In this document: positions 1 through 64,000 of the stretch, in pieces
Layout of the letters: each line of letters starts with the position of its first letter
Position numbering within the stretch: position 1 is the stretch's first letter
Source: Acidimicrobiia bacterium
GTDB lineage: Bacteria; Actinomycetota; Acidimicrobiia; Spongiisociales; ZC4RG35
Direction of reading: 5' to 3'
Assembly (NCBI GenBank): GCA_035762545.1
Contig: DASTOM010000024.1
Span: 81,559 to 145,558 of the forward strand
Length of the DNA stretch: 64,000 nucleotides
Made by a program: the position numbers and the translations under genes
The notes under the pieces: generated by a model
Told to the model about the DNA's origin: nothing
What the model saw: the letters and a program-made list of their open reading frames with translations, nothing else
The model's database searches: none

Positions 1-1
1 C

Positions 2-1060
2 ATCGACGTCCGCGAGTCGGACGAGTTCGGTCAGGGTGCGGTTGCCGGAGCCCTGTTCCTGCCCCGTGGTCTCCTCGAACGTGACATCGATGCGATGGTT
101 CCCGATCGCGCCACTCCGCTGGTTCTGTACTGCGCGGCCGGCAACCGCTCGGCGTTGGCCGCCGCGACCCTCCTCGACCTCGGGTATGAAAGTGTCACTT
201 CGATGATCGGCGGGTTCGACGGTTGGAAGGCCGCCGGCCTGCCCTGGGGGGACCCGACCGGGCTCACCGCCGAACAGAAGACCCGATACGCCCGACACGT
301 GCGACTCCCCGAAGTCGGCGAGGCCGGTCAGCTCCGCCTCCTCGAAGCACGCGTCCTCCTCATTGGCGCCGGAGGCCTCGGATCACCGGCGGCCCTCTAT
401 CTGGCCGCGGCAGGCGTAGGCACCATCGGGATCGTCGATGACGACGTGGTCGACTCCTCGAACCTGCAGCGTCAGGTGATCCACAACGTCGAGCGGATCG
501 GAATGGCAAAGACCGATTCGGCCCGGGAGACGCTTACCGCACTCAACCCCGACGTGAAGGTCGAGACCCATCGGGAACGCCTCCTCGCCGGCAGCGCCTT
601 GCGGATCATGAGCGGCTACGACGTCGTGGTGGACGGTGGCGACAACTTCCCGACCCGATACCTGGTCAATGACGCCGCCCTTCACCTCGGTGTCCCCGTT
701 GTCCACGGTTCGATCTTCCGATTCGAGGGCCAGGTCTCGGTGTTCTCGCCGTGGGAGGGGCCTTGTTACCGCTGCCTCCATCCGGAGGCCCCGCCACCGG
801 AGGTTGCTCCTTCGTGTGCTGAAGCCGGGGTTTTCGGGGTCCTCCCGGGAGTGATCGGCTCGATCCAGGCGATGGAGACGATCAAGCTCCTGCTCGGTAT
901 CGGCGACACCCTTCTGGGTCGTCTCATGGTCTATGACGCCCTGGAACAGGACTTCGCCACGATGACCGTGAAACGAGACCCGGATTGTGCGGCATGTTCC
1001 GATCGGGACCGCCTCCCCGACCTCGTGGACTATGACCAGACCTGCCGCGTTCCTGCCTGA
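2..1060 (+). CDS. Rhodanese-ThiF/MoeB-type E1-like adenylyltransferase (sulfur-carrier-protein activating enzyme); 5' end lies outside window
   Basis: Reading frame is open from the window edge. The rhodanese active-site loop CAAGNRS precedes the ThiF/MoeB nucleotide-binding motif LLIGAGGLGSPAALYLAAAGVG...DDDVVDSSNLQRQ. A C-terminal paired CxxC zinc motif (CYRC...CAAC) is present. Confidence 0.8.
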   Translation: MDVRESDEFGQGAVAGALFLPRGLLERDIDAMVPDRATPLVLYCAAGNRSALAAATLLDLGYESVTSMIGGFDGWKAAGLPWGDPTGLTAEQKTRYARHVRLPEVGEAGQLRLLEARVLLIGAGGLGSPAALYLAAAGVGTIGIVDDDVVDSSNLQRQVIHNVERIGMAKTDSARETLTALNPDVKVETHRERLLAGSALRIMSGYDVVVDGGDNFPTRYLVNDAALHLGVPVVHGSIFRFEGQVSVFSPWEGPCYRCLHPEAPPPEVAPSCAEAGVFGVLPGVIGSIQAMETIKLLLGIGDTLLGRLMVYDALEQDFATMTVKRDPDCAACSDRDRLPDLVDYDQTCRVPA

Positions 1061-1400
1061 CGATCTCGGCCAGGAGATCATCGACCACTGTCTCTCCGAG
1101 TTACCCAACGAGGGCTGCGGGCTCGTGGCGGTATCGGTCGGAAGGGTGGTCAGCGTCTACCCCACGTCGAACTCGGACTCGTCCCCGAGCTCGTTCACGA
1201 TCCCTCCTGAGGAGCACTACGCCGCCTTGACCGACGCCGAGTCGAACGGCTGGGAGATAGGTGGTGTGTTCCACTCCCACCCTGCCGGACCGGCGGCGAT
1301 GTCGTCGACCGACCTCGCCAGGGCGCTGGAACCGGACTGGACCTACTTCGTTGTCGGACTCGACGGCGACCGCCCGACGATCTCGGCCCACACGATCTGA
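1032..1400 (+). CDS. JAMM/MPN+ (Mov34) family metalloprotease, Mec/CysO-deconjugating type
   Basis: JAMM motif is present: E in NEGCGLV followed by HSHPAGPAAMSSTD (HxH-x7-S-x2-D). The ATG at 1032 overlaps the stop of the upstream E1-like gene. Size is about 120 aa. Confidence 0.75.
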   Translation: MTRPAAFLPDDLGQEIIDHCLSELPNEGCGLVAVSVGRVVSVYPTSNSDSSPSSFTIPPEEHYAALTDAESNGWEIGGVFHSHPAGPAAMSSTDLARALEPDWTYFVVGLDGDRPTISAHTI

Positions 1401-1519
1401 GTCAGCAAGCACGATGGGAGTTGGCTCCGCAACCAGTCGTAACGCGTCCGGTCACCCTTCCCCTCCGCCACGTAGCGCTGCCGGAAGGCTTTCGGCGGCG
1501 TCCCGATCCGGCTCGGGGG

Positions 1520-1552
1520 TTGTTGTCCGTTAACGGCCGGTCACGGACAACA
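1520..1552 (+). promoter_or_regulatory. Palindrome ttgttgtccgt-N12-acggacaaca in the intergenic region between the JAMM gene and the MOSC gene
   Basis: 11/10-bp inverted repeat with a loop containing TTAACGGCCGG. Could be a terminator for the upstream operon or an operator for the MOSC gene. Confidence 0.3.
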
Positions 1553-1598
1553 TGGTGATCATGGTGGCTCTGCCGCATGCACAGGCCATACTGTTCCG

Positions 1599-2135
1599 AT
1601 GCGCCGAACCACGGAAGAGCTCGAGAGCTTCCTCGCCAACATCCTCGCCGCTCCCAAGGACGCCGGTCCGATCGAGATGATCGTGCGTCGCCCCGGGGAG
1701 GATCAGCGGGAGATCGTCGAGACCGCTGAGCTCAGCGCCAGCGAAGGCCTTGTCGGAGACAACTGGATCATGAGGGTGGACGAGACCGGTGAGCCGCACA
1801 TGGCCGCCCAACTGACACTGATGAACGCCCGGGTCGCCGACGCGGTCGCTTTGACCCGTGATCGCTGGCCCCTGGCCGGCGACCAGATCTACGTCGACCT
1901 CGACATCTCACACGAGAACCTCCCGGCAGGCTCCCGTATCAAGGTCGGCGAGGCGGTAGTCGAGATCTCAGAGGTGCCCCACACCGGGTGTGCCAAGTTC
2001 TCGGGGAGGTTCGGCGCCGACGCCCTCCGCTTCGCCAACGTCGGCCCCGGAAGGGAAAACCGTTTTCGCGGAGTGAACGCCTTCATCGTCGAAGGTGGTT
2101 CGATCGCCGTCGGCGACAAGGTCACCAAGCTATAG
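1599..2135 (+). CDS. MOSC domain-containing protein (YiiM-like)
   Basis: About 178 aa with conserved Cys in PHTGCAKF and the beta-barrel layout typical of MOSC proteins. Preceded by a 200-bp intergenic region with a palindrome. Confidence 0.55.
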   Translation: MRRTTEELESFLANILAAPKDAGPIEMIVRRPGEDQREIVETAELSASEGLVGDNWIMRVDETGEPHMAAQLTLMNARVADAVALTRDRWPLAGDQIYVDLDISHENLPAGSRIKVGEAVVEISEVPHTGCAKFSGRFGADALRFANVGPGRENRFRGVNAFIVEGGSIAVGDKVTKL

Positions 2136-2162
2136 CCGACTCCCCCGGGTCGGCTCGACCCA

Positions 2163-3203
2163 TCAGATTGCAGCGAACCAGCCCATCGCTCCCCGATCGG
2201 CGAGCCAGTGCTGGTGCGGATGGAACATGTACCTCCCGTAGTCCGGGAGGCTGAACTCGATCATGGCACGCTGACCCTGGGCGAGGGCGATGGTGTCGTC
2301 CCTGAAGGTGGCGCTGTCACCGATACCGGCGGGATACACATCGAATGTCTGGGAATGAAGATGGAACGACGCCAGCGACTCGTATTCGAGGAGATTGACG
2401 ATGTACGCCCTGACCGGCTCGTCTCTGCTCACCTTGATCGGGAACTGATCGAAGAATCCGGCGATTCCGTTCCAAGCCACCACGCCATTGCGGCCGATGG
2501 TCTCGTTGGAGAAACCGGACAGGAGCAGGGAGACCTCTTGAGCGGGACGCCGCCCACCCATCGGGTCGACGATCATCATCCCGTAGAGCCCTCGGGCGAT
2601 GTGCTCGGCCAGCGGTGCAGTGTGGCAGTGGTAGGGATGCAACCCGGCGGGGCCGGCGTCGATCTCGTAGGTGAAGTCCCCACCCGGCGGGATCGGCTCC
2701 CAACCATCCATCTCGGGTCTGTGGGCGCCATGGAAGTGGATCGAGTGGGGATGCCCGGTGTGGTTCTCCAGGTGAATTCTGAGGACATCCCCCTCCGAGG
2801 CCCTGATGATGGGTGCGGGAACCGTCCCGTTGTAGGTCCACGCCTCGATGAAGACCTCGTGGCCCACCTCGATGAGACGCTCCTCCACCCGCATCTCGAT
2901 CTCCCTGACCGTTCCCGGGGGTCGACCGTCAGGTGGAGGGGGGAGGGTGAGTTCGTCGAGCGCATTTGCGCCGAGACCGCGTGGCGGTCCGAATCCCTGC
3001 CCGTAGATGGTGTCGAGAACGTCTTCACCGACAGTCATCTCGTGGTTCGACTGATAGACGTCTTCGGTCGGGGACGGGGACGGGGACGTGGCGTCGCGGG
3101 CCGCGGCCCCGATCAACGACCCTCCGAGCAGTGCGGCCCCACCGAGACCTGCCTTCTTGAGGAGGTCGCGCCTGGACACCCCTTCCGGGGACGAATCGGT
3201 CAT
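2163..3203 (-). CDS. Tat-secreted two-domain multicopper oxidase (cupredoxin fold)
   Basis: Twin-arginine signal SRRDLLKKAGLGGAALL. Copper ligand motifs HPHSIHFHG (HxHG), YHCHTAPLAEH...GMM (T1/T3 site) and FHLHSQ (HxH). Mature protein of about 345 aa fits a two-domain MCO. Start 3203 overlaps the stop (3206) of the upstream gene. Confidence 0.75.
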   Translation of the reverse strand: MTDSSPEGVSRRDLLKKAGLGGAALLGGSLIGAAARDATSPSPSPTEDVYQSNHEMTVGEDVLDTIYGQGFGPPRGLGANALDELTLPPPPDGRPPGTVREIEMRVEERLIEVGHEVFIEAWTYNGTVPAPIIRASEGDVLRIHLENHTGHPHSIHFHGAHRPEMDGWEPIPPGGDFTYEIDAGPAGLHPYHCHTAPLAEHIARGLYGMMIVDPMGGRRPAQEVSLLLSGFSNETIGRNGVVAWNGIAGFFDQFPIKVSRDEPVRAYIVNLLEYESLASFHLHSQTFDVYPAGIGDSATFRDDTIALAQGQRAMIEFSLPDYGRYMFHPHQHWLADRGAMGWFAAI

Positions 3204-3205
3204 TC

Positions 3206-4909
3206 CTAGACGATTCCCCCGACGAGCATCCCGAGGAAGACGAACACGAGGTAGACGCCCATCCCCCCGGCGAGGAGGACCCAGCGGTAGGTGGCGGGGA
3301 TCCTGCTCCGACCGAACACGTAGTAGCCGATCACCCCGAGGAAAGGGATGGCCAGGATGGCGAGCATCCACCCGACGACGGCACCCTTGCTGAGGTCGTC
3401 ACGTCTCGAGATGAGCTCCCAGATCGCGATCACCACCCATGCGGCATACAGGGCGAGCGGTAGCACGTAGGCGTAGAGGCCCAGGAAGCCTCCGATCGTC
3501 GAGGCGAAGGTGACGCCCATGATGTTGAATCCCTTCTGTTGGGTGACTTCGATTCCTTCTGGAGTCGCCGGCAACTCGATCGAGTCGATGTCCGGCTCGG
3601 CCGCGGCGAACACATTCACCGCGGGGACTACTGGAGCCTCGGCCCCGCCCGGCATCTGAGGCTGGGGCTCGGGGTGGGGCAGATCGCCGTGGAAGACCTC
3701 CGGGGTCATTTCGAGATTCGCTTCTATGGCCCTGCCGAGGAGGGCGCTGAGCGACCCGATCTCGAAGAGGGCCGGGAACCGCACGCCTTCACACCTCTGG
3801 GTGAACTGCATCGCCGGGGGCATCGTCTCGACGATCGAGTTCCCGGCGAAACAGGTTCCCGATTGGGCGGGTCCCGACATGGTGAGACTGGCGAGCCCCA
3901 CACCTTCGACAGTGTTGTCGACGATCGTGTTGCCTGCCGTCATCCAGACGTTCTTGTCGACCAGCGGATGGAGATAGATGCCCGACATCGGATGGTTGAC
4001 CACCAGATTCCTGGCGACGAAGAAGTCACGTGCGCCGGTCAGGATCATGCCGTTGCCCTGAGCGATCCACTGGGCGCCTTTGAACGGGAAAGTCCGGTGC
4101 CCGTTGTCGTGGATGACGTTGCCGACGACCGTCACGTCCTCGACCGGCGGCAACAGCTCTCCGTCCCACGAGTTGGGGGAGATCCCAGATCCGTTGTACC
4201 GGAACACATTGTTGACCAGGTACATGTTGGTCGAGGCATTCGAGCCGGAGTAGCCGAGTCCCGAGTACTCGCCTATCGAGTCGGTGATCACGGCGTCGCA
4301 CGGATTGCACTGGCCGACGTAGAAGGCAGCATCGGGTGACCCGGTGGCATAGGAGTGTTCGAACAACCCGTCGCCGGAGTCGAAGGCGTAGATCCCGTAG
4401 TCACCGTTGTTGACCGCGGTCACATAAGAGGCGCGGTAGCCCCGCACCCCGGACCAGTAGACCCCGTTGAGTGTGTGGTTTCGGGTCGTCAGGTTCTCCA
4501 CGACCACTCCGTCGGTGAACAGCGCCTGGATGCCGTTGGCCCGCTCGAACTCGCCGTCGATGATCACCTCGTTGCGGTCCACGCCCCGGATGGTCACACC
4601 CGGAGTTCTCACATCCACCGCCTCGCGATAGATGCCACGGTCGATGAGGACCAGGTCACCGGGCTCGGCTGCATCGACGGCCGCCTGGATTGTCGGATAG
4701 TCACCCGGAACATCCCTCGTGTTGCCGGACCACTCTGCTGGCGACTCCGTGGACGGGTCGCCCACGGCGGCGGGGGAAGGGTTCCCGGGTGGCGGGCCGG
4801 CGCAGGCCGCAAGCGCCAGGGCTCCGGCGACGATGAGGAGAACGAATCCCCCCCGGCGATCACCCCTCGCCGACAATGAGGGTCCCGGCCATTCCGTCAC
4901 CTTCAGCAT
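3206..4909 (-). CDS. Lipoprotein with right-handed parallel beta-helix repeats (NosD-like periplasmic copper-binding fold) fused to a C-terminal PLDc_N-type membrane domain
   Basis: Lipobox LALAAC after RR-containing n-region. Long run of Gly/Asn-rich beta-helix repeats (NGDYGIY, NGSGIS, VVGNVIHDNG, GNTIVDNTVEG). C-terminal 90 aa with two TM helices and motif WVVIAIWELISRRDDLSKGAVVGWMLAILAIPFLGVIGYYVFG matching the PLD-nuclease N-terminal domain family. Confidence 0.65.
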   Translation of the reverse strand: MLKVTEWPGPSLSARGDRRGGFVLLIVAGALALAACAGPPPGNPSPAAVGDPSTESPAEWSGNTRDVPGDYPTIQAAVDAAEPGDLVLIDRGIYREAVDVRTPGVTIRGVDRNEVIIDGEFERANGIQALFTDGVVVENLTTRNHTLNGVYWSGVRGYRASYVTAVNNGDYGIYAFDSGDGLFEHSYATGSPDAAFYVGQCNPCDAVITDSIGEYSGLGYSGSNASTNMYLVNNVFRYNGSGISPNSWDGELLPPVEDVTVVGNVIHDNGHRTFPFKGAQWIAQGNGMILTGARDFFVARNLVVNHPMSGIYLHPLVDKNVWMTAGNTIVDNTVEGVGLASLTMSGPAQSGTCFAGNSIVETMPPAMQFTQRCEGVRFPALFEIGSLSALLGRAIEANLEMTPEVFHGDLPHPEPQPQMPGGAEAPVVPAVNVFAAAEPDIDSIELPATPEGIEVTQQKGFNIMGVTFASTIGGFLGLYAYVLPLALYAAWVVIAIWELISRRDDLSKGAVVGWMLAILAIPFLGVIGYYVFGRSRIPATYRWVLLAGGMGVYLVFVFLGMLVGGIV

Positions 4910-5237
4910 TTCCGTGCAAGGTACAGAAGAACGTGTAGGTGCCGGCGGTGTCGTACGTCAAGAGTGCCTCGTCACCCTCGAGTTGCTCGAGGCTGCCGAA
5001 CACCGACTCGGTGGACCATTGGCCGCCGGCGTCGACGGCATTGTGCGGGTTGCGACCGGCTCCTACCCAGGTGACGGTGCCACCGACCGGGATCTCGATC
5101 TCGGTGTACTGGAAGCGATTGTCGTACATTGCGACGGTGACGTCCTGGGCCTCGATGGACTCGCCCTCGTCGGACCCCCCACACGCGACCAAGAGGATGG
5201 CACCCGCGAGTGCGAGTGCCCGAAGATGCGATTTCAC
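4860..5237 (-). CDS. Cupredoxin (plastocyanin/azurin-like type-1 copper) lipoprotein
   Basis: Lipoprotein signal LLVAC. Type-1 copper ligands in PHNAVD...FFCTLHGN...M. Length about 125 aa. Translationally coupled to flanking genes. Confidence 0.75.
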   Translation of the reverse strand: MKSHLRALALAGAILLVACGGSDEGESIEAQDVTVAMYDNRFQYTEIEIPVGGTVTWVGAGRNPHNAVDAGGQWSTESVFGSLEQLEGDEALLTYDTAGTYTFFCTLHGNAEGDGMAGTLIVGEG

Positions 5238-5791
5238 TCTTTGGAACCTCCGAACAGGCCCTTCAACCAGGACCAGAGTGATGAGAAGAACAGCGAGATA
5301 CCTCTGACCTCGCCGGCTGCGATGCCTTCTGCCTCCCGCTCAGAGGAGGCCCCCAATTTTCCCTCGAGACATCCGACGAAGTCGCCGATCAACCGCTTCG
5401 ACATCTCGTTGATGAGACCGGTTCGACCGAACTGAGCCGCCGGCCCCGAGAGCGTGACATCGGCGTCCACGGTCACTTTGGAGCCCGCGGGGTCGTCGAA
5501 TATCCCGTAAACGACTTTCACCTGACCGCGGCTCCCCCCCTTCTTGTCGACGCCCTTGCCCTCGATGGTCGCGGTGTGGTTGGCCTCGTCAGGGCTGATC
5601 GTCGCCGTGCCCTCGAAGGCCGCCGTCATCGGGCCGAGCTTGACTGCCAGTGTGCCGTCGTAGCTGCCGTCGTCATGGGCATCGGTCAACTCGGCGCCGG
5701 GAAGGCACTGGGCAACGGAAGGCACGTCCTGGAAGAAGTCCCAGACCTCAGCCGGCGGCCGCGCAACGACGAATTCCTGTGAGATCTTCAT
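5234..5791 (-). CDS. SRPBCC family protein, CoxG-like (carbon monoxide dehydrogenase subunit G family)
   Basis: N-terminus MKISQEFVVARPPAEVWDFFQDVPSVAQCLPG matches the CoxG signature. AGGAGA Shine-Dalgarno 5 nt upstream of ATG. Stop overlaps the cupredoxin start. Confidence 0.7.
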   Translation of the reverse strand: MKISQEFVVARPPAEVWDFFQDVPSVAQCLPGAELTDAHDDGSYDGTLAVKLGPMTAAFEGTATISPDEANHTATIEGKGVDKKGGSRGQVKVVYGIFDDPAGSKVTVDADVTLSGPAAQFGRTGLINEMSKRLIGDFVGCLEGKLGASSEREAEGIAAGEVRGISLFFSSLWSWLKGLFGGSKE

Positions 5792-5848
5792 TTTTCTCCT
5801 GCTGGATTGATGAAGGGTTGCGAGCGTAGCGGCCGGTTCGCCCTTACC

Positions 5849-6325
5849 TCAATGGTGGCGGTTGTCTCCGGAGAGCAATTGCAGCGCATGAGGGAGGAGT
5901 TCCAGCACCGACTCCAGATTCTCTGTGGCCCCCTTGGGGGAGCCAGGGAGATTGATGACGAGCGTGGTGCCGATGGTTCCCGCTGCGGCCCGGGTCAGGG
6001 CCGCCATCGGAGTCGACTCGAGGCCTTTGGCGATCATCGCTTGCACCAGACCGGGTGCCTGCCTCTCGAGTAGGGCAACGGTTGCCTCAGGGGTCACGTC
6101 GCGCAGACCGAATCCGGTGCCCCCGGTGGTCACGACCAGCTCGGCCGTGGCACAGGCGCGAAGAATCGACGCCTGAATCTCCTCGAAGTCGTCAGACACG
6201 AGGTCACGGCCGACCTCGTAGCCCGCACCGCGGAGAACGCTTTCCAGGGCCTCACCCGAGCCGTCCTCACGTTCGCCAGCGGACACGCCGTCGCTGACGG
6301 TGATGACGACTACGTGCCGCCCCAC
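5849..6325 (-). CDS. mogA: Molybdenum cofactor biosynthesis protein MogA/MoaB (molybdopterin adenylyltransferase family)
   Basis: VVVITVSDG...TTGGTG...GTIGTTLVINLPGSP motifs typical of the MogA/MoaB fold. I trimmed the ORF start to the GTG at 6325 to give the usual 158-aa length; the longer N-terminal extension is Pro/Arg-rich. Confidence 0.65.
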   Translation of the reverse strand: MGRHVVVITVSDGVSAGEREDGSGEALESVLRGAGYEVGRDLVSDDFEEIQASILRACATAELVVTTGGTGFGLRDVTPEATVALLERQAPGLVQAMIAKGLESTPMAALTRAAAGTIGTTLVINLPGSPKGATENLESVLELLPHALQLLSGDNRHH

Positions 6326-7149
6326 GCCCTCGGGTCGATCGAGACCCCGCCCTGGAGAATGGTGAGGTTGAACACGAGCAGGACGAGCAGGAAGGTGGCC
6401 AGACCCCATGGCCACGGCGTTGTTCTCTCGTCCTCGGGACCGATGACGGTGGCGGTACCTGGGGCCGCGGCGAGGGTGAACAGAAACATCACGGCGGCCA
6501 CGGGAAGACCGGGCAGAACCAGACCCTCGCTGTCAGGAAGGAAGAACGGTATGGCCGCGAACGCCGAAGCCACGGCAGGGATGAGTGCGATCCACAAGGC
6601 AAATACGAGACGCTTGCGACCGGTGCTCACCAGTCGCCGATGCGGGGTGAAAGCGAGGAAGGCGGCTGCAGCCGACAGAGCGATGAGGAGCAGACCGATA
6701 CCGCCGCCCGCGGAGATGACGACATCGAGACCTGGCGGAGCGTCGAGAGTTGCGTAAGCCAGGGCGAGTGGGTCCGTGTCCGAGAAGGGAAGGAACACCG
6801 CCTGAGTTAGAGCCTGCCTCAGGACGTGAAGCAGCATCCAGAGCAGTACCAGACGCGAGACACCGTGACCGCGCTGAGTCGGGTAGACGAAGAGTGAGAA
6901 GAGACCAACGATGAGACAGAGGATGAACCCACCGGCCCATGCGAGGTCGCTGGCACCGGTGAATTCGACCCGGTTGTTGTAGAGCACGGCATCCCCGCCC
7001 AGGATCTCGGCAAGGATGCCGTCGCCGAGATCGTCGAGCAATTGGGCGATGACGATGCCGAATGTCGAGGCCAGGGCTGAGGCCAATACCAGGGGAACAC
7101 CGATATGAGCTACGGCAGGAGGCGATTCCTTGGAGGTCTCGGTAGTCAC
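6310..7149 (-). CDS. Hypothetical integral membrane protein (about 8 predicted TM segments)
   Basis: Continuous hydrophobic segments throughout. No recognisable catalytic motif. Confidence 0.45.
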   Translation of the reverse strand: MTTETSKESPPAVAHIGVPLVLASALASTFGIVIAQLLDDLGDGILAEILGGDAVLYNNRVEFTGASDLAWAGGFILCLIVGLFSLFVYPTQRGHGVSRLVLLWMLLHVLRQALTQAVFLPFSDTDPLALAYATLDAPPGLDVVISAGGGIGLLLIALSAAAAFLAFTPHRRLVSTGRKRLVFALWIALIPAVASAFAAIPFFLPDSEGLVLPGLPVAAVMFLFTLAAAPGTATVIGPEDERTTPWPWGLATFLLVLLVFNLTILQGGVSIDPRAWGGT

Positions 7150-7210
7150 TGGCGGAAATGCTAAACCAGAATGGTCCGGCTTCCAGGGGTCTCGGTTACC
7201 GTCAGCCCGA

Positions 7211-8035
7211 ATGAGCCAGGAGTACGAGGCGGTCTACCTCCCGGGTGACGCGCCGGGGTCTTACATCTCGACACCACTGGCCAACGCCGGGTGGTACGAC
7301 GAGGGCCAACATGGCGGCGCCTTCGCCGCGCTGGTCGTAGGCCACATCGAGACAGAGGTTCCCACCCTCACCGAGATGCAGGTCAACCGGGCGACCATCG
7401 AGATCTTTCGTGTGATTCCACTCGTCGAGCTTCGGGTCGACACCGAGGTCGTCAGAGAGGGCAAGCGAATCCAAACGGTCGTCGCCCGGGTCTTCGACAC
7501 CGAGGGGACGCTGATGTCCCTGGCGACGGTCCAGCGGTTGCGAGTCGCCGATCTCAGAGTGCCGGACGACGCCCGACCGCCCGAGGTCGATTTCCCTCTC
7601 CCCCGGCACGTGGCTCCGAAGAGCGTCGAGGGCTGGGGAGTCGGTGAGCCGGGGAAGACGATGTTTCATCGTCACGCCATCGAGGTCCGAGAAGCGGTAG
7701 GCGGCTTCGATGCCAAGGGTCCGGGCAGCGTCTGGATCAGACTCACCAAGCCGATGGTCGCCGGCCGCGAAGTGACACCTCTGCAACGAGCCGTCGCCAC
7801 CGCCGACTTCTGCAACGGAGTCAGCCGCGGGCTCGACATGGGAGCGTGGGTGTTCATGAACCCGGATCTCACCGTTCACCTGTCCCGCTATCCCCGCGGC
7901 GAGTGGATCGGGTTGTCGGCTGGGTCGTCTTACGGTGACATCGGACGAGGTGTTGCGACCGGGACCCTCTGGGACGAGTCCGGGTGGCTGGGCCGGTCTA
8001 CTCAGAGTCTCTACCTCGATCGGATCGAAGGGTGA
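7211..8035 (+). CDS. Thioesterase-family (hotdog-fold, acyl-CoA thioesterase-like) protein
   Basis: Double hotdog-like layout with GGAFAALVVGH motif. Start chosen at MSQEYEAV (ATG 7211). Confidence 0.5.
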   Translation: MSQEYEAVYLPGDAPGSYISTPLANAGWYDEGQHGGAFAALVVGHIETEVPTLTEMQVNRATIEIFRVIPLVELRVDTEVVREGKRIQTVVARVFDTEGTLMSLATVQRLRVADLRVPDDARPPEVDFPLPRHVAPKSVEGWGVGEPGKTMFHRHAIEVREAVGGFDAKGPGSVWIRLTKPMVAGREVTPLQRAVATADFCNGVSRGLDMGAWVFMNPDLTVHLSRYPRGEWIGLSAGSSYGDIGRGVATGTLWDESGWLGRSTQSLYLDRIEG

Positions 8036-8039
8036 CGCC

Positions 8040-8310
8040 TTAGGAAGCCAGGATCAGGGTGCCCACCAGCCAGACGAAGAAGATCCCAATCGAGATGGAC
8101 AAGACCTCACCGGTCCGTCGCCAGTTCAGCGCCATCCAGGTCCCACCGATGGCGACCAGGAACGCGAGGGCTGCAGACCACCACGTTGGGACCAATCCGG
8201 CAGCGGCGGCACCGATGATGAGGATCACCACCACGACCACGAACCCGCCGGCGACGAGCGCATAGAGAACCTGACGTGGGGTCGGCTCGGGTGAGGCTTC
8301 CCCGCTCACA
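8040..8310 (-). CDS. Small membrane protein (2 TM)
   Basis: Hydrophobic stretches GGFVVVVVILIIGAAAAGLV and ISIGIFFVWLVGTLILA. GTG start overlaps the mug stop (GTGA). Confidence 0.4.
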
Positions 8311-8869
8311 GGATCCCCGCCGCCGAGGCTGCCTGGCGATACCAGACGGCCAGAGAGTCGATGGTCTCGTGGGCGTTGAGGCCACTGGGATTGGGCACCA
8401 CCCACAGTGAGGCACCTTCGATACCCGTCGGCTGACGGCCCAGGTCAGCGGCCCGATCCCCGAACGCCTCTCGGTAGGCCGTGACACCCGCCACGGCGAC
8501 CACCGCCGGGCCGACCTCTGCGACAGTGCGCAGCAGGCGCCCAGCACCGGCGCGCAGCTCCTCGCGGCTCAACTCCGAGGCGCGGACCGTGGCACGTTCC
8601 ACGAGATTGGAGATTCCGATGCCACGATCGGTGAGTGCCTGCCGCTGCTCATCGGACATTCCCGTGTCGGTGTCCACCTCCCAGTCGATCAGCCCGACGC
8701 GGCGGAGGGCCGGATAGAACCGATTGGAAGGGTGACAGAAATGGGTCTGCGTCGCCGCGGTCCACAAACCTGGGTTGATTCCCACGAAGAGCAGTCGGCA
8801 GTCGGCGCCTATCAGGTCAGGGACTCTGGCGTCACGGAAGCTCTCCAACTCCTGCTTGGTGAAGCCCAC
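8306..8869 (-). CDS. mug: G/U mismatch-specific DNA glycosylase (Mug/TDG family)
   Basis: LLFVGINPG and NPSGLNAHE motifs characteristic of the Mug/TDG uracil-DNA glycosylase family. Confidence 0.8.
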   Translation of the reverse strand: MGFTKQELESFRDARVPDLIGADCRLLFVGINPGLWTAATQTHFCHPSNRFYPALRRVGLIDWEVDTDTGMSDEQRQALTDRGIGISNLVERATVRASELSREELRAGAGRLLRTVAEVGPAVVAVAGVTAYREAFGDRAADLGRQPTGIEGASLWVVPNPSGLNAHETIDSLAVWYRQAASAAGIL

Positions 8870-8899
8870 AGGTCGATATCTAGGCTCGCCGCCCGAGCA

Positions 8900-9514
8900 C
8901 TACTTCTTCTGGCTCTGGTAGTACGGGTCCTCGCCCGAAGCATGGTCGGTGACGTCTACGACCTGGCTCAACTCCGGGATCGACTCGAGGATGATGCGTT
9001 CGATGCCCTGCTTCAGCGTCACCTGAGCGAGACCACAGCCCTGACAGCCACCGAACAGACGGAGATAGGCAATCGTGCCGTCGATGGAGACGAGCTCGGC
9101 ACCTCCGCCGTGGGAGGCGATGGCGGGATTCACCTGCTCTTGGAGGACCTGTTGCACCCTGTCCACAAGCGGACCTTCGAGGTCTCCTGCGGGCGCCGTC
9201 ATGGCCGGTGGCGCCGGGGAGTTGGGGTTGTTCATCGCCAGGCCCTGATCGGTCAACTCCAGGGCAGCGCCATCGAGCTTGCCCCGGTCGGCCTTGGGGA
9301 AGATCACTGCGAGCCCGCCGTGGCGTTCCTCTGTCCAGTTCTCGGCCTTGTCGGCCAGAGGGACGAATGCCAGCTCATAGGAGAACTGCGGGCCCCGGAA
9401 ACCGGTCACCTCGATAGAGAGGGCGAACTCACCGTCGCCCTCCTCGTTGTCTCGGAGCTGAAGGATCATCTCGAGAGCGTCAGGCGCGATGCTCAGAACC
9501 GTGGGATCAGACAT
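8900..9514 (-). CDS. nfuA: Fe-S cluster biogenesis protein NfuA-like (IscA-like N-domain plus Nfu C-domain)
   Basis: C-terminal NifU-like CxxC motif GGCQGC. N-terminal HesB-like domain. Start at MSDPTV. Confidence 0.65.
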   Translation of the reverse strand: MSDPTVLSIAPDALEMILQLRDNEEGDGEFALSIEVTGFRGPQFSYELAFVPLADKAENWTEERHGGLAVIFPKADRGKLDGAALELTDQGLAMNNPNSPAPPAMTAPAGDLEGPLVDRVQQVLQEQVNPAIASHGGGAELVSIDGTIAYLRLFGGCQGCGLAQVTLKQGIERIILESIPELSQVVDVTDHASGEDPYYQSQKK

Positions 9515-9568
9515 CTGACACAATGGTAGTCAGAGCCGTTTTCAACCCCCATACGCCCAAGACCCACC

Positions 9569-10771
9569 ATGCCGCGCGTCGTCGTAATCCTCCCCACCAG
9601 AACCTACCGGGCGTCGGACTTCGTATCGGCGGCCGCCACGAGCGGGATCGACCTCGTGGTTGCATCGGAGGCCCAACCACCGATCGACATGGGCGATCGC
9701 TATCTGCGCATCGATTGTGGGGACCCTTTGGCGGCCGCAGAGGAGATCGCCATGCTCGGTGACCGTATCGGCATCGACGCGGTCGTTGCTGCCGACGACA
9801 CCGGGGTGGTGACCGCTGCTCGGGCCAACGTACTACTCGGTCTGTCCGGAAATCCGCCGGATGCGGCCGAAGCAACCCGAGACAAGCTGACCATGCGTCG
9901 CCGTCTCGCTTCGTCGGAAATCCTCCAACCTCGCTTTCAGGCGATAGACCCCGAAACCGATCCGCTCGATCTGGTCGAACAGATCGGTTTCCCGATGGTC
10001 ATCAAACCGAGGCACCGCTCGGCGAGCCAAGGGGTCATTCGTGTGGACCGGCCCGAGGATCTGACGGAAACGATCGAGCGGGTGCGCGAGATCGCCGGCG
10101 ACGACACGACACTCATCGCCGAGGAGTACCTGCACGGTTCCGAGGTCGCCGTTGAGGGTCTGGTCACCAACGGTGAGCTCAGCGTACTGGCCGTGTTCGA
10201 CAAACCTGACACATCTTCGGGCCCTTACTTTCCCGAGACGATCTTCGTGACACCAAGCCGGCTCGAGGAAGCGGACCTCGCCGAAGTGGAACGGGTGGCG
10301 GGTGCGGCCGTTCGCGGCCTGGGGTTGGCACGTGGGCCCGTTCACATCGAGATGAGGGTCGATCGAGGAAGGGCGAGGCTGATCGAGGTGGCGGCGCGGT
10401 CGATCGGTGGCCTTTGCTCCCGCAGCCTCAACTTTGGTCTGATGGGGACCACGCTCGAGTCGTTGATCTTGTCCAACGCCCTGGGAACGGGCCCACGAGC
10501 CCCGGCACGTCAGCCGGTGGCCACCGGGGTCCTGATGATCCCGACCCCGGCCACAGGTATTCTGAGAAACGTCGCCGGCGAGGAAGAGGTCCGTCAGATC
10601 CCTGGTGTCACCGGTGTCGACCTCACCATGGTCCCGGGTGACCTGGTGGTGGCGCCACCAGAAGGTGAGCGATATCTCGGGTTTGTCTACGCACGTGGTG
10701 AGCTCCCGGATCAAGTGGAATCGGCCCTGAGAAAGGCGATGGACGTCCTTGAAGTTCAACTTGAGGGTTAG
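9569..10771 (+). CDS. ATP-grasp domain protein
   Basis: Pre-ATP-grasp plus ATP-grasp organisation with motifs FPMVIKP and EEYLHGSEVAVEGLV and HIEMRV. Confidence 0.7.
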   Translation: MPRVVVILPTRTYRASDFVSAAATSGIDLVVASEAQPPIDMGDRYLRIDCGDPLAAAEEIAMLGDRIGIDAVVAADDTGVVTAARANVLLGLSGNPPDAAEATRDKLTMRRRLASSEILQPRFQAIDPETDPLDLVEQIGFPMVIKPRHRSASQGVIRVDRPEDLTETIERVREIAGDDTTLIAEEYLHGSEVAVEGLVTNGELSVLAVFDKPDTSSGPYFPETIFVTPSRLEEADLAEVERVAGAAVRGLGLARGPVHIEMRVDRGRARLIEVAARSIGGLCSRSLNFGLMGTTLESLILSNALGTGPRAPARQPVATGVLMIPTPATGILRNVAGEEEVRQIPGVTGVDLTMVPGDLVVAPPEGERYLGFVYARGELPDQVESALRKAMDVLEVQLEG

Positions 10772-10821
10772 GTCTTACGCGCGCCATCGCGTGTAAGACG
10801 ATTTTGTCATTTGATAGACCC

Positions 10822-11493
10822 ATGGAAACGATCCTGATTTTCGCCGGAGGCGACTCGATCAGCGGCTCGCTGAGCGATGAGATGCCCGAAGCCGACCTGG
10901 TCGTGGCGGCCGACTCGGGGTATGACCTGGCGGTTAGGGAAGGATTCGTCGTCGACGTGCTCATCGGCGATATGGACTCGATTCAGAGCGAGGTCATCCC
11001 CAATCACGTGATCGTCGAGCACCATCCGGCCGACAAATCGGCGACGGACCTCGAACTGGCCCTCGATCGGGTCGTCGCCGAGCGACCGGCTCGTGTTGTC
11101 ATCGTGGGTGGCGCCGGCGGCCGGGTCGACCACGAGCTGGCCGGGGCGGCACTGATCACCAGCGAACGCTGGGAGGAGATAGACGAGATCGACTGGGTGA
11201 CCGACCGGGCTTGGTCATACGTGGTGCGGAAGCGGAGGATCATCCACGGCGACGTGGGGGCCACGATCAGCCTCATCCCGATGGGCGGCCCGGCGACCGG
11301 GGTGACTACCGGCGGTCTCCACTGGCCGCTCGACAACGCCACCCTCCCCCACGGGACCACCCATGGGGTGTCCAACCTGTTCAGTGGACCGGTGGCAGAC
11401 ATCCGCGTCTCCGGCGGTTGCCTGCTCGTGGTGGTGCCGGCTAACCGCCCAGACCGTCGAGCACAGCCGGATGGAGAGCTTCGTAGCCGGTGA
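10822..11493 (+). CDS. Thiamine pyrophosphokinase
   Basis: Catalytic motif VLIGDMDS (GDxDS) and VVIVGGAGGRVDH. Start at METILIF. Confidence 0.6.
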   Translation: METILIFAGGDSISGSLSDEMPEADLVVAADSGYDLAVREGFVVDVLIGDMDSIQSEVIPNHVIVEHHPADKSATDLELALDRVVAERPARVVIVGGAGGRVDHELAGAALITSERWEEIDEIDWVTDRAWSYVVRKRRIIHGDVGATISLIPMGGPATGVTTGGLHWPLDNATLPHGTTHGVSNLFSGPVADIRVSGGCLLVVVPANRPDRRAQPDGELRSR

Positions 11494-12973
11494 GGTACTC
11501 GACCCGCTCCTTCTTGAGTCGGGCCACAGTCGCCTCGTATTCCTCCAGACGGTCGAGTCGCTCGTACAGGCGACGGGGTTGGAGGAGTTCGATGTCGTCG
11601 ACACCGGGGACCGATTCGGCGACGTCGTAACCGAAGTCCTGATCGGTCCGCCATTCGATGGTGCCCTCGACGATCGCCTGAACGATCGCCGAAGAGTCAA
11701 CGATCCGAACCTTCTTCGAGTCGGCGCTCTCACCGCCAACGGTTCCGGTGTTGAGAACGAACGCCTCCAGATCGGGCATGGTCTTCAGCAGATCGAGCAG
11801 CCGGTTGCCCTGGAGTGCATCGTCGTCGAAGAAGAACGGATTGGTTCCAGGAACACGCAGGCTCTTACCCGCTTCCGCAGCACCGCCCGCCGACGTGCCC
11901 TTGGTCTCACCCAGCATGAAGTAGGCCGGGATCTGGTCGCGGTTGAGCCGGGCCACCGCCGGGATCACGTGGTCAGACCGGTTGAGGATCAGCAGGTATC
12001 GGGCAGGAGGAACGTTCTTCGGATCGCGGTGGCGAATGTTGGCCAGCGGGAACGTGCAGCGGCCATTGGCCGTGTACGAGGTGTCGAAGAAGTCGACGGA
12101 GCCGTCCTCGGCCACAGCGACGTTCTCGAGCCAGGCGTCGGACCTCGTCGTGCCGCCGTAGATGGTGGGCTCGTCCTCGGGATCGAGGCCATAGGTCTTG
12201 GCGAAACAGCCTGCTTCGGTTGTGTGGATAACGCCCCCCGGCATGATGGCGACGAAGTCGTCCTGGACCGGAAGCGAGCCGATCTGTTGACGGAATGTCG
12301 TGGTCGTCTTGCCGGTACCGGAGAGGCCGATGATGAGCATCGACTCCTCATGCCCGCTGCGGGTCGACTCGGCGGGATACGTCTTGAGCCCGGCATGGCA
12401 GGCGAGACCACCCTCGTCGAAGACGAGACGGTTCCACATTCGCAGACCGCCCATCTTCGACTCGCCGAAGTAGTCAGAGCCGATCACCCTGGTGACCCAG
12501 TTGTCTAGGTCGACGATGATCAGCCGATCGTCCGGCTTACCGGGCGCAGGCAACGTTGGTGTGTAGATGACAGTGAACTCCGGCTGCCAGGCATCGTCGG
12601 TGGGGAAGTACAGGTGGCTTTGCATAGCGGCGATGTTTGGCTGAACAGCCTCGATGAACAGCCGGCATCCGGTGCGGAAGTCGGGGTCCGGGCCGATGTA
12701 CCCCTGAATGAGCAACATGTCCTGGTCGGCGATGTGGGCATCCTGGCGTGCTGCCCATTCCCCCGCTTCGGCCCTCGAGATCCGGTTCTGATGGATTTCG
12801 GTGTCCGAGACGAAGAACGTGGAGTTCTTCAACCGGGCGGTGACCAGAGCCTGGTAGTTGATGTTGCCGTATTCGGTCTCTGTCACCCTCGGCATGAGAG
12901 TGAGTGCTAGTTCGCGAAGGCGCGCCGGAGACGGATCGCTCTCGACGGTACGGGCAGCAGGCAGTTCGATCAT
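11441..12973 (-). CDS. pckA: Phosphoenolpyruvate carboxykinase (ATP)
   Basis: Kinase-1a P-loop GLSGTGKTT. Conserved PEPCK-ATP blocks FFGESKMGG and TANGRCTFP. Confidence 0.9.
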   Translation of the reverse strand: MIELPAARTVESDPSPARLRELALTLMPRVTETEYGNINYQALVTARLKNSTFFVSDTEIHQNRISRAEAGEWAARQDAHIADQDMLLIQGYIGPDPDFRTGCRLFIEAVQPNIAAMQSHLYFPTDDAWQPEFTVIYTPTLPAPGKPDDRLIIVDLDNWVTRVIGSDYFGESKMGGLRMWNRLVFDEGGLACHAGLKTYPAESTRSGHEESMLIIGLSGTGKTTTTFRQQIGSLPVQDDFVAIMPGGVIHTTEAGCFAKTYGLDPEDEPTIYGGTTRSDAWLENVAVAEDGSVDFFDTSYTANGRCTFPLANIRHRDPKNVPPARYLLILNRSDHVIPAVARLNRDQIPAYFMLGETKGTSAGGAAEAGKSLRVPGTNPFFFDDDALQGNRLLDLLKTMPDLEAFVLNTGTVGGESADSKKVRIVDSSAIVQAIVEGTIEWRTDQDFGYDVAESVPGVDDIELLQPRRLYERLDRLEEYEATVARLKKERVEYLTGYEALHPAVLDGLGG

Positions 12974-13024
12974 GTCCTCCTCGCACTCCCTGGGTGAGCC
13001 GAGGAGGGTAATAGCTCGATGGGC

Positions 13025-13966
13025 CTACCCGGACGGGCCGTACTCGGCCGGCATCGGGAGGCCTTTCATCCCGGCCAGCAGATTGTCCACGGCTAGGTTG
13101 GCCATGGCGTGCCGGGTTCGCACTGACGCCGAGGCGATATGTGGCACTACCAGGCAGTTCTCGTACCGGAGAAGCGGGTGATCCGCCGGCAACGGCTCGG
13201 GATCGGTCACGTCGAGGGCGACCCCGGCGATCCCATCGCGTTCCAGGGCCGACACGAGATCGTCAGTGACGACAACAGGCCCTCGGGCCACATTGACCAG
13301 ATAGGCGGTCGATTTCATCGCGGCGAGCTGCTCAGCCCCGATGAGGCCCCTCGTGCTGTCGTCGAGTTTGGTGCAGAGCACGACATGATCGCTGCGGCCG
13401 AGAAGTTCCTCGAGATCGACCTGCTCCCACGGGCCGTCGACCGGCTGAGGCGAGGTGTAGATCACCTCCATGTCGAACCCCGAGGCGCGACGAGCCACCG
13501 CCTGACCGATCCGACCCATCCCGACCACGCCGAGAACCGTCCCGTGCAGGTCGCCTCCGGCGAGGTGGAAGATCTCCCATGGGCCCCACTCCCCTGCCCT
13601 TACCTCGCGTTCGCCCTCGGGGAGGCGGCGGACGATGGCGGCCAGGAGTGCGAAGGCCGAGTCGGCGACTGTCTCGGTCAGCACGTCAGGCGTGTGCCCG
13701 AGCTTGATCCCCCGTCGTTGGCACGCTGCCACGTCGATGTTGTCGACCCCGACGGCCATCTGTGAGACGATCTCCAACCGAGGAGCCTTTTCCAGGAGCG
13801 ACTCGTCGATCCGGTCGGTCAACATGCAGAGCAGTCCACGGGCCCCGGCGACTCCGGCGATCAATTCACGTTCGGGCACCGGCCCGTCACCCTCCCACAC
13901 ATCGATCTCGAACCCTTCGAGGCGGGCGAGACCCGGGATGAGCTTGGTCACATAGATGCGGTCCAC
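13025..13966 (-). CDS. D-isomer-specific 2-hydroxyacid dehydrogenase (glyoxylate/hydroxypyruvate reductase-like)
   Basis: NAD-binding GVVGMGRIGQAVARR. Catalytic R/E/H region VNVARGPVV...PHIASAS. Confidence 0.85.
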   Translation of the reverse strand: MDRIYVTKLIPGLARLEGFEIDVWEGDGPVPERELIAGVAGARGLLCMLTDRIDESLLEKAPRLEIVSQMAVGVDNIDVAACQRRGIKLGHTPDVLTETVADSAFALLAAIVRRLPEGEREVRAGEWGPWEIFHLAGGDLHGTVLGVVGMGRIGQAVARRASGFDMEVIYTSPQPVDGPWEQVDLEELLGRSDHVVLCTKLDDSTRGLIGAEQLAAMKSTAYLVNVARGPVVVTDDLVSALERDGIAGVALDVTDPEPLPADHPLLRYENCLVVPHIASASVRTRHAMANLAVDNLLAGMKGLPMPAEYGPSG

Positions 13967-14017
13967 CGGCAGATGAGGCTAAACGGTACGGGAGATGCCA
14001 CCGATAACATCCCGGAC

Positions 14018-14809
14018 ATGCGGCGCGGGACAACCCTCATCGCGGCACTCATGCTGCTGACGGCATGCGGCCAGGCGGCTACCGAGCCGCCGGACCCCGG
14101 GATCCCGGAACCGCAGGTGGAACCGGTTCGGGACGATCCCCCCGTCGGCGATCCCGCCCCCCTCGAAACCCGACCCGTCTGGGAGGGGTTCGAAGCCACT
14201 CGACACGCCGATCCGACCCTCGTAGCGATGGCTCACGGCCCCGTCGACGTCTATGCCAGCACCGAGGACACCGCTCCGATGACGACGATCGATCCGGCGA
14301 CGATCCTGGGCACGGTGACGGTCCTCGGAGTGGTCTCCGCGCCAAGCGATGGCTGGGTCGAGGTGATGCTTCCGATCAGGCCGAACGGAACGACCGGATG
14401 GGCGCGGGCCGACGAGTTGTCGTTCTACGTCGCGGACAGCCGGATCGTCGTCGACCTCGGTGACAGGCGACTCACCTACATCGTGGACGGAGACGAGGTG
14501 CTGTCCACCGAAGTGGGCATCGGCAGCGATCACAACGAGACCCCGGTCGGCGAGTTCTTCGTCACCGACCTGGTCACGGTGACCACGGCCAACAGCCCGT
14601 GGGGCCCTCACGCACTGGGACTGTCCGCCCGATCAGACACGATCACCGAGTTCAACGGTGGTGACGGAATCATCGGCATACACGGCACCGACAATCCCTC
14701 CTCCATCGGCGGGAGCATCTCCCTGGGTTGCGTACGGCTCCCCAACGAGATCATCACCGAGCTCTATGCGATGGTGCCCCTGGGCACGCGTGTCGAGGTC
14801 AGGGCCTGA
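14018..14809 (+). CDS. L,D-transpeptidase (YkuD domain) lipoprotein
   Basis: Lipobox LLTACG. YkuD catalytic motif HGTDNPSSIGGSISLGCVRL (His/Cys). Confidence 0.8.
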   Translation: MRRGTTLIAALMLLTACGQAATEPPDPGIPEPQVEPVRDDPPVGDPAPLETRPVWEGFEATRHADPTLVAMAHGPVDVYASTEDTAPMTTIDPATILGTVTVLGVVSAPSDGWVEVMLPIRPNGTTGWARADELSFYVADSRIVVDLGDRRLTYIVDGDEVLSTEVGIGSDHNETPVGEFFVTDLVTVTTANSPWGPHALGLSARSDTITEFNGGDGIIGIHGTDNPSSIGGSISLGCVRLPNEIITELYAMVPLGTRVEVRA

Positions 14810-14812
14810 CGA

Positions 14813-15672
14813 TCAATCGCGGGTCGCGACCAGCCCGTGAGAGAGCACCGTCTGCTCCCGCTCCCGGGTCGTGGTCTCCACCATTATGGCTTCGTCCGTT
14901 TCCCAGATCTGGCTGACGAGGGTCTCACCGGGAAAGACGTGGCCGGAGAATCGTGCCGATATCGATCCGACCTGTTCGGCCTCTCCACCCAAGGCGGCCT
15001 CGATCACGGCGAGGGTGACGACTCCGTATGTGCAGAGACCGTGGAGGATCGGACGCCCGAAACCGGCGACAGCCGCGAAGGCGGGATCGGCGTGAAGCGG
15101 GTTCTTGTCACCCGAGGCCATCCGGTAGAGGAGCGCTTGCTGGGGCAAGGTCGGTGACTCCACCACGTGGTCGGGCGCACGATCAGGCGGGCCTTTCGGT
15201 GCCGACGCACCCCTGTCTCCGCCGAACCCGCCCTCTCCTCGAACGTAGACCCCGGAGGTGTTGGTGAACAAAGGGGTATCGGAGCCCTCCAGCGTGGACA
15301 CGACCTCGATAACGAGCAGGGCTCCCCGGCCTTTGTCGAGAACGTCGACGATCCGCCCCGTCTGTTTCACCGACCCGCGGACCGGGATCGGGGAGTGGAT
15401 CTGCAACCTCTGGTCGCCGTGGAGGATCTGCGACAGTTGGATGTCCAGGCCCTCGATGGCCCCGACTCCCATGACCATCGCAAATGGAGGGATCGTCCCG
15501 AAGGCAGGTACGGCCTTGAGCTCGGCCTCGTAGGCATATTCGAGCTGTCTGGGGTCGTCGGGCGGGACACCGGCCCCGACCCCGAGGTTGTAGAGGATGA
15601 CGTCCTCCTCCGACCACGAGAACGTGGTCTCCTCGAGGGTCGCTCCGACTATCCGGTCGACGTCGATCGGCA
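14813..15672 (-). CDS. MaoC-like (R)-specific enoyl-CoA hydratase / double hotdog dehydratase
   Basis: MaoC dehydratase motif DKNPLHADPAFAAVAGFGRPILHG. The ATG at 15672 overlaps the stop of the upstream SDR gene. Confidence 0.8.
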
Positions 15673-16581
15673 TCAGCCGGCCATGACCTGGCCGAGCATC
15701 ATGATCTCCTCGTTGCTGTTGGATGGGATCTGGTACTCGGTCACGTCGCGGATCTCGTCGATGTGTGCAGCGACGTCCTCGGCGGTTGCCACGACTTCGG
15801 GGCCGGCGAACCATCCCTGGTTCACCCCGACGAAAACCCGGCCGTAGCGACCCCCACCGACGGTGAAGATCTCATGGGTGTACGGGTTCTCCTCGGAACA
15901 CAGGAAGACGACCATCGCGGTGACCTGTTCGGGGTCGACGAGATCGGCCATCGGGCCGAGCAGGTCTTCGGTCATCCGGGTCTTGGCGACCGGGGCGATC
16001 GCGTTCGACTTGATGCCGTACTTCGCTCCCTCGATGGCGAGCACGTTGGAGAGACCCATAAGACCAGCCTTGGCGGCCCCGTAGTTGGCCTGTCCGAAGT
16101 TGCCGAAGAGCCCGGACCCCGATGACGTGAACACGAATCGCCCATAGCCCTTCTCCTTCATGATGCTGAAGGCCGGAGACGAGACGTAGAACGCCCCCTT
16201 GAGGTGGACGTCGAGAACTGCCTCGACCTCGGCCATGTTCATGTTGGCGAAAGACTTGTCCCGGAGGATCCCAGCGTTGTTGACGACGATGTCGACGGTG
16301 CCGAATGCGTCGATCGCACTCTGGACGACCGCGGCTCCGCCCTCCTCGGTCGAGACCGAGTCGTAGTTGGCCACGGCTTCACCGCCAGCCTCCCCGATCT
16401 CGGACACGACCACGTCTGCGGCGGACTGGGACGCTCCGGTCCCATCCACCGATCCCCCGAGGTCGTTGACCACGACCCGGGCCCCGCGTCGGGCCAGATC
16501 GAGGGCATAGGTCTTGCCGAGGCCGCCACCGGCTCCGGTGACGATCGCGACGCGACCATCGAAAGTGATTTGTTCAGTCAT
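15673..16581 (-). CDS. SDR family oxidoreductase (3-hydroxyacyl-CoA dehydrogenase type, MFE-2 N-domain-like)
   Basis: TGAGGGLGK Rossmann motif, NNAG, catalytic YGAAK. Confidence 0.85.
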   Translation of the reverse strand: MTEQITFDGRVAIVTGAGGGLGKTYALDLARRGARVVVNDLGGSVDGTGASQSAADVVVSEIGEAGGEAVANYDSVSTEEGGAAVVQSAIDAFGTVDIVVNNAGILRDKSFANMNMAEVEAVLDVHLKGAFYVSSPAFSIMKEKGYGRFVFTSSGSGLFGNFGQANYGAAKAGLMGLSNVLAIEGAKYGIKSNAIAPVAKTRMTEDLLGPMADLVDPEQVTAMVVFLCSEENPYTHEIFTVGGGRYGRVFVGVNQGWFAGPEVVATAEDVAAHIDEIRDVTEYQIPSNSNEEIMMLGQVMAG

Positions 16582-16600
16582 GTATCGCTCCGTGTGTTGA

Positions 16601-17665
16601 TCAGAGACCGAGGGACTTGCCGATGATCTCTTTCATGATCTCGGTGGTGCCCCCGTAGATGGTCTGCACCCTTGCGTCCCGGAAGGCCCGGGCGATCGGG
16701 TATTCCTCCATGTAGCCCCAACCACCGAACAGTTGCAGGCACCGTGTCATCACGCTGTTCTCGAGCTCGGTCACCCACCACTTCGCCTTGGCCGCCTCTT
16801 CGGCGGTGAGCTCCCCGGCATTGAGGGCGATGATCTGCGAATCGACGTAAGTCTGGGCGATGTCGAGCTCGGTTCGCATCTCGGCCATGGTGTGCTTGAC
16901 AGTCTGGAAACCACCAATCGGCCGGCCGAACGCCTGACGCTCCTTCACGTACTCGAGCGTCCAATCGAAGGCGGTCTGGGCGTGGGCGATCGATCCCGTC
17001 GTCAGCGAGAGCCTCTCCTGTGGGAGGTTGTGGACCAGATGTAGAAAGCCTTTGCCTTCCTCCCCGAGGAGATTGGATGCCGGCACTCGGACGTCATCGA
17101 AGAAGAGCTCCGCCGTGTCCTGGGCGTGAAGCCCGATCTTCTCGAGATTGCGGCCCCGGGTGAACCCCTCCATCCCGTCCTCGATGACGAGGAGGCTCAT
17201 CCCGGTGTGTCGTTGGCTCGGATCCGTCTTGACGGCGGTAACGACGAGGTCGGAGTTGATTCCGTTGGTGATGAAGGTCTTCGAGCCGTTTACGACATAG
17301 GTATCGCCGTCCCGGATAGCCGTCGTCTGTATCCCGGCGAGGTCGGACCCCGCACCTGGCTCGGTCATGGCTATGGCGGTCATCAGCTCGCCTGATGCCA
17401 GACCCGGGAACCACCTTTCCTGCTGCTCTTCATTGCTGAGCTCGAGGAAGTACGGGAGAACGACGTCGTTGTGGAGCGTGATGCACATCCCCGAGGCGAA
17501 CGCATCGGCCCGCATCATCTCCTCGACGATCACGGCGTTGAAACGGAAGTCGTCGACACCTCCGCCACCGTGCTCCTCCGGGACGGCCATCCCGAGCAAG
17601 CCGGACTGACCGGCCTTGCGGAACATCTCCTTGTCGACCTTGCCCGCGGCCTCCCATTTGGCCAC
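16601..17665 (-). CDS. Acyl-CoA dehydrogenase
   Basis: Full ACAD three-domain signature including the C-terminal IYGGTTEIMKEIIG. The conserved N-terminus (DLTREIFDADHDLFRESVREFVAREVVP) continues in frame upstream of the listed GTG start up to the fadD stop, so the true start is uncertain (see findings). Confidence 0.85.
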   Translation of the reverse strand: MAKWEAAGKVDKEMFRKAGQSGLLGMAVPEEHGGGGVDDFRFNAVIVEEMMRADAFASGMCITLHNDVVLPYFLELSNEEQQERWFPGLASGELMTAIAMTEPGAGSDLAGIQTTAIRDGDTYVVNGSKTFITNGINSDLVVTAVKTDPSQRHTGMSLLVIEDGMEGFTRGRNLEKIGLHAQDTAELFFDDVRVPASNLLGEEGKGFLHLVHNLPQERLSLTTGSIAHAQTAFDWTLEYVKERQAFGRPIGGFQTVKHTMAEMRTELDIAQTYVDSQIIALNAGELTAEEAAKAKWWVTELENSVMTRCLQLFGGWGYMEEYPIARAFRDARVQTIYGGTTEIMKEIIGKSLGL

Positions 17666-17750
17666 GTTGGGGACGACCTCCCGGGCTACGAACTCCCGGA
17701 CGCTCTCTCGAAAGAGGTCATGATCGGCGTCGAAGATCTCTCGAGTCAGG

Positions 17751-19592
17751 TCACACCCCGGCGTACATCGATTCGATCTGATCGGCGTATTTGTCCAGCA
17801 CGATCCGACGCTTCAGCTTGAGCGAGGGAGTCACCTCCCCACTGTCCGGTGTCCACTCGTCAGGGACGACGATCCACTTCTTGATCTGTTCGACCCGAGC
17901 AACCGACTCGTTCGCCTGGTCGACCGCACGAGCGATCTCCTCCTGAACCTCGGGCAGTCGGGAGAAGCTGGCCAGATCGTGATACTCGAGACCACGGGCC
18001 GCAGCCCACTCAGGCGCCTCCTCGTGATCCAGGGCGATGATCATGCTCAGGAACTTCCGCTGGTCGCCGATCATGCAGGCCTTGGAGATCAGTGGGTGGT
18101 TGCCGAGCAGCGTCTCCAACTTGGCGGGTGCGATGTTCTTGCCCGCCGCGGTGATGATGATCTCCTTCTTGCGGCCAACGATCCAGACGTAGCCGTCCTC
18201 GTCGATCCGGGCGAGGTCGCCGGAGTGCAGCCAGCCTTCGCTGTCGAAGGTCTCGCGAGTGTCCTCGTCGAGCTTGAAATAGCCTTCGGCGACGATCCCG
18301 CCACGCATCATCAGCTCCCCGTCGTCGGCGACATCGACCTCGACGCCGGGAAGGGCCCTGCCGACCGAACCGAACTTGTTGGCCCCGGGGAGGGTGGCGG
18401 TCGCCGGACCGGTGTTCTCCGACATCCCATAGATCTCGTGGAGGGGGACCCCGATCACGTGGAAGAACTTGATCAGGTCCGGGTTGATCGGAGCCGCCGC
18501 GGAGATGGCGATCTTGACGTCCTCCATCCCCAACCCCTCGCGGACCTTGGAAAGGGCGATTCCGTCGAGCACGCCGGCGAGAGCGGGACCTTTCTTCCCC
18601 TCCACCTCGGCCTCCACCCGCTTGGTGTTGGCATCCAGGGCTCGCTTCAGGATCATCCCCTTGACCCCCTCGGCCTCGGCGAACCGGGCCTGGAGCCGCG
18701 AGTGGAACTTCTCGTAGACCCTGGGCACGCCCACGAACAGCGTCGGCTTTGCCACCTGGATGTACTCGAGAACCCCGGCGAGATTCGGGCAGTACCACAC
18801 CTGACCGGCGAGATAGGTGCCCATGTAATGGGTGGCGAGGCGTTCAGCGATGTGGGCCAGGGGCAGATACGAGACCATGCGCGGACCCACTTCGAGGTCG
18901 GCGGCGCGACGAAGGCTTTCCAGGGTCCAGACCACGTTGCGGTGGCTGATCATCACACCTTTGGGCGTCCCGGTGGTGCCCGAGGTGTAGATCAAAGTGG
19001 CCAGCGTGTCAGGGCTGATGTCCGCGGAGGAGCGGTTGACCGCGTCGGGATCGCCCTCGAGATGACCGATGCCTCTGGCGATCAGCTCGTCCCAGCCGAG
19101 CACCCAGTCGGCAGTGTCGTAGTTCTCCGCCCCTGACATCAAAACGACATACCTGAGGTTGGGAAGCTCGGACCTGATCTCCTCGAAACGCTTCATGAAA
19201 TCGAGGTCCTCGAGGATGGCGACCGTCGCCTTGCAGTTGTCCGCGATGTACTGAATCTGATTCACGGCGAGGGTGGAATAGATGGTCACCGGAGTCGCTC
19301 CGGCGTGCACCGCGGCAAAGTCGGCGATGACATGTTCGGGACGGTTGCCCGACATGATGGCGACGAACTCACCCTCACCAACACCGAGCGTTTGCAGACC
19401 CGCGGCAACCTGATGGACCCGGTTCCGGTACTCAGACCAGGTGAATGACTGCCAGTCCCCGTCTTTCCAGTGGATGGCGGGTTGGTCCGGGTAGGTGTCG
19501 GCGTTCCTGTTGAAGGAGTCGACGATCGTCTTACCCTCCACCAGAGCATCGATCTCGGCTCGCTCTGCCAGCACCGCAGCGTTAACGGTCAC
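17751..19592 (-). CDS. fadD: Long-chain-fatty-acid--CoA ligase (AMP-dependent synthetase/ligase)
   Basis: AMP-binding motif YTSGTTGTPKGV and the GWLHSGD / GRKKEIIITAAGKNIAP blocks. Confidence 0.85.
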   Translation of the reverse strand: MTVNAAVLAERAEIDALVEGKTIVDSFNRNADTYPDQPAIHWKDGDWQSFTWSEYRNRVHQVAAGLQTLGVGEGEFVAIMSGNRPEHVIADFAAVHAGATPVTIYSTLAVNQIQYIADNCKATVAILEDLDFMKRFEEIRSELPNLRYVVLMSGAENYDTADWVLGWDELIARGIGHLEGDPDAVNRSSADISPDTLATLIYTSGTTGTPKGVMISHRNVVWTLESLRRAADLEVGPRMVSYLPLAHIAERLATHYMGTYLAGQVWYCPNLAGVLEYIQVAKPTLFVGVPRVYEKFHSRLQARFAEAEGVKGMILKRALDANTKRVEAEVEGKKGPALAGVLDGIALSKVREGLGMEDVKIAISAAAPINPDLIKFFHVIGVPLHEIYGMSENTGPATATLPGANKFGSVGRALPGVEVDVADDGELMMRGGIVAEGYFKLDEDTRETFDSEGWLHSGDLARIDEDGYVWIVGRKKEIIITAAGKNIAPAKLETLLGNHPLISKACMIGDQRKFLSMIIALDHEEAPEWAAARGLEYHDLASFSRLPEVQEEIARAVDQANESVARVEQIKKWIVVPDEWTPDSGEVTPSLKLKRRIVLDKYADQIESMYAGV

Positions 19593-19668
19593 AGTTCCTC
19601 CGCACAGGTTGGACTACAGGTCAGGGTCCGGAGTGTACCGATGCGCGACGGACTACACCGGGGGCCGG

Positions 19669-20814
19669 TCAGCTCGCTGCAGCCACCGCACCACCCGATA
19701 TCAGATCTGCGATATCGGCTTCGGAGAAGCCGAGTTCGCCGAGGATCACGACCGTGTCCGATCCCGGCATCACCGGGGCTCGCGGAGCATCGCAGGGAGT
19801 GGAACTGAACCGAGGAGCCGGGGCCGGTTGCAGCATCCCACCCACCTCGACGAACGTCGATCGATCCGCCACGTGAGGGTGGTGTGGCGCCTCGGCCAAA
19901 GACATCACCGGGGCCACACACGCGTCGGTGCCGGCGAAGTGCCCTGCCCACTCGTCCCGTGTTCTCTCGAGAAAGATGGCGGCAAATGTCTCACGCATCT
20001 CCGGCCATGAGTCCCGATCGTTCTGCGGGCCCACTTCCTCGGGTTCGATGCCGAGTCCGTCGATGAGTGCGGAGAAGAACTGGGGCTCCAATGCCCCTAC
20101 GGCCACGTGCTCGCCATCTGAAGTCTGATAGGTCCTGTAGAACGGCGCCGCACCATCGAGGAGATTGGACTCCCTGCTCGGCCGCCACCAGCCGTCTGCC
20201 ATGTATCCGTGGTGTGACGCCGTGAGTAGAGCCGAGCCATCGACCATCGCCGCATCGACTACCTGGCCTTCGCCGGTTTCCCGCGACCGGATGATCGCGG
20301 CCAGGACTCCCAACGCCAGGAACATCCCTCCGCCGCCGAAGTCTCCGACCAGGTTCAGGGGCGGGATGGGTCGGTCGGCCGGCCCCACCGCATGCAGCGC
20401 CCCGGACACAGCGATGTAGTCGATGTCGTGGCCCGCCATGCCTGCCATGGGACCACTCTGACCCCATCCCGTCATCCGTCCGTAGACCAGGGCCGGGTTT
20501 CGGGCGAGGCACTCGGCGGGGCCGATCCCCAAGCGCTCGGTGACACCGGGCCGGTAGCCCTCGATCAGGGCGTCTGACCTTTCGACCGATCGGAGCACCA
20601 CCTCGACACCATCGGGATGTTTGAGGTCGACGGCAACCGAGAGACGACTTCGATTCATAACGTCGTTGGGCGACGGGGGGAAGAGGCCCGAACCGGAGGG
20701 ACGATCGAATCTCACCACCCGTGCTCCCAGATCGGCCAGCACCATCCCGGCAAACGGCCCGGGCCCGAGCCCGGCCAATTCGGTGACGACGACGCCTTCG
20801 AGTGGACCCGGCAT
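19669..20814 (-). CDS. CoA-transferase family III (CaiB/BaiF) protein
   Basis: N-terminus MPGPLEGVVVTELAGLGPGPFAGMVLADLGARVV. Start ATG 20814 overlaps the stop of the upstream SBP gene (TGATG). The upstream ORF extension is rejected. Confidence 0.8.
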   Translation of the reverse strand: MPGPLEGVVVTELAGLGPGPFAGMVLADLGARVVRFDRPSGSGLFPPSPNDVMNRSRLSVAVDLKHPDGVEVVLRSVERSDALIEGYRPGVTERLGIGPAECLARNPALVYGRMTGWGQSGPMAGMAGHDIDYIAVSGALHAVGPADRPIPPLNLVGDFGGGGMFLALGVLAAIIRSRETGEGQVVDAAMVDGSALLTASHHGYMADGWWRPSRESNLLDGAAPFYRTYQTSDGEHVAVGALEPQFFSALIDGLGIEPEEVGPQNDRDSWPEMRETFAAIFLERTRDEWAGHFAGTDACVAPVMSLAEAPHHPHVADRSTFVEVGGMLQPAPAPRFSSTPCDAPRAPVMPGSDTVVILGELGFSEADIADLISGGAVAAAS

Positions 20815-22484
20815 CAGCCTTCGATGATCTCGGCCGACGATACGACGAGCGGGACCTGTGTCTGGTCGGGGGCCATGGAGAAGGCACCGTACATCAGAGT
20901 CGACAGCACCGCGTTGGCGGCATCGTCGGCAGTAGATCGGGGGTCGAGAGTGGTCGGCTCGCCGGGCAGGGCGACGACGATCGAAGACATGCCCGTCCAG
21001 GCCGCCACGTTCCACAGATCGCTGGATCTGGTGTAGTTCGGAATCGGTCCGGACAGCTCCGAGGTCCAGGCCAACATCGTTGGCTTCTGATATAACGGGA
21101 TGACGGCCAGGTCATCCAGATAGAGACGGTCGACCTCGTTGTAGGCGGCGGCGCGCCGATCAGGATCGGTCTCGAAGCGGGCAACCTCCAACGCGGCGTC
21201 GGCCGCCTCCGAGCAATAGGCGTTGACGTTGAGGTCCGACTCAGCACATTCGAACCGCTGGTCGGTGGCAGCCGGGTCGAGCAGGTCTTTCCAGGAGAAG
21301 TTCGCCATCTGCCAGACGCCGGCGCCCCCGAAGAGGTGTCCCCGTGTGACGAACTGAGAGGGGCTTCGCAGATCCGGGACGAGTTCGATCCCGATCGCCT
21401 CGAGGTCCTCACGGACCGACTCGAATGTTGCGATGCGAGCCGGGTCGTCGTTCGTAGAGGTCCAGACGAAGGACATGCGAGTCGCCCCGCAGACCTGTAT
21501 TCCGTCGTCGGCCCGCTCACATCCGTTGTCCACCAACAGACTTTCCGCGGCCACGGGGTCGTGGGTGACTCCTTCCAAGTGGCTCTCATAGGGGGCGGAC
21601 CCGGTCATCCAGACCGTGTTGTCCAGTTGGGGTGAGCCCGGATCGAGCAACCCGACCGTCTGATCCACTATGTGGCTTCGATCGATGGCGAGGGCGATCG
21701 CCCGTCGCACCCAATCCTGGGCCAGCGTGGGGTCGTCGAAGTGAAAATCGATGTGCTCCCAGAACGGGCCAGGAGCCAGCGCAAAGTCGACCTCCTCGAC
21801 CGCGGCGAGCTGTTCGACGATCTCCGGCGTAGGGCGAACTCCGATCACGTCGACGTCACCACTGAGCAAGGACTCGACCATCTCTTCGACATCGGGCATG
21901 AACAGGAAGGTGATTTCGACCACGTCACCAGCGGGTGCACCTGAGCGAAGGTCGGAATCACCCCACCAGCCGTCGAGTCTGACAACTTCTATCCGATCCC
22001 CCCGTACCCAGTCGACGAACTCATACGGCCCACTCGAGGGGATGACGCTTGACGGGTCGGTGCCTTCAGGGACGAGACGCTCGAACAGGGTCTGCCATGG
22101 ACCGTAAGGCTGATCGAAGACCACCAGGGCGTTCAGTGGATCGAGTACCTGGACCTCGCGGACGAGGTCGTAACCCTGGGTCCCGAATCCGGTGAGGGGG
22201 TCCCGGAAGTAGTCGACTGTGGCAGCGAAGTCGGCTGCCCTCACGGGCCGCCCGTCCGACCATTCCGCCCCCTCCCTCAACTCGTACTTCACACAGAACT
22301 CGGTGGGACACGTGATCGGCGGTGGTGATGGCTCGACGGTGGTTGTCGTGGTCGGCGGGATGGAGACGGTGGCTACCGATTGGGCGGGTCGGGGCAGCTC
22401 GGGTCCGGCCACCACAGGAGAGCAGGCGGTGACGAGCGCGATCACACACACGAGCCACAACCACTTCGGCGACGATCCCATCAT
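20814..22484 (-). CDS. ABC transporter substrate-binding lipoprotein, family 5 (peptide/nickel/opine type)
   Basis: Lipobox LVTACS followed by a Thr/Pro linker. SBP_bac_5 architecture. Confidence 0.75.
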   Translation of the reverse strand: MMGSSPKWLWLVCVIALVTACSPVVAGPELPRPAQSVATVSIPPTTTTTVEPSPPPITCPTEFCVKYELREGAEWSDGRPVRAADFAATVDYFRDPLTGFGTQGYDLVREVQVLDPLNALVVFDQPYGPWQTLFERLVPEGTDPSSVIPSSGPYEFVDWVRGDRIEVVRLDGWWGDSDLRSGAPAGDVVEITFLFMPDVEEMVESLLSGDVDVIGVRPTPEIVEQLAAVEEVDFALAPGPFWEHIDFHFDDPTLAQDWVRRAIALAIDRSHIVDQTVGLLDPGSPQLDNTVWMTGSAPYESHLEGVTHDPVAAESLLVDNGCERADDGIQVCGATRMSFVWTSTNDDPARIATFESVREDLEAIGIELVPDLRSPSQFVTRGHLFGGAGVWQMANFSWKDLLDPAATDQRFECAESDLNVNAYCSEAADAALEVARFETDPDRRAAAYNEVDRLYLDDLAVIPLYQKPTMLAWTSELSGPIPNYTRSSDLWNVAAWTGMSSIVVALPGEPTTLDPRSTADDAANAVLSTLMYGAFSMAPDQTQVPLVVSSAEIIEG

Positions 22485-22536
22485 CCGCGATGAAACGACC
22501 CGACGGGCGAAATGGCAAGGATTTGCGGGCCCTGGG

Positions 22537-22576
22537 TGTCTGCCTCGCTCACCTGAGGAGGGGATCAGGCAGACAC
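22537..22576 (-). terminator. 10-bp-stem hairpin (gtgtctgcct...aggcagacac) between the two tandem SBP genes
   Basis: Inverted repeat read from the sequence. Lies between the SBP2 stop (22584) and the SBP1 start (22484). Confidence 0.35.
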
Positions 22577-22583
22577 TCGTCGG

Positions 22584-24725
22584 CTACCGGTCCAACTTGA
22601 CGCTGCTCATCCAGACCCGCGGGTAGAGATGATGACCACCGACGATGGCGTTGACGGGGAAACTGACATCCCGGTGGTACGCCTCGACGACTCGGGTCCG
22701 AAAGAGCACCACATACGGGAGGTCACGGGCGACTATCGCTTCCATGTCCCGGGTCAGGACCGCCGCCTCGTCGATCGTCTCTGCGGTGAGGAACGCGTCG
22801 GCCACTGCATCGAACTCGGGGCTGCGATAGCCGGGGGTGTTGTAGCCACCGAAGTCGACACTGTCCTGATTGGAGTGGAAGAACGCGGTCAATGAGGTTC
22901 CGGGCAGCGACGGCTCAGCCCCGCCCCAGCCGAGAATGTAGATGTCCCAGGCGAGTGCGCTCTCGGGGGTCTGCGGTGGGAACACGGCTTCCACGATCGA
23001 CTCGAAGTCGCTCGGCTCGACCACGACAGTCACTCCGAGATCGGTCATCCAATGCTCGATCCACGTCGCGTACGTGGCCCGATAGGGGTCGTGGGCCTCG
23101 CCCGACGAGAGCAGTGTGAGCGGGGGGACGGGGACTCCGTTGGGCATCGTGAGCCCGGCACCTGGTACGACGTCGACGAACGCGCCGTCGTCGTCGCGTT
23201 CGACCACCGGCTTTGTCGCCCAGGTGTAGCCGGCTTCGCTGAGGATCTGGATCGCCGTCTCGAGCCGCTCGGGCTCGTCCATGGGCCCATCATCCGTCCA
23301 TCCCGCCTTGGCGACCCCGGCGTTGTGGAAGGCGGTGAGCTCGGGATGGACGATCGTATAGGCGGGTACCACGACACCGTCCAACACGTCGTTCGCGACG
23401 AACTCCTTGTCGATCACGGCCGCGATCGCCGCCCGAAATGCGAGATCGCTCATCGGGGCCTTCCTCAGGTTGAATGCCATATACCGGAAACCCTCGCCCT
23501 GGCTCACCGAGAATTCCAACCCGGGATTGGTAGCGAGTTCTCGGCGCAGCCCGGTGGTCACACCGGATGGGTCGAACACGAAATCGATCTCGCCGGCGTA
23601 TAGCTGCTCATAGGCCGTCGCCCGGCTGTCGTACTCGATCCACTCCACTTCCGACACGAAAGGACCCTGGAGGTATGTCACGCTCACGTCGCCACTTCCC
23701 GCGCCGCCGTAGACACGATCCTCCCCCCGTTCTGCGTTGGCCACGCGGATCGACCCGTCTCTGTAGAGGGTGCTCTCGGTACCCATGTCGAAGAAGCTGG
23801 GATTGGCGGTGGTCACTCCCCCTTGACCCGGCTCCCAGGCGCTGACTATCGAGGCTCCGACCGATGGTTCGCCGACACCGGAGACGCCGTACAGGTGAGC
23901 CCTACCCGCTCCCATTTCGATGTCCGCAACATAGGTCGAGATGTCCTCTTCGGTCACATCGGCCGCAGCGATGTCGTTCCCAGCGACATCGTCGGCCAAC
24001 GAAGCGTCGACGATGGCTTGAATGGCAGCTGCCGGGGTGATCCCTGCACTGGCGGCCGATGCGGCTTCCCGGGCAGCCTCGACGTGCCCGGCCCAGTAGT
24101 GGGACGGCACGAAAGGCGCGAAACCGACACCCGTTTCCCAGACAGCCAGGCCCGGGTCCGACGCGAACTCGATTCGGACGGTGCTCGCATCGGGGGCAGT
24201 GATGCTGAGCACGTCGGACGGCAGGTTCTCGGCATGCTTCCCCCCGAGGTCGAACTCTCTGACGGTGTCGAAGTAGAAAACGAGGTCCGCGGCCGTGAGC
24301 GGCCTGCCGTCCGACCACGTCATGTCCCGACGGAGCCGCTGCTCCACCACCCAAACGTCACCTTCCGGGACCGCTTCCTCGGGCATGTCGCTCGCGGCCG
24401 CTGCCGGGATGTAGACGAAACCGGGAACGGAGGAGACGAAGAGCGAAGTCTTCCCGTTCCCAAGGAACGCATCGTTGGCGATCGATTGATGTGTGTCTAG
24501 AGATGCCCACCAGTTGTCGGTCGTGATCCCGGAAGCCAGTCCGATGCGAAATGTGACCTCTTCCGGTGGTGGCGGTGTGTCGTCGACCGTGGTGGTCGTC
24601 GCTTCCTCATTCGCGGTATCGGTTGTGGTGGGCTCGACGACCTGGTCAGCGCTGCATGCGGAAGCCATCACCGACAATACGACGAGGGCGAGCAGTATCG
24701 GGGCGAGGGCTCTTCGTTCCATCAC
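22584..24725 (-). CDS. ABC transporter substrate-binding lipoprotein, family 5 (large variant, 713 aa)
   Basis: Lipobox VMASACS, Thr-rich linker, SBP_bac_5 fold. No permease or ATPase genes are adjacent. Confidence 0.7.
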   Translation of the reverse strand: MMERRALAPILLALVVLSVMASACSADQVVEPTTTDTANEEATTTTVDDTPPPPEEVTFRIGLASGITTDNWWASLDTHQSIANDAFLGNGKTSLFVSSVPGFVYIPAAAASDMPEEAVPEGDVWVVEQRLRRDMTWSDGRPLTAADLVFYFDTVREFDLGGKHAENLPSDVLSITAPDASTVRIEFASDPGLAVWETGVGFAPFVPSHYWAGHVEAAREAASAASAGITPAAAIQAIVDASLADDVAGNDIAAADVTEEDISTYVADIEMGAGRAHLYGVSGVGEPSVGASIVSAWEPGQGGVTTANPSFFDMGTESTLYRDGSIRVANAERGEDRVYGGAGSGDVSVTYLQGPFVSEVEWIEYDSRATAYEQLYAGEIDFVFDPSGVTTGLRRELATNPGLEFSVSQGEGFRYMAFNLRKAPMSDLAFRAAIAAVIDKEFVANDVLDGVVVPAYTIVHPELTAFHNAGVAKAGWTDDGPMDEPERLETAIQILSEAGYTWATKPVVERDDDGAFVDVVPGAGLTMPNGVPVPPLTLLSSGEAHDPYRATYATWIEHWMTDLGVTVVVEPSDFESIVEAVFPPQTPESALAWDIYILGWGGAEPSLPGTSLTAFFHSNQDSVDFGGYNTPGYRSPEFDAVADAFLTAETIDEAAVLTRDMEAIVARDLPYVVLFRTRVVEAYHRDVSFPVNAIVGGHHLYPRVWMSSVKLDR

Positions 24726-24829
24726 TCAGGGTCCCAGAGAGATCGGGAAGTGTCAGACCGCGGAATCGGCAACACGTGAGGAGACGTTAGGTGGCGCCTG
24801 ATCCTTAGACACGCCCATCCGCCGAGGTC

Positions 24830-25918
24830 TCACCCGCCCTCGACCGCCTCGGAGTCGTCGAGAATCACGTCGTATGACCGGCGCGACTCGCCGATGATCG
24901 CCTGGATGATCCCGGCCATGGGAAGGGCGAGAATCACCCCGATACCGCCCAGCAACGTGCCACCGACGATGATCGCTGCCACCGAGATCGCCGGATGGAT
25001 CTCCATGGTCCGCTTCGTGATCCGGGGTGAGATGAGGTAGTTCTCCACCTGCTGATAGGCCACCAGGAAGAGGACCACCCAGAGTGCGGTGGCCGGGTCG
25101 TTGAAGGTGAGGGCGACCAGGGCCGGCAGGATCGCGGCGAAATAGGTGCCCACCACGGGGACGAACTGGCTGAGCACGCCCACCCAGACACCGAGGGCCA
25201 CTGGGAACGGCACCCCGAGAAAGCTGAGCAGCGCAGTGGTCAGCGTGGCCGAGATCACCGCCAGGATCAGTCGCGAGTAGATGTAGCCGCCCATCTTCTC
25301 GACCGCCACGTCCCAGATCCGGATCGCATGGCGCTGTTGCTCTTCGGGCATTAACGACAGGACGGTTCTCTGCAGTTGGGGCAACTCGGCGATCATGTAG
25401 AAAGAGAAGAGGGCAACCGTCGTGGCGAAGAAGATGAATCCGAATACCGATGCGGTGATGCCCACCAACCCGCCCGCCACCACTCCGGTCACGTTCTGGA
25501 CCGACGAGAGAATGTTCCGGCCAACTGTCGCCGGGTCGATCGTTGATAGATCGAATCCGAATCTGTCCTGGAGAAACAGGAGGAACGACTCGACCAGTCC
25601 CGGGATCGCGTTGATCATCTCCTGGACTTGATCGACGAACAGCGGCACCAGCGCCCAGAAGAAGCCGACGGTGACCAGCAGGGCCACGAGAAAGACGAGG
25701 CCCGTGGCTGCCCCCCGGCGCCATCCCCTCTTCGCCAGCCAGTGCACCGGTGGTTCGAACGCAACCGTGACGAACACGGACACGACGACCATGAAGATCA
25801 CGGTGCTGAGACGAAAGATGAGCCAGACGACCGCGGCGACCCCGACGAGGACCAGGGCCACCGTGAGCGTCCGCCTGATGAAGAGCCGCTGATCGGCTGC
25901 GTCCGTGGTGCCGGCCAT
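24830..25918 (-). CDS. AI-2E family transporter (UPF0118)
   Basis: 8-TM layout with conserved C-terminal block LFLVAYQQVENYLISPRI. Start at MAGTTD (ATG 25918). Confidence 0.8.
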   Translation of the reverse strand: MAGTTDAADQRLFIRRTLTVALVLVGVAAVVWLIFRLSTVIFMVVVSVFVTVAFEPPVHWLAKRGWRRGAATGLVFLVALLVTVGFFWALVPLFVDQVQEMINAIPGLVESFLLFLQDRFGFDLSTIDPATVGRNILSSVQNVTGVVAGGLVGITASVFGFIFFATTVALFSFYMIAELPQLQRTVLSLMPEEQQRHAIRIWDVAVEKMGGYIYSRLILAVISATLTTALLSFLGVPFPVALGVWVGVLSQFVPVVGTYFAAILPALVALTFNDPATALWVVLFLVAYQQVENYLISPRITKRTMEIHPAISVAAIIVGGTLLGGIGVILALPMAGIIQAIIGESRRSYDVILDDSEAVEGG

Positions 25919-25990
25919 TGCCCGGAGGGTAGGAACGAACACCGACGGATCTTCGGCATTCCTAATAGCCTCGAACCTTCGAGGAGAGTG

Positions 25991-27919
25991 ATGGAAACGT
26001 TCGATATCGCCTGGCGACCTGACCCCGCGACGATGGCCACCGCCAACACCGGGCGGTTCATGGAGATCCACGGGATCTCCACCTACGAGGACCTGGTGAC
26101 CCGGGCGGCGGGCGATCCCGAGTGGTTCTGGGCTGCTGTGGTCGACTTCATCGGTCTTCCGTTCCACCCACCCTGGACTGCTGTCCGTGACACATCACGG
26201 GGACACCCGTGGGCGACATGGTTCGTCGGAAGTGGCTTCAACCTCTCTGTCGCCTGTGTCGACCGATGGGTGGCCGACGACCCCGGCCGGACCGCGGTCC
26301 GATCGCAGAAGGAGAACGGCGAGACCCGCGAGATGACGTTTGGGGAGTTGGCAGCCGAGGTGGAACGTCTCGCCGGGGCCATGACCGGTCTCGGAGTCAA
26401 CCGGGGCGATGCGGTGGCCGTGTATCTGCCCATGTCACAGGAGGCGGTCGTCGCCCTGCTCGCCGTGGCCCGTATCGGCGCCATCTTCATCCCGGTGTTC
26501 TCGGGCTACGCAGCCGAGGCGGTCGCAACCCGGCTGGACGACCCCAAGCCGAAGCTGATGATTTGTGGCAACGGCTTCCAACGACGCGGGTCACTCGTCG
26601 AGATGAAAGAGACCGCCGACGAGGCGATTGGGCTCGCCGGCGGGATCGACCGGGTCCTGGTGGTCGACTACGTCGATCGGACCACGACGCCCATGACTGC
26701 GGGGCGTGACTTCTGGTGGCACGAGATCGTGCCCACCGCCGAGCGGGTGCCGGCAGTGGAGACATGGGCCGAGGACCCCGTTCTCATCGCCTACACGTCC
26801 GGTACCACCGGCCGCCCCAAGGGGGCGGTCCACGTGCAGGCCGGGCTCACCGTCAAGATCGCCCAGGAAGGCGCTTTCCAACTCGACGTCAAACGAGACG
26901 ACGTTCTGATGTGGGCGACCGACATGGGCTGGATCATGGGCCCTTGGATGGTGATCGCAGGGTTGGCCAACGGGGCCACCATCGCCACCTACGACGGCGC
27001 TCCCAACCATCCCGGCCCAGACCGGATCTGGCAGGTCGCGTCCGAGCTGGGCCTCACGATTCTCGGTCTGTCACCAACACTTGTCCGCGCGCTCCAGCCT
27101 CATGGCGCGTCCGAAGCCCGCAAACACGACCTGAGCGCGCTTCGCCTGTTCGGTTCGACCGGCGAGCCCTGGAACCCCGAGCCCTGGTGGTGGCTGTTCC
27201 GCGACGTCGGCGAAAGCCGCCGCCCCATCATCAACATCTCGGGAGGAACCGAGGTCGGAGCCTGCATCCTCTCGGCCAACCTCATGCAGGGCCTCAAGCC
27301 GACCTCACTCGGAGGACCCGCCCTCGGCGTCGACGCCGACGTGTACGACGACGCCGGCAAGCCGATTCGAGGCGAAGTCGGAGAGCTCGTCATCCGGGGA
27401 TCATGGCCGGGGATGACACGTGGGTTCTGGGGTGAGCCGGAGCGATACATCGCGACCTACTGGTCACGTTTCGCCGACACCTGGGTCCACGGCGACTGGG
27501 CCTCGGTCGACGAAGACGGTTTCTGGTATCTCCACGGACGCTCGGACGACACTCTCAACATCGCGGGGAAACGGATCGGTCCCGCCGAGGTCGAGTCCGT
27601 GGCGGTGGCGTTGGATGAAGTGACCATGGCGGCGGCGATCGGAGTCCCTGACCCGGTGAAGGGCGAGACCATCTCTCTCTACCTGGTCCCGGCCCCCGGG
27701 GTCACCCCTGACGACGAGCTGACCTCCCGGGTGGTCGAGGCATGTGACCGGGGCCTGGGCAAGGCGTTCCGCCCCGCCTCGGTGAAATGGGTCGACGACC
27801 TCCCCCGGACCAGATCCCAGAAGATCATGCGTCGGGTGGTCAAAGCGATTGCCCTCGGTAACGACCCGGGCGACCTCACCTCGCTCGAGAACCCCGAGAG
27901 CCTGGAGGGTTTGGGTTGA
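25991..27919 (+). CDS. AMP-forming acyl-CoA synthetase (acetoacetyl-CoA synthetase-like)
   Basis: AMP-binding motif YTSGTTGRPKG and blocks WMVIAGL / DGFWYLHGRSDDTLNIAGKRIGPAE. GAGGAGAG Shine-Dalgarno immediately upstream of ATG 25991. Confidence 0.8.
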   Translation: METFDIAWRPDPATMATANTGRFMEIHGISTYEDLVTRAAGDPEWFWAAVVDFIGLPFHPPWTAVRDTSRGHPWATWFVGSGFNLSVACVDRWVADDPGRTAVRSQKENGETREMTFGELAAEVERLAGAMTGLGVNRGDAVAVYLPMSQEAVVALLAVARIGAIFIPVFSGYAAEAVATRLDDPKPKLMICGNGFQRRGSLVEMKETADEAIGLAGGIDRVLVVDYVDRTTTPMTAGRDFWWHEIVPTAERVPAVETWAEDPVLIAYTSGTTGRPKGAVHVQAGLTVKIAQEGAFQLDVKRDDVLMWATDMGWIMGPWMVIAGLANGATIATYDGAPNHPGPDRIWQVASELGLTILGLSPTLVRALQPHGASEARKHDLSALRLFGSTGEPWNPEPWWWLFRDVGESRRPIINISGGTEVGACILSANLMQGLKPTSLGGPALGVDADVYDDAGKPIRGEVGELVIRGSWPGMTRGFWGEPERYIATYWSRFADTWVHGDWASVDEDGFWYLHGRSDDTLNIAGKRIGPAEVESVAVALDEVTMAAAIGVPDPVKGETISLYLVPAPGVTPDDELTSRVVEACDRGLGKAFRPASVKWVDDLPRTRSQKIMRRVVKAIALGNDPGDLTSLENPESLEGLG

Positions 27920-27940
27920 CCGCGGCCAGGGCCCGCGTGA

Positions 27941-28525
27941 TCAAACAGGAGGTGCCGGGTCGTACTGGATGTCGCGTTTCACCTGGCGGGCACGCTCGGC
28001 GGAGTGGAGACGGGACACGAGGTGGAGGGCCATATCGATGCCCGCCGAGACGCCTGCCGCGGTCACGACTTCTCCGCTGTCCACCCAGCGGTCGTCGGGT
28101 CGGGGCTCGATGCTGGGATCGAGCCCTACCAGGAGGTCCATCGCGCTCCAGTAGGTAGTCGCCGGACGGTCGGCGAGGATCCCGGCGGCGGCATAGACCA
28201 GTGAGCCGGTGCAGACCGAGGTCATCACGGCTCCGGTGTCGGCGAGGTCACGGACCAGGTTCAACGTCGGCTCGTCCTGCATCAAGGTCCGCGTCCCCCT
28301 TCCACCCGGGAACAACACGACGTCCACCTCTCCGACGTCGGCGATCGGGCGATCGGTGACGATCTTCATTCCCTTGGCACATGTCACGGTCGGTCCCGAA
28401 AGAGAGACCGTGAACACATCCACATCGTCGTCGGGATACTGGAGCTGCCACATTCGCAAGACCTCCCACGGCCCGACCAGGTCGAGCTCCTCCATCCCGT
28501 CGAAACAGATCAGAGCAATCTTCAC
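27941..28525 (-). CDS. DJ-1/PfpI family protein
   Basis: Nucleophile elbow motif SVCTGS. Length 194 aa. Confidence 0.8.
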   Translation of the reverse strand: MKIALICFDGMEELDLVGPWEVLRMWQLQYPDDDVDVFTVSLSGPTVTCAKGMKIVTDRPIADVGEVDVVLFPGGRGTRTLMQDEPTLNLVRDLADTGAVMTSVCTGSLVYAAAGILADRPATTYWSAMDLLVGLDPSIEPRPDDRWVDSGEVVTAAGVSAGIDMALHLVSRLHSAERARQVKRDIQYDPAPPV

Positions 28526-29313
28526 TTCGGTGGCATCCGGGCAGCGGCGTCGAGCCGAATCACTTCACCGTTGAGCATCTCGTTCTCGATGACCGCCGAC
28601 ACCAGATGCCCGAAGTCATCCGGTGTCCCCAGACGCTGGGGGAACACGTGCAGTTTGGCCAACGAATCGCGCAGTTCCTGGGGTGCGCCGGCTAGAAGCG
28701 GAGTGTCCATGATGCCGGGCGCAATCGTGTTGACCCGGATCCCCCAACTGGCCAGATCCCGGGCCAGCGGAAGAGTCATCCCGACAACGCCCCCTTTCGA
28801 TGCCGAGTACGCGGCCTGGCCGACCTGGCCGTCGAATGCGGCGATGGAAGCCACGTTCACGATGACCCCGCGTTCCCCGCTGGGTGCCGGCTCGTTTGCC
28901 GTCATGACCCGGGCCGTGTTCCGGATGACATCGAACATGCCGACGAGGTTGACTCCGACGGTGAACCGGAAGAGATTGAGGTCGAACATCTCGCCTTCGC
29001 GAGAGACAACCCTCTGTGCAGGAGCCACTCCGGCAGCGTTGACGAGCACGTGTACACCGCCGAACGCCTCGGCGGCACCGTCGACACCGGCCCGGACCGC
29101 TGCGGGGTCGGAGACGTCGCAGACGATGAACCGTGAGGCCTCACCGAGTTCCTCTGTGGCGACTTTGCCTTGGTGCTCGTTGATGTCCATCATCACGACC
29201 CGTCCGCCGTGGTCGACGATACGGCGGGCCGCCCCGAAACCGAGACCGGACACTCCGCCGGTGATCAACGCAACCGAACCTTCAATCTGCAACGCCAACC
29301 TCCATCGTTTCAC
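28522..29313 (-). CDS. SDR family oxidoreductase (HSD17B10 / 3-hydroxyacyl-CoA dehydrogenase-like)
   Basis: ALITGGVSGLG, NAAG, catalytic YSASKGG. 4-nt overlap with the DJ-1 gene. Confidence 0.8.
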   Translation of the reverse strand: MKRWRLALQIEGSVALITGGVSGLGFGAARRIVDHGGRVVMMDINEHQGKVATEELGEASRFIVCDVSDPAAVRAGVDGAAEAFGGVHVLVNAAGVAPAQRVVSREGEMFDLNLFRFTVGVNLVGMFDVIRNTARVMTANEPAPSGERGVIVNVASIAAFDGQVGQAAYSASKGGVVGMTLPLARDLASWGIRVNTIAPGIMDTPLLAGAPQELRDSLAKLHVFPQRLGTPDDFGHLVSAVIENEMLNGEVIRLDAAARMPPK

Positions 29314-29331
29314 CGGCGACGGTACACCGGT

Positions 29332-30081
29332 GTGATCGGCGTCTTCGACTCCGGCGTGGGCGGTTTGTCCGTTCTCAGATCGATTCGATCGAGGCTGCCT
29401 GAGAGCGACCTCCTGTACGTGGCGGACCGGGGTCGGGCTCCTTACGGGACCCGATCCATCGACGAGGTGGAGTCCATGTCACACGAAATCGTCTCCTGGC
29501 TGCTGGACTCCGGGTCGGAGTGCATCGTCATCGCCTGCAACACTGCCTCGGCCGCGGCCCTGGAATCGATTCGAAGGGCTCACCCTGACGTGCCCGTGGT
29601 TGGGATGGAACCGGCGGTGAAGCCAGCCGCGCAGTCGACCACATCCGGGACGGTGGCCGTGTTCGCCACCGCGGTCACCTTCCAGGGACTGCTGTTCGAC
29701 TCGGTCGTGTCGCGCTTCGCTTCAGGCGTCGAAGTCCTGACCAGGGCGTGCCCTTCATGGGTCGAGGCCGTGGAAAGAGGCGATGTCGACTCGGCTGCAG
29801 TGGTATCCGACGAGGTCTCGTGGGCGCTCGACCACGGTGCAGACCGCATCGTGCTTGCGTGCACCCATTTCTCGTTCTTGAAAGAACTCATCGAGGACGT
29901 GGCCGGCATCCCCGTGATCGACCCGGCCGACGCCGTGGCGGCTCAGGTAGGTCGGGTCGCACCTACCCGTGTCGAGGGGGGCCGCACCAGCCTCGCTGCC
30001 TCCGGGGACCTCGAAGAGTTCGCCGCGCTCGCCTCCCGGCTCGCCGGAATCTCGTCACCCGTCATACCCTTCCCCGCATGA
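29332..30081 (+). CDS. murI: Glutamate racemase
   Basis: IGVFDSGVGGLSV, CNTAS and ACTHF catalytic cysteine motifs. GTG start at 29332. Confidence 0.8.
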   Translation: MIGVFDSGVGGLSVLRSIRSRLPESDLLYVADRGRAPYGTRSIDEVESMSHEIVSWLLDSGSECIVIACNTASAAALESIRRAHPDVPVVGMEPAVKPAAQSTTSGTVAVFATAVTFQGLLFDSVVSRFASGVEVLTRACPSWVEAVERGDVDSAAVVSDEVSWALDHGADRIVLACTHFSFLKELIEDVAGIPVIDPADAVAAQVGRVAPTRVEGGRTSLAASGDLEEFAALASRLAGISSPVIPFPA

Positions 30082-31094
30082 CATCGTTCTGGGTCGACAA
30101 CGAAGGTGTTCTCACCGGAGAAGGCCCGACCCTTGAAATCGACCTGGGCGCCGGTGCCGACCGCTACGCCCGGGCGCTGGAGGCCGTCCGATCGTCGGGG
30201 CGGGAGATCGCGTTCGCTTCGTTCACCTTCGACGCCACCGAAGACGGGTCCGTCGTCTCGATCCCGACGTCTGTTCGACTCACCCGAGGTGTCGAGGCGG
30301 TCGGACCCATTCCGGCCATCGTCTCGATCGACACCGGGGCAGAGGAATGGACCACCGGATTCGAAAAGGCCATGCTCGAGATAGAGACCGGACGGGTTGA
30401 AAAGGTCGTCCTCGCCCGCAAGGTCGAGGTCACCTTCGAATCCCCGCCTCAGGCCTCCGCGATCGTGGCCAACCTGGTTCCGGCCAATCCCGGGTGCTAC
30501 CTGTTCTCCGTCGGTGGCCTGGTCGGGGCGAGTCCGGAGCTTCTCGTCAGCCTACGGGACGGTTGGGTCAAGACCCTGGCCCTGGCTGGCACCGCAACGG
30601 ACCCCCAGGACCTCGAATCGGTGAAGATCTCCGAAGAGCATCGACACGTCTCACGCTCGGTGATGGACGCGATAACCCGACACGTCAAGGACATCGAGAT
30701 CACCGAGCAGGTGATCGTCCCCCATGGGGCCATGTCACACGTGGGCACCAGGATCGAAGGGCCAGTGGTGCCGGGAACCTCGGTCGCCACGATCCTGGCC
30801 GACCTGCACCCCACGGCGGCAGTGGCGGGTTCACCCACCGAGATCGCCCTGGACCTGATTCGCGAGATCGAGCCCACCAGCCGGGGACGATATGCGGGAC
30901 CGGTGGGCTGGATGAACTCTGCGGGTGACGGTGTCTTTGCTATCGCTCTGCGCTGTGGCCAGCTGTCCGGCTCTCGCATGACACTCTTCGCCGGGGGCGG
31001 GCTAGTCGCCGGATCGGAGGAGGACGCCGAACTGCACGAAACCGATCTCAAGCTCGCCCCGATGTTCGACGCGATCGGTCACCGCCCGAGTTGA
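30078..31094 (+). CDS. menF: Isochorismate synthase (menaquinone-specific, chorismate-binding enzyme)
   Basis: Chorismate-binding C-terminal blocks SRGRYAGPVGW and ALRCG...FAGGGLVAGS. ATGA overlap with murI. Confidence 0.7.
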   Translation: MTSFWVDNEGVLTGEGPTLEIDLGAGADRYARALEAVRSSGREIAFASFTFDATEDGSVVSIPTSVRLTRGVEAVGPIPAIVSIDTGAEEWTTGFEKAMLEIETGRVEKVVLARKVEVTFESPPQASAIVANLVPANPGCYLFSVGGLVGASPELLVSLRDGWVKTLALAGTATDPQDLESVKISEEHRHVSRSVMDAITRHVKDIEITEQVIVPHGAMSHVGTRIEGPVVPGTSVATILADLHPTAAVAGSPTEIALDLIREIEPTSRGRYAGPVGWMNSAGDGVFAIALRCGQLSGSRMTLFAGGGLVAGSEEDAELHETDLKLAPMFDAIGHRPS

Positions 31095-32716
31095 AGCCGG
31101 GACTGCAGGTCCTCCTGCCGGTCGACGGGGACGACGATGACATGGACCCCGCCCTGACTGAGACCCTCCTGAGCGACCTGGATCACGTCGGGGATGCTCA
31201 TGACCGTGGTGACAGTGGCGTGGTGCGCTTCTGCAACTGCGGCGATCGAGCGCCCGCTTGGCGTGATGAACAGCCGCTCGAAATGAGGTGCGTGCACCGC
31301 CTGAGGCAGGGCGTCGAACAGCCCTCCGCCATGGTTGTCCACGACGACGAAGACGCAGTCGATTTGCACATCGATCATGAACCCGTTCGCATCGTGCAGG
31401 AACGAGAGGTCCCCCGCGAGTGCGACCGTCCGGGGATGAACCGACGCCACCCCCAACGCGGTGGAGACGAATCCGTCGATCCCGGACGCACCCCGATTCC
31501 CGAACACCGGACCCGGTCGGTTGAGATGGACGTCGATCTCCCGGACCGGCAGTGAGGAGGCGACGACTAGGGCGCCCCAGTCGAGCGAGTTCATGGCGTT
31601 GGCGACAGTGCCACCGGTCAGGCTCTGCTCGGTGGCCACAACCGACCGGACTCGGTCCCTGACGGCGGCGGCGCGGTCGAGCCAACCTTCCGCCCAACCG
31701 GGGCGAGCCCTCCCGGTCACCTCCGCGAGGACCGCCAACGGGTCAGCAGCGACCACTGCGCTCGCATTGCGGCCAGGGTCGATGTGCCGTCCCCAGGCGT
31801 CCACCCGGACACGGGTGGAGGCGGCGGCGACCAGATCTTCCAGGACCGGGTCAGGTCCGATCGCTCCGACAGCGACGGCGACGTCGGGGACGAGGTCTTC
31901 GGGTATGCCCTCGACTAGCAGGTGGTGGTAGGCATCGACCACTCGCTCGCCCCTGGCCCCGGATAGGGCGGTGGCGAGCACCGGCCATCCGAGTGAGCCG
32001 GCGAAGTCGATCACGGCAGCTCGGTCGTAGGACCCGTCGCCCAGGATCAATACCCCACGCTCCGACTCGAGGTCGAGTTCGACGACGGGGTGTGTCGTGG
32101 CTGGCGGGGAGGGCCGGGAGACCCTCGGAGTCGGGTACGGATAGGGGTCAGACCTGGTCCGGCCGTCGTCCGGCACCGGCACCGTCGGCTCCCGGAACGC
32201 GACATTGAGGTGGATCGGACCCGGACGTGGGCCGGTCGCCGCTGCCAGGGCATCCGAAACGAGCCGTCTCCACTCCGGGTTCAGGTCGACCCCCGGGTCG
32301 GGGGCCTCTATCCCGGTGAAGGATCTCACCTTGGTGCCGTAGAGGTTCACCTGGTCGATCGTCTGGTTGGCCCCGATGCCCCGCAATTCGGCCGGCCGGT
32401 CAGCCGAGACCACCACGAGCGGCACACAGGCCATGTCGGCCTCGACCACGGCGGGGAGATAGTTGGCGGGGGCGGTACCGGAAGTGGATATGACCACGGC
32501 CGGTGAACCTGAGGCTTTCGCCACACCGAGAGCGTGGAACGCGGCGGAGCGCTCGTCGATCGCCACCCTGACCTCCAGATCGGGATGTTCCGCTGCAGCG
32601 ATCGCCAGGGCCGCCGACCTCGATCCGGGGGATACCACTACCACCGCCACTCCCCCGGCGGCGAGCTCGTCGAGGACGACCCGTGCCAACGCGGTGCTCG
32701 GGTTGGGGTGACTCAA
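31079..32716 (-). CDS. menD: 2-succinyl-5-enolpyruvyl-6-hydroxy-3-cyclohexene-1-carboxylate synthase (ThDP-dependent)
   Basis: ThDP-binding GDLSFLHD motif and N-terminal PGSRSAALA block typical of MenD. Confidence 0.85.
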   Translation of the reverse strand: MSHPNPSTALARVVLDELAAGGVAVVVVSPGSRSAALAIAAAEHPDLEVRVAIDERSAAFHALGVAKASGSPAVVISTSGTAPANYLPAVVEADMACVPLVVVSADRPAELRGIGANQTIDQVNLYGTKVRSFTGIEAPDPGVDLNPEWRRLVSDALAAATGPRPGPIHLNVAFREPTVPVPDDGRTRSDPYPYPTPRVSRPSPPATTHPVVELDLESERGVLILGDGSYDRAAVIDFAGSLGWPVLATALSGARGERVVDAYHHLLVEGIPEDLVPDVAVAVGAIGPDPVLEDLVAAASTRVRVDAWGRHIDPGRNASAVVAADPLAVLAEVTGRARPGWAEGWLDRAAAVRDRVRSVVATEQSLTGGTVANAMNSLDWGALVVASSLPVREIDVHLNRPGPVFGNRGASGIDGFVSTALGVASVHPRTVALAGDLSFLHDANGFMIDVQIDCVFVVVDNHGGGLFDALPQAVHAPHFERLFITPSGRSIAAVAEAHHATVTTVMSIPDVIQVAQEGLSQGGVHVIVVPVDRQEDLQSRLQLGR

Positions 32717-33672
32717 GTGAGCACCTGGGCGGCGGCCCGCAATTTTCGAAGCATCTCCGCCCCGCGGTCACGGTCCGGGCGCCAGCGGCGGAGGAGAGCA
32801 GGGTCGGGCTCAGGACGTCGCACCTCGAGCAACCCGTCGGATGGGATCAGGGGAGCCAGGGTGGGATCCCCCTCGAGGAGTGCGACCGTCCCCAGACCAC
32901 AGGCAAAAGGCAGGTCTTTGACCAACGAGGCAGCGAGGAGTCCCGCATACATCCCGACCGAAGTCTCCAGCGCTGACGAGATCACCACCGGGATCGAAGC
33001 CCGATTGGCCAGATCGAGCACCCGAGCCACCCCGCCCATGGGTTGAACCTTGAGGATCACGAGGTCAGCTGCCCCCTCTTCGATGACGCGCAGCGGGTGA
33101 GGGCTCTGCCGTACCAGCTCATCCGCCGCAAGAGGGACCGAGACCCTGGACCGAAGAATCTTCATGTCGGCGACGGTGGCCACGGGCTGTTCGACATACT
33201 GGAGATCGAACACCGCCAGGGCTTCGATGCGACGGGTGGCCGTGTCGAGGTCCCAGCCGGCATTCACGTCGACCCGGATCTTTCCTTCCGGACCGAGGAC
33301 CTCCCGTACGGCGGCGACTCTGGCCAGATCGTCTTCTTCGGTGTCCCCGGGCTCTCCGATCTTCACCTTGGCCGTACTCGCCCCGGACTCGACCACCAGG
33401 GCCACAGCCGTGGCCGGGTCGGTGGCCGGCACGGTGACATTGACCGGAACGTGGGAACGTCCGGGAGCAGGGAGCTCGCCACAGGCGAGCTCGAGAGCGG
33501 CCGCGAGCCAGCGGGTGGTCACCTCGGGTGGATAGTCCGGGAACGGTGAGAACTCTCCCCAGCCTCGAGGACCTTTGATCAGCACAGCCTCGCGGTGATC
33601 AACCCTCCGGAAACGCTGCCGCATCGGAATCCGAACCGGGTGGAGCTCGAGGGCTTCGAGTGCTTCGGTCAC
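32713..33672 (-). CDS. menC: o-Succinylbenzoate synthase (enolase superfamily)
   Basis: Enolase-superfamily metal ligands in KVKIG...DVNAGW...DE. 4-nt overlaps with menD and the cytochrome c gene. Confidence 0.7.
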   Translation of the reverse strand: MTEALEALELHPVRIPMRQRFRRVDHREAVLIKGPRGWGEFSPFPDYPPEVTTRWLAAALELACGELPAPGRSHVPVNVTVPATDPATAVALVVESGASTAKVKIGEPGDTEEDDLARVAAVREVLGPEGKIRVDVNAGWDLDTATRRIEALAVFDLQYVEQPVATVADMKILRSRVSVPLAADELVRQSPHPLRVIEEGAADLVILKVQPMGGVARVLDLANRASIPVVISSALETSVGMYAGLLAASLVKDLPFACGLGTVALLEGDPTLAPLIPSDGLLEVRRPEPDPALLRRWRPDRDRGAEMLRKLRAAAQVLT

Positions 33673-33977
33673 TGGCCCTGCTCCTCCCGGATGTAGGCGA
33701 TCAGACGGCCGACCTGGGCCTCGTCCAGGGAGGAGGAGAAGGACGGCATCCGCCCTCGTCCATTGACGATCGTGAACTCGAGGAACTCGTCGGTCTCACC
33801 CGCCGAATTCGAACCAGCGCCGAGCGCCGGTCCCACCCCGCCGCTCAGATCTGGACCGTGGCAGCGGGCACATAACTGTTGGAATATCTCCTCACCCGTT
33901 GCGTCCTCGGCCGGCTCGCCGATCGAGCAGCTGACCAACAGCCCGGCGGCGAGGGCGAGGCCGATCAGACGCCTCAA
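33669..33977 (-). CDS. c-type cytochrome (class I) lipoprotein
   Basis: Haem-binding CARCH (CxxCH) with downstream Met ligand region RMPSF. Lipobox LLVSCS. Confidence 0.7.
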   Translation of the reverse strand: MRRLIGLALAAGLLVSCSIGEPAEDATGEEIFQQLCARCHGPDLSGGVGPALGAGSNSAGETDEFLEFTIVNGRGRMPSFSSSLDEAQVGRLIAYIREEQGQ

Positions 33978-35005
33978 TCTGGGGGAGCCTCCTGCAGGTC
34001 CTTCACCTGCTGGGATCGGTCCAACGGCACAACCAACACGGCATCGGGCGTCTCGACGACGATCAGACCCTCCACCCCCGCGACGACCAGCCGGCGGGAC
34101 GTTGACTTGAGGAACGAGTTCGTGGTGTCGACGGCCGTCACATCGCCGGACACGTGGTTGCCACTGTTGTCGCGCTCGCTGACGTCGAACAAGGTGAGGT
34201 AGGACCCAACGTCCGACCAGCCGGCACGAAGTGGCACGACGACTGCTCGATCGGTGCGCTCCATGATCGCGTAGTCGATGGAGATCGACTCGACGGTGCC
34301 GAACTCGTCGAACAACTCGACCAAGCCGGTCGCTGGAGTCGGCAGCGAAGCGGCCACACCTTCCACGACCTCAGGGCAGTGGGCTCGGGCCTCGTCGAGG
34401 AAGACATCGGCACGTGCGATGAAGATCCCTGAATTCCACAGATGCTGGCCGTCCGTGGAGAGAATTGCTGCCGCTGCGGGGTCGGGTTTCTCGATGAACC
34501 GAGCCACGACGAGCCCATCTCCGATCGACTCCCCTACCTCGATGTACCCGTACCCGGTCTCCGCCCGGTCAGGCTCGATCCCGAAGGTGACGAGATGTCC
34601 CGCAGAGGCCAGGGTCACCGCCCGTTGCAGCGCTTCGCGGAACGCAGACCTGTCGAGGATCAGGTGGTCTGCGGGAAGGATCACCAGGACGTCGCCCGGA
34701 TCGGCGATCAGCGCGGCGGCCACGGCGGCCGGAGCGGTGTTCCGGCCGGTTGGCTCAACGACGATCGCCAGGGCATCGAGCTCTGACTCTTCGATCTCTC
34801 TCGCGACGTGATCGCGATGAGCCGCGCCGGTGACGACGATTGCGTCGACGAGACCGGCTACACCGACGAGACGATCGAGAGTCAGGCCGAAGAGAGTGTC
34901 GTCGCCGATGAGCGGAGTGAACTGCTTCGGCACAGCGGGAGTCGACAGAGGCCACAGCCTCGTGCCGGAGCCGCCGGACAGGATGACGGGTCGAACATCG
35001 GACAC
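33974..35005 (-). CDS. manC: Mannose-1-phosphate guanylyltransferase (GDP-mannose pyrophosphorylase)
   Basis: N-terminal nucleotidyltransferase motif ILSGGSGTRLWPLS. Confidence 0.8.
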   Translation of the reverse strand: MSDVRPVILSGGSGTRLWPLSTPAVPKQFTPLIGDDTLFGLTLDRLVGVAGLVDAIVVTGAAHRDHVAREIEESELDALAIVVEPTGRNTAPAAVAAALIADPGDVLVILPADHLILDRSAFREALQRAVTLASAGHLVTFGIEPDRAETGYGYIEVGESIGDGLVVARFIEKPDPAAAAILSTDGQHLWNSGIFIARADVFLDEARAHCPEVVEGVAASLPTPATGLVELFDEFGTVESISIDYAIMERTDRAVVVPLRAGWSDVGSYLTLFDVSERDNSGNHVSGDVTAVDTTNSFLKSTSRRLVVAGVEGLIVVETPDAVLVVPLDRSQQVKDLQEAPPD

Positions 35006-35072
35006 CCGGCGAGGGTACCGGGAGTGCGGCCGATGCCCGTGCTACCTTCGGGCCCCCGTCCCCCAAGAGCCG

Positions 35073-35960
35073 ATGTCAGCTGTCTCCGTCCACGCCCTAA
35101 CCAAGTCCTATGGCCCACTGAAAGCTGTCAACGGAATCGACCTCGAGATCGCCGTTGGCGAAGTGGTGGCGATCCTGGGGCCGAACGGCGCAGGCAAGAC
35201 CACCACGGTCGAGATGATCGAGGGATTCCGTCGACCGGATTCAGGGACCATCAGTGTGCTCGGTCACGACCCGTCGGATCGCCCGGCCGAACTTCTCGAC
35301 CGGATCGGCATCGTGCTCCAGGAAGGCGGTATCGAGGAGGATCTCACCGTTAGGGAGGCGATCGAGGCGCAGCGACGCCCTTACGCCGAGCCGATGTCAG
35401 CCGATGAGGCCATCGAGACAGTCGACCTCGTCGAAAAGGCCGACGAGCGCATCAAGGGTCTCTCAGGAGGTCAGCGACGGCGACTCGACCTGGCACTCGG
35501 GATCGTGGGCAACCCCGACCTCTTGTTCCTCGATGAGCCAACCACAGGATTCGACCCGGCGGCCCGGCGCCGGTCCTGGGAAGCGATTCGGCAGCTTGCG
35601 TCGTCGGGAACGACGGTGGTACTCACCACCCACTACCTGGAGGAGGCCCAGCAATTGGCCGACCGGGTCGTCGTCATGTCGATGGGTGAGATCGTCGCCA
35701 ACGGATCGCCCGACGACCTCGGAGAGAGAAGGTCCGGTTTGAGCACCATCAGGTTCAGAATCGACCCGAGCCGGGCTGGTGCCCTGGGAGTCGAGCCCGA
35801 CGCCGGCGGGTGGGTTGTGACGGAGACACACGATCCGATCCGGCTGATCAACGAACTGACAGGCAAGGCACTGGCGACGGGGATCGCCATCGAAGACTTC
35901 GAAGTCGGCAAGATCACCCTCGAGGAGGCATACCTCAGGCTGGTGACCCACGATGGGTAG
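35073..35960 (+). CDS. ABC transporter ATP-binding protein (ABC-2/DrrA-like)
   Basis: Walker A GPNGAGKTT, signature LSGGQRRR, Walker B LLFLDEPT. Confidence 0.85.
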   Translation: MSAVSVHALTKSYGPLKAVNGIDLEIAVGEVVAILGPNGAGKTTTVEMIEGFRRPDSGTISVLGHDPSDRPAELLDRIGIVLQEGGIEEDLTVREAIEAQRRPYAEPMSADEAIETVDLVEKADERIKGLSGGQRRRLDLALGIVGNPDLLFLDEPTTGFDPAARRRSWEAIRQLASSGTTVVLTTHYLEEAQQLADRVVVMSMGEIVANGSPDDLGERRSGLSTIRFRIDPSRAGALGVEPDAGGWVVTETHDPIRLINELTGKALATGIAIEDFEVGKITLEEAYLRLVTHDG

Positions 35961-36753
35961 CGGGAGCCTGCTCGTCTCCGAGACGATGCTTCAGACGAAG
36001 CTTTTCTTCCGGTCGGCCGTCGCCGCGTTCTTCACGTTGGTCATGCCACTGATGTTCCTGGTAATGATCAACTTCTTCATCCCGTCCGACGAAGCATCGG
36101 GGTTCTCAGCCGCGCAGTACTTCACCCCTGCGATCGCGGTGTTCGGAATGGTCACGGCGACGTTCACCAACCTCGCGATCAACACATCGATGGCACGCGA
36201 CGGCGGCATACTGAAGCGGGTCGCCGGCACCCCTCTCCCGATGTGGGTTCATCTGGGTGGGCGGATAATGTCCGCCGCCCTCGTGGGTCTGATCTCGGTG
36301 ACACTCATGCTGGCTGTGGGCTGGCTCCTGTTCGACCTCGAGATCCCATGGTCCAGGATGCCCTTGTTCGCCCTGCTGATCCTCGTCGGTGCTGGCACAT
36401 TCTCGGCGTTGGGGCTGGCCGTCGCCGCAGTGACCCCGAACGCACGGGCTGCCCCCGCCATCGCCAACTTCGTGATCCTGCCTCTGGCCTTCATCTCCGG
36501 GATCTTCTTTCCGCTCGACGGATCCCCGGAGTGGCTGCAGACCCTCGCCTCATGGTTGCCACTGGAGCCACTCGTGACGGCTGCCATCGCTCTGTTCGAC
36601 CCAGCGATGCCGGTTGAGTTCCCATGGGCCGCGATCGGAAAGGTGCTCGCCTGGGGCGCGATCGGTCTTGTGATCGCATTGAGGTTCTTCAGCTTCGAGC
36701 CGGCGGGGACGAAGCCACGTGCTGCCGAGGTGTCAGCTGCCTACGGAGATTGA
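35953..36753 (+). CDS. ABC-2 type transporter permease
   Basis: 6-TM ABC-2 membrane layout. Overlaps the upstream ATPase stop by 8 nt. Confidence 0.75.
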   Translation: MGSGSLLVSETMLQTKLFFRSAVAAFFTLVMPLMFLVMINFFIPSDEASGFSAAQYFTPAIAVFGMVTATFTNLAINTSMARDGGILKRVAGTPLPMWVHLGGRIMSAALVGLISVTLMLAVGWLLFDLEIPWSRMPLFALLILVGAGTFSALGLAVAAVTPNARAAPAIANFVILPLAFISGIFFPLDGSPEWLQTLASWLPLEPLVTAAIALFDPAMPVEFPWAAIGKVLAWGAIGLVIALRFFSFEPAGTKPRAAEVSAAYGD

Positions 36754-38193
36754 GACGTAGGCGCACTCCTCGCAGACGTATCTGGTGATACCGATGCCTC
36801 CAGGAGCCTCGACGAACTGATGGACGTGGTCTTTGGAACCGCCACGGAACGCGGCCTTTACCGCGCCCATGAGGCCACCCTTGTCTTTGGCATCGGCGAG
36901 CACGGGTTGCGGGGTGGGCGACACACTCGGGGCACCGTCCTCTAGATCGTTGAGATCCACGACCCGTGGCTCAGCTGCCGCCGCGGCAGCCTCCCGCTCC
37001 GCCACCTCCCGCCGTTCGGCCTCCTCCTCCTGGCGCCGCGCATGTTCCTCCGCCTCGATTCGCGCCTCCTCAGTGGCGCGGGCCTCGGCCTCGCGCTGCG
37101 CCTGCTCCTCGGCCGCGATCCGCGCCTCGTCAGCCGCCGCTCTCTCGGCCTCGCGCTGCGCCCGCTCCTCCGCCGCGATGCGAGCCTCTTCAGCGGCACG
37201 GGCCTCTGCTTCGGCCTGCGCCTCCTTCTCAGCAGCGATGCGCTTCTCTTCGGCGGCGCGGGCCTCAGCCTCGATCCGGGCCTCCTCAGCGGCCCTCTCC
37301 TCGGCTGCCCTTCGGGCCTCTTCCTCGGCGGCTATGCGGGCTTCTTCAGCAGCACGCTGTTGCGCCGCCCGCTCGGCCGCCTCCAACTGGGCGGCTCTCT
37401 GCTCGGTGCGCTCCCGTTCCAACGCAGCCTGCTCGGCAGCCAGTCCCGCGGCCTCGGTCTGGCGTCGCAACTCCTCTCGCTCGGCCTCGAGTCGCTGCAT
37501 CTCCAGGCGATAAGCCTCGAGGAGGTTGGCCTCCCGCTGCTCAGCGGCCTGGCGTTCCTTTTCCAGCTGAGCTCGCTCCTCGGCGAGTCGACGTCTCTCT
37601 TCCTCGATCTCGGGACTGAAGACGGGCTCGGGTGCGGAAACCGATTCGCCCGGCGCGGGTGCGGCCTCGACCGGAGACACCGCACCGACTACCGGGATCG
37701 ACGCATCGGTGTCTCTCCGGTCCCAATCGGTCTCGAAGTGCTCGGCCTCAACTGAAGCGGCTTGGCTGGCGGTGCCAGGCATGGAGGTCTCACCGGCAAT
37801 GGCCCGTGGCCCGGTGGACTCGAGATTGGACTCCATGGCGTGCCGCAGGTCCTCGATTCGGGAGGGGATGAGACCTTTGCGGGACTTGCGAACCGCGATC
37901 GAGCGGGACCCGGGCCGTCGCGACTTGATCTTCGCCCACGTCTCGGCCATGTGCTCCACACCCCGGTAGGCGAAGTCGATCGGATCGGCCGCCACGAAGG
38001 TGACCTCGGTGCCGTCGAGGTCCACGAGGAAGGCGCTCGAAACCAGACGCTTGGCGTGGACGTCATAGAGAGACCAACGCCCCAGGGACTCGCCATCGAC
38101 CACGATCTCGGCCTGGTCCTCGTCCACCACGAACTGAACCGGCACGCCGGGATGATCCAACTCGGGGAACTTCAGTTCACCGTTGAATTTCAC
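36733..38193 (-). CDS. Coiled-coil protein with Ala/Glu/Arg-rich tandem repeats and conserved terminal domains
   Basis: N-terminal globular domain of about 100 aa, a central region of about 230 aa made of AAEEARIAAEE.RA.REAE-type repeats encoded by imperfect 63-bp DNA repeats, and a C-terminal Cys/His cluster HVHQF...YVCEECAYV. Confidence 0.5.
   Translation of the reverse strand: MKFNGELKFPELDHPGVPVQFVVDEDQAEIVVDGESLGRWSLYDVHAKRLVSSAFLVDLDGTEVTFVAADPIDFAYRGVEHMAETWAKIKSRRPGSRSIAVRKSRKGLIPSRIEDLRHAMESNLESTGPRAIAGETSMPGTASQAASVEAEHFETDWDRRDTDASIPVVGAVSPVEAAPAPGESVSAPEPVFSPEIEEERRRLAEERAQLEKERQAAEQREANLLEAYRLEMQRLEAEREELRRQTEAAGLAAEQAALERERTEQRAAQLEAAERAAQQRAAEEARIAAEEEARRAAEERAAEEARIEAEARAAEEKRIAAEKEAQAEAEARAAEEARIAAEERAQREAERAAADEARIAAEEQAQREAEARATEEARIEAEEHARRQEEEAERREVAEREAAAAAAEPRVVDLNDLEDGAPSVSPTPQPVLADAKDKGGLMGAVKAAFRGGSKDHVHQFVEAPGGIGITRYVCEECAYVSISVGS
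37000..37560 (-). repeat. In-frame imperfect tandem DNA repeats (about 63 bp unit, gcctcggcctcgcgctgcgcc.gctcctc.gccgcgat.cg.gcctc.tcagc.gc) encoding the coiled-coil repeats
   Basis: Repeated units are visible at 37075..37137, 37138..37200 and 37201..37263, with further degenerate copies onward. Confidence 0.6.
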
Positions 38194-38273
38194 TCAGAGA
38201 CCTCTAATAGGGGCGGAGGCGGTGGAATTGACGCCACTAAAGATCCCACCGGATCACGAAATGTCAAGCCACA

Positions 38274-41093
38274 TCAGACGTAGGCGTCGAGAGGCGGGCA
38301 GGCACACACCAGGTTGCGATCTCCACCGACCCCGTCGACCCGACCCACCGGGGGCCAGTACTTGTCGATCCGAAGGCTGTCGACGGGATAGGCCGCCAGC
38401 TCTCGCCCATAAGGATGCTCCCACGCGTCTGCGGTCACGTCCTCCGCCGTGTGTGGTGCGTTGACCAGTGGATTGTCGTCACGAGGCCAGTCACCCGCCC
38501 CGATCCTGTCCGCCTCGGCCCGGATGGCGATCATCGCGTCGCAGAACCGATCGATCTCCTCGAGGCTCTCCGACTCGGTCGGCTCGATCATCAGCGTGTT
38601 GGCGACGGGGAACGCAAGAGTCGGGGCGTGGAACCCGTAATCAGCGAGACGTTTGGCAATGTCCTCTGCAGTGACGCCACTGCTCTTGGTCACGGTGCGG
38701 ACATCGACGATGCACTCATGGGCCACCCGGCCGTGGGAGCCGGTGTAGAGAACCGGGAAATGGGGGTCGAGACGTCTGGCGATGTAGTTGGCGGAGAGGA
38801 TCGCGACCCTGGTCGCCTTCTTCAATCCGTCCGGTCCCATCAGCCGGATGTAGGCGTACGGGATCGGGAGAATCCCTGCCGAACCGAACGGAGCACCAGA
38901 TATCGCACCGATGCCCGAGGCAGGCCCGGCCTCGTCGAGAAGAGGATGATTGGGAAGGAACGGAACGAGGTGCTCCTTGACCCCCACCGGACCGACACCC
39001 GGCCCACCCCCGCCGTGGGGGATCGTGAACGTCTTGTGCAGGTTCAGATGGCCTACGTCCGCCCCGAAATCGGCCGGGCGGGCGAGACCTACGAGAGCGT
39101 TGAGATTCGCTCCATCCACGTAGACCTGGCCACCGTGGTGATGGACGATCTCGGTGACTTCCTTGATGCGCTCCTCGAACACGCCGTGAGTCGACGGGTA
39201 GGTCACCATCAACGCAGCGAGATCCGCTTCGTGCTCGGTGGCCTTGGCCTCGAGGTCGGCCACATCGATGTTGCCCGAAGCATCGGAGGCGACGACCACC
39301 ACCCTCATCCCGGCCATCACTGCAGAGGCGGCATTGGTGCCGTGGGCCGACGCAGGGATGAGACAGACGTCCCGGTTCTCGTCTCCCTGCGACCGGTGAT
39401 AGGCAGCGATCGCCAGTAGTCCGGCAAACTCACCCTGGGACCCGGCGTTGGGCTGGAGAGAGACCGCGGCGTAGCCCGTGATGCTGGCCAGATAGCTCTC
39501 GAGCTCGCCGATCAGCTCCAGGTATCCCCTCGCCTGATCCACGGGGGCGTACGGATGGATCCCGGAGAAACCCGGCCAGGTGATCGGAATCATCTCGGTG
39601 GTGGCGTTCAGCTTCATCGTGCAAGAGCCGAGCGGGATCATCGTCCGGTCGAGGGCGAGATCCCGGTCGGCGAGTCGCCGCAGATAGCGGAGCATCTCGT
39701 GCTCCGACTGATAACGATGGAACACCGGGTGGGTCAGGTAGCCCGACCTTCTGGTTAGGCCCTCAGACAGGGCGCCGACGGCCTCGACCCTTGCCACGCC
39801 GATGACCTCGAGGAGACGCTCCACGAGTTCGTCATCGCTTCTCTCGTCGAGGGCGATACGAAAGCGGTCGGTGTCGACATGCCCCAGGTTGATGCCAGCG
39901 TCCCGTGCTGCCTCGACGATCTCGACCGCACGGCCCGGGGCATTCACTGTGATGGTGTCGAACCAATGTGCGTTGTCGACGACGAAGCCCCCGGCCTGCA
40001 GCGAGGCGGCGAGGACAGAGACCAGGCGGTTGCATTCCTCCGCGATCGCACGCAGCCCTTCGGGACCATGCCACGACGCGTAGAAGGCCGCCATCACCGC
40101 GAGAAGCACCTGCGCGGTGCAGACGTTGGAGGTCGCCTTCTCGCGTCGGATGTGTTGCTCGCGTGTCTGAAGCGCGAGTCGATATGCCATGCGACCCGCT
40201 CGATCCTTGGACACGCCGACGAGTCGTCCCGGCAAAGCCCTGACATGCTCCTCACGGGTGGCGATGAAACCCGCGTGCGGGCCGCCGTAACCGAGGGGAA
40301 CGCCAAAACGCTGAGCCGACCCGACGGCGATGTCGGCTCCCCACTCCCCCGGCGGTGTCAGCAGAGTCAGGGCGAGGAGGTCTGTCGCCACGACGACCAG
40401 TGCACCCGCCCCCGCGAACTTCGCTGTGATCGCCGAGAAATCCCGCACTGCCCCCGAAGACCCCGGATAGTGCAACAGGACACCGAAGGCCAGCGCCGGG
40501 TCGGAATCGTCTCCGAGCTCGCGAACCTCGACACCGACGGCAGCGGCCCGGGTCAGGATCACCGACTTGGTCGCCGGATGAGTGTCGGGATCCAGGTAGA
40601 AGACCGACCGGTCCCCCCTGAACAGCCGCCGCGCCATGGCCATCGCCTCGGCTGCCGCCGTCGGCTCGTCCAGCAGCGAGGCATTGGCGATCTCGAGGCC
40701 GGTGAGGTCGGAGACCATCGTTTGGAAGTTGAGGAGAGCCTCGAGTCGGCCCTGGGAGATCTCGGGTTGGTAGGAGGTGTAAGCCGTGTACCAGGCCGGG
40801 TTCTCCAGGACGTTCCTCTGGATCACCGGAGGAACGATCGTGTCGTGGTACCCGAGTCCGATCAGCGACCGCACCAGCGAGTTCGCGCCGGCCAATTGGC
40901 GGAGTCGCTCGGTTACCTCCACCTCTGTCATGGCGGAGGGCAGCTGGAGATCCGTGTCGAGGATCGAAGCGGGGACGGTCTCTTCGATCAGGTCGTCGAG
41001 TGACGCCACGCCGACTGTGGCCAGCATCTTGTCGATGTCGGCAGAAGAGGGGCCGATGTGGCGGTCGGAGAATCGGTCGAATGGGCTCGGCAT
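38274..41093 (-). CDS. gcvP: Glycine dehydrogenase (decarboxylating), single-chain P-protein
   Basis: About 940-aa GcvP with N-terminus [15 protein letters not shown] and PLP-lysine region. GGAGGA Shine-Dalgarno 6 nt upstream of ATG 41093. The 70-aa N-terminal extension in the ORF track is rejected. Confidence 0.9.
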
Positions 41094-41268
41094 CGCAGTC
41101 CTCCGATCATAAGCACGATGTCTCATAGCCAGTGACCCATGCCAACCTCTCTGGGGTTCGGACGGAGTAATCCGCTCCGGACGCCCCAACCCCAAAGGCC
41201 TGGAGTCGGCCGCGGGATTCCCCCAACTTCGCGGGTAGACCACTCCAGGTACCTCCTTCCAGGAGGAT
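41094..41268 (-). promoter_or_regulatory. gcvP 5' leader with nested hairpins; possible glycine-riboswitch-like aptamer (unverified)
   Basis: Minus-strand leader contains the P1-like pairing CTGGAG...CTCCAGGC and inner stems (CCGCG...CGCGG; CCGGAGCGG...CCGTCCG), then a GGAGGA Shine-Dalgarno. The resemblance to the glycine riboswitch consensus (GGAGAG...CGAAG...CTCAGGC) is partial. Confidence 0.25.
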
Positions 41269-41269
41269 C

Positions 41270-41301
41270 GAAGACCCCGGCATCCCCATGCCGGGGTCTT
41301 C
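41270..41301 (-). terminator. Perfect 14-bp-stem hairpin (GAAGACCCCGGCAT-GGGG-ATGCCGGGGTCTTC) between the antiporter gene and the gcvP leader
   Basis: Fully palindromic 32-mer read directly from the sequence. Lies 95 nt downstream of the antiporter stop and about 175 nt upstream of the gcvP ATG. Confidence 0.5.
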
Positions 41302-41306
41302 ACAAT

Positions 41307-41394
41307 GATGATGAAAGGGGGACGACCCCCTCAAACCCCCGCGCCTAAGACAAGAGATGATGAAGGGGGGACGACCCCCTCAAACCCCCGCACC
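41307..41394 (-). repeat. Two copies of a 39-bp direct repeat (gatgatgaaRgggggacgaccccctcaaacccccgcRcc), each containing a GGGGG-TCGT-CCCCC hairpin
   Basis: Copy A is 41307..41345 and copy B is 41356..41394. Copy B abuts the antiporter stop codon. On the minus strand each reads as a GC hairpin followed by TTTCATCAT, consistent with high-GC intrinsic terminators. Confidence 0.5.
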
Positions 41395-43620
41395 TCAGTG
41401 GGTCGGTGTGTTGGGGGTGCCGCTCGGGGGGAGACTCACCACCGCCACCGGCAGCTCGGACTGGGCGAGCATGTACGAGACCCGGTGCCCGTAGAAGGGC
41501 CGATTGGTGAGGGACCTGGTACTGGCACCAAGTACCAGTAGGTCGAAGGCGCCGGAGTTCCCGAATGCCACGATCTCCTCTTCGGCATTGGGCGACACTC
41601 TCACGCCCGTCTCCACCGAAACGCCGAGCCGGTCACCGAATGCAGCGGCGGCTCGCACCATCTCCTGGCCTGCCGCCAGGCTGTCCTGGACGGCAGCGTC
41701 CTCGAGAATCACCCCCTGGCCCTCCGGACGATTGACGACGTGGAGTGCGAATGTACGACCGTCTGCCGCTTTGGCCAGCGAATAGGCGAACTCCTCCGCG
41801 GCGCGGGTCGACCGGGATGCGGCGACCGGCACCAGTATCCGCCTCGGCAGACCTTCGCTCGCCTGCCGCCCTCGAGGCATCCGCACCACTATCGACGGAA
41901 CCTCGATCAAGGCCAGAACCCTGTCGATGACGCTGCTGAACGTCCCCTCACCGGTCTCGGTGGCACCCAGGACCACGAGGTCATAGCCGAGGGAGCTCTC
42001 TTTTGCGATCGCCGATGCCGGATCGCGGGCGAGACGATGAACCGTCCGTGCCGCGGGGAGCTCGGCAAGCACGTCGGATGGATCTCCGGGCTCGCCCTCG
42101 ACACGCCGAGCCAATCGCCTGAACAGACCGGGCTTGGCGAGGTCGACCACCAGAACTGTGATCTCGGCATCGGGAAAGACGGCGTTGACCAGCTGTGCGG
42201 CGTAGAGACTGTTGTCCCCACCGCGGGTCGGTAAGAGGATGCGCCGCGATCGCAGGATCTCGCTCGACTCCCTGACTTCCTCCTGGTCCAATCGCTCAGC
42301 CTCCTCCTGGGGGATGTCCCAACCCCTGACGACGAGCTTGAGCAGTTGGGGCGCCACGATCGAGGTGACGATGGCAGCGAGGACCATCACGGTGTAACCG
42401 GTCTCGCTGACGACACCCAGGTTGAGACCGATTATGGCAACCACCACACCCATGGCACCGAGAGCAGAGAGACCCGAGCCCAGTGCCAGGGCCTCCCTGC
42501 CCCGGACCCCGGCGAAGAATCCTCCGATCACCGTCCCGAGGATCTTGGCGACGATGGCGACCACTATCAGCACCACCGTCCACATGATGACTTCGGTCGT
42601 GTCTAGGAGGCCCACGTCGACACGGAGACCGGAGAACGCGAAGAAGACCGGCGCCAGAAAGGCGGCCGTCACCGTCTCCAGGACCGATCGGACCTGGGGA
42701 AGCTGGTGACGAAGGCCGGCCACGAGGATCCCGACGATGTACGCCCCCAGAATCGCCTCGATGTGGAGGGCCTGGGTGATGGCGCCGCCGATGAGCGCAG
42801 CGACGATCGTGATCGACAGGGCGGCAGTGACCGAGGACCCGCTGGCCATGACGTATCTGAACAGCCGATCGACCAACCAGCGGAAGACCGTGAAGGAGAG
42901 CAGGAGGAAGAGGAGCAGGCCACCGAAGGAGATACCGAGCCTGTCGGGCCGGAATCCATCGAGGGCGATCCCGGAGAGAGCGGCGAGGACCAGCCAACCG
43001 ACGGCGTCCATGGTCATCCCGGCGGCCAGGGTCACCTGGCCGAAGTTGCGACGCAGGTACCCCATGTCCTGGAGGATCTTGGCCACGACCGGGAGCGCGG
43101 AGACCGAGAGGGCAAGGGCGAGGAAGCCGGCGAAGACGGCGCGCTCCACCCCCGATCCGTCGGGCCCCGGTCCGATGAACGACTCCGGGACCAGGAAGGC
43201 GAGGGACGCCGCCGCGGCCAGAGGTAGGAGGAGGGCGCCGGCCGAAACGGAGAGAGCGGCGTTACGGAACCTGGCGATGATCCCGAGATCGGTCTCGAAC
43301 CCGATCACCACCAGGAGCATGATCACGCCTAGCCAGGAGATGCCGAAGACTACGGACGTCACGGTGGGCTCCCCGAACACCCAGTTGAATGTCTCCGGCG
43401 CCACCCGACCGAACAGGGTCGGTCCCAGGACGACACCGGCGAGGAGCTCACCGACGACGGCGGGCTGGCCGACACTCTTCATCAACCATCCGAAGATGCG
43501 GGCAACTCCGACGAGGAGAGCCAACTGCACGAGGAAGACGAGGACTTCGTGTTCGCTCAGCGGCGCTGCCGAGCCGCCCTCGGCAGCGAGAAAGAAGACC
43601 ACGAGATCAAAACTAGCCAC
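41395..43620 (-). CDS. Cation/proton antiporter (CPA family) fused to tandem universal stress protein (UspA) domains
   Basis: About 400-aa 12-TM Na+/H+-exchanger-like N-terminus followed by two UspA-like alpha/beta domains (ILLPTRGG..., RILVPVAASRS...). Confidence 0.75.
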   Translation of the reverse strand: MASFDLVVFFLAAEGGSAAPLSEHEVLVFLVQLALLVGVARIFGWLMKSVGQPAVVGELLAGVVLGPTLFGRVAPETFNWVFGEPTVTSVVFGISWLGVIMLLVVIGFETDLGIIARFRNAALSVSAGALLLPLAAAASLAFLVPESFIGPGPDGSGVERAVFAGFLALALSVSALPVVAKILQDMGYLRRNFGQVTLAAGMTMDAVGWLVLAALSGIALDGFRPDRLGISFGGLLLFLLLSFTVFRWLVDRLFRYVMASGSSVTAALSITIVAALIGGAITQALHIEAILGAYIVGILVAGLRHQLPQVRSVLETVTAAFLAPVFFAFSGLRVDVGLLDTTEVIMWTVVLIVVAIVAKILGTVIGGFFAGVRGREALALGSGLSALGAMGVVVAIIGLNLGVVSETGYTVMVLAAIVTSIVAPQLLKLVVRGWDIPQEEAERLDQEEVRESSEILRSRRILLPTRGGDNSLYAAQLVNAVFPDAEITVLVVDLAKPGLFRRLARRVEGEPGDPSDVLAELPAARTVHRLARDPASAIAKESSLGYDLVVLGATETGEGTFSSVIDRVLALIEVPSIVVRMPRGRQASEGLPRRILVPVAASRSTRAAEEFAYSLAKAADGRTFALHVVNRPEGQGVILEDAAVQDSLAAGQEMVRAAAAFGDRLGVSVETGVRVSPNAEEEIVAFGNSGAFDLLVLGASTRSLTNRPFYGHRVSYMLAQSELPVAVVSLPPSGTPNTPTH

Positions 43621-43623
43621 AGT

Positions 43624-44706
43624 TCAGACGTTGAACCGGAACTCCACCACGTCTGACGGCTTCATGACGTAGGCCTTCCCTTCGGTTCGGACCAGCCCGG
43701 CCGAGCGTGCCGCCATCCAGGATCCGGCCTCCACGAGGCGCTCGTAGTCGACGACCTCCGCAGCGATGAAACCCCTCTGGAAGTCGGTGTGGATCACGCC
43801 AGCCGCCTCGGGCGCGGTTGCTCCGACCGGGATCGTCCAGGCGCGCGCCTCCTTCTCACCAGCCGTGAGATAGCTCTGCAGCCCCAGGGTCGTGTAGGCG
43901 GCGCGAATGACCGTGTCGAGCCCGGGTTCGGACTGTCCGACCGACTCGAGCAGCTCGCGCCGCTCCTCAGCCTCCAACTCGATCAGCTCCGCCTCGATCT
44001 GAGCGTCCAGGAAAAGGGCCTCGGCCGGGGCCACTATCTCAGCCAACCGGGCTCGGCGTTCGGCGTCGTTCAGACCCTTCTCGTCCATGTTGAAGACATA
44101 GATGACGGGTTTTGCCGTCAAGAGATGCAGGTCGGCAAACCGTGCAGCGTCCTTCATGAGCTCCGGATGGCGGCTTAGCATCCCTCCGGCAGCGACCACC
44201 TCCCGCACCCTCTCGAGGATGGCGACGGTCGGTTGCAGCGACTTGTCGACCGTCGACTCCTTCCGGAGCTTGGGGAGCCGTCTGTCGATGGTGTCCATGT
44301 CGGCGATCGCCAGCTCGGCCTCGATCACCTCGATGTCCCGGGCCGGATCGAGAACGTCGTCCACATGGACGACGTTCGATGCCTCGAAGGCGCGGACCAC
44401 ATGGCAAATGGCGTCCGCCTCACGGATGTTCGCCAGGAACTTGTTGCCCAGCCCCTCACCCTGACTCGCCCCCTCAACGAGACCGGCTATGTCGACGAAC
44501 GTGACAGTCGCATACGTCTTCTTCGCCGATCCGAACATCTCGGCGAGACGGTCGACTCTCTGGTCGGGTATCGGAACCACCCCGGTGTTTGGTTCGATCG
44601 TCGCGAAGGGGTAGTTGGCAGCCAGGATCCCTGCCCGTGTCAGGGCATTGAACAGGGTCGATTTGCCCACGTTGGGAAGACCGACGATTCCGATGGAGAG
44701 GGCCAT
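43624..44706 (-). CDS. ychF: Redox-regulated ribosome-binding ATPase YchF (Obg-like)
   Basis: G1 motif GIVGLPNVGKST. TGS domain C-terminus. Confidence 0.9.
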   Translation of the reverse strand: MALSIGIVGLPNVGKSTLFNALTRAGILAANYPFATIEPNTGVVPIPDQRVDRLAEMFGSAKKTYATVTFVDIAGLVEGASQGEGLGNKFLANIREADAICHVVRAFEASNVVHVDDVLDPARDIEVIEAELAIADMDTIDRRLPKLRKESTVDKSLQPTVAILERVREVVAAGGMLSRHPELMKDAARFADLHLLTAKPVIYVFNMDEKGLNDAERRARLAEIVAPAEALFLDAQIEAELIELEAEERRELLESVGQSEPGLDTVIRAAYTTLGLQSYLTAGEKEARAWTIPVGATAPEAAGVIHTDFQRGFIAAEVVDYERLVEAGSWMAARSAGLVRTEGKAYVMKPSDVVEFRFNV

Positions 44707-44750
44707 GCGGGACGACAGGGTAGGAAGCCGGGACGGGGTACCGGATTACC

Positions 44751-45761
44751 GTGACGCCAATGGAAAGGATCGCGGTCGTCGGCGCCGGCTCGTGGGGAAC
44801 GACCGTTGCCCATTTGGCAGGTCAAAAGGTCGACACGCTGCTCTGGGCACGGCGTCCGGAGCTAGCCGCCCGAATCAACGAGACCCGGCGCAACGAGGAC
44901 TACCTCCCCGACCTCGAGCTCTCCGATCGACTCAGGGCGACCGCCGACATCGAAGACGCCGTGGCGACGGCTGATGTTGTCGTCATGGCCGCCCCGTCCC
45001 ACGGCTTTCGAGGGGTGTTCACGGGTGCAGCCGCTCACATCGGAGAAGGAGTCCCTGTGGTTTCGCTCACCAAGGGCATCGAGCAGGGCAGCCTGGCCAG
45101 GATGACACAGGTCATCCTCGAGGTAGACCCTGACATCGATGCATCGATCGTCGGTGTGCTGACCGGGCCCAACCTCGCAGCGGAGATCGTCATGGGACAA
45201 CCCACCGCATCAGTGATCGCAATGACCGATCGTCCCGCTGCCGAGGAACTCCAGCAGCTGTTCATGAACCCGGCTTTTCGTGTCTATACCAACGACGACG
45301 TCATCGGGTGCGAACTCGGTGGTGCCCTCAAGAACGTCATGGCGATCGCCTCCGGGATGTCAGATGGTCTTGGTTTCGGTGACAACACGAGGGCCACACT
45401 TCTCACCCGCGCTCTGGCCGAGCTGACCAGGTTGGGTGTCGCCCTCGGGGGAAGGCCGGAGACCTTCGCCGGTCTTGCCGGCATGGGCGACCTGATCGCC
45501 ACCTGCAGCTCCAACCGGAGCCGCAACCACCAGGTCGGGTTTGGCCTCGCACGGGGAAAGACCCTCGAGGAGATCGTCGAGGAGATGAGCATGGTCGCCG
45601 AGGGAGTCAAGACCACCAAGAGCGTGCTCGGTCTGGCCCAGAGAGCAGACGTGGACATGCCCATCGCCAGTCATGTCGATCGGGTCCTCGAAGGCGAGAT
45701 GTCCCCGCGTGAGGGCATGATGAGCCTGATGACACGCGAGGCGAAAGCGGAGTCGAGATGA
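44751..45761 (+). CDS. gpsA: NAD(P)H-dependent glycerol-3-phosphate dehydrogenase
   Basis: IAVVGAGSWGT Rossmann motif and GALKNVMAIA active-site block. Confidence 0.9.
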   Translation: MTPMERIAVVGAGSWGTTVAHLAGQKVDTLLWARRPELAARINETRRNEDYLPDLELSDRLRATADIEDAVATADVVVMAAPSHGFRGVFTGAAAHIGEGVPVVSLTKGIEQGSLARMTQVILEVDPDIDASIVGVLTGPNLAAEIVMGQPTASVIAMTDRPAAEELQQLFMNPAFRVYTNDDVIGCELGGALKNVMAIASGMSDGLGFGDNTRATLLTRALAELTRLGVALGGRPETFAGLAGMGDLIATCSSNRSRNHQVGFGLARGKTLEEIVEEMSMVAEGVKTTKSVLGLAQRADVDMPIASHVDRVLEGEMSPREGMMSLMTREAKAESR

Positions 45762-46390
45762 CCGACAAGACGACGATCCGGCGATTGCCGGAGAGGGGCG
45801 TGCATGACCGGTCGGCCATCGACGCGATCCTCGACGAGGGACTCGTTTGTCACGCCGCCTACGTGATCGACGGGCGTCCGGTCGTGATCCCGACCCTCTA
45901 CGCCAGGGACGGGAACCGTCTCCTCTTGCACGGTTCGAACTCGATGGGGCTGGCCAGGGCCGTGCGGTCCGGTTCGCCCCTGTCGGTGGCGGTGACCCAC
46001 ATCGACGGTCTCGTCGTGGCCAGGAGTGCCTTCCACTCCTCGGCCAACTACCGCAGCGTGGTGGTTCACGGGACAGGCCGGCTTCTCGAGGCTGAGGAGA
46101 AGAGACAGGCGTTCGACATGATCGTCGAAGCACTCATCCCGGGTCGCCTCGCCGACCTGCGGGAGTCCACCGACTCTGAGATCAGCCAGACTGCCATCGT
46201 GGAGCTCTCCCTTGACGAGATCTCGGCCAAGGTCCGAGCCGGAGGGCCTTTGGACGAGCCGGAGGACATGGATTCCGATGTATGGGCCGGGGTCGTCCCG
46301 TTCACCCTGCAGCCGGGTGATCCGGAGGCTTCCGACGACTTGAAGCCAGGGATCGCCACGCCTGAGTATCTGAAGCCATATCGCCGCTGA
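45758..46390 (+). CDS. Pyridoxamine 5'-phosphate oxidase family protein (FMN-binding split barrel)
   Basis: Split-barrel pattern CHAAYVIDGRPVVIPTLYARDG...LLLHG. ATGA overlap with gpsA. Confidence 0.65.
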   Translation: MTDKTTIRRLPERGVHDRSAIDAILDEGLVCHAAYVIDGRPVVIPTLYARDGNRLLLHGSNSMGLARAVRSGSPLSVAVTHIDGLVVARSAFHSSANYRSVVVHGTGRLLEAEEKRQAFDMIVEALIPGRLADLRESTDSEISQTAIVELSLDEISAKVRAGGPLDEPEDMDSDVWAGVVPFTLQPGDPEASDDLKPGIATPEYLKPYRR

Positions 46391-47148
46391 TCAGAAGAAG
46401 CCGGCGTGCCAGAGAGTCAGGGTCTCCATGGTCATGGCGATCCCGACGTGGATCGCGGCCGCCCACCAGAACGAGTTCGACTTGAGGGCGAGAAATCCGA
46501 GGACAGTGCCACCAAGGATCGCAGATAGGGCTTCGGCGGTGGGCTTGTCGAAGTGGATCATCGTGTAGGGCACCATCATCACGAACACGCTGGCGATGCC
46601 GAGCCGTGGACTGAGCCCGAAGAGCATGAAACCCCGGAAGAAGAACTCGACGGCGATGAACTGGAGGATGTACAGAGCCCACCAGACGACCAGACGCGGC
46701 CACCACGGCTCCCCGGGGCCTGGCTCGTAGAAGGGATAGCCCTCCTGGAATGCCGGGAGGTAGGACGCTGCGATGAGGAATGGCACCGACAGGAGAAACA
46801 GGACGAGGTAGGGACGTCCCGTCCCCGGCACCGGACGCCCGGCACCGAACGAGCGCAGCCGCTCGCCCATCAGCCTGATTGCGATGAGCGGTAAGGCGAA
46901 GTAGCCGACGATGGATATCCCGGCCCAACGCAGCAGGCGGTCGAACTCGCTGCTGTACCCGGTTCCGATCGAGGAGGATCGGAGGAAACGGATCGCCGCC
47001 AGGGACAACGCTGCAGTCACCAGGACGATCGCGACGTTGCTGAGTGAACGGCTCAGCGGGACCGAGCGGCGGTGCTCCTCGGCAGCATTCTCGGTCTCCG
47101 TCACCACGTCGGTGACGTAGACCTGCCACCAGCGGGGGGTTCGGGCCA
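46391..47148 (-). CDS. CPBP family intramembrane metalloprotease (CAAX protease / Abi family)
   Basis: Motif 1 EEFFFRG and downstream conserved His (HVGIAM). Start chosen at MARTPRWW; the exact coordinate is uncertain by a couple of nt. Confidence 0.6.
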
Positions 47149-47244
47149 TGGCTCCTCGAAAGGTCTTCGTGTCGACCGGATTATTCCCGACGACCTCCGC
47201 GTTTCCAGTGCAACCGGCAGACCACGGCCGGGGTTCTTGTTGTA

Positions 47245-48174
47245 ATGGCCACCACCAGACTGATCTCGACATCGCACGGCACCAACCGGGAGGCGTTCTC
47301 CGCCACCGACTGGGCGCTGTTCCTCTCGCTGGCTGCCATCTGGGGGTCGTCGTTCCTGTTCATGGCCATAGGGCTCGATGCATTTCATCCCGGGCTGGTG
47401 ACACTCATACGGGTCGGTCTCGGAGCGTCATTCCTGGCGCTGATACCTCGCACACGGTCTGTCTCGATCGACCGTGAAGACTGGCCCAAGATCGCCTTGC
47501 TCTCGGTGATCTGGGTGGCGTTGCCGTTCACACTGTTCCCGATCGCCCAACAGTGGATCGACTCCGCCATCGCCGGGATGCTGAACGGGGCGACCCCGAT
47601 CTTCACCGCCCTCATCGCTACCGCGCTCCTCCGGAGCCTGCCCGGCCCCCTTCAGATGACCGGCCTACTTCTCGGGTTTGCCGGCATCGTGGCAATCGCC
47701 CTGCCCTCGGCTGGTGGCGATACGACCGCGGCCATCGGGGTCATCCTGATCGTCCTCGCCACCATGGGATACGCGGTTTCGCTCAACATGGTTCCACCGT
47801 TGCAGCAAAAGTACGGGTCACTTCCGGTGACTGCCCGGGTTCTATGGCTGGCCGCCCCGATGGTGATGCCCTATGGGCTGGTGGGACTGGGACAATCCAG
47901 CTTTGCCTGGCCATCCCTGCTGGCGGTGGCGGCCGTCGGCATTCTCGGAACCGGCCTCGCCTTCATCTTCATGGGAAACCTCGCCGGAAGCGTCGGAGCG
48001 ACGAGGGCCTCGTTCCTCTCCTATCTGATCCCGGTGGTCGCCGTGGTGCTCGGTGTGGTTTTTCGGGACGAGATCGTCTCTCCGGTGGCCATCGCCGGAG
48101 TCCTGCTGGTGATCATCGGTGCGATCCTGGCCTCACGCCGTGAGACGAGAGAGATCGACCGACGCCCGGCGTAG
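47245..48174 (+). CDS. DMT superfamily transporter (EamA domain)
   Basis: Duplicated EamA 5-TM halves. Confidence 0.7.
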   Translation: MATTRLISTSHGTNREAFSATDWALFLSLAAIWGSSFLFMAIGLDAFHPGLVTLIRVGLGASFLALIPRTRSVSIDREDWPKIALLSVIWVALPFTLFPIAQQWIDSAIAGMLNGATPIFTALIATALLRSLPGPLQMTGLLLGFAGIVAIALPSAGGDTTAAIGVILIVLATMGYAVSLNMVPPLQQKYGSLPVTARVLWLAAPMVMPYGLVGLGQSSFAWPSLLAVAAVGILGTGLAFIFMGNLAGSVGATRASFLSYLIPVVAVVLGVVFRDEIVSPVAIAGVLLVIIGAILASRRETREIDRRPA

Positions 48175-49056
48175 GGCACGCATCGCCAACTCCTTGTCCC
48201 CGAGCCGGTGTCGCAGTTCCCGTTCGAGGCCACCGATCGGATAGAGGTTCTGTGGCGCCCGCGGGTCCTTGTGCCGGGCTGACGCATAGCGGGGAAGGGT
48301 GGCGCTCACCCGGGAGGCGACTCGCGCCGCGGTGGCGGCGTCGGTGTCGGCGTCGATTTCACAACGCACCAGCCCCCCGGCCGGGCCGGCGTGGTTGGCG
48401 AGCCGCAAGTACCACGAGTACCGGCTCCACGACGTGGTGGTCAGGAACAGCGGCGTCCGATAGCCGGCGGGCAGACCGGTCAGAACCTGGCGCAACTCCA
48501 TGGGGAGGTACTGGACCTTCTGGGTTTTGATGTAGCCGACGGCATTCTCGATGTCGCGGGCATGGCTCAAGGGCCCGTCCACCACCAAGAGCTCAGACTC
48601 CCCCGCCAGGCGGGTCATCTTCGCCTCGAGGTCACCCATGCGCTGCTGTATCCCCAGCCACAGCTCTTCTGGAGTGGTCCCCTTGGTCGCTTTGACCTCG
48701 TATGCGCCGACGCTGGTGGGAACGTCGACAGCAGGCGCAGAGGTGAACAACCCACGTTCCACCTCGGTGTTGGTGATGTGGGCGGTGCCGTTGCACCTGA
48801 CCACGCCAGCGGCGTAGGTGGCTGCCAGCGCAAAACCGGGGAAGTCGGGAGGCTGATCGATCCAGAGCGTCGCATCGACCCGTCGCACCCCGTCGACGAA
48901 CAGGACGTCACCGACCGGCTCGGAATCGGGGAGAAGGGGCCGCCAGTCCTCCGGTTTCAATTCGACCGAGACGTCGACGTTCTCGCTGGCATCCTCCAGG
49001 TCGGCGTCGGTCGGTGCGCCGTAGTCGGAGTCCCAGGCCTCCACGGTGAACTTCAC
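48133..49056 (-). CDS. Uncharacterised protein translationally coupled to sbcC; hypothesised NurA-like / RNase H-fold nuclease
   Basis: Start overlaps the sbcC stop by 4 nt. Two hydrophobic-strand-DG motifs (VLFVDGVRRV and LLVVDGPLSHARD) and several conserved acidic residues. No HD, HNH or P-loop motif. Confidence 0.45.
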   Translation of the reverse strand: MKFTVEAWDSDYGAPTDADLEDASENVDVSVELKPEDWRPLLPDSEPVGDVLFVDGVRRVDATLWIDQPPDFPGFALAATYAAGVVRCNGTAHITNTEVERGLFTSAPAVDVPTSVGAYEVKATKGTTPEELWLGIQQRMGDLEAKMTRLAGESELLVVDGPLSHARDIENAVGYIKTQKVQYLPMELRQVLTGLPAGYRTPLFLTTTSWSRYSWYLRLANHAGPAGGLVRCEIDADTDAATAARVASRVSATLPRYASARHKDPRAPQNLYPIGGLERELRHRLGDKELAMRALRRASVDLSRLTA

Positions 49057-51413
49057 GGAGCCAGCCTCACGGTGGCTCCGGTCGGCTCACGGGTCACCAC
49101 ATATCGCACCGGAGCGCGCGCCGCCAGTTCTTTGACGTGGGTGATGACACCGACCATCAGACCCCGTCCGGTCAGCTCTTCGAGAACCGAGGCGACGGTG
49201 TCGAGCGAATCGTCATCGAGTGTGCCGAATCCCTCGTCGAGGATGATGGCGTCGAGTCCCGACCCGCCCTTGGCTGCCAGCGTCTCCGCCAGAGATAGGG
49301 CCAGAGCCAGGGAGACCAGGAAAGTCTCCCCGCCGGAGAGTGTGGACACCGACCGTTGCTCGTCTGCGTTGCGATGGTCGACGATCGAGAAGTCCCCGGA
49401 GTAGTCGGAGGCGAGCGAATAGCCGCCGTTGGACAGCTGAGACAGCAGGTCGTTGGCCCCCTGCACCAGGTCGACCAGGGCACCGGCCATGAGCCACTGC
49501 TCGAAACCGTTGGAACGAAGGTGTCCCATCAAGGTCGTGGCCACCGCAGCGTCCTTCGTCGCCTCCTCCTTGGTTCGCGCCAGTTCGACAGAGTCAGCCA
49601 CGGCCTTCTCGTGGAGTTCGACCATGGTCCGGGCAACGTGGAGGGCGGAAGCCAGTTGGACCGCGTAGGGCTCGACCGCGGGGATCTCGTGGCTTTCGAG
49701 CAGCGCGGCCAGGCCTTTCTCGGCTCGTTCGGCGGCCATCTCGGCGTTTTCCACTGCCGTCCGGGCAATCTCCAACTGTGGCTCCATATCCTCGAGCCTC
49801 GCCGTGCGCCACCGCAGCAGGTCTTTCCACTGCACGATCACGTCGTCGCTCTCAGACAACTCCGGCTCGAGATCGGCGACTCGCAACTGGGCCTCGGTCA
49901 GCTTCCGACCGATCCGACGGGACTCCTCGGCCAGGTCCTCCAGGGCACGCCGTGCAGCCTTGACTTCTGCTGTCCGGGCTTCGAGTGCCTCCCGGGCCCT
50001 TGACATCTGTGTCTGGAACTCAGAGACCTTCTCCGACAACTGCGCCAGCTCATCAGGACTGGGGACATTCTCGAGGTCGACCATGACCGATTCCCTCTGC
50101 CGACCGACCTCCTCACGGGCCGTCTCGTGACGGGTGAGGACGCTCCTGGCATCGTCGAGTGCCCGCCTTGCCTCGTCCACGGAGACGGCGGCCGCCCGCT
50201 CGGCCTCCTCGAGTGCGTCGAGCTCGGGAAGGGCGGCTTCGCCAGGGAGGCGCTCCACGACCTGAGTGCAGACCGGACAGGCCTCGCCGGCGACGAGGGT
50301 GCCGACGAGGGCGTGGGCGGCGTGCCGCTGACGGGCCGAGTTCAGGTCGTCCCGGATCTGGAGGAGGAGGGCGGTGGATTCGCCGACCCGGGCTTCGGCA
50401 ACCGTGGCGGCCTCGGCAATCTCCGGCTGATCGAGGTCGGCGAGCCGGGCGTCGATCTCGGCGAGGCGAGCGTGGTGCCGGTCCCAGGAAGTCAGCTGGT
50501 CGGGCGAGGGAAGGACTTCCAGGGCTGATTCGATCTGTTCGATCTGTTGCCGGGCCGTTTCCAGCCTCTCCTCAGCGGTCTCGGCCCTTTCACGTGCATC
50601 GGAAGTCAGTGCATCGAGAGCCTCGAGACGGTCCGGTGCTGTGATCGATTGGAGTCGCTCCACCGAGCCGCGCAGGTGAGCTTCGTCGGTCGATGCCTGG
50701 TCGGCGATCCTGCGTAGTTCTGCCAGAGCCTTCTCGAGGTCTCCAAAACCGGCGGAGAGCTCGTCCAGTGTCTCGAGACGCTGGCGAGCCGTTGCGGCCG
50801 TCTCATCGTCGGGGACTTCCAGGGCCGCCAGCGCCCGTTCCGCTGACTCGGCCCGATCCGTCGAGACCGCGGCTCTGGTGCGGGCCAACTCCCGCACGGT
50901 GGTGTACACGTCGAGGCCGAGAAGGCTGCGCAGAAGTCCCTGACGCTCCGCCTTGGTCGCGGTGAGGAAGCGAGCAAAGTCCCCCTGGGGGAGGACCACT
51001 GTCCGGGTGAAGTCATCGAACCTGAGCTTGAGCAGATCCTCGACCGCCGTGCTGACCTGATCCGCCCCGCTGGCGACGACCTCATCGCCCAGGAGGAGAC
51101 GGGCTTCTTTGACGCTGGCCCCACCGGTCGCGGTCCGCTGCGCCAACCGGACCGCCGTGTAACGGTCTTCACCGACGTCGAACTCGAAGGCAACCCGGGC
51201 CCGGTCGGAGCCGGCAGTGATGGCAGGGGCGACTGCGTTGCCCCCTAGCCTGGGAACCCGTCCGTAGAGAGCGAAGATCATGGCGTCGATGAGACTCGAC
51301 TTGCCCGACCCGGTCGGTCCGGTCAGTGAGAAGAAGTCGACATCATCGAAATCGACCTCGACCGGTTTCCGATAGGCGGAGAAGCCCTCGACCCGGATCC
51401 GTGCCGGTCTCAT
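49053..51413 (-). CDS. sbcC: DNA double-strand-break repair ATPase SbcC (Rad50 homologue)
   Basis: Walker A GPTGSGKSS, long coiled coil with zinc-hook CPVC, ABC signature LSGGETFLVSLALALSLAE, Walker B LDEGFGTLD, H-loop GVITHV. Confidence 0.85.
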   Translation of the reverse strand: MRPARIRVEGFSAYRKPVEVDFDDVDFFSLTGPTGSGKSSLIDAMIFALYGRVPRLGGNAVAPAITAGSDRARVAFEFDVGEDRYTAVRLAQRTATGGASVKEARLLLGDEVVASGADQVSTAVEDLLKLRFDDFTRTVVLPQGDFARFLTATKAERQGLLRSLLGLDVYTTVRELARTRAAVSTDRAESAERALAALEVPDDETAATARQRLETLDELSAGFGDLEKALAELRRIADQASTDEAHLRGSVERLQSITAPDRLEALDALTSDARERAETAEERLETARQQIEQIESALEVLPSPDQLTSWDRHHARLAEIDARLADLDQPEIAEAATVAEARVGESTALLLQIRDDLNSARQRHAAHALVGTLVAGEACPVCTQVVERLPGEAALPELDALEEAERAAAVSVDEARRALDDARSVLTRHETAREEVGRQRESVMVDLENVPSPDELAQLSEKVSEFQTQMSRAREALEARTAEVKAARRALEDLAEESRRIGRKLTEAQLRVADLEPELSESDDVIVQWKDLLRWRTARLEDMEPQLEIARTAVENAEMAAERAEKGLAALLESHEIPAVEPYAVQLASALHVARTMVELHEKAVADSVELARTKEEATKDAAVATTLMGHLRSNGFEQWLMAGALVDLVQGANDLLSQLSNGGYSLASDYSGDFSIVDHRNADEQRSVSTLSGGETFLVSLALALSLAETLAAKGGSGLDAIILDEGFGTLDDDSLDTVASVLEELTGRGLMVGVITHVKELAARAPVRYVVTREPTGATVRLAP

Positions 51414-52549
51414 GAGCCGGTCCCCACCGTTTGGGCTTCGTCGAGCAATTCAGCGAAGAGGGCTTCGACCCGCGGGTCGGAGCTGTCCTTTTCGGCGAGG
51501 TACTTGGCGAAAGCCTCGGTCGGGTCGAGCCCTTGCCTCGACTCGGTGGCGGAACGTGGCTGGGTCGGGCTCTCCAATACCACTTCAACGGCATTGGGGA
51601 TCGCCTCACGCACTTCGTCGGCGAGGCCCACCCTGGCGCTCTCCCGGAGGACCACCCGGACATAGGCGTCACCGGTGTCACCGGCACGGGCCAGGACCTG
51701 CTCGAGACTTCCGGTGAGCGACATAAGCCTTCGACCCGAGGTGAGAGGAAGCTCCTGAACCGAAGCGGGCTTGCCCGGTTCGGCGGTGACCAGCAGGGCA
51801 CCCTTCTGATCGTTGACCTCGCCGAAGTCGAGTTGGAGCGGCGAGCCGGAGTACCAGACGGCCGAGGAGTGCGGCATCTTCTGTTGACGATGGAGATGGC
51901 CGAGCGCGACATATGACAGGTGGCCGGGGAAAAGGGCCGCCGGGATGGCGTATCCGAAGATGTGGGCGGTCCGCTCTCCACCCCCTGCCTCGGCGCCGTG
52001 GACGGTGAGATGCCCGGCCAACAGGTTGACGGTGTCAGGGGTCAAGTCTGCGGTGAGCATCTCGATGACCCGACGCATGCGCTCTTCGTACTTGCCGGCG
52101 TGCTGGTCGGGGTCGGAGCCCATGATGTCCTCGACCTTGACGATGGCCCGTTGGGAGACGAACGGGAGCAGGGCGACCTTGGCACCGACGTCGGGAAGGT
52201 CGACGACTCCCCCATCCTCGGGGGACCGGGCCGTCCCCACGACTTTGACGCCTGCCCTGTCCAGCAACGGCGCTACGGCGTCGAGCCGTGCCGGATGGTC
52301 GTGGTTGCCGGCGACGACGAGAACGGGTGACACCTCGGACAGGTCGAGCAGGGTGCGCCACACGATCTCCTCGGCAGCGGGAGTCGGTGAGGCGGTGTCG
52401 AATACATCACCTGCGACCAGGGTCAGGTCGACATCGTGGCTGTCGGCTAGTCCAACCAGCTCGGACAGCACCTCACGATGCTCGTCGGAGCGATCGCGCC
52501 CCCGGATTCGACGGCCGACATGCCAGTCGGAGGTGTGCAAGACCTTCAC
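51410..52549 (-). CDS. sbcD: DNA repair nuclease SbcD (Mre11 homologue)
   Basis: Calcineurin-like phosphoesterase motifs HTSDWHVG, AGDVFD, VVAGNHD, GHLH. GTG start. 4-nt overlap with sbcC. Confidence 0.85.
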   Translation of the reverse strand: MKVLHTSDWHVGRRIRGRDRSDEHREVLSELVGLADSHDVDLTLVAGDVFDTASPTPAAEEIVWRTLLDLSEVSPVLVVAGNHDHPARLDAVAPLLDRAGVKVVGTARSPEDGGVVDLPDVGAKVALLPFVSQRAIVKVEDIMGSDPDQHAGKYEERMRRVIEMLTADLTPDTVNLLAGHLTVHGAEAGGGERTAHIFGYAIPAALFPGHLSYVALGHLHRQQKMPHSSAVWYSGSPLQLDFGEVNDQKGALLVTAEPGKPASVQELPLTSGRRLMSLTGSLEQVLARAGDTGDAYVRVVLRESARVGLADEVREAIPNAVEVVLESPTQPRSATESRQGLDPTEAFAKYLAEKDSSDPRVEALFAELLDEAQTVGTGS

Positions 52550-52620
52550 GTCGAAGATCGTAGGAAGGGGGTGTGACAGATTTGAGGAACGTCAGGCGTC
52601 GGCCTGGAATGAGTTGAGGC

Positions 52621-52995
52621 TCAGTTCCCCTCGAGCGGGGTCTGTTGATGCAAGACGAGTTGCCAGTCGCCATCCTTGGCCTGGTAGACGCTGAGGATGT
52701 GAGCCCGGTATTCCTCGGCATCTTCTGTTCGTTTCCCAGTCGCTTCATAAACGAGGCCTACGACACCATCTTCGATCGGCACGAAGGTGGGATCGCTCAT
52801 CTCGTAGCTGGCCCATGGGTCCGCCTGACCCATGGCATCGACGACGTCTCGTTTGTCGAGCACCCCCATCGAGAGGACGAACCTTCCGCTGTCCGCTACA
52901 TGGGTTTCATAGAAATCCTGGTCGCCCGAGCTCTGCCAGAACGACTCTTCGATTTCGAGGACATCGGCGAACTCCACCGGTACTCCCTCGGTCAT
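52621..52995 (-). CDS. NTF2-like / SnoaL-like (DUF4440-type) protein
   Basis: C-terminal block YQAKDGDWQLVLHQQTP typical of DUF4440/SnoaL_3. Confidence 0.5.
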   Translation of the reverse strand: MTEGVPVEFADVLEIEESFWQSSGDQDFYETHVADSGRFVLSMGVLDKRDVVDAMGQADPWASYEMSDPTFVPIEDGVVGLVYEATGKRTEDAEEYRAHILSVYQAKDGDWQLVLHQQTPLEGN

Positions 52996-53069
52996 TGGCT
53001 GGGATTACCCGTGCGGGAAACTCGACAAACGGTGGTGGATGAGGTATCGATCGGGATGAGTCGGGGCGC

Positions 53070-54195
53070 TCATCCCGGGCTTCGTCGTCGACGAGCCTGT
53101 CCTTCCTCGATGTGGGTGAGCACGTGGTGGAAGCGGCAGAGCAGGACCCCATTCGCCACAGAGGTCTCACCACCGTCCGCCCAATGCTCGACGTGGTGGA
53201 TGTCGGCCCATCGTGCCGGTCTCTCACATCCGTTCCACCTGCAGGTGCGGTCCCGGGCGACGATGGCCCGCCGCTGCGCCACAGTCCACACCCTGGTCTT
53301 CCGGCCAACGTCGAGGACTTCGGAGTCGGGCCCGAACACGATCCGACACACCGACGAGTCGCAAGCGGTCAAACGAACGGCGTCGACAGCGACGATGGAA
53401 CCGGTGTCGAGGGTCTCGTGGGTGCCACCGGCGATGCCTTGCAAGCCGGCGATGTCGGTGAGCAGTTGAATCTGGGGACGTTCCCCGCCGACCTGCACCT
53501 CGTTGTCGTGGGTGAGATGACAGTTCGCCATCTCTTCCAGGGCGTCGTGTCGGCGCTGTCTCATCGACCTCGGATCGTCAGGAGCTGGCGGCGGCAGATG
53601 CGCGGAGAGGGCGGCTTCGAACGCCTCGCCCGCCAGTTGGGTCAGCCAACCATCGACACGTCGCATTCCATTCACGGCCTGGGACAAGGACAGGCCGCGA
53701 CGGACCATCTGTGACTCCAAGTCGAGGTCACCGGGTCCATCGACCGCCTGCCGCCAGTATTCGAGAGCACGGCCGGTCTCACGAACCGTCAACGGTTCCA
53801 CGATGTCGACCAGCTTCTCCTCGGCCTCCCGATAGACGTCAGGAACGGCGTCGGCCGTCTGGAACAGCTGGCTTGCCTGATCGGAGGAGATGCGGCCGTC
53901 CGACCAGGCCCGATAGGCCGCGGGGGCCGAGGCCTGTCCCTTGACTCGGGTCGCAAAACGTTTGGCCCGTCCGGCGCATCCGACCCACCTCCATCAGGTA
54001 CGTCGTGAGGGAGGGGAAACCCAGATCGGTGAGGCCACCCGTCGATTCGAGGACAGCGACCTTCTCGGCAACCAGGACCTTCATCTGGTCGATCCCCCGG
54101 CACAGTTCCCCGATCTCGACATTGAGCTCGTCGGTGGATAGCGATCGGTTGTCGACCGCCTTCAAATCATCGAGCAATGAACGAAGTTCGCTCAT
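53070..54195 (-). pseudogene. Frameshifted DUF222 / HNH endonuclease (REP13E12-like)
   Basis: N-terminal DUF222 segment in ORF 53839..54195 (MSELRSLLDDLKAV...LMEVGRM). The remainder (ATRVKGQ...AYRAWSDGRISSDQASQLF... then the HNH motif CRWNGCERPARWADIHHVEHWADGGETSVANGVLLCRFHH) is in a different frame. The single frame switch occurs near 53975-53995. Confidence 0.55.
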
Positions 54196-54307
54196 CCCAT
54201 TCCCCTCATGTCGAGAACGTACAACCCGCCCCCGACAGAAACTCGAACTATCAACCCCGCCTGAGAATCAACCTACGACCCAGGTGTGACAAGAAAAGGC
54301 GAGGGCA

Positions 54308-54375
54308 AAAACGAGCGCATACGTGCCGTTCTCGTGCGCTGCGCGTAACGCTCGTTATCCGCTCAAGAGTGTTGA
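54308..54375 (+). repeat. 68-bp element, copy 1 (catacgtgccg-N21-gctcgttatccgctcaagagtgttgatctcgggcgg)
   Basis: Direct repeat of 55089..55156 with identical internal spacing (32 nt). Lies in an unusually AT-richer intergenic stretch upstream of the membrane protein gene. Confidence 0.55.
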
Positions 54376-54455
54376 TCTCGGGCGGTAGGCGACCGACCAA
54401 ACAAGGTCAGCGCGTCTGTCAGCAACCAACTCCTTCGGATGCTTACCTGGTCTGA

Positions 54456-55070
54456 ATGCGCAGGGCGGTCGTTGTTGGGCTCGTTTGGGGAGCCTTCTGT
54501 GGGATGGCGAATGGCCTGCCAGGGGCCACGACTGTGGTCCAGATGGCGGTTCCGTGGATCTGGGTTGCGGCATTCGTCTCGTATCGAGGCGCAGACAGCA
54601 GCAGGCTGGCTGCCGTACTGGGTGCCATCGCGTTGTTTGTAGCCAATGTCGCCTACTTTGGAGTTGGGTCATTGGCTCGGAGCATTTCGGGGCTGTCTCC
54701 GGTCGGCGGCATTCGGTTCTTCGCATTGTGGGCGGCCATTGGATTGGTCATTGGGCCAATCGCCGGGGTGGTGGGCTGGTGGCTGACTTCTCAACGACGT
54801 TCATTCACCGCGGTTGTGATGCTGGCAACGGTTTCGGTTGCTGAGCCATTGGCGCTGTGGACCCACATCGACCACCTCGATGCTCACCTTGTGTACATAG
54901 CTGTCGCGGCAGCTGGCTTGGCGTTTCCGCTGGCTTGGTTTCGACGAGACCGGCGCAAGGCGCTCAGAGCTCTGGCTCTGGTTCTGATTCTGACCTATCC
55001 GATCGCAGTGGCGCTAGAAGCCACGTTGATAGCGCTTCGTCAGATCTCTTCTCCGATGAGACTCATCTGA
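54456..55070 (+). CDS. Hypothetical membrane protein (about 6 TM)
   Basis: Hydrophobic segments throughout. Flanked by a 68-bp direct repeat. Confidence 0.45.
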   Translation: MRRAVVVGLVWGAFCGMANGLPGATTVVQMAVPWIWVAAFVSYRGADSSRLAAVLGAIALFVANVAYFGVGSLARSISGLSPVGGIRFFALWAAIGLVIGPIAGVVGWWLTSQRRSFTAVVMLATVSVAEPLALWTHIDHLDAHLVYIAVAAAGLAFPLAWFRRDRRKALRALALVLILTYPIAVALEATLIALRQISSPMRLI

Positions 55071-55088
55071 TACTCGGAGCGCCCGCTC

Positions 55089-55156
55089 CATACGTGCCGA
55101 TACCGGGCACTTTGCGAAGTGCTCGTTATTCGCTCAAGAATGTTGATCTCGGGTGG
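55089..55156 (+). repeat. 68-bp element, copy 2 (catacgtgccg-N21-gctcgttattcgctcaagaatgttgatctcgggtgg)
   Basis: 34/36 identity in the 3' block and 11/11 in the 5' block. Located 18 nt after the stop of the membrane protein gene and about 290 nt upstream of the methyltransferase gene. Confidence 0.55.
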
Positions 55157-55443
55157 GTCGGAGAGATTGCCAAGCGAGCCCGGTCGCTGAGTCAAGCTTT
55201 GTCGCTCGGGCGCTGGAGTGGCGTGACAGCCTTCTTCGCCGTACTCGCCGCCTTCGTCGTCAGCTACCTCGTCTGCGTCGAGGTCGCCAAGTACTTCTTC
55301 TACAAGATCCATACCCCAATCACGGCCCAGCCTCTACAACGCGACCACGTCCACCGACTCGCCGCCCGCTGGAGCCATCCCCAGCCGCTGCAGCTCCAAG
55401 AATCCAGCCCTAACGCACGCCAACACCGGGTACGCTTCCGCCG

Positions 55444-56214
55444 GTGAGCTTCATCGTTGGGGCAGATGCGTACGACAGATTCATGGGCCGCTATTCGATG
55501 CATCTGGCACCCCAGCTTGCCGATCTGGCAGGGGTCGATGCCGGTCAGGAAGCCCTCGATGTCGGATGCGGCCCCGGCGCACTGACAGGCGAACTGGTCG
55601 GGCGTCTCGGACCATCCGCCGTAGCAGCAGTCGATCCTTCAGAATCCTTTGTAGCCGCGGCACATGAGCGGTACCCCGAAGTCGATGTGAGACGCGCTGC
55701 GGCCGAAGAGCTCCCATTCGCCGATCAGACCTTCGACGCCACCCTGGCTCAACTCGTAGTCCACTTCATGACAGACCCGGTTCGGGGCCTTGGCGAGATG
55801 GGCCGGGTGACACGCAAGGATGGTGTGGTGGCGGCGTGTGTTTGGGACCATGCCGGCGGTCAAGGGCCACTCAAGGTTTTCTGGGACGCGGCGCGCTCGC
55901 TTGATCCTGATGTCGATGATGAGTCGTGGCGTGCCGGCACTAGCGAGGGCCATCTAGCGCAGTTGTTCCAAGAGGCCGGGTTGCGCCAAGTCGAGCAGTC
56001 GGTTCTCGAAGTTGGCGTCGACCATTCGAGCTTTGAGGAGTGGTGGGAGCCGTTCACTCTCGGCGTGGGCCCTGCAGGCGCCTACACCGCCGGCCTCGAA
56101 CCGCGACGAGCATCGGAGTTGCGTGAACGTGCCCTCGAAATGTTGCCGACGGCCCCGTTCACGGTGACAGCACGGGCCTGGGCAGCGCGCGGGGTGGTGC
56201 AGCCTGTCAGCTGA
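55444..56214 (+). CDS. Class I SAM-dependent methyltransferase
   Basis: SAM-binding motif LDVGCGPGALT and acidic post-I motif. Confidence 0.8.
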   Translation: MSFIVGADAYDRFMGRYSMHLAPQLADLAGVDAGQEALDVGCGPGALTGELVGRLGPSAVAAVDPSESFVAAAHERYPEVDVRRAAAEELPFADQTFDATLAQLVVHFMTDPVRGLGEMGRVTRKDGVVAACVWDHAGGQGPLKVFWDAARSLDPDVDDESWRAGTSEGHLAQLFQEAGLRQVEQSVLEVGVDHSSFEEWWEPFTLGVGPAGAYTAGLEPRRASELRERALEMLPTAPFTVTARAWAARGVVQPVS

Positions 56215-56691
56215 TCGGAAGAGCTCAGCCGGCCGCTTGTAGCGGGCCGAGCACCCGGATCGTCTCGATCTCGTCGACGACCTCCACGCGCCACTCGTTG
56301 CCCAGGAACACCCAGCTGGAGAAGTGATCGACCTCGGCCAACTCTTCGGCAGTCTTGCCGTATACCCCACTCATCTCCATGAATGTGTCAAAGCAGTCCT
56401 GGGTGCCCGGATAGAGGAGGTAACACAGATGCAGGGACACGTTGGACCGTGACTCGTGCCGGGTCCCGACCCTGGCACACGTACACGACGCGATCCTCCA
56501 GAACGCGATCTCCTAGCTTGGCTTTGGTGAGCTGCAGTATCACGGTGTGGATGACCGGCAACAGAGTCGACCCAGACCAGATCCAGCTGGTCCGAATCGC
56601 CACCATCACTACCCCAGAAGGGGCGCATAACGCGCGGCCCTTATCACGAAATCGACGAAATCACCCGCGCGCTATCCGGCAATCTGCGCTA

Positions 56692-57184
56692 TCACTCAGC
56701 ACCCTGACGCCGCCGAATCAACTCCTCAACTGGCGTCGGCAGGGTCTCCTCGAAATCGATCAGCTTGGCCCACGTCGGCTTGACCACCATCCGCACCATC
56801 GAGTCATAGAGGGATCGCACACCAGCCTCCCACTCCACCCGCTGCCCGGGCGTCATCTCATAGGTCCCGCTCATTTGGAAGTACTCGTCAGGGATCCCAT
56901 CGGACTTCATCGAGTTCTGCATCACCACGGAGCAGGAGGATCTTCGGCGGATGGCTCTCCGTGTCGATCGTCAACGCCACCGCTGCGTTGCGTCGCAGCG
57001 AGGCAAGCTTCGGAGCGTTGGTCGGGGTGCACATGACGATTCCCGTGCCGTTCCAGAAGATCCCGATCGGCACGACTCTGGGGGTGCGATCCGACGCCAC
57101 ATAGGCCAGACGAGCGATGTCCCGGTTCAGCATCTCCTGACTGAGCGGTTTCGCCAGCATCTCGGCTACCTCGTCACGTCCCAC
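56692..57184 (-). pseudogene. Frameshifted PPOX-class (probable F420/FMN-dependent split-barrel) oxidoreductase
   Basis: The N-terminal half (ORF 56888..57184, RLAYVASDRTPRVVPIGIFWNG...AVALTID) and the C-terminal half (ORF 56692..56928) are in different frames and overlap by about 40 nt. Together they give the usual length of about 160 aa. Confidence 0.45.
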
Positions 57185-57211
57185 GGTGTCCTCCCACCCG
57201 GCTTGGTGGCG

Positions 57212-58879
57212 CTACAAATCCTCGAAGGGGTCCTCCGGGCCGTCGTAGTCGGTGGGACGAACCGCCTCGGAGGCACGGGTTGCCCAGGCGGGGAAGGGGA
57301 ACTCGAGCACCAGAGGAACCGGTAGCTCGGGCTGGCTGAGGATCATCGTCCCCGGTTTCACGATCGTCGCTCGCTGACGGTGGGGACCGGGGAGGAATCC
57401 GTACTCCTCACGTGACGCCTCGGCGGAATCGAGACGTCCCACCACCCGGATCGAGCTGTTGGCGATGATGCGACGCTCCACCTCGGATGCAGTCTGCTGG
57501 GCTCCGATCAGGATGACACCCAATGACCTGCCCCGTTCGGCGATGTCCAACAGGATCTCTTTGATCGGGCTCGAGCCTTCCCGGGGGGCGTACTTGTTGA
57601 GTTCGTCGAGGACCACCATCATCAATTCGTCCGCCTGACCGGCACGCTCCTTGTCCTCGAATGCCCGCTTCAGGGTCACACCCACCACGAATCGCTTGGC
57701 CCGATCGTTGAGGTTGTGCAGGTCGACCACCGTCACTTGGTGGTGCAACCCGATTCGGTGTCGTTCCGGGTCGGCGACATCGGCCCGGATCAGCCGACCC
57801 AGGTGGCGTACAGACGCTTGCAGACGACGGACGAATGCGTTGACGGTCCCGATCCCGATCGCCGGCCCGGCCCACTGGTACCGGTGCTCTTCGCTCTGCA
57901 CCCGCTCGGTGATGAGGTCGGCCAACTCACGGAACGTCCGCACCCTGACGCCGTCGATCACGGCCGCACCGGTCTCAGTCAGATCGGCCTGGCGCAGTTG
58001 CGCCATCACGTTGTAGACGACGGTGGTGTATTGGGCCCGGTCGTCCTCGGCGTCGGCGAACAGGAACGGAAGGAGATCGTCGACGCAGAACTCGTGGATG
58101 CTCCAGAAGAACGACGTCACGTCCGACCGGGAGGCGACATCGGCCGTTGCCCTGGGATCGTCGATGCGAGGCGGGGCGAACAACCCGACCGAGTCGAAAG
58201 GGTTGCTGGGAAGCCCAAGGTCGGCGTAACGGGAACGCTGCTCCTCGTCGAGGCGGTTGTTGACCCGGTCGAGATGCAGAAGGTCTTCGCCCTTGACGTT
58301 GAACACCAACGCTTTGGTGTTGACAGCGGCGGGGCCCAACACTCCCGAGGTGAAAAGAGAGTGGAGCAGGAAGGTTGCGTAGCTGGTCTTGGTTGCCACA
58401 CCGGAGATGCCGGAGATGTTGATGTGCGCCCCTCGCTCACCGTTGATGAACTCGAGGTTGACCCACAGCGGCTCACCGTTGCGTGCCAGACCCACCGGCA
58501 GCTTGCGTTCCATGCGGTCGAAGAACAGCGCCCGGTCGCGTTCTTCGCCCTGGGCCACCCGCACCTCCTGTCCTGGTCTTGGCGGGACGAAGACCTCGGG
58601 CTCGAAACGGGTGGCGGTGACCTGGGCGGCCTCGGTGACCTCGGCGGGGAGGATGCCTTCCTCGATGAGGAACACATCAGAGTCGAAACGAGCTCCCTCG
58701 TGCCGGGCAACTACCTGTCCCACGGTGCCGTACATGCGCACCACCTCGCCGGTGGGCAGCACCCGCTCCAGTGCGACGACGTCGTCGAGCTGCAGGTACT
58801 CGCCTTCGCCGACACCCACCCAGAACTCGAGTGGCGTGGCGTCCCTGGTTCCCAGGACTCTCCCGACCGAATCAGCCAT
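57212..58879 (-). CDS. HerA-like ATPase (FtsK/HerA superfamily, DUF87-type)
   Basis: N-terminal HAS-barrel-like segment MADSVGRVLGTRDATPLEFWVGVGEGEYLQLDDVVALE. Deviant P-loop INISGISGVATKTS. Walker B MMVVLDELNKY. FtsK/HerA-type C-terminal block LGVILIGAQQTASEV...SIRVVGRL. The ORF-track extension 58880..59359 is rejected. Confidence 0.65.
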   Translation of the reverse strand: MADSVGRVLGTRDATPLEFWVGVGEGEYLQLDDVVALERVLPTGEVVRMYGTVGQVVARHEGARFDSDVFLIEEGILPAEVTEAAQVTATRFEPEVFVPPRPGQEVRVAQGEERDRALFFDRMERKLPVGLARNGEPLWVNLEFINGERGAHINISGISGVATKTSYATFLLHSLFTSGVLGPAAVNTKALVFNVKGEDLLHLDRVNNRLDEEQRSRYADLGLPSNPFDSVGLFAPPRIDDPRATADVASRSDVTSFFWSIHEFCVDDLLPFLFADAEDDRAQYTTVVYNVMAQLRQADLTETGAAVIDGVRVRTFRELADLITERVQSEEHRYQWAGPAIGIGTVNAFVRRLQASVRHLGRLIRADVADPERHRIGLHHQVTVVDLHNLNDRAKRFVVGVTLKRAFEDKERAGQADELMMVVLDELNKYAPREGSSPIKEILLDIAERGRSLGVILIGAQQTASEVERRIIANSSIRVVGRLDSAEASREEYGFLPGPHRQRATIVKPGTMILSQPELPVPLVLEFPFPAWATRASEAVRPTDYDGPEDPFEDL

Positions 58880-58915
58880 CTCCCGCGAGCGTAGATACCG
58901 GGGGCGACAGATCCG

Positions 58916-60016
58916 GTGAGCCTCGTCGTGTTCCCTTTCAAGGAGGAGGACGTCTCCGTGGTGGCCGCCAATTTGAAGACCGCCGCCGCACACGACCGGG
59001 TCGACGAGGTGTGGGCCGTTGCCGCGGCTGAGGGGGCGGCGATGGCTGACGTCGACGAAGCCGCGACTGAGGTGGCGACGGCGATTGGCACTCCGGTGTC
59101 GGTGTTCCCTCAGGAGCGGATCGGGATCTACCGATCCGGCAAGGGCGACGGGATGAACACTGCGATTGCCTTGGCAGCAGAGCGAGGCTTCGACCGGACT
59201 CACTTCTACGACGCAGACATCACCAACTTCGACACGACGTGGATCGACGGAGCGGAACATGCAGCAGACAGGGGCTATGGCGTGGTCCGTCACCGCTTTC
59301 CCCGGGCGGCGACCGACGCCATGATCACCTGGATGGTGACCCGACCCGGACTGGCACACCGATTCCCCGGAACCCTGCTCCCCCGGCTCGGACAGCCGCT
59401 CGGAGGCGAGATCCTCCTCAATCGGGACGCCGTCGAGGCGCTAGCGGGCAAGAAGAGCGTGCGCCAGCGTTCGGATTGGGGCATCGACACAGTGATCACC
59501 CACGCCACGGCGCTACTCGACCTCGGTATCTACGAGCACAACGCGCCCGACGGGAAGCGCCACGCTCTCTATGGCTCGCTCACCGATATACGGGACATGG
59601 TCCTCGAGTGCCTCGACGCCGTGGCCCGACTCGAAGGAGCACCGGACCCGGCGGTCGGCTTCGATTCCGACCCGCCCTCCGAGGTTCCGGCCGACCTCAA
59701 GGAGACAGTGGCGTACGACGTATCGGCGACGCGACGATCGATCGACCAGCCGATCTCGGAGGAAGAACGCGCCATCTTCCACTCCCTGGGACTCGATCCC
59801 AGCGGCCCGATCGTGGTCGATGACCGTTTGTGGAAGCGGCTCCTCCCCCAGCTCCTGGTCAGGTTCGACCTCACCGACCACGCTTGGCGTGGTGTCGTCT
59901 TTCGGCTCTGGGTCGAACGGGTGATCCATTACACGACACATCAGGTTCCACTGGGATACGACGCTGCGATGGTGTACCTCGAAGAGACGGTGCAGGCGTT
60001 CGAGCACCCGGGATGA
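58916..60016 (+). CDS. Glycosyltransferase resembling glucosyl-3-phosphoglycerate synthase (GT81 family)
   Basis: Alignable by eye to the mycobacterial GpgS layout: N-terminal VVFPFKEEDVSVV, GKGDGMNTAIALAAERG, then FYDADITNFDT, and a C-terminal region with R.PLL..L....GGE.LL.R. Confidence 0.45.
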   Translation: MSLVVFPFKEEDVSVVAANLKTAAAHDRVDEVWAVAAAEGAAMADVDEAATEVATAIGTPVSVFPQERIGIYRSGKGDGMNTAIALAAERGFDRTHFYDADITNFDTTWIDGAEHAADRGYGVVRHRFPRAATDAMITWMVTRPGLAHRFPGTLLPRLGQPLGGEILLNRDAVEALAGKKSVRQRSDWGIDTVITHATALLDLGIYEHNAPDGKRHALYGSLTDIRDMVLECLDAVARLEGAPDPAVGFDSDPPSEVPADLKETVAYDVSATRRSIDQPISEEERAIFHSLGLDPSGPIVVDDRLWKRLLPQLLVRFDLTDHAWRGVVFRLWVERVIHYTTHQVPLGYDAAMVYLEETVQAFEHPG

Positions 60017-60019
60017 GTC

Positions 60020-60850
60020 CTAGCCCGCGGCGATGACCGCCAGAGCCGCGAGCGTGAGCACGAGACCCAGGATCTGACGTCCCCGCAAGTGCTCTGCGTT
60101 GACGATACGGGCCATCAGGACCGTCACCGCCGGATAGAACGAGGCCGCCACCGCAACCGGAGCCAGCGAGCCCAGTCGCAGGGCGAGCAGAAGGGTGACG
60201 TTCCCGGAGACGTCGAGCAACCCGTTGCCGAGGATGATCGCCTTGGGAATCGATGAGAACCCGCTGACCCGCCACACGCCGAGGAGAGCGATCAATGAGA
60301 TGGCCAGCATGGTGGCGGCGCGGGCCGGGATCAGCGGGAGCAGCGCCGACGCCTCGGAGGTTTGGTCGAGGAGAACGGTGTACACGCCGAATCCGAGCCC
60401 GGCCGCCAGGCCGTACCAGACACCTCCCAACGGAACGTCGCCCGGTTCTCCCACCCAAGAACAGAGCACGATGGCCGGGATGGCCACAACGACCCCCACC
60501 CAGGTCAACGTGGAGATCGGATCACCTGTCAGCACGGCGACACCGACTGGCACGATCCCACCGAAGGCCGCCGCCGCTGGCGCTACCGCCGCCGCCTGGC
60601 CGCGGCCGAGGCCGGCGAACAGCGACACCAACCCCAAGGCCCCGGCCGATCCGCCCGCCGCTCCCAGCCAGAGGTCGGACGGTTGTGCATCGCCGCCGGT
60701 CAGCAGTGCCACTATCAAGATCAGCGGGAACGAGACGAGCCCGGCCCACAGCACGACCGTGGCCGCGGAGACCCGTTTGGCGCCCTCGCCACCCAAGAAG
60801 TCACCCACTCCGTAGAGGAGCGAGCTCAGCCCGCCGAGTAGGACTCCCAA
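60020..60850 (-). CDS. DMT/EamA-like membrane transporter
   Basis: 10-TM Gly/Ala-rich hydrophobic protein with duplicated halves. Confidence 0.55.
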   Translation of the reverse strand: MGVLLGGLSSLLYGVGDFLGGEGAKRVSAATVVLWAGLVSFPLILIVALLTGGDAQPSDLWLGAAGGSAGALGLVSLFAGLGRGQAAAVAPAAAAFGGIVPVGVAVLTGDPISTLTWVGVVVAIPAIVLCSWVGEPGDVPLGGVWYGLAAGLGFGVYTVLLDQTSEASALLPLIPARAATMLAISLIALLGVWRVSGFSSIPKAIILGNGLLDVSGNVTLLLALRLGSLAPVAVAASFYPAVTVLMARIVNAEHLRGRQILGLVLTLAALAVIAAG

Positions 60851-61273
60851 CTAGTCGGAGACTCCAGAAGCCCCCATCGACGTGAGCACGTATCTGATGG
60901 CGGCGGCTTCCTCTTCCAGCGACTCTCGGTCGACCGAGCTCGCCGCGTTCCCGAAGTCGAGGTCGGTGACGCTGTCGATCGGCACGAGATGGATGTGGAG
61001 ATGAGGTACTTCGAGACCGGCGATCATCAACCCGACTCTCGCCGGAGCATGCACCTCGTGAATGGCCTTCCCGATCTCCTGGGACACTCCCGTCAGGTGA
61101 TTCCGCAGGTCGGCCGGACAATCCAGCCAGTGATCGACCTCGTCTCGGGGGACCACGAGGACGTGACCCGGCCGGAGCGGATTGATCGACATGAACGCCA
61201 CACACGTGTCGTCGCGCCAAACGAACGTCCCGGGGATCTCGCCATCGATGATCCTGGTGAACAGTGTCGGCAT
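60851..61273 (-). CDS. HIT family protein (histidine triad nucleotide-binding)
   Basis: Histidine triad HLHIHLV. Confidence 0.85.
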   Translation of the reverse strand: MPTLFTRIIDGEIPGTFVWRDDTCVAFMSINPLRPGHVLVVPRDEVDHWLDCPADLRNHLTGVSQEIGKAIHEVHAPARVGLMIAGLEVPHLHIHLVPIDSVTDLDFGNAASSVDRESLEEEAAAIRYVLTSMGASGVSD

Positions 61274-61283
61274 GCCGGCGAGG

Positions 61284-62465
61284 TTATCGAACAGGAACTA
61301 CCTTCAAGACCCGGTCCGTGGTGAGCACGTACATCTCACCGAAGAAGTCCATGCCGAAGCTGGCGACGTTGCCGGCGACCCCAACCTGGTCGGTCCAGTC
61401 GGTTTGATCCACCGCCTCCCCGTTCTCGAAACGGAATGAGCGCAGGTAGCCACCGCAGTAGTCCGAGTAGAAGTAATGCCCGTCGAGTTCGGGGATCTCG
61501 AGACCCCGATAGAGGACTCCCCCTGTGATCGAGCAGGTTCCGGCATCTCCATGAGCCACCTCGATCACGGGCAGGGTCAACCCCGTGGTGTCACAGCCTG
61601 AGGACGGGCTGAAGCAATGCAGCCCTTCGGTGATCGGCCAGCCATAGTTGATGTCGGGCTCGATCGGCGCCACGTTGACCTCCTCGAATGCGTTCTGTCC
61701 GACGTCGGCTATGTAGACGAGACCGCTCGGGTTGTCCATCCAAAACCGCCAGGGGTTGCGCAGTCCGTACTGGAACAGCGTGGCGTCGCCGGTGAATGGC
61801 GAGATGAGGACGAGGCCCGCGAGCAGGGTGTCCCGATTTTGACCGTGACCGAAGGCGTCGTTGGACCGGCCGCCGTCGCCAAGACCCAGGTAGAGCCCAT
61901 CGGGGCCCCAGGCCAGCATCCCCCCGTTGTGGTTGTTGGCTGGCTGATCGATCTCGAAGAGGATCTCCTCGTTGCCGAGGGATCCATCTGCCCAGGTGAA
62001 GCGGGAGACCACCGTATCGCTGCTGTTGTCGGAGTAGTGCACATAGACCTGGGTCCGGTCCTCAGAGGAGAGGATCGAGAGAAGGCCGCGCTCCCCCTCG
62101 TTGTGGACCTGCCCGCGGATGTCCAGCACCGGGGTCGATCGGATCTCGCCATCTGGTTCCATGATCCAGATCCGACCGTCCTTCGTGGCGATGAGAGACA
62201 TGCCATCCGCCCATTCCACGAGCTGGATCGGGAAGTCCATCCGAGCCACCTCCTCGTAGGCGAGACCCTGGAGAGGTGGGAGCGTGGTGGTGGTCGTCGG
62301 GGCCACAGTCGTCGTGGTCGTCGCGGGAGCCGTCGTCGAGGTGGTGGATGGCACCGTCGTGGTCTGGGGCTCTGTCGTCGTCGTTGACGGGATCGGAGCC
62401 AGTTCCTGGCTGTCTCCGCTGCAGGCCGCGACCACGACGAAGACGACCATGATCGCTCTACGCAT
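61284..62465 (-). CDS. PQQ-dependent sugar dehydrogenase (soluble glucose/sorbosone dehydrogenase family) lipoprotein
   Basis: Signal peptide with Cys and a Thr-rich linker (PSTTTTEPQTTTVPSTTSTTAPATTTTTVAPTTTTT). Beta-propeller SGDH blocks HNGGML and GDGG. Confidence 0.75.
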   Translation of the reverse strand: MRRAIMVVFVVVAACSGDSQELAPIPSTTTTEPQTTTVPSTTSTTAPATTTTTVAPTTTTTLPPLQGLAYEEVARMDFPIQLVEWADGMSLIATKDGRIWIMEPDGEIRSTPVLDIRGQVHNEGERGLLSILSSEDRTQVYVHYSDNSSDTVVSRFTWADGSLGNEEILFEIDQPANNHNGGMLAWGPDGLYLGLGDGGRSNDAFGHGQNRDTLLAGLVLISPFTGDATLFQYGLRNPWRFWMDNPSGLVYIADVGQNAFEEVNVAPIEPDINYGWPITEGLHCFSPSSGCDTTGLTLPVIEVAHGDAGTCSITGGVLYRGLEIPELDGHYFYSDYCGGYLRSFRFENGEAVDQTDWTDQVGVAGNVASFGMDFFGEMYVLTTDRVLKVVPVR

Positions 62466-62497
62466 CGCCGGTCACGTTATGTCTAACTTCGGGCTTT

Positions 62498-63835
<1,338 letters not shown>

Positions 63836-63845
63836 GGTCGGGTCA

Positions 63846-64000
63846 TGGACGAGAACGGCTTTCAGGACTTCGATGACACCCCGAAACAGCCGCTTCCACC
63901 TATGCCGGTCGAACGGCAAGGGATCCCTTGGGGTGCCATTGCCCTCGGTATCTGGGCGCTCGCCTTGGTCATCTTCTCAGTTCAGAACGCCGAACACGCC
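63846..64000 (+). CDS. Small membrane protein, 3' end outside window
   Basis: ATG 63846 followed by the hydrophobic segment WGAIALGIWALALVIF. Truncated by the window edge. Confidence 0.3.

Follow-up and report, generated by a model that had tools for sequence, protein, structure and literature searches.

A conserved gene cluster for a cupredoxin, a membrane-tethered beta-helix protein and a multicopper oxidase encodes a candidate extracytoplasmic redox module

The window, a 64,000-nt stretch of DNA from an Acidimicrobiia bacterium, carries a cluster of copper-protein genes encoding a module that spans marine actinobacteria to pathogenic Leptospira and is uncharacterized; a literature search returned nothing on this cupredoxin/beta-helix/multicopper oxidase (MCO) system. 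As judged from the encoded sequences, the core of the module is a membrane-tethered protein that combines a plastocyanin-like cupredoxin with a beta-helix of pectin-lyase fold and a PLDc_N anchor of three helices, predicted to form one lipoprotein in most lineages. The extracytoplasmic copper module proposed in the initial annotation is borne out by its conservation across 80 loci. We tentatively read it as a blue-copper redox module in which electrons would pass along the outer face of the membrane from the beta-helix to the type-1 (T1) cupredoxin, the MCO and O2, an interpretation to which we give slightly less than an even chance. The features of the locus are listed in Table 1.

Table 1 Features of the copper-protein locus in Acidimicrobiia bacterium GCA_035762545.1, contig DASTOM010000024.1 (positions within the window).
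Feature	Position	Strand	Basis
Locus of four co-directional ORFs	2163-5791	minus	
MCO gene	2163..3203	(-)	Pfam Cu-oxidase_3 + Cu-oxidase_2
Twin-arginine motif SRRDLLK of MCO signal peptide	3156..3176	(-)	TIGR01409
beta-helix::PLDc_N gene	3206..4909	(-)	Pfam Beta_helix + NosD (partial) + PLDc_N
C-terminal membrane anchor, three predicted TM helices	3221..3499	(-)	PLDc_N match 3308-3436
Right-handed parallel beta-helix domain	3842..4720	(-)	Secondary structure from AF2 model
CxxC turn C201-N-P-C204 (GQCNPC) connecting two beta-strands of the same rung	4298..4309	(-)	
Lipoprotein signal peptide of beta-helix protein (lipobox LAAC, Cys36)	4802..4909	(-)	Read from sequence
Cupredoxin lipoprotein gene	4860..5237	(-)	Pfam PF00127
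coxG	5234..5791	(-)	Pfam PF06240
Shine-Dalgarno AGGAG, 4 nt before coxG ATG	5796..5800	(-)	Read from sequence
MogA/MoaB-like molybdopterin-binding protein gene	5849..6415	(-)	Pfam MoCF_biosynth 3.8e-28, NCBIfam matches
Polytopic membrane protein gene (279 aa), overlaps start of mogA-like gene	6310..7149	(-)	

The initial annotation had placed four minus-strand genes at this locus behind a strong Shine-Dalgarno sequence. The four ORFs and the AGGAG element were found as described, and Pfam agreed with the domain call for each protein. Of the overlaps of 4, 50 and 4 nt that it reported, the first two stand and the third is in fact a 2-nt gap. The GTG start of the cupredoxin gene lies on the coxG stop codon (GTGA), and the cupredoxin and beta-helix genes overlap by 50 nt when the latter starts at ATG 4909, or by 17 nt from TTG 4876, a start that agrees with the ~ 550-aa length of homologues. 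The beta-helix/MCO junction reads TAG-ga-ATG, the codon at 3209 being CTA and not a start codon. The longest ORF of the MCO extends to 3371, and the NCBI start for the identical protein HEU4320075 is ATG 3203. The gene string is treated as a putative operon on the basis of its layout, and it may be longer than four genes, with two more upstream genes on the same strand.

The cupredoxin is a plastocyanin-like type-1 lipoprotein of 125 aa with an LVAC lipobox containing Cys19. It matches Copper-bind PF00127 (1.7e-8, 35.2 bits vs a cut-off of 21.2), and its T1 ligands are His65, Cys105, His108 and Met116, an H/C/H/M set that is invariant in 77/77 fused homologues. The family profile matches plastocyanin (1.4e-13) and, as the second-best hit in the PDB, the dangler cupredoxin of 9CCK (6e-13).

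The beta-helix protein (567 aa from ATG 4909, 556 aa from TTG 4876) combines Beta_helix (8e-15), NosD (3.7e-8) and PLDc_N (7.9e-7; PF13396, 29.4 bits vs a cut-off of 23.3) in one chain, and has 2091 homologues at E<=1e-5, with 304 clusters at 50% identity and E<1e-30. Its AF2 model has a pLDDT of 91.6 and a pTM of 0.87, with the anchor helices at residues 460-552, where W514 and P522 are invariant. The closest solved folds by structure search are AlgE4 and AlgE6, a generic pectin-lyase-type fold. Invariant columns were taken from 72 sequences of several phyla and alignment A2; 56 of 391 columns are invariant at 42-71% identity across phyla. They include a polar row (D170, Y171, Y174, D193, Y197, S221, N224, N246, D249, E251 and H306) that lies on successive rungs in two high-confidence models (pLDDT 89.7 and 91.6). 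The CxxC turn is 100% conserved in the 72 sequences, and the GQCNPC motif is seen in the majority of 150 family representatives, cupredoxin-less forms among them; it may therefore be a structural disulfide. No redox cofactor site could be named in the beta-helix, which has one near-invariant His only.

The MCO is a type-C two-domain enzyme of 346 aa (Cu-oxidase_3 1.4e-24, Cu-oxidase_2 1.1e-23). The Tat signal attributed to it earlier passes the TIGR01409 cut-off (20.4 vs 16.7 bits); among orthologues the motif is RR in 34 and RK in 18, the latter all from spirochaetes. H153, C193 and H201 serve as its T1 ligands; the axial residue is Leu206, which suggests a T1 site of the high-potential type, and the trinuclear cluster is provided by H156, H158, H192, H194, H281, H283, H328 and H330. 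These T1 ligands and the eight trinuclear His are kept in 50-53 of 54 orthologues, and the enzyme is presumably a trimer. Among solved structures, its closest relatives are 3GDC (1.2e-65), 7RAB (5e-58) and 9CCK/Nmar_1354 (4.5e-43). In NirK the catalytic Asp is in the HNIDFH motif, at the position which we take to be His156 in the window MCO. The copper-site motifs, proposed earlier as the means of separating NirK from other two-domain MCOs, gave a full trinuclear ligand set, and assignment as NirK was rejected: the TIGR02376 match reaches 76.8 of the required 296.3 bits and covers domain 1 only, and a complete eight-His site is present instead.

Synteny was analyzed in 80 species-level loci, 72 of which had room downstream for counting the MCO. 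The cupredoxin and beta-helix::PLDc_N genes are adjacent or fused in every locus where the contig allows, forming one ORF in 47/80 loci and adjacent overlapping genes in 30 more. Among the fused loci are those of other Actinomycetota, Leptospira, Gemmatimonadota and Proteobacteria; Pfam agrees on the fused architecture, and NCBI annotates a 673-aa fused protein in Leptospira isolates. The MCO gene lies directly downstream in 52/72 loci, again including Actinomycetota, Leptospira, Gemmatimonadota and Proteobacteria. In 20/72 the core gene is solitary, lacking an MCO gene in its vicinity, and the MCO is not beside the core gene in three close relatives (L001, L007 and L026). A SCO1/SenC copper chaperone gene follows the MCO in 21 loci and is part of the operon in Leptospira and Proteobacteria. 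Conservation across phyla decisively contradicts the outcome set beforehand as refuting, namely an adjacency confined to this genome.

The split genes of the window's Acidimicrobiia clade appear to derive from a fused gene. Distant relatives have a single fused ORF with one N-terminal lipobox only, and in the split clade the beta-helix half seems to have acquired a separate lipoprotein signal peptide. The segment encoding this peptide, whose Cys36 is 99% conserved, lies across the cupredoxin gene's 3' end; the peptide itself is probably a product of gene fission. Single neighbouring genes were also recorded in individual lineages, namely a sensor kinase transcribed divergently from the module in Leptospira, a PMT_2 glycosyltransferase after the fused gene in one locus, and, in one case, a stand-alone beta-helix relative sharing an operon with another metalloenzyme, a Tat-exported DyP peroxidase.

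The CoxG/SRPBCC protein (185 aa; COXG PF06240 2e-18, 66.9 bits vs a cut-off of 22.2) has the same sequence as NCBI entry HEU4320078, annotated as 'SRPBCC family protein', and is presumed to be cytoplasmic since it has no signal peptide. Its C-terminal amphipathic helix, SLFFSSLWSWLKGLF, is conserved. The presence of such a protein in a copper operon had been flagged as unusual; it is indeed present here, but coxG lies upstream of the cupredoxin gene in about 30 of the 80 loci, all within one Acidimicrobiia clade, and is a lineage-specific accessory outside the conserved core. The protein possibly acts on the cytoplasmic side of the beta-helix protein's membrane anchor. Upstream, 57 nt from coxG, the mogA-like gene keeps its position in 28 loci and may be co-transcribed with the copper genes, also outside the conserved copper core. 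The 279-aa membrane protein gene is kept in 27 loci of the same clade, and its product has no Pfam or NCBIfam match.

In the proposed electron chain, the invariant groove of the beta-helix (the Asp, Tyr and Asn row with the CxxC turn) would bind a substrate or partner and take electrons from it, giving that domain a putative catalytic or substrate-binding role. The electrons would then pass to the tethered T1 copper of the cupredoxin, next to the MCO's own T1 copper, and finally to O2 at the trinuclear cluster. The initial annotation offered either a small electron-transfer chain or a maturation system for the MCO. The former fits better, given the intact cupredoxin T1 ligands, the retained MCO copper ligands and the precedent of Nmar_1354, and the latter is weakened by the core genes without a nearby MCO. 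The same loci, together with the three close relatives, mean that the chain cannot always end on this MCO. Further observations count against the chain: the beta-helix offers no nameable redox cofactor site, its CxxC motif recurs in relatives without a cupredoxin, its closest solved folds belong to non-redox polysaccharide epimerases and lyases, and SCO1 in many operons suits copper delivery equally well.

Copper delivery is central to an unlikely alternative, in which the anchored beta-helix is a NosD-type assembly platform that docks SCO1, where present, and the apo-MCO, perhaps also the apo-cupredoxin, and inserts copper on the outer face without an ABC ATPase. Copper enzymes of the Tat pathway, NosZ and CueO among them, receive their metal after export, and the platform would account for the SCO1/SenC gene after the MCO, for membrane tethering resembling that of NosD via NosY, and for the DyP peroxidase operon of the beta-helix relative. 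The 'NosD-like' label itself is weak. The protein passes the Pfam NosD gathering score (33.5 vs 23.6 bits), in favour of the platform, but the NCBIfam NosD model gives 31.5 bits, its cut-off being 300, over the N-terminal cap alone, and the closest folds are AlgE enzymes. NosD was not among the PDB sequences found by the family profile at E<=10, nor in the Foldseek top 50 for the window's own model. As the initial annotation had stated for nitrous oxide reductase, nosZ was not found within the 64,000-nt window, and neither were nosF, nosY or nosL. The solitary core genes also argue against a platform, and an invariant, complete T1 electron-transfer site would serve no evident end on an assembly factor.

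A role in copper homeostasis or detoxification is somewhat less likely still. The MCO would then be a periplasmic cuprous oxidase, as are CueO and CutO, and the cupredoxin-beta-helix protein and SCO1 would bind or shuttle copper. Every part is a copper protein outside the cytoplasm, copper resistance involves cupredoxin-fold proteins, for instance CopC and CopI, and both SCO1 in the Leptospira and Proteobacteria operons and the divergent Leptospira sensor kinase would suit this role. Against it, the MCO appears to lack the Met-rich region usual for cuprous oxidases, and the cupredoxin ligand set is of the classical electron-transfer type, not the chaperone type. No CopA/CopB-type ATPase, CusCBA or CsoR/CueR gene adjoins the locus in the window, and the setting is one of housekeeping and molybdenum-cofactor genes, not a metal-resistance island.

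It is improbable that the beta-helix is an epimerase- or lyase-like enzyme modifying a uronate polymer of the cell envelope or exopolysaccharide, with the copper proteins acting on the same polymer or being separate neighbours. In favour of this reading, alginate and pectate lyases come next among the fold matches, successive rungs carry invariant Asp, Glu, Arg, Tyr and Asn as in polysaccharide-active beta-helices, and the PMT_2 gene of one locus would agree. However, there is no sequence match to a polysaccharide lyase, epimerase or GH family, the N-terminal cap motif alone hitting pectin methylesterases, and no polysaccharide-synthesis genes are kept nearby. The covalent fusion of a T1 copper domain in 47 loci speaks for redox chemistry as an integral part of the beta-helix protein.

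A nitrogen-oxide enzyme, either a NirK-type nitrite reductase or an NH2OH-oxidizing MCO like Nmar_1354 with the cupredoxin as electron partner, is very improbable: JGI pipelines label many orthologues 'nitrite reductase (NO-forming)', TIGR02376 is the top NCBIfam match (1.8e-21) and Nmar_1354 turns NH2OH into HNO (PMC11761707), but that NirK match falls far below its cut-off in domain 1 only, His156 belongs to the conserved eight-His trinuclear site, the hosts are aerobic heterotrophs, and nitrification and denitrification genes are not in the window.

Among known systems, NosD of NosDFY-NosL-NosZ (PDB 7O0Y) is likewise an outer-face right-handed beta-helix held by a membrane partner, shares the N-terminal cap motif and is encoded with a Tat-exported copper enzyme. 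Unlike that system, the present cluster has no ABC transporter, NosL or NosZ, its beta-helix misses the NCBIfam threshold and is closer to other folds, and NosD has no fused cupredoxin or PLDc_N anchor. The mannuronan C5-epimerase A-modules of AlgE4 and AlgE6 (PDB 2PYG, 5LW3) have no detectable sequence relationship to the window protein; AlgE enzymes are non-redox secreted proteins that depend on calcium, with RTX modules and without a cupredoxin or membrane anchor. The best NCBIfam match of the beta-helix domain is TIGR03805 (74.4 bits over positions 1-250 of the 314 in the model), whose cut-off of 141.5 bits is missed by the window protein and ten stand-alone relatives. A diheme c-type cytochrome presumably accompanies members of TIGR03805, which would make them a second case of a beta-helix paired with an electron carrier; a literature search found nothing on this TIGR03805-cytochrome pairing.

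The closest solved MCOs, 3GDC (Arthrobacter sp. FB24, a structural-genomics entry) and 7RAB, share the copper-ligand motifs, axial Leu and two-domain size of the window MCO, and a literature search found no published function for either. The third-closest, Nmar_1354 (MCO4, PDB 9CCK) of Nitrosopumilus maritimus, oxidizes NH2OH to HNO and carries a fused plastocyanin-like dangler cupredoxin at a T1-T1 distance of 13.5 A (PMC11761707). It differs from the present system in being archaeal and from a nitrifier, while the hosts here are bacterial heterotrophs, in its axial Met at T1 in place of Leu206, and in the fusion of its cupredoxin to the MCO, which here is fused to or beside the beta-helix protein, with the MCO a separate Tat substrate. 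Common to both systems are the type-C two-domain core, its four HxH motifs and HCH, and a plastocyanin-like T1 cupredoxin paired with the oxidase, a pairing that in Nmar_1354 is an electron-transfer arrangement as judged from its T1-T1 distance.

Four co-directional open reading frames (ORFs) were read on the minus strand within 2163–5791, and the domains named for each of them in the initial annotation were all borne out by Pfam, as listed in the table with the neighboring genes and individual sites.

Coordinates of the copper cluster, its neighbors and selected sites in the window (MCO, multicopper oxidase)
Feature	Position	Strand	Match or remark
Rhodanese-MoeB/MoeZ-like adenylyltransferase	95–1060		Copper cluster neighbor
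JAMM desampylase-like protein	987–1400		Copper cluster neighbor
MOSC-domain protein	1599–2135		Convergent; copper cluster neighbor
Two-domain MCO	2163–3203	−	Cu-oxidase_3 1.4e-24, Cu-oxidase_2 1.1e-23
Tyr67 of the MCO	3003–3005		Within TIYGQGFGPP, N-terminal extension of the mature protein
beta-helix::PLDc_N protein, 567 aa	3206–4909	−	Beta_helix 8e-15, partial NosD 3.7e-8, C-terminal PLDc_N 7.9e-7
Right-handed beta-helix	3842–4720		AlphaFold model
CxxC turn of the beta-helix	4298–4309		GQCNPC
Plastocyanin/azurin-type cupredoxin	4860–5237	−	Pfam 1.7e-8
coxG	5234–5791	−	Pfam COXG 2e-18
MogA/MoaB-like gene	5849–6415	−	Upstream of coxG, same strand
279-aa polytopic membrane protein	6310–7149	−	Overlaps start of mogA-like gene

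The 4-nt overlap previously described between coxG and the cupredoxin gene was read in the sequence as GTGA, and the 50-nt overlap of the cupredoxin and beta-helix genes was reproduced given a start at ATG 4909; a start at TTG 4876 reduces it to 17 nt and gives a better match to the homologues of about 550 aa. The further 4-nt overlap claimed between the beta-helix and MCO genes is a gap of 2 nt, the sequence reading TAG-ga-ATG. ATG 3203 as the MCO start is also used for HEU4320075, a protein in NCBI of identical sequence that comes from an Acidimicrobiia MAG. A Shine-Dalgarno sequence before coxG was confirmed as AGGAG, 4 nt ahead of the start. Since only 57 nt separate the upstream mogA-like gene from coxG, the transcription unit may comprise six genes, including the mogA-like gene and that of the 279-aa membrane protein. 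A consensus scan of 1500–7600 returned no promoter-like site, and terminator-like hairpins occurred in this interval at chance level only, with none in the mogA-coxG gap. Neither Pfam nor NCBIfam gave a match for the 279-aa membrane protein, which is kept at the same position in 27 related genomes. Genes for molybdenum cofactor and sulfur-carrier functions surround the copper cluster, and the same neighbors recur in related genomes; a molybdoenzyme was not among the genes seen in the window, whose remaining large ORFs are housekeeping genes.

A one-genome-per-species scan yielded 230 relatives of the beta-helix protein, and the best 80 loci of these were analyzed by tblastn with the window proteins and by clustering of all their ORFs. 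Synteny in other genomes, named as a check in the initial annotation, was found for the core, which is kept across phyla: a cupredoxin adjoins the beta-helix::PLDc_N gene in essentially every one of the 80 loci where the contig permits. The two are encoded by a single ORF of 640–700 aa with one N-terminal lipobox in 47 of the 80 loci, and the Copper-bind + Beta_helix + PLDc_N architecture of this fused protein was verified by Pfam. Fused loci occur in other Acidimicrobiia/Actinomycetota, Leptonemataceae, Gemmatimonadota and Gamma-, Alpha- and Deltaproteobacteria, as well as in many Leptospira (among them L. interrogans, L. noguchii, L. borgpetersenii and L. weilii), and a 673-aa fused protein is annotated by NCBI in Leptospira isolate genomes. 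Among the candidates scored, 2091 proteins are related to the core protein at E ≤ 1e-5. The family occurs in at least four bacterial phyla, with hosts that range from Acidimicrobiia of sea and soil to Leptospira pathogens. It is neither covered by a curated model nor represented by a solved structure; the L. interrogans member Q8F5W3 is annotated only as 'Lipoprotein'.

The split arrangement seen in the window is derived, since all 30 split cases fall in the window's Acidimicrobiia clade and two deeper relatives (L031 and L032) already carry coxG upstream while their cupredoxin and beta-helix are still fused. Plausible remnants of this fission are the extra lipoprotein signal peptide and the overlap between cupredoxin stop and beta-helix start; the lipoboxes are LVAC in the window cupredoxin and LAAC in the beta-helix protein. 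A different arrangement was observed in locus L013 (5423–8672), where coxG is followed directly by the beta-helix gene without a cupredoxin gene. In a Steroidobacterales MAG (L077, 5554–7548), an in-frame stop divides a 547-aa cupredoxin-beta-helix portion from a 113-aa PLDc_N portion, a putative split of the three-part protein at its other domain junction in another lineage, or possibly a sequencing error.

In 72 loci the contig leaves at least 1.5 kb for a further gene downstream; the MCO gene comes directly next in 52 of these and is missing in the other 20. The MCO is also lacking in three close relatives of the window locus (L001, L007 and L026), which retain coxG and the genes of the cupredoxin and the beta-helix protein, and in MCO-less genomes no conserved neighbor of the fused gene was found, so that it stands alone. 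In 21 loci, most of them from Leptospira and Proteobacteria, the gene after the MCO encodes a SCO1/SenC copper chaperone; only about 30 loci, all from Acidimicrobiia, have CoxG, the MogA-like gene and the membrane protein of 279 aa. A crude mirror-tree comparison of beta-helix and MCO identities across loci gave r = 0.93 overall, driven by the close clade, and no positive correlation among distant loci (r = −0.37, n = 26); it was therefore rejected as evidence of co-evolution.

The Leptospira loci have a layout of their own, exemplified by L. noguchii (L051, 4109–9999) and common to others of the genus: the fused lipoprotein, a stand-alone 103-aa PLDc_N protein between it and the MCO, the MCO, and then SCO1/SenC. 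A MASE11-HisKA_2 sensor kinase gene is divergently transcribed upstream of this cluster, and the Leptospira MCO carries a Tat-like motif with RK instead of RR. Non-pathogenic members of the genus, such as L. soteropolitanensis (L047), also have relatives of this cluster. In two Acidimicrobiia loci without an adjacent MCO (L081 and L082), a long, nearly gene-free stretch precedes the fused gene; these stretches, one of which contains a LAGLIDADG endonuclease, may be rRNA operons.

CoxG scored 66.9 bits against Pfam PF06240 (cut-off 22.2) over model positions 2–139 of 140, and belongs to that family. It has no signal peptide and possesses a conserved amphipathic C-terminal helix. No coxL/M/S or other xanthine-dehydrogenase-family subunit was present among the large window ORFs scanned or conserved in the related loci, and CoxG was rejected as a sign of CO dehydrogenase because the window holds no Mo-hydroxylase genes. 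Within its clade the gene is closely linked to that of the cupredoxin; it is outside the conserved core.

The cupredoxin is a plastocyanin/azurin-type (T1) family member by PF00127 (35.2 bits, cut-off 21.2), with T1 ligands H65, C105, H108 and M116, none of which varies in any of the 77 homologous domains; in the fused relative P0121 they are H74, C109, H112 and M120. Plastocyanins (1.4e-13) and amicyanins are among the matches of the family profile; since the window protein falls below the equivalog thresholds of both, it is a family member and not a plastocyanin or amicyanin proper.

Whether the MCO is nearer to NirK, a two-domain laccase or bilirubin oxidase, a question raised in the initial annotation, is answered by its ligands and profile scores in favor of a type-C two-domain MCO (2dMCO). 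This class is defined by two cupredoxin domains, T1 His/Cys/His ligands in domain 1 only, and eight histidines for an inter-subunit trinuclear cluster. The T1 ligands H153, C193 and H201 all lie in domain 1 (Cu-oxidase_3), and four HxH motifs (H156/158, H192/194, H281/283 and H328/330) were located; in domain 2 the motif is HPH, with Pro replacing Cys. The copper ligands are kept in 50–53 of 54 orthologues, and the axial position is a non-coordinating Leu in 48 of the 54. By these features the MCO is assigned to the type-C class, with a complete predicted ligand set for a trinuclear O2-reducing cluster. Its nearest solved sequences are 3GDC (1.2e-65), 7RAB (5e-58) and 9CCK (4.5e-43), and by analogy with these relatives it would be a copper-bound, O2-reducing homotrimer. 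The MCO homology search listed only close Acidimicrobiia relatives among the top 120 matches. The Tat signal SRRDLLK was recognized by TIGR01409 (20.4 bits, cut-off 16.7), and the RR or RK of the motif is kept in 52 orthologues. Tyr67, outside both Pfam domains, is kept in 53 of 54.

Identity as NirK was rejected on both score and motif. The NirK model TIGR02376 gave 76.8 bits against a threshold of 296.3, with a match over domain 1 only. In NirK the catalytic Asp is the D of the HNxDFH motif; the corresponding sequence here is HSIHFH, which places the cluster ligand His156 at that position. Many MCO orthologues (P0462, P0473, P0474, P0488, P0489 and others) are named 'nitrite reductase (NO-forming)' by JGI automated annotation, and these proteins have the full trinuclear ligand set and score below the NirK equivalog threshold. 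It is probable that nirK is thus systematically over-called in metagenome bins of Acidimicrobiia, and such labels probably inflate Acidimicrobiia nirK counts in metagenomic nitrogen-cycle surveys.

The beta-helix protein was modeled by AlphaFold with a pLDDT of 91.6 and a pTM of 0.87, and P0121, a fused relative, with values of 89.7 and 0.82. In the predicted layout a signal helix is followed by the right-handed beta-helix, a linker rich in Pro, and three membrane helices with PLDc_N. The anchor was assigned to PLDc_N (PF13396) at 29.4 bits (cut-off 23.3), with helices at residues 460–552 in the AlphaFold model.

The NosD-like label given to this protein in the initial annotation holds as far as generic repeats and a weak Pfam match are concerned, and fails on family threshold, gene context and nearest fold. 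Pfam PF05048 (NosD) scored 33.5 against a low gathering threshold of 23.6, covering only model positions 12–172 of 212; the curated NosD family TIGR04247 scored 31.5 bits against a cut-off of 300, over residues 74–192 only. No nosZ, nosF/nosY ABC transporter or nosL was found in the window, where the flanking genes encode CoxG, the cupredoxin, the MCO, MOSC, MogA and the membrane protein, and no ABC genes are conserved across the 80 related loci. Foldseek with the window model ranked AlgE4 and AlgE6 ahead of lyases and tailspikes, while NosD was absent from the top 50 and so is not the nearest solved fold. On these scores 'NosD-like' is a description of generic repeats, not of membership.

Membership among AlgE-type mannuronan C5-epimerases or polysaccharide lyases was likewise rejected, the likeness being at the level of fold only: when the beta-helix profile was compared with PDB sequences, it matched no epimerase or lyase at E ≤ 10, and its sole hits, to pectin methylesterases, were confined to their N-terminal cap and assign no function. 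The best curated model, TIGR03805 (parallel beta-helix), gave 74.4 bits against a threshold of 141.5, and ten stand-alone beta-helix relatives, at 63–96 bits, also fall below it. By these comparisons with NosD, PDB sequences and TIGR03805, the domain is a distinct, uncurated beta-helix family.

The domain is under unusually strong constraint: 56 of 391 columns are invariant at 42–71% identity across phyla. The invariant polar residues (D170, Y171, Y174, D193, Y197, S221, N224, N246, D249, E251 and H306) and an invariant CxxC turn lie on consecutive rungs in the models. The clefts of polysaccharide-active beta-helices sit at the same position. The CxxC is present in most of 150 family representatives, including stand-alone forms of 400–480 aa without cupredoxin or anchor, which makes it a mark of the family as a whole, not of the copper fusion in particular. 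The genomic contexts of stand-alone relatives are heterogeneous (amidase, methyltransferase, an unknown lipoprotein with a DyP peroxidase, and others), and no general rule was found among them. In the actinobacterial locus L084 (6001–9169), the gene of a stand-alone beta-helix relative, a 431-aa lipoprotein with the CxxC kept, overlaps that of an unknown 233-aa lipoprotein, and this second gene overlaps one for a DyP-type peroxidase with a Tat signal. Here, too, a member of the beta-helix family is paired with a redox metalloenzyme that is exported.

Fusion and synteny together indicate that the cupredoxin and beta-helix::PLDc_N parts work jointly at the outer membrane face, and synteny makes the 2dMCO a frequent though dispensable partner of the core protein. 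An electron-transfer chain is favored on the strength of the invariant T1 site and the precedent of Nmar_1354. Electrons would pass from a site associated with the beta-helix to the tethered T1 copper, from there to the T1 copper of the MCO, and on through the trinuclear cluster to O2; we infer this direction of flow. In hosts without the MCO, the cupredoxin would need another acceptor. The part played by the beta-helix would be catalytic, substrate-binding or that of a docking scaffold. The most specific form of the proposal, which we consider possible but rather doubtful, is that the cupredoxin-beta-helix-PLDc_N protein represents a new class of extracytoplasmic oxidoreductase, in which the beta-helix, of pectin-lyase fold, would bind its substrate or catalyze through the invariant Asp/Tyr groove and CxxC, and the tethered blue copper would wire it to a dedicated two-domain MCO as terminal oxidase. 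If so, it would be, to our knowledge, the first redox-wired beta-helix enzyme.

The main rival, a metallation platform in the style of NosD, is made plausible by the SCO1 genes of 21 loci, but the core gene also occurs alone and has an electron-transfer site fused into its product, both of which speak against it. Roles in copper detoxification, polysaccharide modification or nitrogen-oxide chemistry are less well supported than either.

Returning to the electron-transfer chain, the gene fusion leads us to expect physical cooperation between a blue-copper electron carrier and a beta-helix, a pairing of which we know no example in copper enzymology. If confirmed, the chain would be a new way to dispose of electrons on O2 outside the cytoplasm and would supply a physiological partner for type-C two-domain MCOs of the 3GDC type; no published function was found for 3GDC. 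In the full-text library searched, no paper describing this gene set was found, and no family model in Pfam or NCBIfam describes either the fused protein or its association with a type-C 2dMCO.

The closest comparison is with 9CCK, which is Nmar_1354 of Nitrosopumilus maritimus, an enzyme coupling NH2OH oxidation to O2 reduction (PMC11761707). It is a 2dMCO to which a 'dangler' cupredoxin is fused, the T1 sites of dangler and oxidase being 13.5 Å apart (PMC11761707), whereas the window cupredoxin is encoded by a separate gene. The dangler is the second-best PDB match of the cupredoxin family profile (6e-13), and this match, together with the dangler geometry, gives a structural precedent for a plastocyanin-like cupredoxin feeding this 2dMCO lineage. 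Each domain of the cluster belongs to a known superfamily, and a chain from a cupredoxin to an MCO is a known kind of system; what appears to be new is the fusion of cupredoxin, beta-helix and PLDc_N in one protein, and the association of that protein with a type-C two-domain MCO.

Follow-up and report, generated by a model that had tools for sequence, protein, structure and literature searches.

The 64,000-nucleotide stretch of an Acidimicrobiia genome analysed here (the window) carries a gene for a 486-aa protein which we read, at about even confidence, as a cytoplasmic, modular adaptor or tether whose spacer can evolve, and not as a filament former or a phase-variable locus. An N-terminal domain of the PH/PTB fold, together with a basic helical extension, would form one binding module. 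The second would be made up of a basic amphipathic segment and an HxH...CxxC mini-domain that most likely holds zinc. The spacer would separate the two modules, its sequence being free to evolve within an intact reading frame. In most relatives it is an acidic, proline-rich disordered chain; in the lineage of the window it is predicted to be a helix of ~198 residues (~30 nm). The first third of this helix, a conserved heptad-like core, is probably a site of dimerisation or partner binding. The rest is lineage-specific and probably a single Ala/Glu/Arg helix, made when a 60-bp unit was long ago duplicated in tandem and in frame. We infer the adaptor role itself, and likewise the oligomeric state, be it monomeric or dimeric. 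Contact between the N- and C-terminal modules would make the protein a closed unit and not a tether. Until a partner or a phenotype emerges, its practical impact stays limited. The family offers a clean natural case of spacer evolution, a disordered acidic chain versus a rigid helix between equal end modules.

The gene and its neighbourhood

Is the reading frame a gene? The ORF occupies 36733..38193 on the minus strand, as do all features described below. It is complete, running from a GTG start at 38193 to a stop codon at 36733-36735, and equals the database entry HEU4320109.1, ‘hypothetical protein [Acidimicrobiia bacterium]’. It is a real, conserved gene. At least 80 species-level genomes have an orthologue, the outcome that the initial annotation needed in order to stand. 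Because the same frame is conserved across at least 80 species and the fold is predicted with confidence, a shadow ORF or a non-coding stretch is ruled out.

A Shine-Dalgarno-like AGAGG, read directly, precedes the GTG by 7 nt (38201..38205). When 23 upstream regions were aligned, a promoter-like motif, TTGACA-N14-GGGAT(C), emerged at 38243..38267, past the gcvP stop codon (38274-38276) and ahead of the gene; with an invariant 14-nt spacer, the motif is present in 69 of 72 loci. A simple scan for sigma-70 promoters and terminators called nothing, this conserved motif included. We take the motif to be a candidate promoter. Placed right after gcvP, it would drive transcription of the gene on its own account; if the promoter holds, the start site would lie near window position 38230, some 7-10 nt past GGGATCTT. 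Rfam returned no match on the whole window, and hence no sign of a glycine riboswitch ahead of gcvP. With no signal peptide and no transmembrane segment in its 486 residues (maximum 19-residue hydropathy 1.24), the product is predicted to be soluble and cytoplasmic.

How far does the family extend? GTDB species genomes contain 98 related loci, and 229 cluster representatives were retrieved at E ≤ 1e-3 among 1.84 billion proteins. Of 170 proteins retrieved, 88 have both end modules. All named members come from Acidimicrobiia and are annotated ‘hypothetical’. A homologue search with a profile of the distant subgroup brought just five unnamed fragments. Pfam and NCBIfam gave nothing meaningful on the full protein; their single match, a TRK transporter (E = 0.078), we attribute to low complexity. 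Judged from these searches, the family is undescribed and uncharacterised, and so far limited to Acidimicrobiia. It adds a conserved, class-restricted family, absent from Pfam and NCBIfam, to a widespread and almost uncultured class, in which no tractable host is known. Some retrieved proteins were set aside. P0111, a 4090-aa NACHT-LRR protein among the homologue matches, was judged a repeat-driven false positive. P0001 and P0003 (134-169 aa) were rejected as a short isoform, being frameshifted gene calls on error-prone long contigs; at locus L001 the rest of the gene, C-terminal module included, was found in another frame.

What do the neighbours tell us? At every locus with upstream sequence the gene follows gcvP on the same strand, at a gap of ~80-115 bp, and this adjacency also holds for distant members at 22-27% identity. 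The order ychF, gcvP, this gene, manC, cytochrome c, menC and menD is syntenic throughout the class. The initial annotation had given an ABC-2 exporter and gcvP as the genomic context. The exporter, found at no more than about a quarter of the orthologous loci, is therefore incidental; the partnership with gcvP is universal but, since the whole neighbourhood is syntenic, it is weak functional evidence. One might nevertheless tie the protein to glycine cleavage, for instance by letting it regulate, assemble or anchor the P-protein, on the strength of its constant place behind gcvP even in the distant members. Yet a conserved promoter-like motif of its own precedes the gene, class-wide synteny makes the adjacency unspecific, gcvT and gcvH are not adjacent, and no domain points to glycine, lipoyl or PLP chemistry. 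We consider such a tie unlikely. The adaptor model leaves the universal gcvP adjacency unexplained, and there could be a specific metabolic or regulatory role.

The two end modules

What fold does the N-terminus adopt? The single-sequence AlphaFold model was uninformative for this domain (pLDDT 40-50) and was replaced by an alignment-based model, in which pLDDT reaches 97-98 up to residue 120 and is lower towards residue 126. Residues 1-92 (37918..38193) are modelled as seven beta-strands with a capping helix (71-90). Such a sandwich of seven antiparallel beta-strands, with a C-terminal alpha-helix closing one end, characterizes the PH/PTB superfold. At the level of prediction, we conclude, the domain has the PH/PTB fold. 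G38, W40, R49, F55, F74, A75 and Y76 are invariant across 88 sequences. Its structural neighbours are all eukaryotic, and it is less than 16% identical to any solved domain, including domains of the superfold such as the PH domains of Bcr (5oc7) and ASAP1 (5c79) and the PTB domain of Dab2 (6o5o). Bacterial domains of this fold are rare and poorly understood.

The likeness is confined to structure. No Pfam PH or bPH match was found for the full protein (E ≤ 1), for two isolated N-terminal domains (E ≤ 10) or for the 88 members, and a search of PDB sequences with the N-terminal profile gave only chance matches to PDE4 (E > 0.3). Phosphoinositide-binding PH domains carry, in strands beta1 and beta2 and the loop between them, a defining basic motif, K-Xn-(K/R)-X-R. 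That motif is absent from the corresponding region here (FPELDHPGVP); read directly, the stretch from late beta1 through the loop into early beta2 is KFPELDHPGVPVQF, which is acidic to neutral. The domain is followed by a basic helical extension, residues 93-126 (37816..37917), with helices at 94-104 and 113-126, a net charge of +4, a nearly invariant R97 and a ‘PSR’ motif.

The second module begins with a basic amphipathic segment, KGGLMGAVKAAFRG (residues 438-451, 36841..36882), which carries the family pattern G.....R..F.R just before HxH. Its hydrophobic moment is 0.5-0.64; it is helical in the single-sequence model and of low confidence in the alignment-based model. The mini-domain proper, residues 452-486 (36736..36840), is predicted to have three short beta-strands (460-463, 469-474 and 480-484; pLDDT 84-91), as in a putative zinc knuckle or ribbon. 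H456, H458, G468, R471, C474 and C477 are invariant (88 sequences; 25-sequence alignment A3). In sequence and prediction the mini-domain thus presents what marks a zinc ribbon or knuckle, four conserved ligands in two pairs on a small beta structure, and H456, H458, C474 and C477 probably form a zinc site. Isolated end modules, when run against Pfam at E ≤ 10, produced noise only.

Does the C-terminal module resemble anything known? The top match of its profile among PDB sequences was the TFIIH-binding C-terminus of XPA, at a non-significant E of 0.18-0.34. Pairwise hhalign of the module against XPA gave a probability of 82%, for a comparison picked after the fact. The XPA C-terminus (human residues about 225-266) and the module have in common a basic amphipathic stretch, then H-x-H-x-[YF], then R-x-x-C-x-x-C-G-H, and the spacing of the H-x-H/C-x-x-C motif is nearly equal in the two. 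On the other hand, the organism, the context and the remaining protein are unrelated. The four corresponding residues of XPA are potential zinc ligands, and the substitution H244R weakens TFIIH binding (PMC10089173); zinc binding is putative in both proteins. The invariant HxH...CxxC module mirrors, in this sense, a disease-relevant and structurally unresolved motif of human XPA.

Might the protein then act on nucleic acids, as a repair or transcription factor? The zinc mini-domain and the basic patches would attach to DNA, to RNA or to machinery that processes DNA, with the acidic spacer as an autoinhibitory mimic. Basic patches do lie right after the PH-like domain and before HxH, in distant members too, and the best PDB match is a repair protein that shares HxHx[YF]...RxxCxxCGH. 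That match, however, has the weak statistics and the post hoc alignment given above, neither Pfam nor NCBIfam reports an HTH or other known nucleic-acid-binding domain, and the XPA segment itself binds protein (p52/p8), not DNA (10.1101/628032). We doubt this role. A bolder version of the adaptor makes the protein an Acidimicrobiia-wide ruler hub: the C-terminal module, a true bacterial relative of the XPA motif, would dock on either a membrane or some protein machine, the PH/PTB-like domain would hold a peptide or lipid partner, and the spacer would set the distance. We think this quite unlikely. If true, the poorly understood XPA C-terminal docking motif would gain a prokaryotic counterpart open to experiment.

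Helix and disorder in the spacer

What separates the two modules? Residues 127-193 (37615..37815) form an acidic, Pro-containing segment predicted to be disordered, with pLDDT below 50 from about residue 136. Then follows a predicted helix, uninterrupted from residue 194 to residue 391 (~198 residues, ~30 nm). Its first part, residues 194-282 (37348..37614; pLDDT 94-97), includes the conserved core LAEER..LE.ER...AEQREANLLEAYRLEMQRLEAERE, with Leu, Ile or Tyr at heptad-like spacing (196, 203, 210, 224, 228, 235 and 242); this core motif is kept in at least 12 subfamily members with differing flanks. Residues 283-400 (36994..37347) are an Ala/Glu/Arg-rich helix of degenerate 20-aa units (AEE.AQREAEARAAEEARIA). 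Further on, a short linear motif, VVDLNDLE (residues 411-418, 36940..36963; pattern [VL][VL]DL.[DE][LFY]E), is conserved in the close subfamily within otherwise disordered sequence.

Is the helix a coiled coil throughout, as first described? Heptad-like spacing stood up for residues 196-270 only. The repeat part has a 20-aa period, which does not divide into complete heptads, and its hydropathy period is 4.0, not 3.5. In residues 283-391 (109 aa) there are 20 K+R and 37 D+E (52% charged, 35% Ala), with 25 opposite-charge pairs at i/i+4 and 19 at i/i+3; large hydrophobic residues are limited to one Ile in every 20 aa, leaving no hydrophobic seam. A single alpha-helix is distinguished by its unbroken length, by densely placed opposite charges at i/i+4 and by the lack of a seam. 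Helices of the (EAAAK)n type and those rich in Glu, Arg and Lys (ER/K) are stable as single helices and serve as rigid spacers. The segment 283-391 is like these domains in charge density, in the missing seam and in the uninterrupted predicted helix; it differs from classical ER/K helices in being richer in Ala and poorer in Lys, and the preceding segment (196-270) resembles a true coiled coil instead.

Could the Ala/Glu/Arg rod polymerise, making the protein a filament-forming cytoskeletal element akin to Scy, FilP, DivIVA or crescentin? Scy, FilP and DivIVA share with it a long helical rod and the phylum Actinomycetota, the continuous helix is predicted with high confidence, and Leu at heptad-like spacing falls inside its conserved core. 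There is, however, no sequence similarity to these three, and the 20-aa period, with its single Ile, provides no a/d core residues; an a/d hydrophobic core along the whole rod is absent, as is conservation of the rod among orthologues. In most of the 88 two-module members the middle is Pro/Glu/Ala-rich, disordered and hypervariable, and such a sequence cannot form a coiled coil. Nor can a coiled coil be the defining feature of the family, as had been proposed. Pfam on all 88 members returned only low-complexity or coiled-coil matches (PARP, ATG16, MIC19/25), in at most two members each and never in the window protein. We judge a filament very unlikely. The cytoskeletal, divisome or polar role first proposed stays a conjecture.

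The adaptor or tether reading accommodates both kinds of spacer. Conserved ends around a middle of variable length had been claimed at the outset, and two-module members do range from 335 to 859 aa in total length; in generic terms, the ‘tether or scaffold’ then suggested is still the best description. Each of the two spacer types has a precedent in bacteria, the helical one in TolA domain II (Ala/Lys/Glu) and the other in TonB, with its Glu-Pro/Lys-Pro repeats. TolA domain II, the Pro-rich region of TonB and the ZipA and FtsZ linkers likewise place a low-complexity spacer between conserved end modules, and their spacers are, as here, a long Ala/charged helix or an acidic or basic Pro-rich rod whose length and sequence vary between species. 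Unlike these tethers, the present protein has no transmembrane anchor, bears no sequence relationship to them and is predicted to be cytoplasmic, not envelope-spanning.

The tandem repeat

How did the helical spacer arise? Tandem Repeats Finder placed a repeat at 37029..37273, with a period of 60 bp, 4.1 copies and 78% matches, and the autocorrelation of the protein peaks at 20 aa. The 63-bp period of the initial annotation must accordingly be replaced by 60 bp (20 aa). Its near-identical units are in fact 62-78% identical (37-47 of 60 nt, and 12-15 of 20 aa, pairwise). The Ala/Glu/Arg composition ascribed to the central 230 aa is real (30% Ala, 28% Glu and 16.5% Arg over residues 196-425), but the array itself covers only ~80-100 aa of that region. 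The end regions are, as had been said, conserved and non-repetitive, in the N-terminal domain and the C-terminal His/Cys cluster alike. The repeat is not due to chance, because the period-60 autocorrelation (0.535) exceeds that of 500 codon shuffles (0.418 ± 0.010; z = 11.3). Nor is it an assembly artefact, the explanation against which the initial annotation had wished it checked, since two different sequencing runs give the same sequence: contigs of SRR22388175 and SRR14027274 match the window, array included, with 0 mismatches over 3.2-3.4 kb.

Does the copy number still change? In a contingency locus, the 60-bp array would gain or lose copies between strains by slipped-strand mispairing and so tune the length quickly. 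In-frame tandem repeats pervade the linkers of the family, and the closest relative, P0034 (84% identity in the first 270 aa, similar further on), differs by one 15-aa gap that falls inside the array. But the units are too diverged for efficient slippage, the two other runs give an identical 486-aa protein and DNA, and the variation observed is between species, not strains; near-identical units and copy-number differences in close genomes, the marks of such loci, are absent. The protein, being cytoplasmic without signal peptide or transmembrane segment, is also unlike the products of typical contingency loci. Ongoing slipped-strand expansion and contraction, as first envisaged here, finds no support in units so diverged and in two identical assemblies, and we hold a contingency locus to be highly improbable.

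On the longer time scale of the family, the spacer repeats are the least conserved part of the protein. A tandem linker repeat is present in 44 of 54 complete orthologues, every period (12 to 150 bp) being a multiple of 3. This pattern indicates that duplication and loss of repeats shape the linker across the family, through independent, in-frame, tandem duplications in most lineages.

A degenerate 60-bp repeat within a variable linker

How much of the protein is repeat? The initial annotation was right that an ORF occupies positions 36733..38193 of the window (minus strand); it encodes 486 aa (HEU4320109.1) from a GTG start preceded, at a distance of 7 nt, by the ribosome-binding site AGAGG. 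The near-identical 63-bp units proposed for it gave way to a degenerate 60-bp repeat in about four copies. The sole substantial array reported by Tandem Repeats Finder (37029–37273) has a period of 60 bp, 4.1 copies and 78% matches, and autocorrelation is maximal at 60 bp in the DNA and 20 aa in the protein; neither 63 bp nor 21 aa gives a peak. Pairs of the four good units, taken in the 20-aa register, have 37–47 of 60 nt and 12–15 of 20 aa in common. The period-60 signal is 0.535, against 0.418 ± 0.010 in codon-shuffled controls (z = 11.3). We conclude that the 60-bp repeat is real. Nor is it an artefact of assembly: the same 486-aa protein is encoded on contigs of two other sequencing runs, which match the window DNA with 0 mismatches across 3.2–3.4 kb.

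The Ala/Glu/Arg-rich character of the middle was borne out (residues 196–425 are 30% Ala, 28% Glu and 16.5% Arg), but the array spans only about 80–100 of these 230 residues. Leu, Ile and Tyr recur at heptad-like spacing only in residues 196–270. In residues 283–391 there is one Ile per 20 aa (287, 307, 319, 339, 359 and 379), hydropathy has a period of 4.0, and 25 i/i+4 pairs are of opposite charge. Sparse hydrophobic residues combined with dense i/i+4 opposite charges mark an EAAAK- or ER/K-like single helix, not a coiled coil, and by its sequence this segment would resemble the former. A filament-forming protein is contradicted by the features tested.

Conserved ends around a middle of variable length, as first suggested, hold across the family: members with both end modules run from 335 to 859 aa. 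In most of these the middle is rich in Pro, Glu and Ala; in a subset that includes HEU4320109.1 it is rich in Glu, Ala, Arg and Leu. This subset keeps an approximately 50-aa helical core (LAEER..LE.ER...AEQREA.R[IV]EA[FY]R[LI]EM.RLE.ER) despite differing downstream sequence, and a short motif, [VL][VL]DL.[DE][LFY]E (VVDLNDLE, residues 411–418, in HEU4320109.1). The closest relative, P0034, shares 84% identity in the first 270 aa and is similar in the remainder, with a single 15-aa gap within the array. Tandem repeats occur in the linker of 44 of the 54 complete orthologues, with periods of 12 to 150 bp, every one a multiple of 3, which marks the linker out as a hotspot where in-frame duplications arise independently. 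The tested features contradict a phase-variable locus.

The end modules and a proposed tether

What do the conserved ends look like? AlphaFold2, run with an 88-sequence alignment, predicts seven β-strands and a capping helix (71–90) in residues 1–92 (pLDDT 96–98), followed by two further helices, 94–104 and 113–126, within residues 93–126 (pLDDT 97–98 to residue 120, falling towards 126). Disorder is predicted for residues 127–193 (pLDDT below 50 from about 136), then a single uninterrupted helix over residues 194–391 (pLDDT above 90 to about residue 350), a second disordered segment of low confidence (392–455) and three short strands at 460–484 (pLDDT 84–91). The seven predicted strands and capping helix make the modelled N-terminal domain a PH/PTB superfold. 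This domain has no match among the curated PH and bacterial-PH sequence families of Pfam and, unlike phosphoinositide-binding PH domains, lacks a basic β1–β2 motif. Hydropathy over 19 residues reaches at most 1.24 in HEU4320109.1, which has no transmembrane segment.

The C-terminal module begins with a stretch that is basic and amphipathic (hydrophobic moment 0.5–0.64; G.....R..F.R across the family), followed by HxHx[FY]-x11-RxxCxxCG[HY]. Since four invariant His/Cys residues sit on a small predicted β structure, a putative zinc site is the natural inference. The most distant members (e.g. P0112, P0135 and P0163) carry an extra conserved tail, GEDVYQ.W, behind the putative zinc module, and an Arg/Lys-rich ..RRLFGRSK.. 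in place of the amphipathic GLMGAVRAAF, which we take to be reminiscent of MinD/FtsA-type membrane-targeting sequences.

The top PDB sequence match of the C-terminal profile is the TFIIH-binding C-terminus of human XPA (E = 0.18–0.34, not significant); hhalign gives this pair, picked after the fact, a probability of 82%. Both share HxHx[YF]...RxxCxxCGH preceded by a basic amphipathic stretch. In XPA, H242, H244, C261 and C264 are called ‘potential Zinc-binding residues’; zinc binding there has gone undetected, and TFIIH is bound more weakly when H244R is present (PMC10089173). The region contacts p52 and p8 of TFIIH (10.1101/628032). The likeness is a lead only, and a nucleic-acid-binding role is a less likely alternative to the tether proposed below.

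The reading with the best support makes HEU4320109.1 a modular cytoplasmic adaptor or tether, in which two conserved binding modules would be kept apart by a spacer free to evolve in length and composition. For this lineage that spacer would be a helix of some 30 nm (198 aa, 0.15 nm per residue), its first part the conserved core, probably dimerising, and the rest a lineage-specific single-helix extension. In this proposed working mode the closest analogues are spacer-containing tethers such as TolA, TonB and ZipA, and single-α-helix domains, but by sequence the protein is a member of none of these. The folds are known and the design principle familiar, but the protein family itself was previously undescribed.

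Distribution of the family

HEU4320109.1, named ‘hypothetical protein [Acidimicrobiia bacterium]’, has no meaningful match in Pfam or NCBIfam and is a member of an undescribed family. Queries with the N-terminal 125 aa and C-terminal 76 aa each matched only fragments from Acidimicrobiia metagenome bins, many cut by contig ends or frameshifts; at locus L001 the 169-aa P0001 runs on in another frame, via helical sequence, into the same C-terminal module. With one genome scanned per GTDB species, 98 related loci came to light; 1.84 billion cluster representatives, searched exhaustively with a profile, gave 229 proteins at E ≤ 1e-3. All members with a source name are Acidimicrobiia. Both end modules are present in 88 of 170 retrieved proteins; the alignment of these 88 leaves G38, W40, R49, F55, F74, A75 and Y76 invariant in the N-terminal domain and H456, H458, G468, R471, C474 and C477 at the C-terminus.

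Frameshifts split the orthologue in L001/L003, L043, L045, L046, L048, L059 and L070 (long contigs named contig_NNNN, MFD isolates), a pattern typical of uncorrected long-read assemblies that leaves truncated 134–170-aa ‘proteins’ in databases; in L001 gcvP, gpsA and manC are split too. One metagenome bin (DATDPP01) holds two contigs, L038 and L039, each with gcvP and a copy of the gene (405 and 418 aa), reflecting either duplication or two strains binned together. The 4090-aa P0111, a giant NACHT-LRR protein, reached E = 5e-16 against the N-terminal profile via five short stretches; Pfam gives NACHT and LRR repeats only, and it is probably a repeat-driven false positive.

Genomic setting

Of the two neighbours first remarked on, gcvP is general, lying directly upstream on the same strand in every locus with upstream sequence, including those of members of 22–27% identity. 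Only about one locus in four has the ABC-2 ATPase and permease, a pair that is thus an inserted cassette. It lies between the gene and manC (window ~35100–36753; loci L005–L082), and the flanking order is unchanged where it is absent. Beyond it, the order manC, cytochrome c, menC, menD is conserved as much as gcvP, so that general synteny is no worse an explanation of the gcvP adjacency than a functional link; a gcvP-specific role is a less likely alternative to the tether. At 36733–36753 the gene shares 21 bp of its 3′ end with that of the convergent permease gene (plus strand, 35953..36753). No terminator-like hairpin was found within 36400–38600, and no Rfam family, glycine riboswitch included, reached gathering score in the 64-kb window.

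Just past the gcvP stop codon (38243–38267, minus strand) lies a highly conserved element, TTGACA-N14-GGGAT(C)(T/G)T, of which TTGACA-N14-GGGAT(C) recurs in 69 of 72 orthologous loci without any change in spacer length. We read it as the gene's own putative promoter, or promoter plus operator. A simple σ70 scan did not call the element. It could be a promoter of σ70 type whose −10 element is extended (TGG-GATCTT); another possibility is suggested by GGGAT, which recalls the GGGTAT −10 of SigB/SigF-type stress sigma factors. The gcvP ORF is listed as 1009 aa from a GTG at 41303 (upstream region 41304–41500); its true start is probably about 70 codons further in, at MPSPFDRF.

Follow-up and report, generated by a model that had tools for sequence, protein, structure and literature searches.

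Does a 64,000-nucleotide stretch of an Acidimicrobiia genome, referred to here as the window, encode a bacterial counterpart of the archaeal HerA-Mre11-Rad50-NurA set for DNA end processing, with 4.7 kb lying between the herA candidate and the other three genes? A preliminary description of the locus had proposed as much, based on three minus-strand genes, i.e., sbcD, sbcC, and a 307-aa gene, that are joined by 4-nt overlaps and on an FtsK/HerA-superfamily ATPase gene on the same strand. The predicted features are as follows.

57212..58879, minus strand: herA (555 aa), hexameric-translocase-type ATPase of the bacterial HerA clade
52550..57211, no strand: inserted block that separates herA from sbcD
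51410..52549, minus strand: sbcD (379 aa, GTG start), Mre11-type nuclease
49053..51413, minus strand: sbcC (786 aa), Rad50-type ABC ATPase
48133..49056, minus strand: nurA (307 aa), bacterial-type NurA nuclease
58888..58909, minus strand: promoter-like motif TGTCGCCCCCGGTATCTACGCT, upstream of herA
52557..52578, minus strand: second copy of the promoter-like motif TGTCACACCCCCTTCCTACGAT, upstream of sbcD

The open reading frame coordinates agree with both 4-nt overlaps, which lie at positions 51410-51413 (sbcD/sbcC) and 49053-49056 (sbcC/nurA). For the ATPase, the longest mechanically called frame runs from 59359 to 57212 (715 aa), but the start of herA is at 58879, as previously described, because a protein beginning with MADSVGRVLGT can be aligned from residue 1-2 to 551- to 555-aa homologues and to HerA of Deinococcus radiodurans (drHerA), the upstream extension runs into a divergent glycosyltransferase gene, and this ATG follows 8 nt after the end of the -10 element of the promoter-like motif. 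The flanking housekeeping genes (glycosyltransferase, EamA, PNPOx, glycerol-3-phosphate dehydrogenase, and YchF) are common to the relatives and syntenic there, with a nucleotide identity of ~66-77%, and the locus therefore occupies a stable chromosomal site.

Judged from its sequence, the 555-aa protein is orthologous to drHerA over its full length, since a phmmer search of the PDB matched residues 2-538 to 7F6D_B with an E value of 1.4e-145, which bears out the proposed HerA identity. It has a HAS-barrel N terminus, and the Walker A motif (GVATKTS, residues 160-166), the catalytic glutamate within KGEDLL (residues 196-201), and the Walker B motif (VLDELNKYAP, residues 423-432) are conserved between the two proteins; the key residues of drHerA are K175, T176, D487, and E488 (PMC9960219). 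No Pfam family matched at an E value of ≤0.01, and the NCBIfam archaeal HerA models reached E values of about 0.02-0.05. In the PDB search with E values of up to 10, drHerA was the sole strong match and no archaeal HerA of the HerA-NurA type was returned; four anti-phage or unannotated HerA-family chains, whose source is unstated, scored 0.0065-0.43. A conjugative or defence-type DUF87 ATPase was ruled out as an identity for this protein, given 1.4e-145 for drHerA versus 0.0065 or worse for anti-phage HerA structures.

The 307-aa protein, which had been assigned to the NurA position on the basis of gene order, can be identified as a bacterial NurA with an RNase H-like fold, because it scores above the gathering cut-off of Pfam NurA PF09376 (23.4 bits, cut-off 21), matches D. 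radiodurans NurA (7F6D_H, E=1.6e-17) and Thermotoga TM1739 (1ZUP, E=4.8e-7) in the phmmer search of the PDB, finds the same two structures as best Foldseek matches of its low-confidence model (7f6d_G, 2.9e-12; 1zup, 7.6e-11), and retains W8, D55, D160, K177, and R266. Among these residues, D55, K177, and R266 are the equivalents of D53, K201, and R309 of drNurA, with which the N-terminal tryptophan at position 8 is also shared, but the window protein is shorter than the 369 residues of the deposited D. radiodurans chain. More than 5,500 homologues were found, some of them carrying the NCBI name NurA. The two bacterial structures were the sole NurA matches in the PDB at E values of up to 10, and no archaeal NurA was among the results.

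SbcD and SbcC reach or come near the thresholds of the bacterial models, with 175 bits on TIGR00619 versus at most about 49 bits for archaeal Mre11 and 239 bits on TIGR00618 versus at most 81 bits for archaeal Rad50 models. Their Pfam matches are Metallophos and SbcD_C for the former and AAA_23, SMC_N, and SbcC_Walker_B for the latter. Both are thus bacterial-type proteins with their motifs kept, i.e., the phosphoesterase motifs DWH (residues 8-10), GDVFD (47-51), GNHD (81-84), GHLTVHG, and GHLH in SbcD and the Walker A motif GPTGSGKSS (32-40), Q-loop LPQG, zinc hook CPVC (379-382), signature LSGGE (692-696), Walker B motif ILDEGFG, and H-loop ITH in SbcC.

In archaea, the operon is ordered herA-mre11-rad50-nurA. 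The locus resembles the clusters of, e.g., Sulfolobus and Pyrococcus in uniting the same four functions in the same order, and "archaeal-style" was therefore an apt label for the gene order, but not for the proteins, all four of which score as bacterial-type and belong to bacterial clades (SbcD/SbcC and Deinococcus-type HerA and NurA). In archaea, the four genes are transcribed together, and Mre11 is an interaction partner of HerA (PMC2288612); the contacts between HerA and NurA are reported to be hydrophobic in the archaeal type versus ionic in the bacterial one (PMC9960219). A recent transfer of the whole operon from an archaeal cluster would explain the shared order and would fit the literature, in which herA-nurA of bacteria are usually regarded as imports from archaea (PMC5448004, PMC12977600), but it is scarcely credible in view of the SbcD and SbcC scores, the PDB searches devoid of archaeal HerA-NurA-type matches at E values of up to 10, and the poor fit of the archaeal HerA models. 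Further differences from the archaeal operon are the physical split and the apparently RecA-NDp-like leaderless promoter of the window genes.

The same genes are arranged alike in many other genomes. On the same strand, sbcD follows herA in 72 of 80 species-representative loci, the gap being ≤250 nt in 61 of the 72 loci that show both genes and often ≤20 nt. The complete order herA-sbcD-sbcC-nurA on one strand recurs in 59 of the 64 informative loci of other species, i.e., those with enough downstream sequence, and the arrangement is far beyond chance. Carriers include Actinomycetota (among them cultured Micromonospora), Gammaproteobacteria, Bacteroidota, Acidobacteriota, Chloroflexota, and Gemmatimonadota, and a variant order (nurA-herA-sbcD-sbcC) was found on plasmids of cyanobacteria and Chlorohelix. 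HerA identity across phyla amounts to 62-70%, which implies horizontal transfer, a trait that is typical of defence genes too.

It is consequently wrong to generalise, as was done formerly, that sbcCD is unlinked to HerA/NurA pairs in bacteria, since the genes are as a rule linked in this HerA clade, and a bacterial HerA-SbcCD linkage had been reported once previously. In Oceanithermus profundus, nurA is presumably located upstream of hepA (herA), as in Thermus. SbcD and SbcC are encoded directly downstream of the bacterial HerA in this organism, and Blesa et al. (2017) regarded the hepA-sbcD-sbcC cluster as an archaeal-like architecture for double-strand break repair (PMC5448004). That cluster concerned one member of the Thermales, whereas the arrangement with nurA in last position was found across six phyla here.

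It is also conceivable that herA acts apart from sbcD-sbcC-nurA in some other form of DNA pumping, such as segregation or transfer, and that their proximity is a historical accident. The two units of the window are 4.7 kb apart with opposite-strand genes in between, two loci (L024 and L081) have herA without sbcD or nurA within 10 kb, and the HerA homologue HepA of Thermus is needed in DNA donation and competence (PMC5448004). Such a separation of roles is nevertheless highly improbable given the conserved order and strand, the often minimal herA-sbcD gap, the same rare promoter motif on both halves, and the position of nurA, which encodes the obligate HerA partner of the 7F6D complex at the far end of the operon. 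In D. radiodurans (DR_0837/DR_0836; 7F6D, 7WRW/7WRX), herA and nurA are adjacent and treated as one operon, whereas sbcD-sbcC and the 4.7-kb block lie between them in the window; the same architecture of a HerA hexamer on a NurA dimer would be expected.

The block between herA and sbcD contains the following genes.

56888-57184, minus strand: PNPOx_N-like small ORF
55444-56214, plus strand: SAM methyltransferase gene
54456-55070, plus strand: DUF6518 membrane protein gene
53070-54197, minus strand: DUF222-HNH endonuclease gene with a 2-bp deletion near 53978
52621-52995, minus strand: DUF4440 gene

Sequence comparison identifies this spacer as an insertion into an ancestral herA-sbcD-sbcC-nurA operon, because in locus L007, whose HerA is 90% identical to that of the window, herA adjoins sbcD-sbcC-nurA (called genes 21 nt apart) and the block is absent. 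Thus herA abuts sbcD in a relative without the spacer, as had been suspected. In L003 and L005, whose HerA proteins share the 90% identity, a single DUF222-HNH gene and a single globin gene, respectively, are located at this junction. The block itself is upheld by the independent contigs L001 (window positions 44958-54328), L094 (53413-57265), and L095 (55089-57470), and its GC content drops to 0.59-0.60 at 54.0-55.5 kb. The earlier statement that it holds degraded genes and repeats applies to the DUF222-HNH gene, which is frameshifted by the 2 bp missing relative to two near-identical contigs, and to one 68-nt repeat pair, but the DUF4440, DUF6518, and methyltransferase genes appear intact in Pfam searches.

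Both halves of the operon are preceded by the pattern TGTCR-N11-TANNNT. The -10 placement before herA matches that of a leaderless transcript, and 7 nt separate the end of the copy at sbcD from the GTG start. Five matches were found in the 64-kb window versus 0.56 expected, and four of them fall in the locus, on the coding strand and immediately upstream of herA, sbcD, and the DUF222-HNH gene. Across the loci, the motif is located upstream of herA in 26 cases including the window, in comparison to 0.3% of random 162-nt stretches, and among the 43 ORF-followed matches in 1.39 Mb of loci, 35 precede herA or sbcD, others preceding DUF222-HNH genes and the gene of a RecQ-family helicase; many of the motif-bearing loci are related to one another, so these counts are not independent events. 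The motif occurs only in Actinomycetota loci (before herA in 22/64 and before sbcD in 9/59; 0/13 for each gene in other phyla). The sbcD copy is present in relatives with a herA-sbcD gap of ≥48 nt and in loci with large insertions, and absent from those with a gap of 2-20 nt.

We take the spacing of the motif to be that of the actinobacterial DNA damage (RecA-NDp/PafBC) promoter, whose consensus Gamulin et al. reportedly gave in 2004 as tTGTCRgtg-N8-TAnnnT. The DUF222-HNH ("13E12-type") genes of Mycobacterium tuberculosis carry such a TGTCR/TANNNT element, as do those of the present loci. To our knowledge, mycobacteria lack the herA-sbcD-sbcC-nurA operon, and herA, sbcD, and nurA are not known as members of the PafBC regulon. 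In the mycobacterial regulon, TGTCR is likewise located 16 nt upstream of a TANNNT -10 element, often at leaderless genes, but the bases following TGTCR are GGTG there and mostly ACaCC here. Promoters of this type are distributed across Actinobacteria, where they drive DNA repair genes including those of the end-resection enzymes RecBCD and AdnAB (PMC8223512). The operon halves accordingly appear to be regulated by an actinobacterial RecA-NDp-like leaderless promoter, and a PafBC-type damage induction of the herA and sbcD units may be assumed.

An alternative function would be that of an anti-plasmid or anti-phage module, in which SbcCD and HerA-NurA jointly destroy foreign double-stranded DNA that is linear or unusual instead of repairing the chromosome. 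The copy on a Streptomyces plasmid adjoins TIGR02678/TIGR02680/DUF2397 genes, presumably Wadjet-like, and an ImmA/IrrE protease gene; another plasmid copy lies near TIR and ImmA/IrrE genes, and the operon is patchily distributed over six or more phyla. A HerA ATPase serves as the motor in established defence systems, e.g., Sir2-HerA and DUF4297-HerA (8XAU, 8ZIQ, 9C1M), which likewise combine an FtsK-HerA ATPase with a nuclease-type effector. However, similarity to them is marginal (E=0.0065-0.06) and confined to the Walker B region, the partners in the window are NurA and SbcCD, and PADLOC returned no convincing system, only generic SMC/ABC and HerA C-terminal matches (6e-8 and 3.8e-9). An antiviral role for HerA-NurA was raised by Blackwood et al. 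(PMC3326311) and proposed again in a 2026 study of Thermococcus kodakarensis, in which both strands were degraded and the resection role was questioned (PMC12977600). A primary defence function is still unlikely, as the operon of the window clade resides in a conserved housekeeping neighbourhood and not in a variable island, few plasmids (6 of 72,556 records) and phages (2 distant matches among 50,697) carry a relative of HerA, and the promoter motif is of the type that drives DNA repair genes in Actinobacteria.

Overall, the locus probably encodes a bacterial four-component machine for the processing of double-strand break ends, ancestrally a single herA-sbcD-sbcC-nurA operon that is split here into co-regulated halves, and the proposed HerA-Mre11-Rad50-NurA-type system thus holds with respect to all four identities and their ancestral contiguity. 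Mobile and foreign DNA, namely, the DUF222-HNH gene and a lower-GC cassette, would have entered the herA/sbcD junction in this Acidimicrobiia lineage and left two transcription units, herA alone and sbcD-sbcC-nurA, still translationally coupled by their 4-nt overlaps, which would stay co-regulated since each has its own promoter of the same type. [quoted passage not shown] The most likely function of the four-gene operon, which is built of known parts, widespread in many bacterial phyla, and under-appreciated, would be the damage-induced resection of double-strand break ends.

The sbcD, sbcC and nurA genes of the window and the herA gene upstream of them are the parts of a four-gene operon that has been split by an insertion, and they have the following layout:

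57212..58879 (-), herA, ATPase gene
52550..57211, spacer, the 4.7-kb block between herA and sbcD
51410..52549 (-), sbcD, 379 aa
49053..51413 (-), sbcC, 786 aa
48133..49056 (-), nurA, 307 aa

The ORF list agrees exactly with the three minus-strand ORFs and the 4-nt overlap at each junction reported in the preliminary description. Order and strand of herA-sbcD-sbcC-nurA are kept in the window, with herA 4.7 kb away. The herA-mre11-rad50-nurA order on one strand, which had likewise been pointed out, is the ancestral form and is found in the related locus L007 and in 58 other loci. In L007 (GCA_964558575.1) a 555-aa gene is followed by sbcD, sbcC and nurA, the called genes being 21 nt apart with none between. 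Smaller inserts at the same junction were found in other relatives, i.e., contigs with close NurA homologues: one opposite-strand globin gene in L005 and L006, and a DUF222-HNH gene in L003 and L004. The earlier proposal that the spacer is an insertion into an ancestral four-gene operon is thus borne out. The flanks of the locus in these relatives are ~66-77% identical to those of the window at the nucleotide level, with a mannosylglycerate-synthase-like glycosyltransferase gene divergent from herA upstream, and EamA, PNPOx, glycerol-3-phosphate dehydrogenase and YchF genes downstream. The locus is a stable chromosomal site, at which only the herA/sbcD junction varies among these relatives.

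In the window this junction is occupied by a DUF4440 gene and a DUF222-HNH gene, by DUF6518 and methyltransferase genes within a stretch of lower GC, and by a PNPOx-like small ORF. We rejected a chimeric assembly as the origin of the spacer, because the spacer is tiled entirely by three independent contigs from other samples (L001, L094 and L095; ≥99.7% identity). The DUF222-HNH gene (53070-54197, -) has a 2-bp deletion near 53978, which reflects a sequencing error or makes the gene a strain-specific pseudogene; in the near-identical contigs L001 and L094 it is intact, with 375 aa. The same family also occupies this junction in L003 and is placed elsewhere in another related locus, L009. The DUF6518 gene is bracketed by a 68-nt direct repeat (54318-54385 and 55089-55156, +; 81% identical), whose 33-nt core matches at 31 of 33 bases, both differences falling at degenerate positions of the search pattern. 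A plus-strand ORF begins within ~70 nt downstream of each copy, and the repeat may represent a promoter or leader region that was duplicated; no further copy was present in the window and no match in Rfam, which returned nothing at E≤1 over 46-61 kb of the window. Contig L001 ends within the first copy, and the repeat may break assemblies. At the other end of the locus, only 36 nt (58880-58915) separate herA from the divergent glycosyltransferase gene (58916-60016, +), with the same spacing in L007, and the promoters of the two genes must therefore overlap each other or neighboring coding sequence.

The operon is not peculiar to this lineage. Clustered at 50% identity and limited to E below 1e-30, the HerA clade amounts to 513 clusters. 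A HerA profile scan of one genome per GTDB species returned at least 593 relatives, of which the best 80 (62-90% identity) were mapped with tblastn and form the basis of the locus counts. In 72 of these 80 loci sbcD lies downstream of herA with the same orientation (gap of ≤250 nt in 61 of the 72), and herA, sbcD, sbcC and nurA follow in order in 59 of the 64 loci having at least 4.3 kb of downstream sequence. Almost throughout one large clade of bacterial HerA, the four genes thus form a single operon, which extends over at least six phyla: within Actinomycetota it occurs in Acidimicrobiia, Nitriliruptorales and Micromonospora, and elsewhere in Gammaproteobacteria (including a closed 5.8-Mb chromosome), Bacteroidota, Acidobacteriota, Gemmatimonadota and, on a closed chromosome, Dehalococcoidia. 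The herA/sbcD junction has received repeated insertions (gaps of 0.6-4.4 kb in eleven loci). The sbcD-sbcC-nurA block is almost never broken, the sole exception being L034 with a 2.8-kb insertion between sbcD and sbcC. In two acidimicrobial loci, L024 and L081 (herA 74% and 62% identical, respectively), sbcD, sbcC and nurA were found neither within 10 kb downstream nor elsewhere in the fetched locus; herA of L024 still has the promoter motif described below.

On mobile elements, a HerA relative was found in just 6 of 72,556 plasmid records, and phage genomes gave nothing more than two distant matches. A linear Streptomyces plasmid has the operon with the same gene order (nurA last). The plasmids of Sphaerospermopsis, Aulosira and Chlorohelix show the order nurA-herA-sbcD-sbcC, and an HMM built from 56 operon NurAs identified the first gene of these three operons as nurA (E of 4e-60 to 5e-26). 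On the Streptomyces sp. BB1-1-1 plasmid (NZ_CP134205.1, 412745-430403; L089) the operon adjoins TIGR02680, TIGR02678, DUF2397 and ImmA/IrrE metalloprotease genes, the first three of which we take to be Wadjet-like. On the Chlorohelix plasmid (L091) an ImmA/IrrE gene stands directly upstream of the operon, with sigma-factor and TIR genes nearby. These neighbors may reflect a damage- or defense-linked regulatory context outside Actinomycetota. The main rival to a function in repair is that the operon destroys foreign DNA. The single plasmid copy beside the presumed Wadjet-like genes and the patchy distribution across phyla would fit such a role, whereas the core-genome setting in the clade of the window speaks against it. 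Recent work on HerA-NurA of T. kodakarensis also favors a foreign-DNA role (PMC12977600).

The assignment of the ATPase to the HerA family held when its sequence was checked against solved structures. Its mechanical ORF extends from 59359 to 57212 (-, 715 aa). Neither this ORF nor the plasmid homologues (L089, L090 and L091) matched any Pfam family at E≤0.01, including the HerA, DUF87 and HAS-barrel models, and NCBIfam HerA models gave only marginal matches (HerA_antiphage models, E=0.011-0.068). The identity was therefore taken from a PDB sequence search, in which HerA of Deinococcus radiodurans (drHerA; 7F6D_B) was matched over query residues 2-538 (E=1.4e-145, 489 bits). Resemblance to defense-type HerA is weak: anti-phage HerA structures reached E=0.0065 or worse in the same search, and PADLOC HerA matches were partial (best 6e-8), which as the lack of a convincing match argues against the destruction of foreign DNA. 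The ATPase motifs are intact and align with drHerA, i.e., Walker A GVATKTS (160-166) with K175/T176, the catalytic glutamate in KGEDLL (196-201) with residue 220, and Walker B VLDELN (423-428) with D487/E488, where K175, T176, D487 and E488 are the published reference residues (PMC9960219). Judged by its alignment to the solved drHerA structure, the protein has a HAS barrel at its N-terminus and a RecA-like ATPase domain after it, the HAS-barrel region being covered because the alignment begins at residue 2. The start at 58879, as proposed earlier, is well placed, since the protein from MADSVGRVLGT on aligns end to end with the 551-555-aa proteins of relatives (90-91% identity), the drHerA alignment begins at residue 2 and the promoter motif ends 8 nt before this ATG. 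No identical protein is on record according to an exact look-up.

The 307-aa product of the third gene is NurA, as its position had suggested. It exceeds the cut-off of Pfam PF09376 by a narrow margin (23.4 bits versus 21; E=4.8e-5, residues 105-271), and a PDB sequence search returned NurA of D. radiodurans (drNurA, 7F6D_H; E=1.6e-17), a chain of the HerA-NurA complex solved by cryo-EM, and the Thermotoga NurA TM1739 (1ZUP; E=4.8e-7). D53 of drNurA is a confirmed catalytic-site residue, K201 and R309 assist catalysis, and mutation of any one of them abolishes nuclease activity (PMC9960219). Their counterparts D55 (FVDGVRR), K177 (GYIKT) and R266 (KDPRAPQN) are kept in the window protein and do not vary among 28 homologues. 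An AlphaFold2 model from a shallow alignment of 28 close homologues was of low confidence (mean pLDDT 54, pTM 0.58). Foldseek placed drNurA (2.9e-12) and TM1739 (7.6e-11) on top with a TM of ~0.54 and Argonaute far behind, and the predicted RNase H-like fold is consistent with the assignment, for which it would be too weak alone. Over 5,500 homologues from the NurA family are present in the protein collection, some of which already have the NCBI name "DNA double-strand break repair nuclease NurA."

SbcD scored 175 bits against TIGR00619 (cut-off 77.65) versus ~49 bits or less against archaeal Mre11 models; it has Metallophos and SbcD_C matches in Pfam and the phosphoesterase motifs DWH, GDVFD, GNHD and GH(x)H. 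SbcC reached 239 bits against the bacterial model TIGR00618 versus 81 bits or less against archaeal Rad50 models. This is below the subfamily cut-off of 478.5, a shortfall due to the small size of the protein (786 aa versus a 1043-position model). The Pfam matches (AAA_23, SMC_N and SbcC_Walker_B), a Walker A motif (32-40), an LSGGE signature (692-696), Walker B (723-730), Q-loop and H-loop and the CPVC zinc hook (379-382) at mid-length argue for the predicted SbcC architecture of a split ABC ATPase head and a long coiled coil with a CxxC zinc hook. SbcC of the operons in L009-L088 ranges from ~750 to ~1,080 aa, presumably by virtue of the coiled coil, and the window protein lies near the short end.

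The set had been described as archaeal in style. In gene order and strand this stands, and the locus would work like the archaeal herA-mre11-rad50-nurA operon, but it is not of archaeal lineage. Model scores and PDB matches mark all four proteins as bacterial in type. A recent transfer from archaea was rejected on the far higher scores of SbcD and SbcC with bacterial models, and PDB searches up to E=10 returned neither an archaeal NurA nor a HerA of the archaeal HerA-NurA type. The locus also differs from Sir2-HerA and DUF4297-HerA systems: the neighbors of herA in the window are the glycosyltransferase gene and the inserted block, with no Sir2 or DUF4297 gene among them. The proteins are members of the known bacterial HerA, NurA and SbcCD families, and a linkage of bacterial HerA with SbcD and SbcC has already been noted for Oceanithermus profundus (PMC5448004). 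NurA/HerA homologues have been listed in Cyanobacteria, Actinobacteria and Firmicutes, only those of D. radiodurans having been studied (PMC8708640), and bacterial herA-nurA was still presented as a Deinococcus-Thermus feature in 2026 (PMC12977600). Whether bacterial HerA-NurA is connected with SbcCD was explicitly left open (PMC4663267). Among the papers that could be searched, none described how widespread the operon is, its nurA-last order or its RecA-NDp-like promoters.

A promoter-like motif with the consensus TGTCACacCCcggtnnTACgnT was found in the locus. Upstream of herA, the 36-nt region has the sequence TGTCGCCCCCGGTATCTACGCT, followed by 8 nt and the ATG, and the motif sites of the locus are as follows:

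58888-58909 (-), motif whose -10 element ends 8 nt before the herA ATG
52557-52578 (-), motif 7 nt before the sbcD GTG
54216-54237 and 54270-54291 (-, the coding strand), two copies of the motif before the DUF222-HNH gene

TGTCR at a 16-nt offset from a TANNNT -10 element thus stands directly upstream of both herA and sbcD; this is the element and spacing of the actinobacterial RecA-independent DNA-damage promoter (RecA-NDp), which is bound by PafBC. The relaxed pattern TGTCR-N11-TANNNT was adopted, since the strict mycobacterial pattern TGTCRGTG-N8-TANNNT (≤1 mismatch) hit only the DUF222 site and one other in the window. On both strands of the 64-kb window, five matches were found versus 0.56 expected, four of them in the locus on the coding strand and the fifth inside an unrelated ORF. 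In 1.39 Mb (window and species loci) there were 58 matches, 43 of which have an ORF of ≥100 aa 4-44 nt downstream. These ORFs are herA in 26 cases and sbcD in 9, and the remainder include DUF222-HNH genes, a DUF559 protein gene and a RecQ-family helicase gene next to herA in L033. DUF222-HNH ("13E12") genes are members of the RecA-NDp/PafBC regulon in M. tuberculosis, and their matches would serve as a cross-lineage positive control. The helicase gene of L033, from Acidimicrobiales (6857-8923, -; DEAD, Helicase_C and RecQ_Zn_bind), is divergent from the adjoining herA and has the motif 7 nt before its start codon.

The distance from the end of the -10 element to the start codon is usually 5-10 nt, which is the geometry of putative leaderless transcripts. 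The motif is confined to Actinomycetota loci (upstream of herA in 22/64 and of sbcD in 9/59; 0/13 per gene in other phyla), and the strict motif is absent from the Micromonospora loci. The copy upstream of sbcD occurs at herA-sbcD gaps of ≥48 nt or gaps that hold an insertion, and not at gaps of 2-20 nt; splitting of the operon is therefore accompanied by a second promoter of the same type. This points to co-regulation of the two halves, and the motif would indicate co-regulation only. The actinomycetotal operon, or each half of it where split, would have a promoter of the DNA-damage type, and such a repair-type promoter weighs against the destruction of foreign DNA. Control by an SOS box was not supported, as none of 13 LexA boxes (TCGAAC-N4-GTTCGA, ≤2 mismatches) in the window lies upstream of herA or sbcD. 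A sigma-70 scan, which is uninformative for a high-GC actinobacterium, gave no promoters, and terminators did not exceed expectation. RecA-NDp/PafBC promoters occur across Actinobacteria and control DNA-repair genes, including those of the resection complexes RecBCD and AdnAB (PMC8223512; PMC5087735).

By homology to the Deinococcus complex (PMC9960219) and to the archaeal proteins (PMC2288612; PMC3326311), SbcCD would recognize and clip blocked or hairpin ends, a HerA hexamer seated on a NurA dimer would translocate along the duplex and pass DNA to NurA, and NurA would remove the 5' strand, leaving a 3' tail for RecA. The identities of the four proteins, their intact motifs, the former contiguity and wide conservation of the operon and the enrichment and position of the promoter motif are shown here; we infer the physical cooperation of HerA-NurA with SbcCD, induction by damage and the role in resection. 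The window itself is ordinary in kind, a known functional combination of known families broken by mobile DNA. The components and their logic were known; what is added is a widespread, under-recognized bacterial operon with, in Actinomycetota, a promoter apparently of the damage type. The analysis also brought out a gap in annotation: the clade escapes the Pfam HerA models, and RefSeq gives its HerA only as "ATP-binding protein" and its partner NurA as "hypothetical protein"; on the Streptomyces plasmid the four genes are named "ATP-binding protein," "exonuclease SbcCD subunit D," "SMC family ATPase" and "hypothetical protein."

These observations bear on the live debate over whether HerA-NurA acts with Mre11-Rad50 in break resection and repair or in foreign-DNA destruction and defense, and cultured organisms with the operon, among them Micromonospora chokoriensis NRRL B-24750 (L083) and Streptomyces sp. 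BB1-1-1, are tractable for testing repair versus defense. A tentative reading, toward which we remain rather skeptical, is that HerA, SbcD, SbcC and NurA together make up one widespread end-resection machine of bacteria, which would be no Deinococcus-Thermus oddity but the bacterial equivalent of the archaeal system; in Actinomycetota it would belong to the PafBC (RecA-independent) DNA-damage regulon, and in lineages like these Acidimicrobiia it may be the chief path by which a double-strand break leads to a RecA filament. If this were true, the contested connection of Mre11-Rad50 with HerA-NurA could be tested genetically in cultured carriers such as Micromonospora and Streptomyces, and the gene order common to bacteria and archaea would reflect an ancient module or strong selection for order.

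Follow-up and report, generated by a model that had tools for sequence, protein, structure and literature searches.

Gene organization of the locus

We analysed a window of 64,000 nucleotides, the whole stretch of DNA under study, from an Acidimicrobiia genome. Four of its genes, all on the minus strand, are arranged in the order herA, sbcD, sbcC and nurA, with a 4.6-kb insertion breaking the contiguity of the set between herA and sbcD (Table 1). The last of these genes is the 307-aa open reading frame that an earlier note had pointed out at 48133–49056 with its strand unstated. That it might be a chance reading frame was ruled out because it has thousands of homologues.

Table 1. Features of the herA–sbcD–sbcC–nurA locus, in window coordinates
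Feature	Position	Strand	Description
nurA	48133..49056	minus	Probable 307-aa bacterial-type NurA nuclease, GTG start
nurA catalytic codons	D55, 48892-48894; E144, 48625-48627; D160, 48577-48579		
sbcC/nurA junction	49053..49068	minus	GAGG Shine-Dalgarno, 8-nt spacer, GTGA overlap; direct sequence reading
sbcC	49053..51413	minus	786-aa Rad50/SbcC-family ATPase; AAA_23, SMC_N, SbcC_Walker_B
sbcD	51410..52549	minus	379-aa Mre11-family nuclease; TIGR00619, Metallophos, SbcD_C
Insertion	52597..57211	none	4.6 kb splitting herA from sbcD; not part of the repair system
herA	57212..58879	minus	555-aa bacterial-type HerA hexameric translocase; phmmer, tblastn

At the junction of sbcC and nurA, the GTG start of nurA (49056–49054) was found to overlap the TGA stop of sbcC (49055–49053) in a 4-nt GTGA (49056–49053), and a GAGG at 49068–49065 lies 8 nt 5′ of the start. 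The overlap had been described as ATGA-type, and GTGA is its actual form and of the same type; the sbcD stop overlaps the sbcC ATG in an ATGA (51413–51410). When 76 related loci were compared, the 4-nt sbcC/nurA overlap recurred in 57. The conserved gene order and the start/stop overlap back the earlier proposal that the gene is co-expressed with SbcCD. The stoichiometric expression that was also proposed has to be dropped, as an overlap of this kind indicates co-transcription and coupled translation, and neither equal amounts nor physical contact of the products follows from it. A scan for promoters and terminators across 47.8–59.4 kb returned 0 promoter-like sites and showed no excess of terminator-like sites (10 versus 5.9±2.4 expected), a method that is uninformative for this high-GC genome.

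The products of sbcD and sbcC are of the bacterial SbcCD type. SbcD scored 175 bits against TIGR00619 (cutoff 77.65) and at most 49 bits against archaeal Mre11 models, and SbcC fitted the SbcC model better than Rad50 models and carries a CPVC zinc hook within the sequence GEACPVCTQ. The protein is short for an SbcC, with a score of 239 bits against TIGR00618 that falls under the full-length cutoff of 478.5. Its length of about 786 aa goes with the order in which herA comes first, as compared with 1022–1043 aa where the order is nurA-herA-sbcD-sbcC.

The insertion places herA 4.7 kb from sbcD. When the window was compared by blastn with the related loci L009, L008, L011 and L015, homology ended at 57212 and restarted at about 52590, and the spacer at this site in L009 was 45 nt long. 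Within the insertion we found a DUF4440 ORF, a DUF222+HNH gene, a DUF6518 gene, a SAM methyltransferase gene and a 217-aa ORF without assignment. The DUF222+HNH gene is frameshifted near 53976 with respect to an intact 365-aa copy in L001, and the GC fraction falls to 0.607 at 54–56 kb. Because of the insertion, herA and sbcDC–nurA are probably no longer a single transcript in this genome. The same separation of herA accounts for the earlier description of the locus as sbcD and sbcC plus one unknown gene.

The 307-residue protein belongs to the NurA family

Although the 307-aa protein had been called uncharacterized, we found that it is a member of the Pfam NurA family (PF09376), that it has homologues of solved structure (7F6D and 1ZUP) and that its relatives are named NurA. 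The match to PF09376 was marginal (23.4 bits versus a cutoff of 21, E 4.8e-5). In a phmmer search of PDB sequences, the NurA of Deinococcus radiodurans (drNurA, 7f6d_H) was matched over query residues 39–297 with E 1.6e-17, and Thermotoga TM1739 (1zup) was matched with E 4.8e-7. A word-indexed search recovered 5554 homologues at E<=1e-3, the closest of them from Acidimicrobiia MAGs, and an exhaustive search recovered 1261 representatives of 50%-identity clusters. Many close homologues carry a precomputed PF09376 assignment, and the NCBI name on some of them is 'DNA double-strand break repair nuclease NurA'. The family matched by the profile is one of DNA repair and not a housekeeping family unrelated to DNA metabolism, the outcome that the earlier note had named as contrary. 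Assignment to a YhaM-type, HD, HNH or PD-(D/E)xK nuclease was unsupported by the profile searches, as had been surmised from the lack of such signatures.

Conserved residues were defined in an alignment of the query with 58 representatives (59 sequences, 31–59% identity). D55, G56, R59, E144, D160, G161, G174 and K177 were invariant, as were R231, R266, P268, N270, L271, P273 and E278. The same alignment yielded a confident AlphaFold2 model (pLDDT 94.5, pTM 0.91), which placed D55 in the first long strand (51–66), E144 in a long helix (129–151) and D160 at the end of a strand (156–161). This predicted placement is an RNase H-type arrangement and corresponds to the acidic triad of the family, namely an Asp in β1, a Glu in α1 and an Asp at the end of β4. 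The model has an RNase H-like fold that is superposable on solved NurA structures. In Foldseek comparisons its nearest neighbours were TM1739 (TM 0.73–0.76) and drNurA (7f6d_G, TM 0.72), with TdpB a distant third, so that the structural comparison also returned the NurA fold.

The likeness to drNurA extended to residues of known function. In that enzyme the substitutions D53A, K201A and R309A each abolish nuclease activity, W8 stacks on a base of the substrate, the first seven residues form a dimerising strand and residues 10–15 form the pin that splits the DNA (PMC9960219). After correction of the residue mapping for a 20-residue tag offset in chain 7f6d_H, drNurA D53, K201 and R309 aligned with D55, K177 and R266, and the counterparts of the phosphate-contacting residues required for catalysis, K201 and R309, are thus invariant in our alignment. 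W8 matches W8 of drNurA and is at least 90% conserved, and residues 3–6 are predicted to form a strand.

Both DG motifs quoted in the earlier note are present in the protein, LFVDGVRRV at residues 52–60 and LLVVDGPLSHARD at residues 156–168. Their aspartates are D55 and D160, in place of the D62 and D153 given before, and the distance between them is 105 residues, in place of about 90. The comparison that the note drew with the metal-binding Asp motifs of NurA and RNase H-fold nucleases was correct, because the catalytic residues and the fold match those of drNurA, and profile, alignment and fold agree. The protein belongs to the NurA family, has the NurA fold and has conserved the catalytic residues. 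We consider it very probable that it is a bacterial-type NurA, a metal-dependent DNA nuclease of RNase H fold that closes a herA–sbcD–sbcC–nurA end-processing set.

A herA gene in the same window

The canonical partner of NurA is the hexameric ATPase HerA, which belongs to the FtsK/HerA superfamily. Pfam and NCBIfam gave nothing significant for the HerA of the window, Pfam analysis of the large window ORFs yielded no HerA match, and a Walker-A (P-loop) regular expression applied to 82 related loci yielded no HerA candidate. Both approaches missed the protein because its Walker A sequence, GISGVATKTS, has an extra residue and because neither Pfam nor NCBIfam includes a model for bacterial HerA. 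It was found through a positive control, for which we used the drNurA sequence rebuilt from the 7f6d alignment, its Deinococcus and Chloroflexi homologues, and their neighbour genes. In D. cavernae (L083) nurA is followed by a 617-aa gene; in L084 (Chloroflexi) and L085 it is followed by a 586- or 590-aa gene and then by sbcD and sbcC (1022 and 1043 aa). None of the middle genes of these three loci has a Pfam hit on record, and the one in L085 encodes a protein that matched D. radiodurans HerA (drHerA, 7f6d_B) with E 5e-144.

A tblastn search with the HerA of L084 then gave a minus-strand match in the window, at 58870..57245 (55% identity, 543 bits). The match falls inside an ORF at 57212..59359, in which the 555-aa HerA product is counted from Met161 (58879). 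By phmmer, residues 2–538 matched drHerA with E 1.4e-145, a match that includes the Walker A sequence and the Walker B sequence VVLDELN, in the region VVLDELNKYAPREG. That the window has no HerA was thereby ruled out. Weak matches of PADLOC HerA models (6e-8 and weaker) fell in the C-terminal region of the protein.

We then examined the residues through which the two proteins would meet. Among the seven HerA-binding basic residues in motifs 3/4 of drNurA, five align with R256, H262, K263, R293 and R296 of the window NurA; H262 and K263 are consensus residues in our alignment, and conservation of R293 is 90% or higher. Of D78, E80 and D81, the acidic residues through which drHerA contacts NurA, only D78 aligns with an acidic residue of the window HerA, an Asp; E80 and D81 align with F and L, and an EE pair lies 2–3 positions downstream. 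Judged from these alignments, conservation of the charged NurA–HerA interface is plausible but unproven.

Gene order in relatives

We scanned one genome per species and found a relative in at least 595 genomes, of which the best 80 were nearly all MAGs of Acidimicrobiia or other Actinomycetota. In all sufficiently long loci, SbcD and SbcC were encoded immediately 5′ of NurA and in its orientation, and the sbcD-sbcC-nurA linkage held down to 43% NurA identity. Among 66 informative loci, herA ended at most 163 nt before sbcD in 53, overlapping it by 4 nt in 17 of these, and lay 0.8–3.8 kb from sbcD in 11; in two (L040 and L074) the roughly 6.5 kb upstream contained no herA.

These genome loci were retrieved through NurA and are therefore biased towards it, a bias that was removed by a survey of metagenome contigs with SbcD as the query. 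In loci with enough sequence in the relevant direction, NurA came after SbcC in 33 of 36, and HerA was upstream in 36 of 41 and adjacent in 34 of 41. The case raised in the earlier note, in which the gene would be missing from most sbcDC loci, was thus not seen. Since the same order recurs in NurA-retrieved and SbcD-retrieved loci, herA–sbcD–sbcC–nurA is the ancestral unit in this lineage. Housekeeping genes that flank the cluster (EamA, gpsA, ychF and gcvP) are syntenic in relatives whose NurA is 51–89% identical to that of the window, and by its sequence context the locus appears to fit a core chromosomal repair locus.

A model for DNA end processing and its alternatives

Known complexes of the two proteins have the composition HerA6:NurA2. 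The polarity of the nuclease, the binding of HerA, a joint action with SbcCD and a part in recombinational repair are inferred from the homologous systems of D. radiodurans and archaea. SbcCD, the bacterial Mre11–Rad50, would recognise and open blocked or hairpin ends before HerA and NurA act. A NurA dimer would sit on the HAS-barrel face of the HerA hexamer, which would translocate duplex DNA into it; the N-terminal pin of NurA would split the strands, and the D55/E144/D160 site, aided by K177 and R266, would digest the 5′ strand, so that the 3′ tail left by NurA would be available to RecA. Some observations run counter to this reading: the PF09376 score is barely above its cutoff, L040 and L074 have no herA upstream, and nurA is coupled here to sbcC and not to herA, which nurA overlaps in L083–L085.

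The earlier note had proposed a novel third subunit of SbcCD. In that case NurA would bind SbcC or SbcD, the Rad50-type ATPase would serve as the motor and HerA would be dispensable. The overlap of the nurA start with the stop of sbcC, seen in 57 of 76 loci, agrees with this idea, as do the distance of herA beyond the insertion, the presence of sbcD-sbcC-nurA in L040 and L074 without herA in the locus, and an SbcC that is distinctively short beside those of the nurA-first order. However, gene overlap means coupled translation and not physical contact, and HerA, the canonical partner, has its gene in this window and, in most relatives, directly 5′ of sbcD. Furthermore, the pin/W8 region and the HerA-contacting basic residues are conserved, and known NurA enzymes require HerA for processive resection (PMC9960219, PMC3326311). 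We therefore regard a true third subunit as unlikely. A role of the cluster in anti-phage or anti-plasmid defence, built on HerA and a NurA-like nuclease as in TdpAB and other HerA-based systems, appears very improbable. It is hinted at by the similarity to TdpB, by an insertion inside the cluster that looks mobile and carries an HNH gene, by the speculation that archaeal HerA–NurA degrades foreign DNA (PMC3326311) and by weak PADLOC matches, those of the HerA models and those of mad3 and LmuB to SbcC (about 1e-29). Yet PADLOC gave no convincing defence-system assignment for the cluster and no significant match for NurA (best 0.024), no defence protein is nearly as similar to these proteins as the repair proteins of Deinococcus are (E 1e-17 and 1e-145), and SbcD and SbcC are of the bacterial SbcCD type. 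The conserved housekeeping synteny also argues for vertical inheritance, and not for a defence island.

The preferred reading, a HerA–NurA pair that acts after SbcCD, can be extended. It is conceivable, although we hold this only tentatively and think it rather less than probable, that the four proteins form one end-resection machine in Acidimicrobiia and related Actinomycetota, with the shortened SbcC recruiting NurA or handing it DNA and HerA contacting SbcD. Such contacts would be mirrored by the start/stop overlaps from herA to sbcD and from sbcC to nurA, and archaeal Mre11 has been reported to bind HerA (PMC2288612). If true, it would provide the first bacterial evidence that SbcCD is functionally and directly connected with HerA and NurA, and the machine might be this lineage's principal route of resection.

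Comparison with known systems

The NurA family, the NurA–HerA partnership and the association of the four genes, in the archaeal operon and in Oceanithermus, are all already known. In our literature searches we met a bacterial linkage of SbcCD with HerA and NurA only for Oceanithermus (PMC5448004), and no description of an actinobacterial herA-sbcDC-nurA cluster with a short SbcC, which older comparative genomics may mention. The present assignment removes a false lead, since the 307-aa protein is, with the high probability given above, a NurA whose partner gene had been overlooked and not an orphan SbcCD subunit. It also exposes a gap in annotation: neither Pfam nor NCBIfam recognises bacterial-type HerA, and a cluster of this kind can therefore easily be taken for SbcCD with an unknown gene beside it.

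Among systems with a solved structure, TM1739 of Thermotoga maritima (PDB 1ZUP) is a structural-genomics entry that was deposited as a hypothetical protein. TdpAB (PDB 8WFD/8WET), a complex of a HerA-like and a NurA-like protein, is distant from the window NurA (11% identity, TM 0.37) and has no linkage to SbcCD, whereas the cluster described here stands in conserved housekeeping synteny.

The archaeal herA–mre11–rad50–nurA operon of Sulfolobus and Pyrococcus (PMC3326311, PMC3300031, PMC2288612) has the same gene order. In contrast to it, all four proteins of the window are bacterial-type, with none of the archaeal-type Mre11, Rad50 or NurA; the window cluster is split by an insertion; and in place of hyperthermophilic archaea the hosts are Actinomycetota that have not been cultured and are represented solely by metagenome bins. 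The modelled NurA is nearer to bacterial than to archaeal structures, and its sequence suggests the bacterial mode of dimerisation through an N-terminal β-strand, without the archaeal insertions (PMC9960219). The same four bacterial-type genes, likewise on one strand, occur as nurA–herA–sbcD–sbcC in Oceanithermus profundus (given as nurA-hepA-sbcD-sbcC in PMC5448004) and in L084 and L085. There, nurA is the first gene and overlaps the herA that follows it, SbcC has 1022–1043 aa, and NurA is only 35–39% identical to the window NurA.

The closest characterized counterpart is the NurA–HerA pair of D. radiodurans (PDB 7F6D; PMC9960219), in which NurA has the same catalytic D, K and R, W8 and N-terminal strand, and HerA is very similar, including both Walker regions. 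The window NurA is shorter, with 307 aa compared with about 350 aa for drNurA. The genes are also arranged differently: in Deinococcus (L083) nurA and herA overlap each other and have no linkage to sbcCD, whereas here nurA follows sbcC, and herA lies 5′ of sbcD in the relatives of the window cluster. The Deinococcus literature treats the link of SbcCD to HerA–NurA as an open question (PMC4663267). The herA–sbcD–sbcC–nurA unit conserved in many Actinomycetota bears on that question, providing bacterial genomic evidence for SbcCD working with HerA and NurA.

Identification of herA and of an insertion next to it

The bacterial-type HerA of the window was matched to the D. radiodurans HerA chain of the NurA–HerA complex (PDB 7f6d_B) with an E value of 1.4e-145, while profile searches against Pfam and NCBIfam gave no match for it. 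Its Walker A motif, GISGVATKTS, is one residue longer than the usual GxxxxGK[ST], and because of this extra residue motif and profile scans overlook the protein. The mechanical ORF call (57212-59359, 715 aa) was found to be too long for herA by 160 codons.

The spacer between herA and sbcD is the exact site of a 4.6-kb insertion (52597-57211), in place of which other relatives have only 45-160 nt. GC content within the insertion drops to 0.607 at 54-56 kb of the window. The related locus L001 shares one portion of the insertion, namely the DUF222 gene, and its homologue is intact (365 aa). Compared with this reference, the DUF222+HNH gene of the window is broken by a frameshift near 53976, with tblastn frames running -2 and then -3, and it is either a pseudogene or the product of an assembly error.

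Features in and around the nurA–herA region of the window
Feature	Position	Strand	Remark
EamA-family transporter gene	47245-48174	+	convergent with nurA
DUF4440 ORF	52621-52995	-	in insertion
DUF222+HNH gene	53073-54165	-	in insertion
DUF6518 gene	54456-55070	+	in insertion
SAM methyltransferase	55444-56214	+	in insertion
217-aa ORF without family	56383-57036	+	in insertion
herA	57212-58879	-	bacterial-type

Gene context in relatives

The 3' ends of nurA and the convergent EamA-family gene overlap by 42 nt (48133-48174), an overlap also present in L001. Two related loci, L040 and L074, have sbcD-sbcC-nurA but lack herA, both in the upstream stretch of about 6.5 kb and in the rest of the 20-kb locus; the gene may lie elsewhere in these genomes or may have been lost. 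The loci L017-L020, L028 and L070, which have the typical cluster, are from MAGs whose labels read Gammaproteobacteria, Acidobacteriota or Chloroflexia. The similarity and gene content of the oddly labelled loci agree with Acidimicrobiia loci, suggesting that their contigs were mis-binned or mislabelled.

A second bacterial arrangement, nurA-herA-sbcD-sbcC, was found in a Chloroflexi MAG (L084:8001-15030) and in GCA_964479165.1 (L085:8001-15021), where an ATGA overlap joins nurA to herA. SbcC is full length in these nurA-first loci (1022 and 1043 aa), whereas in the herA-first arrangement its length is about 786 aa.
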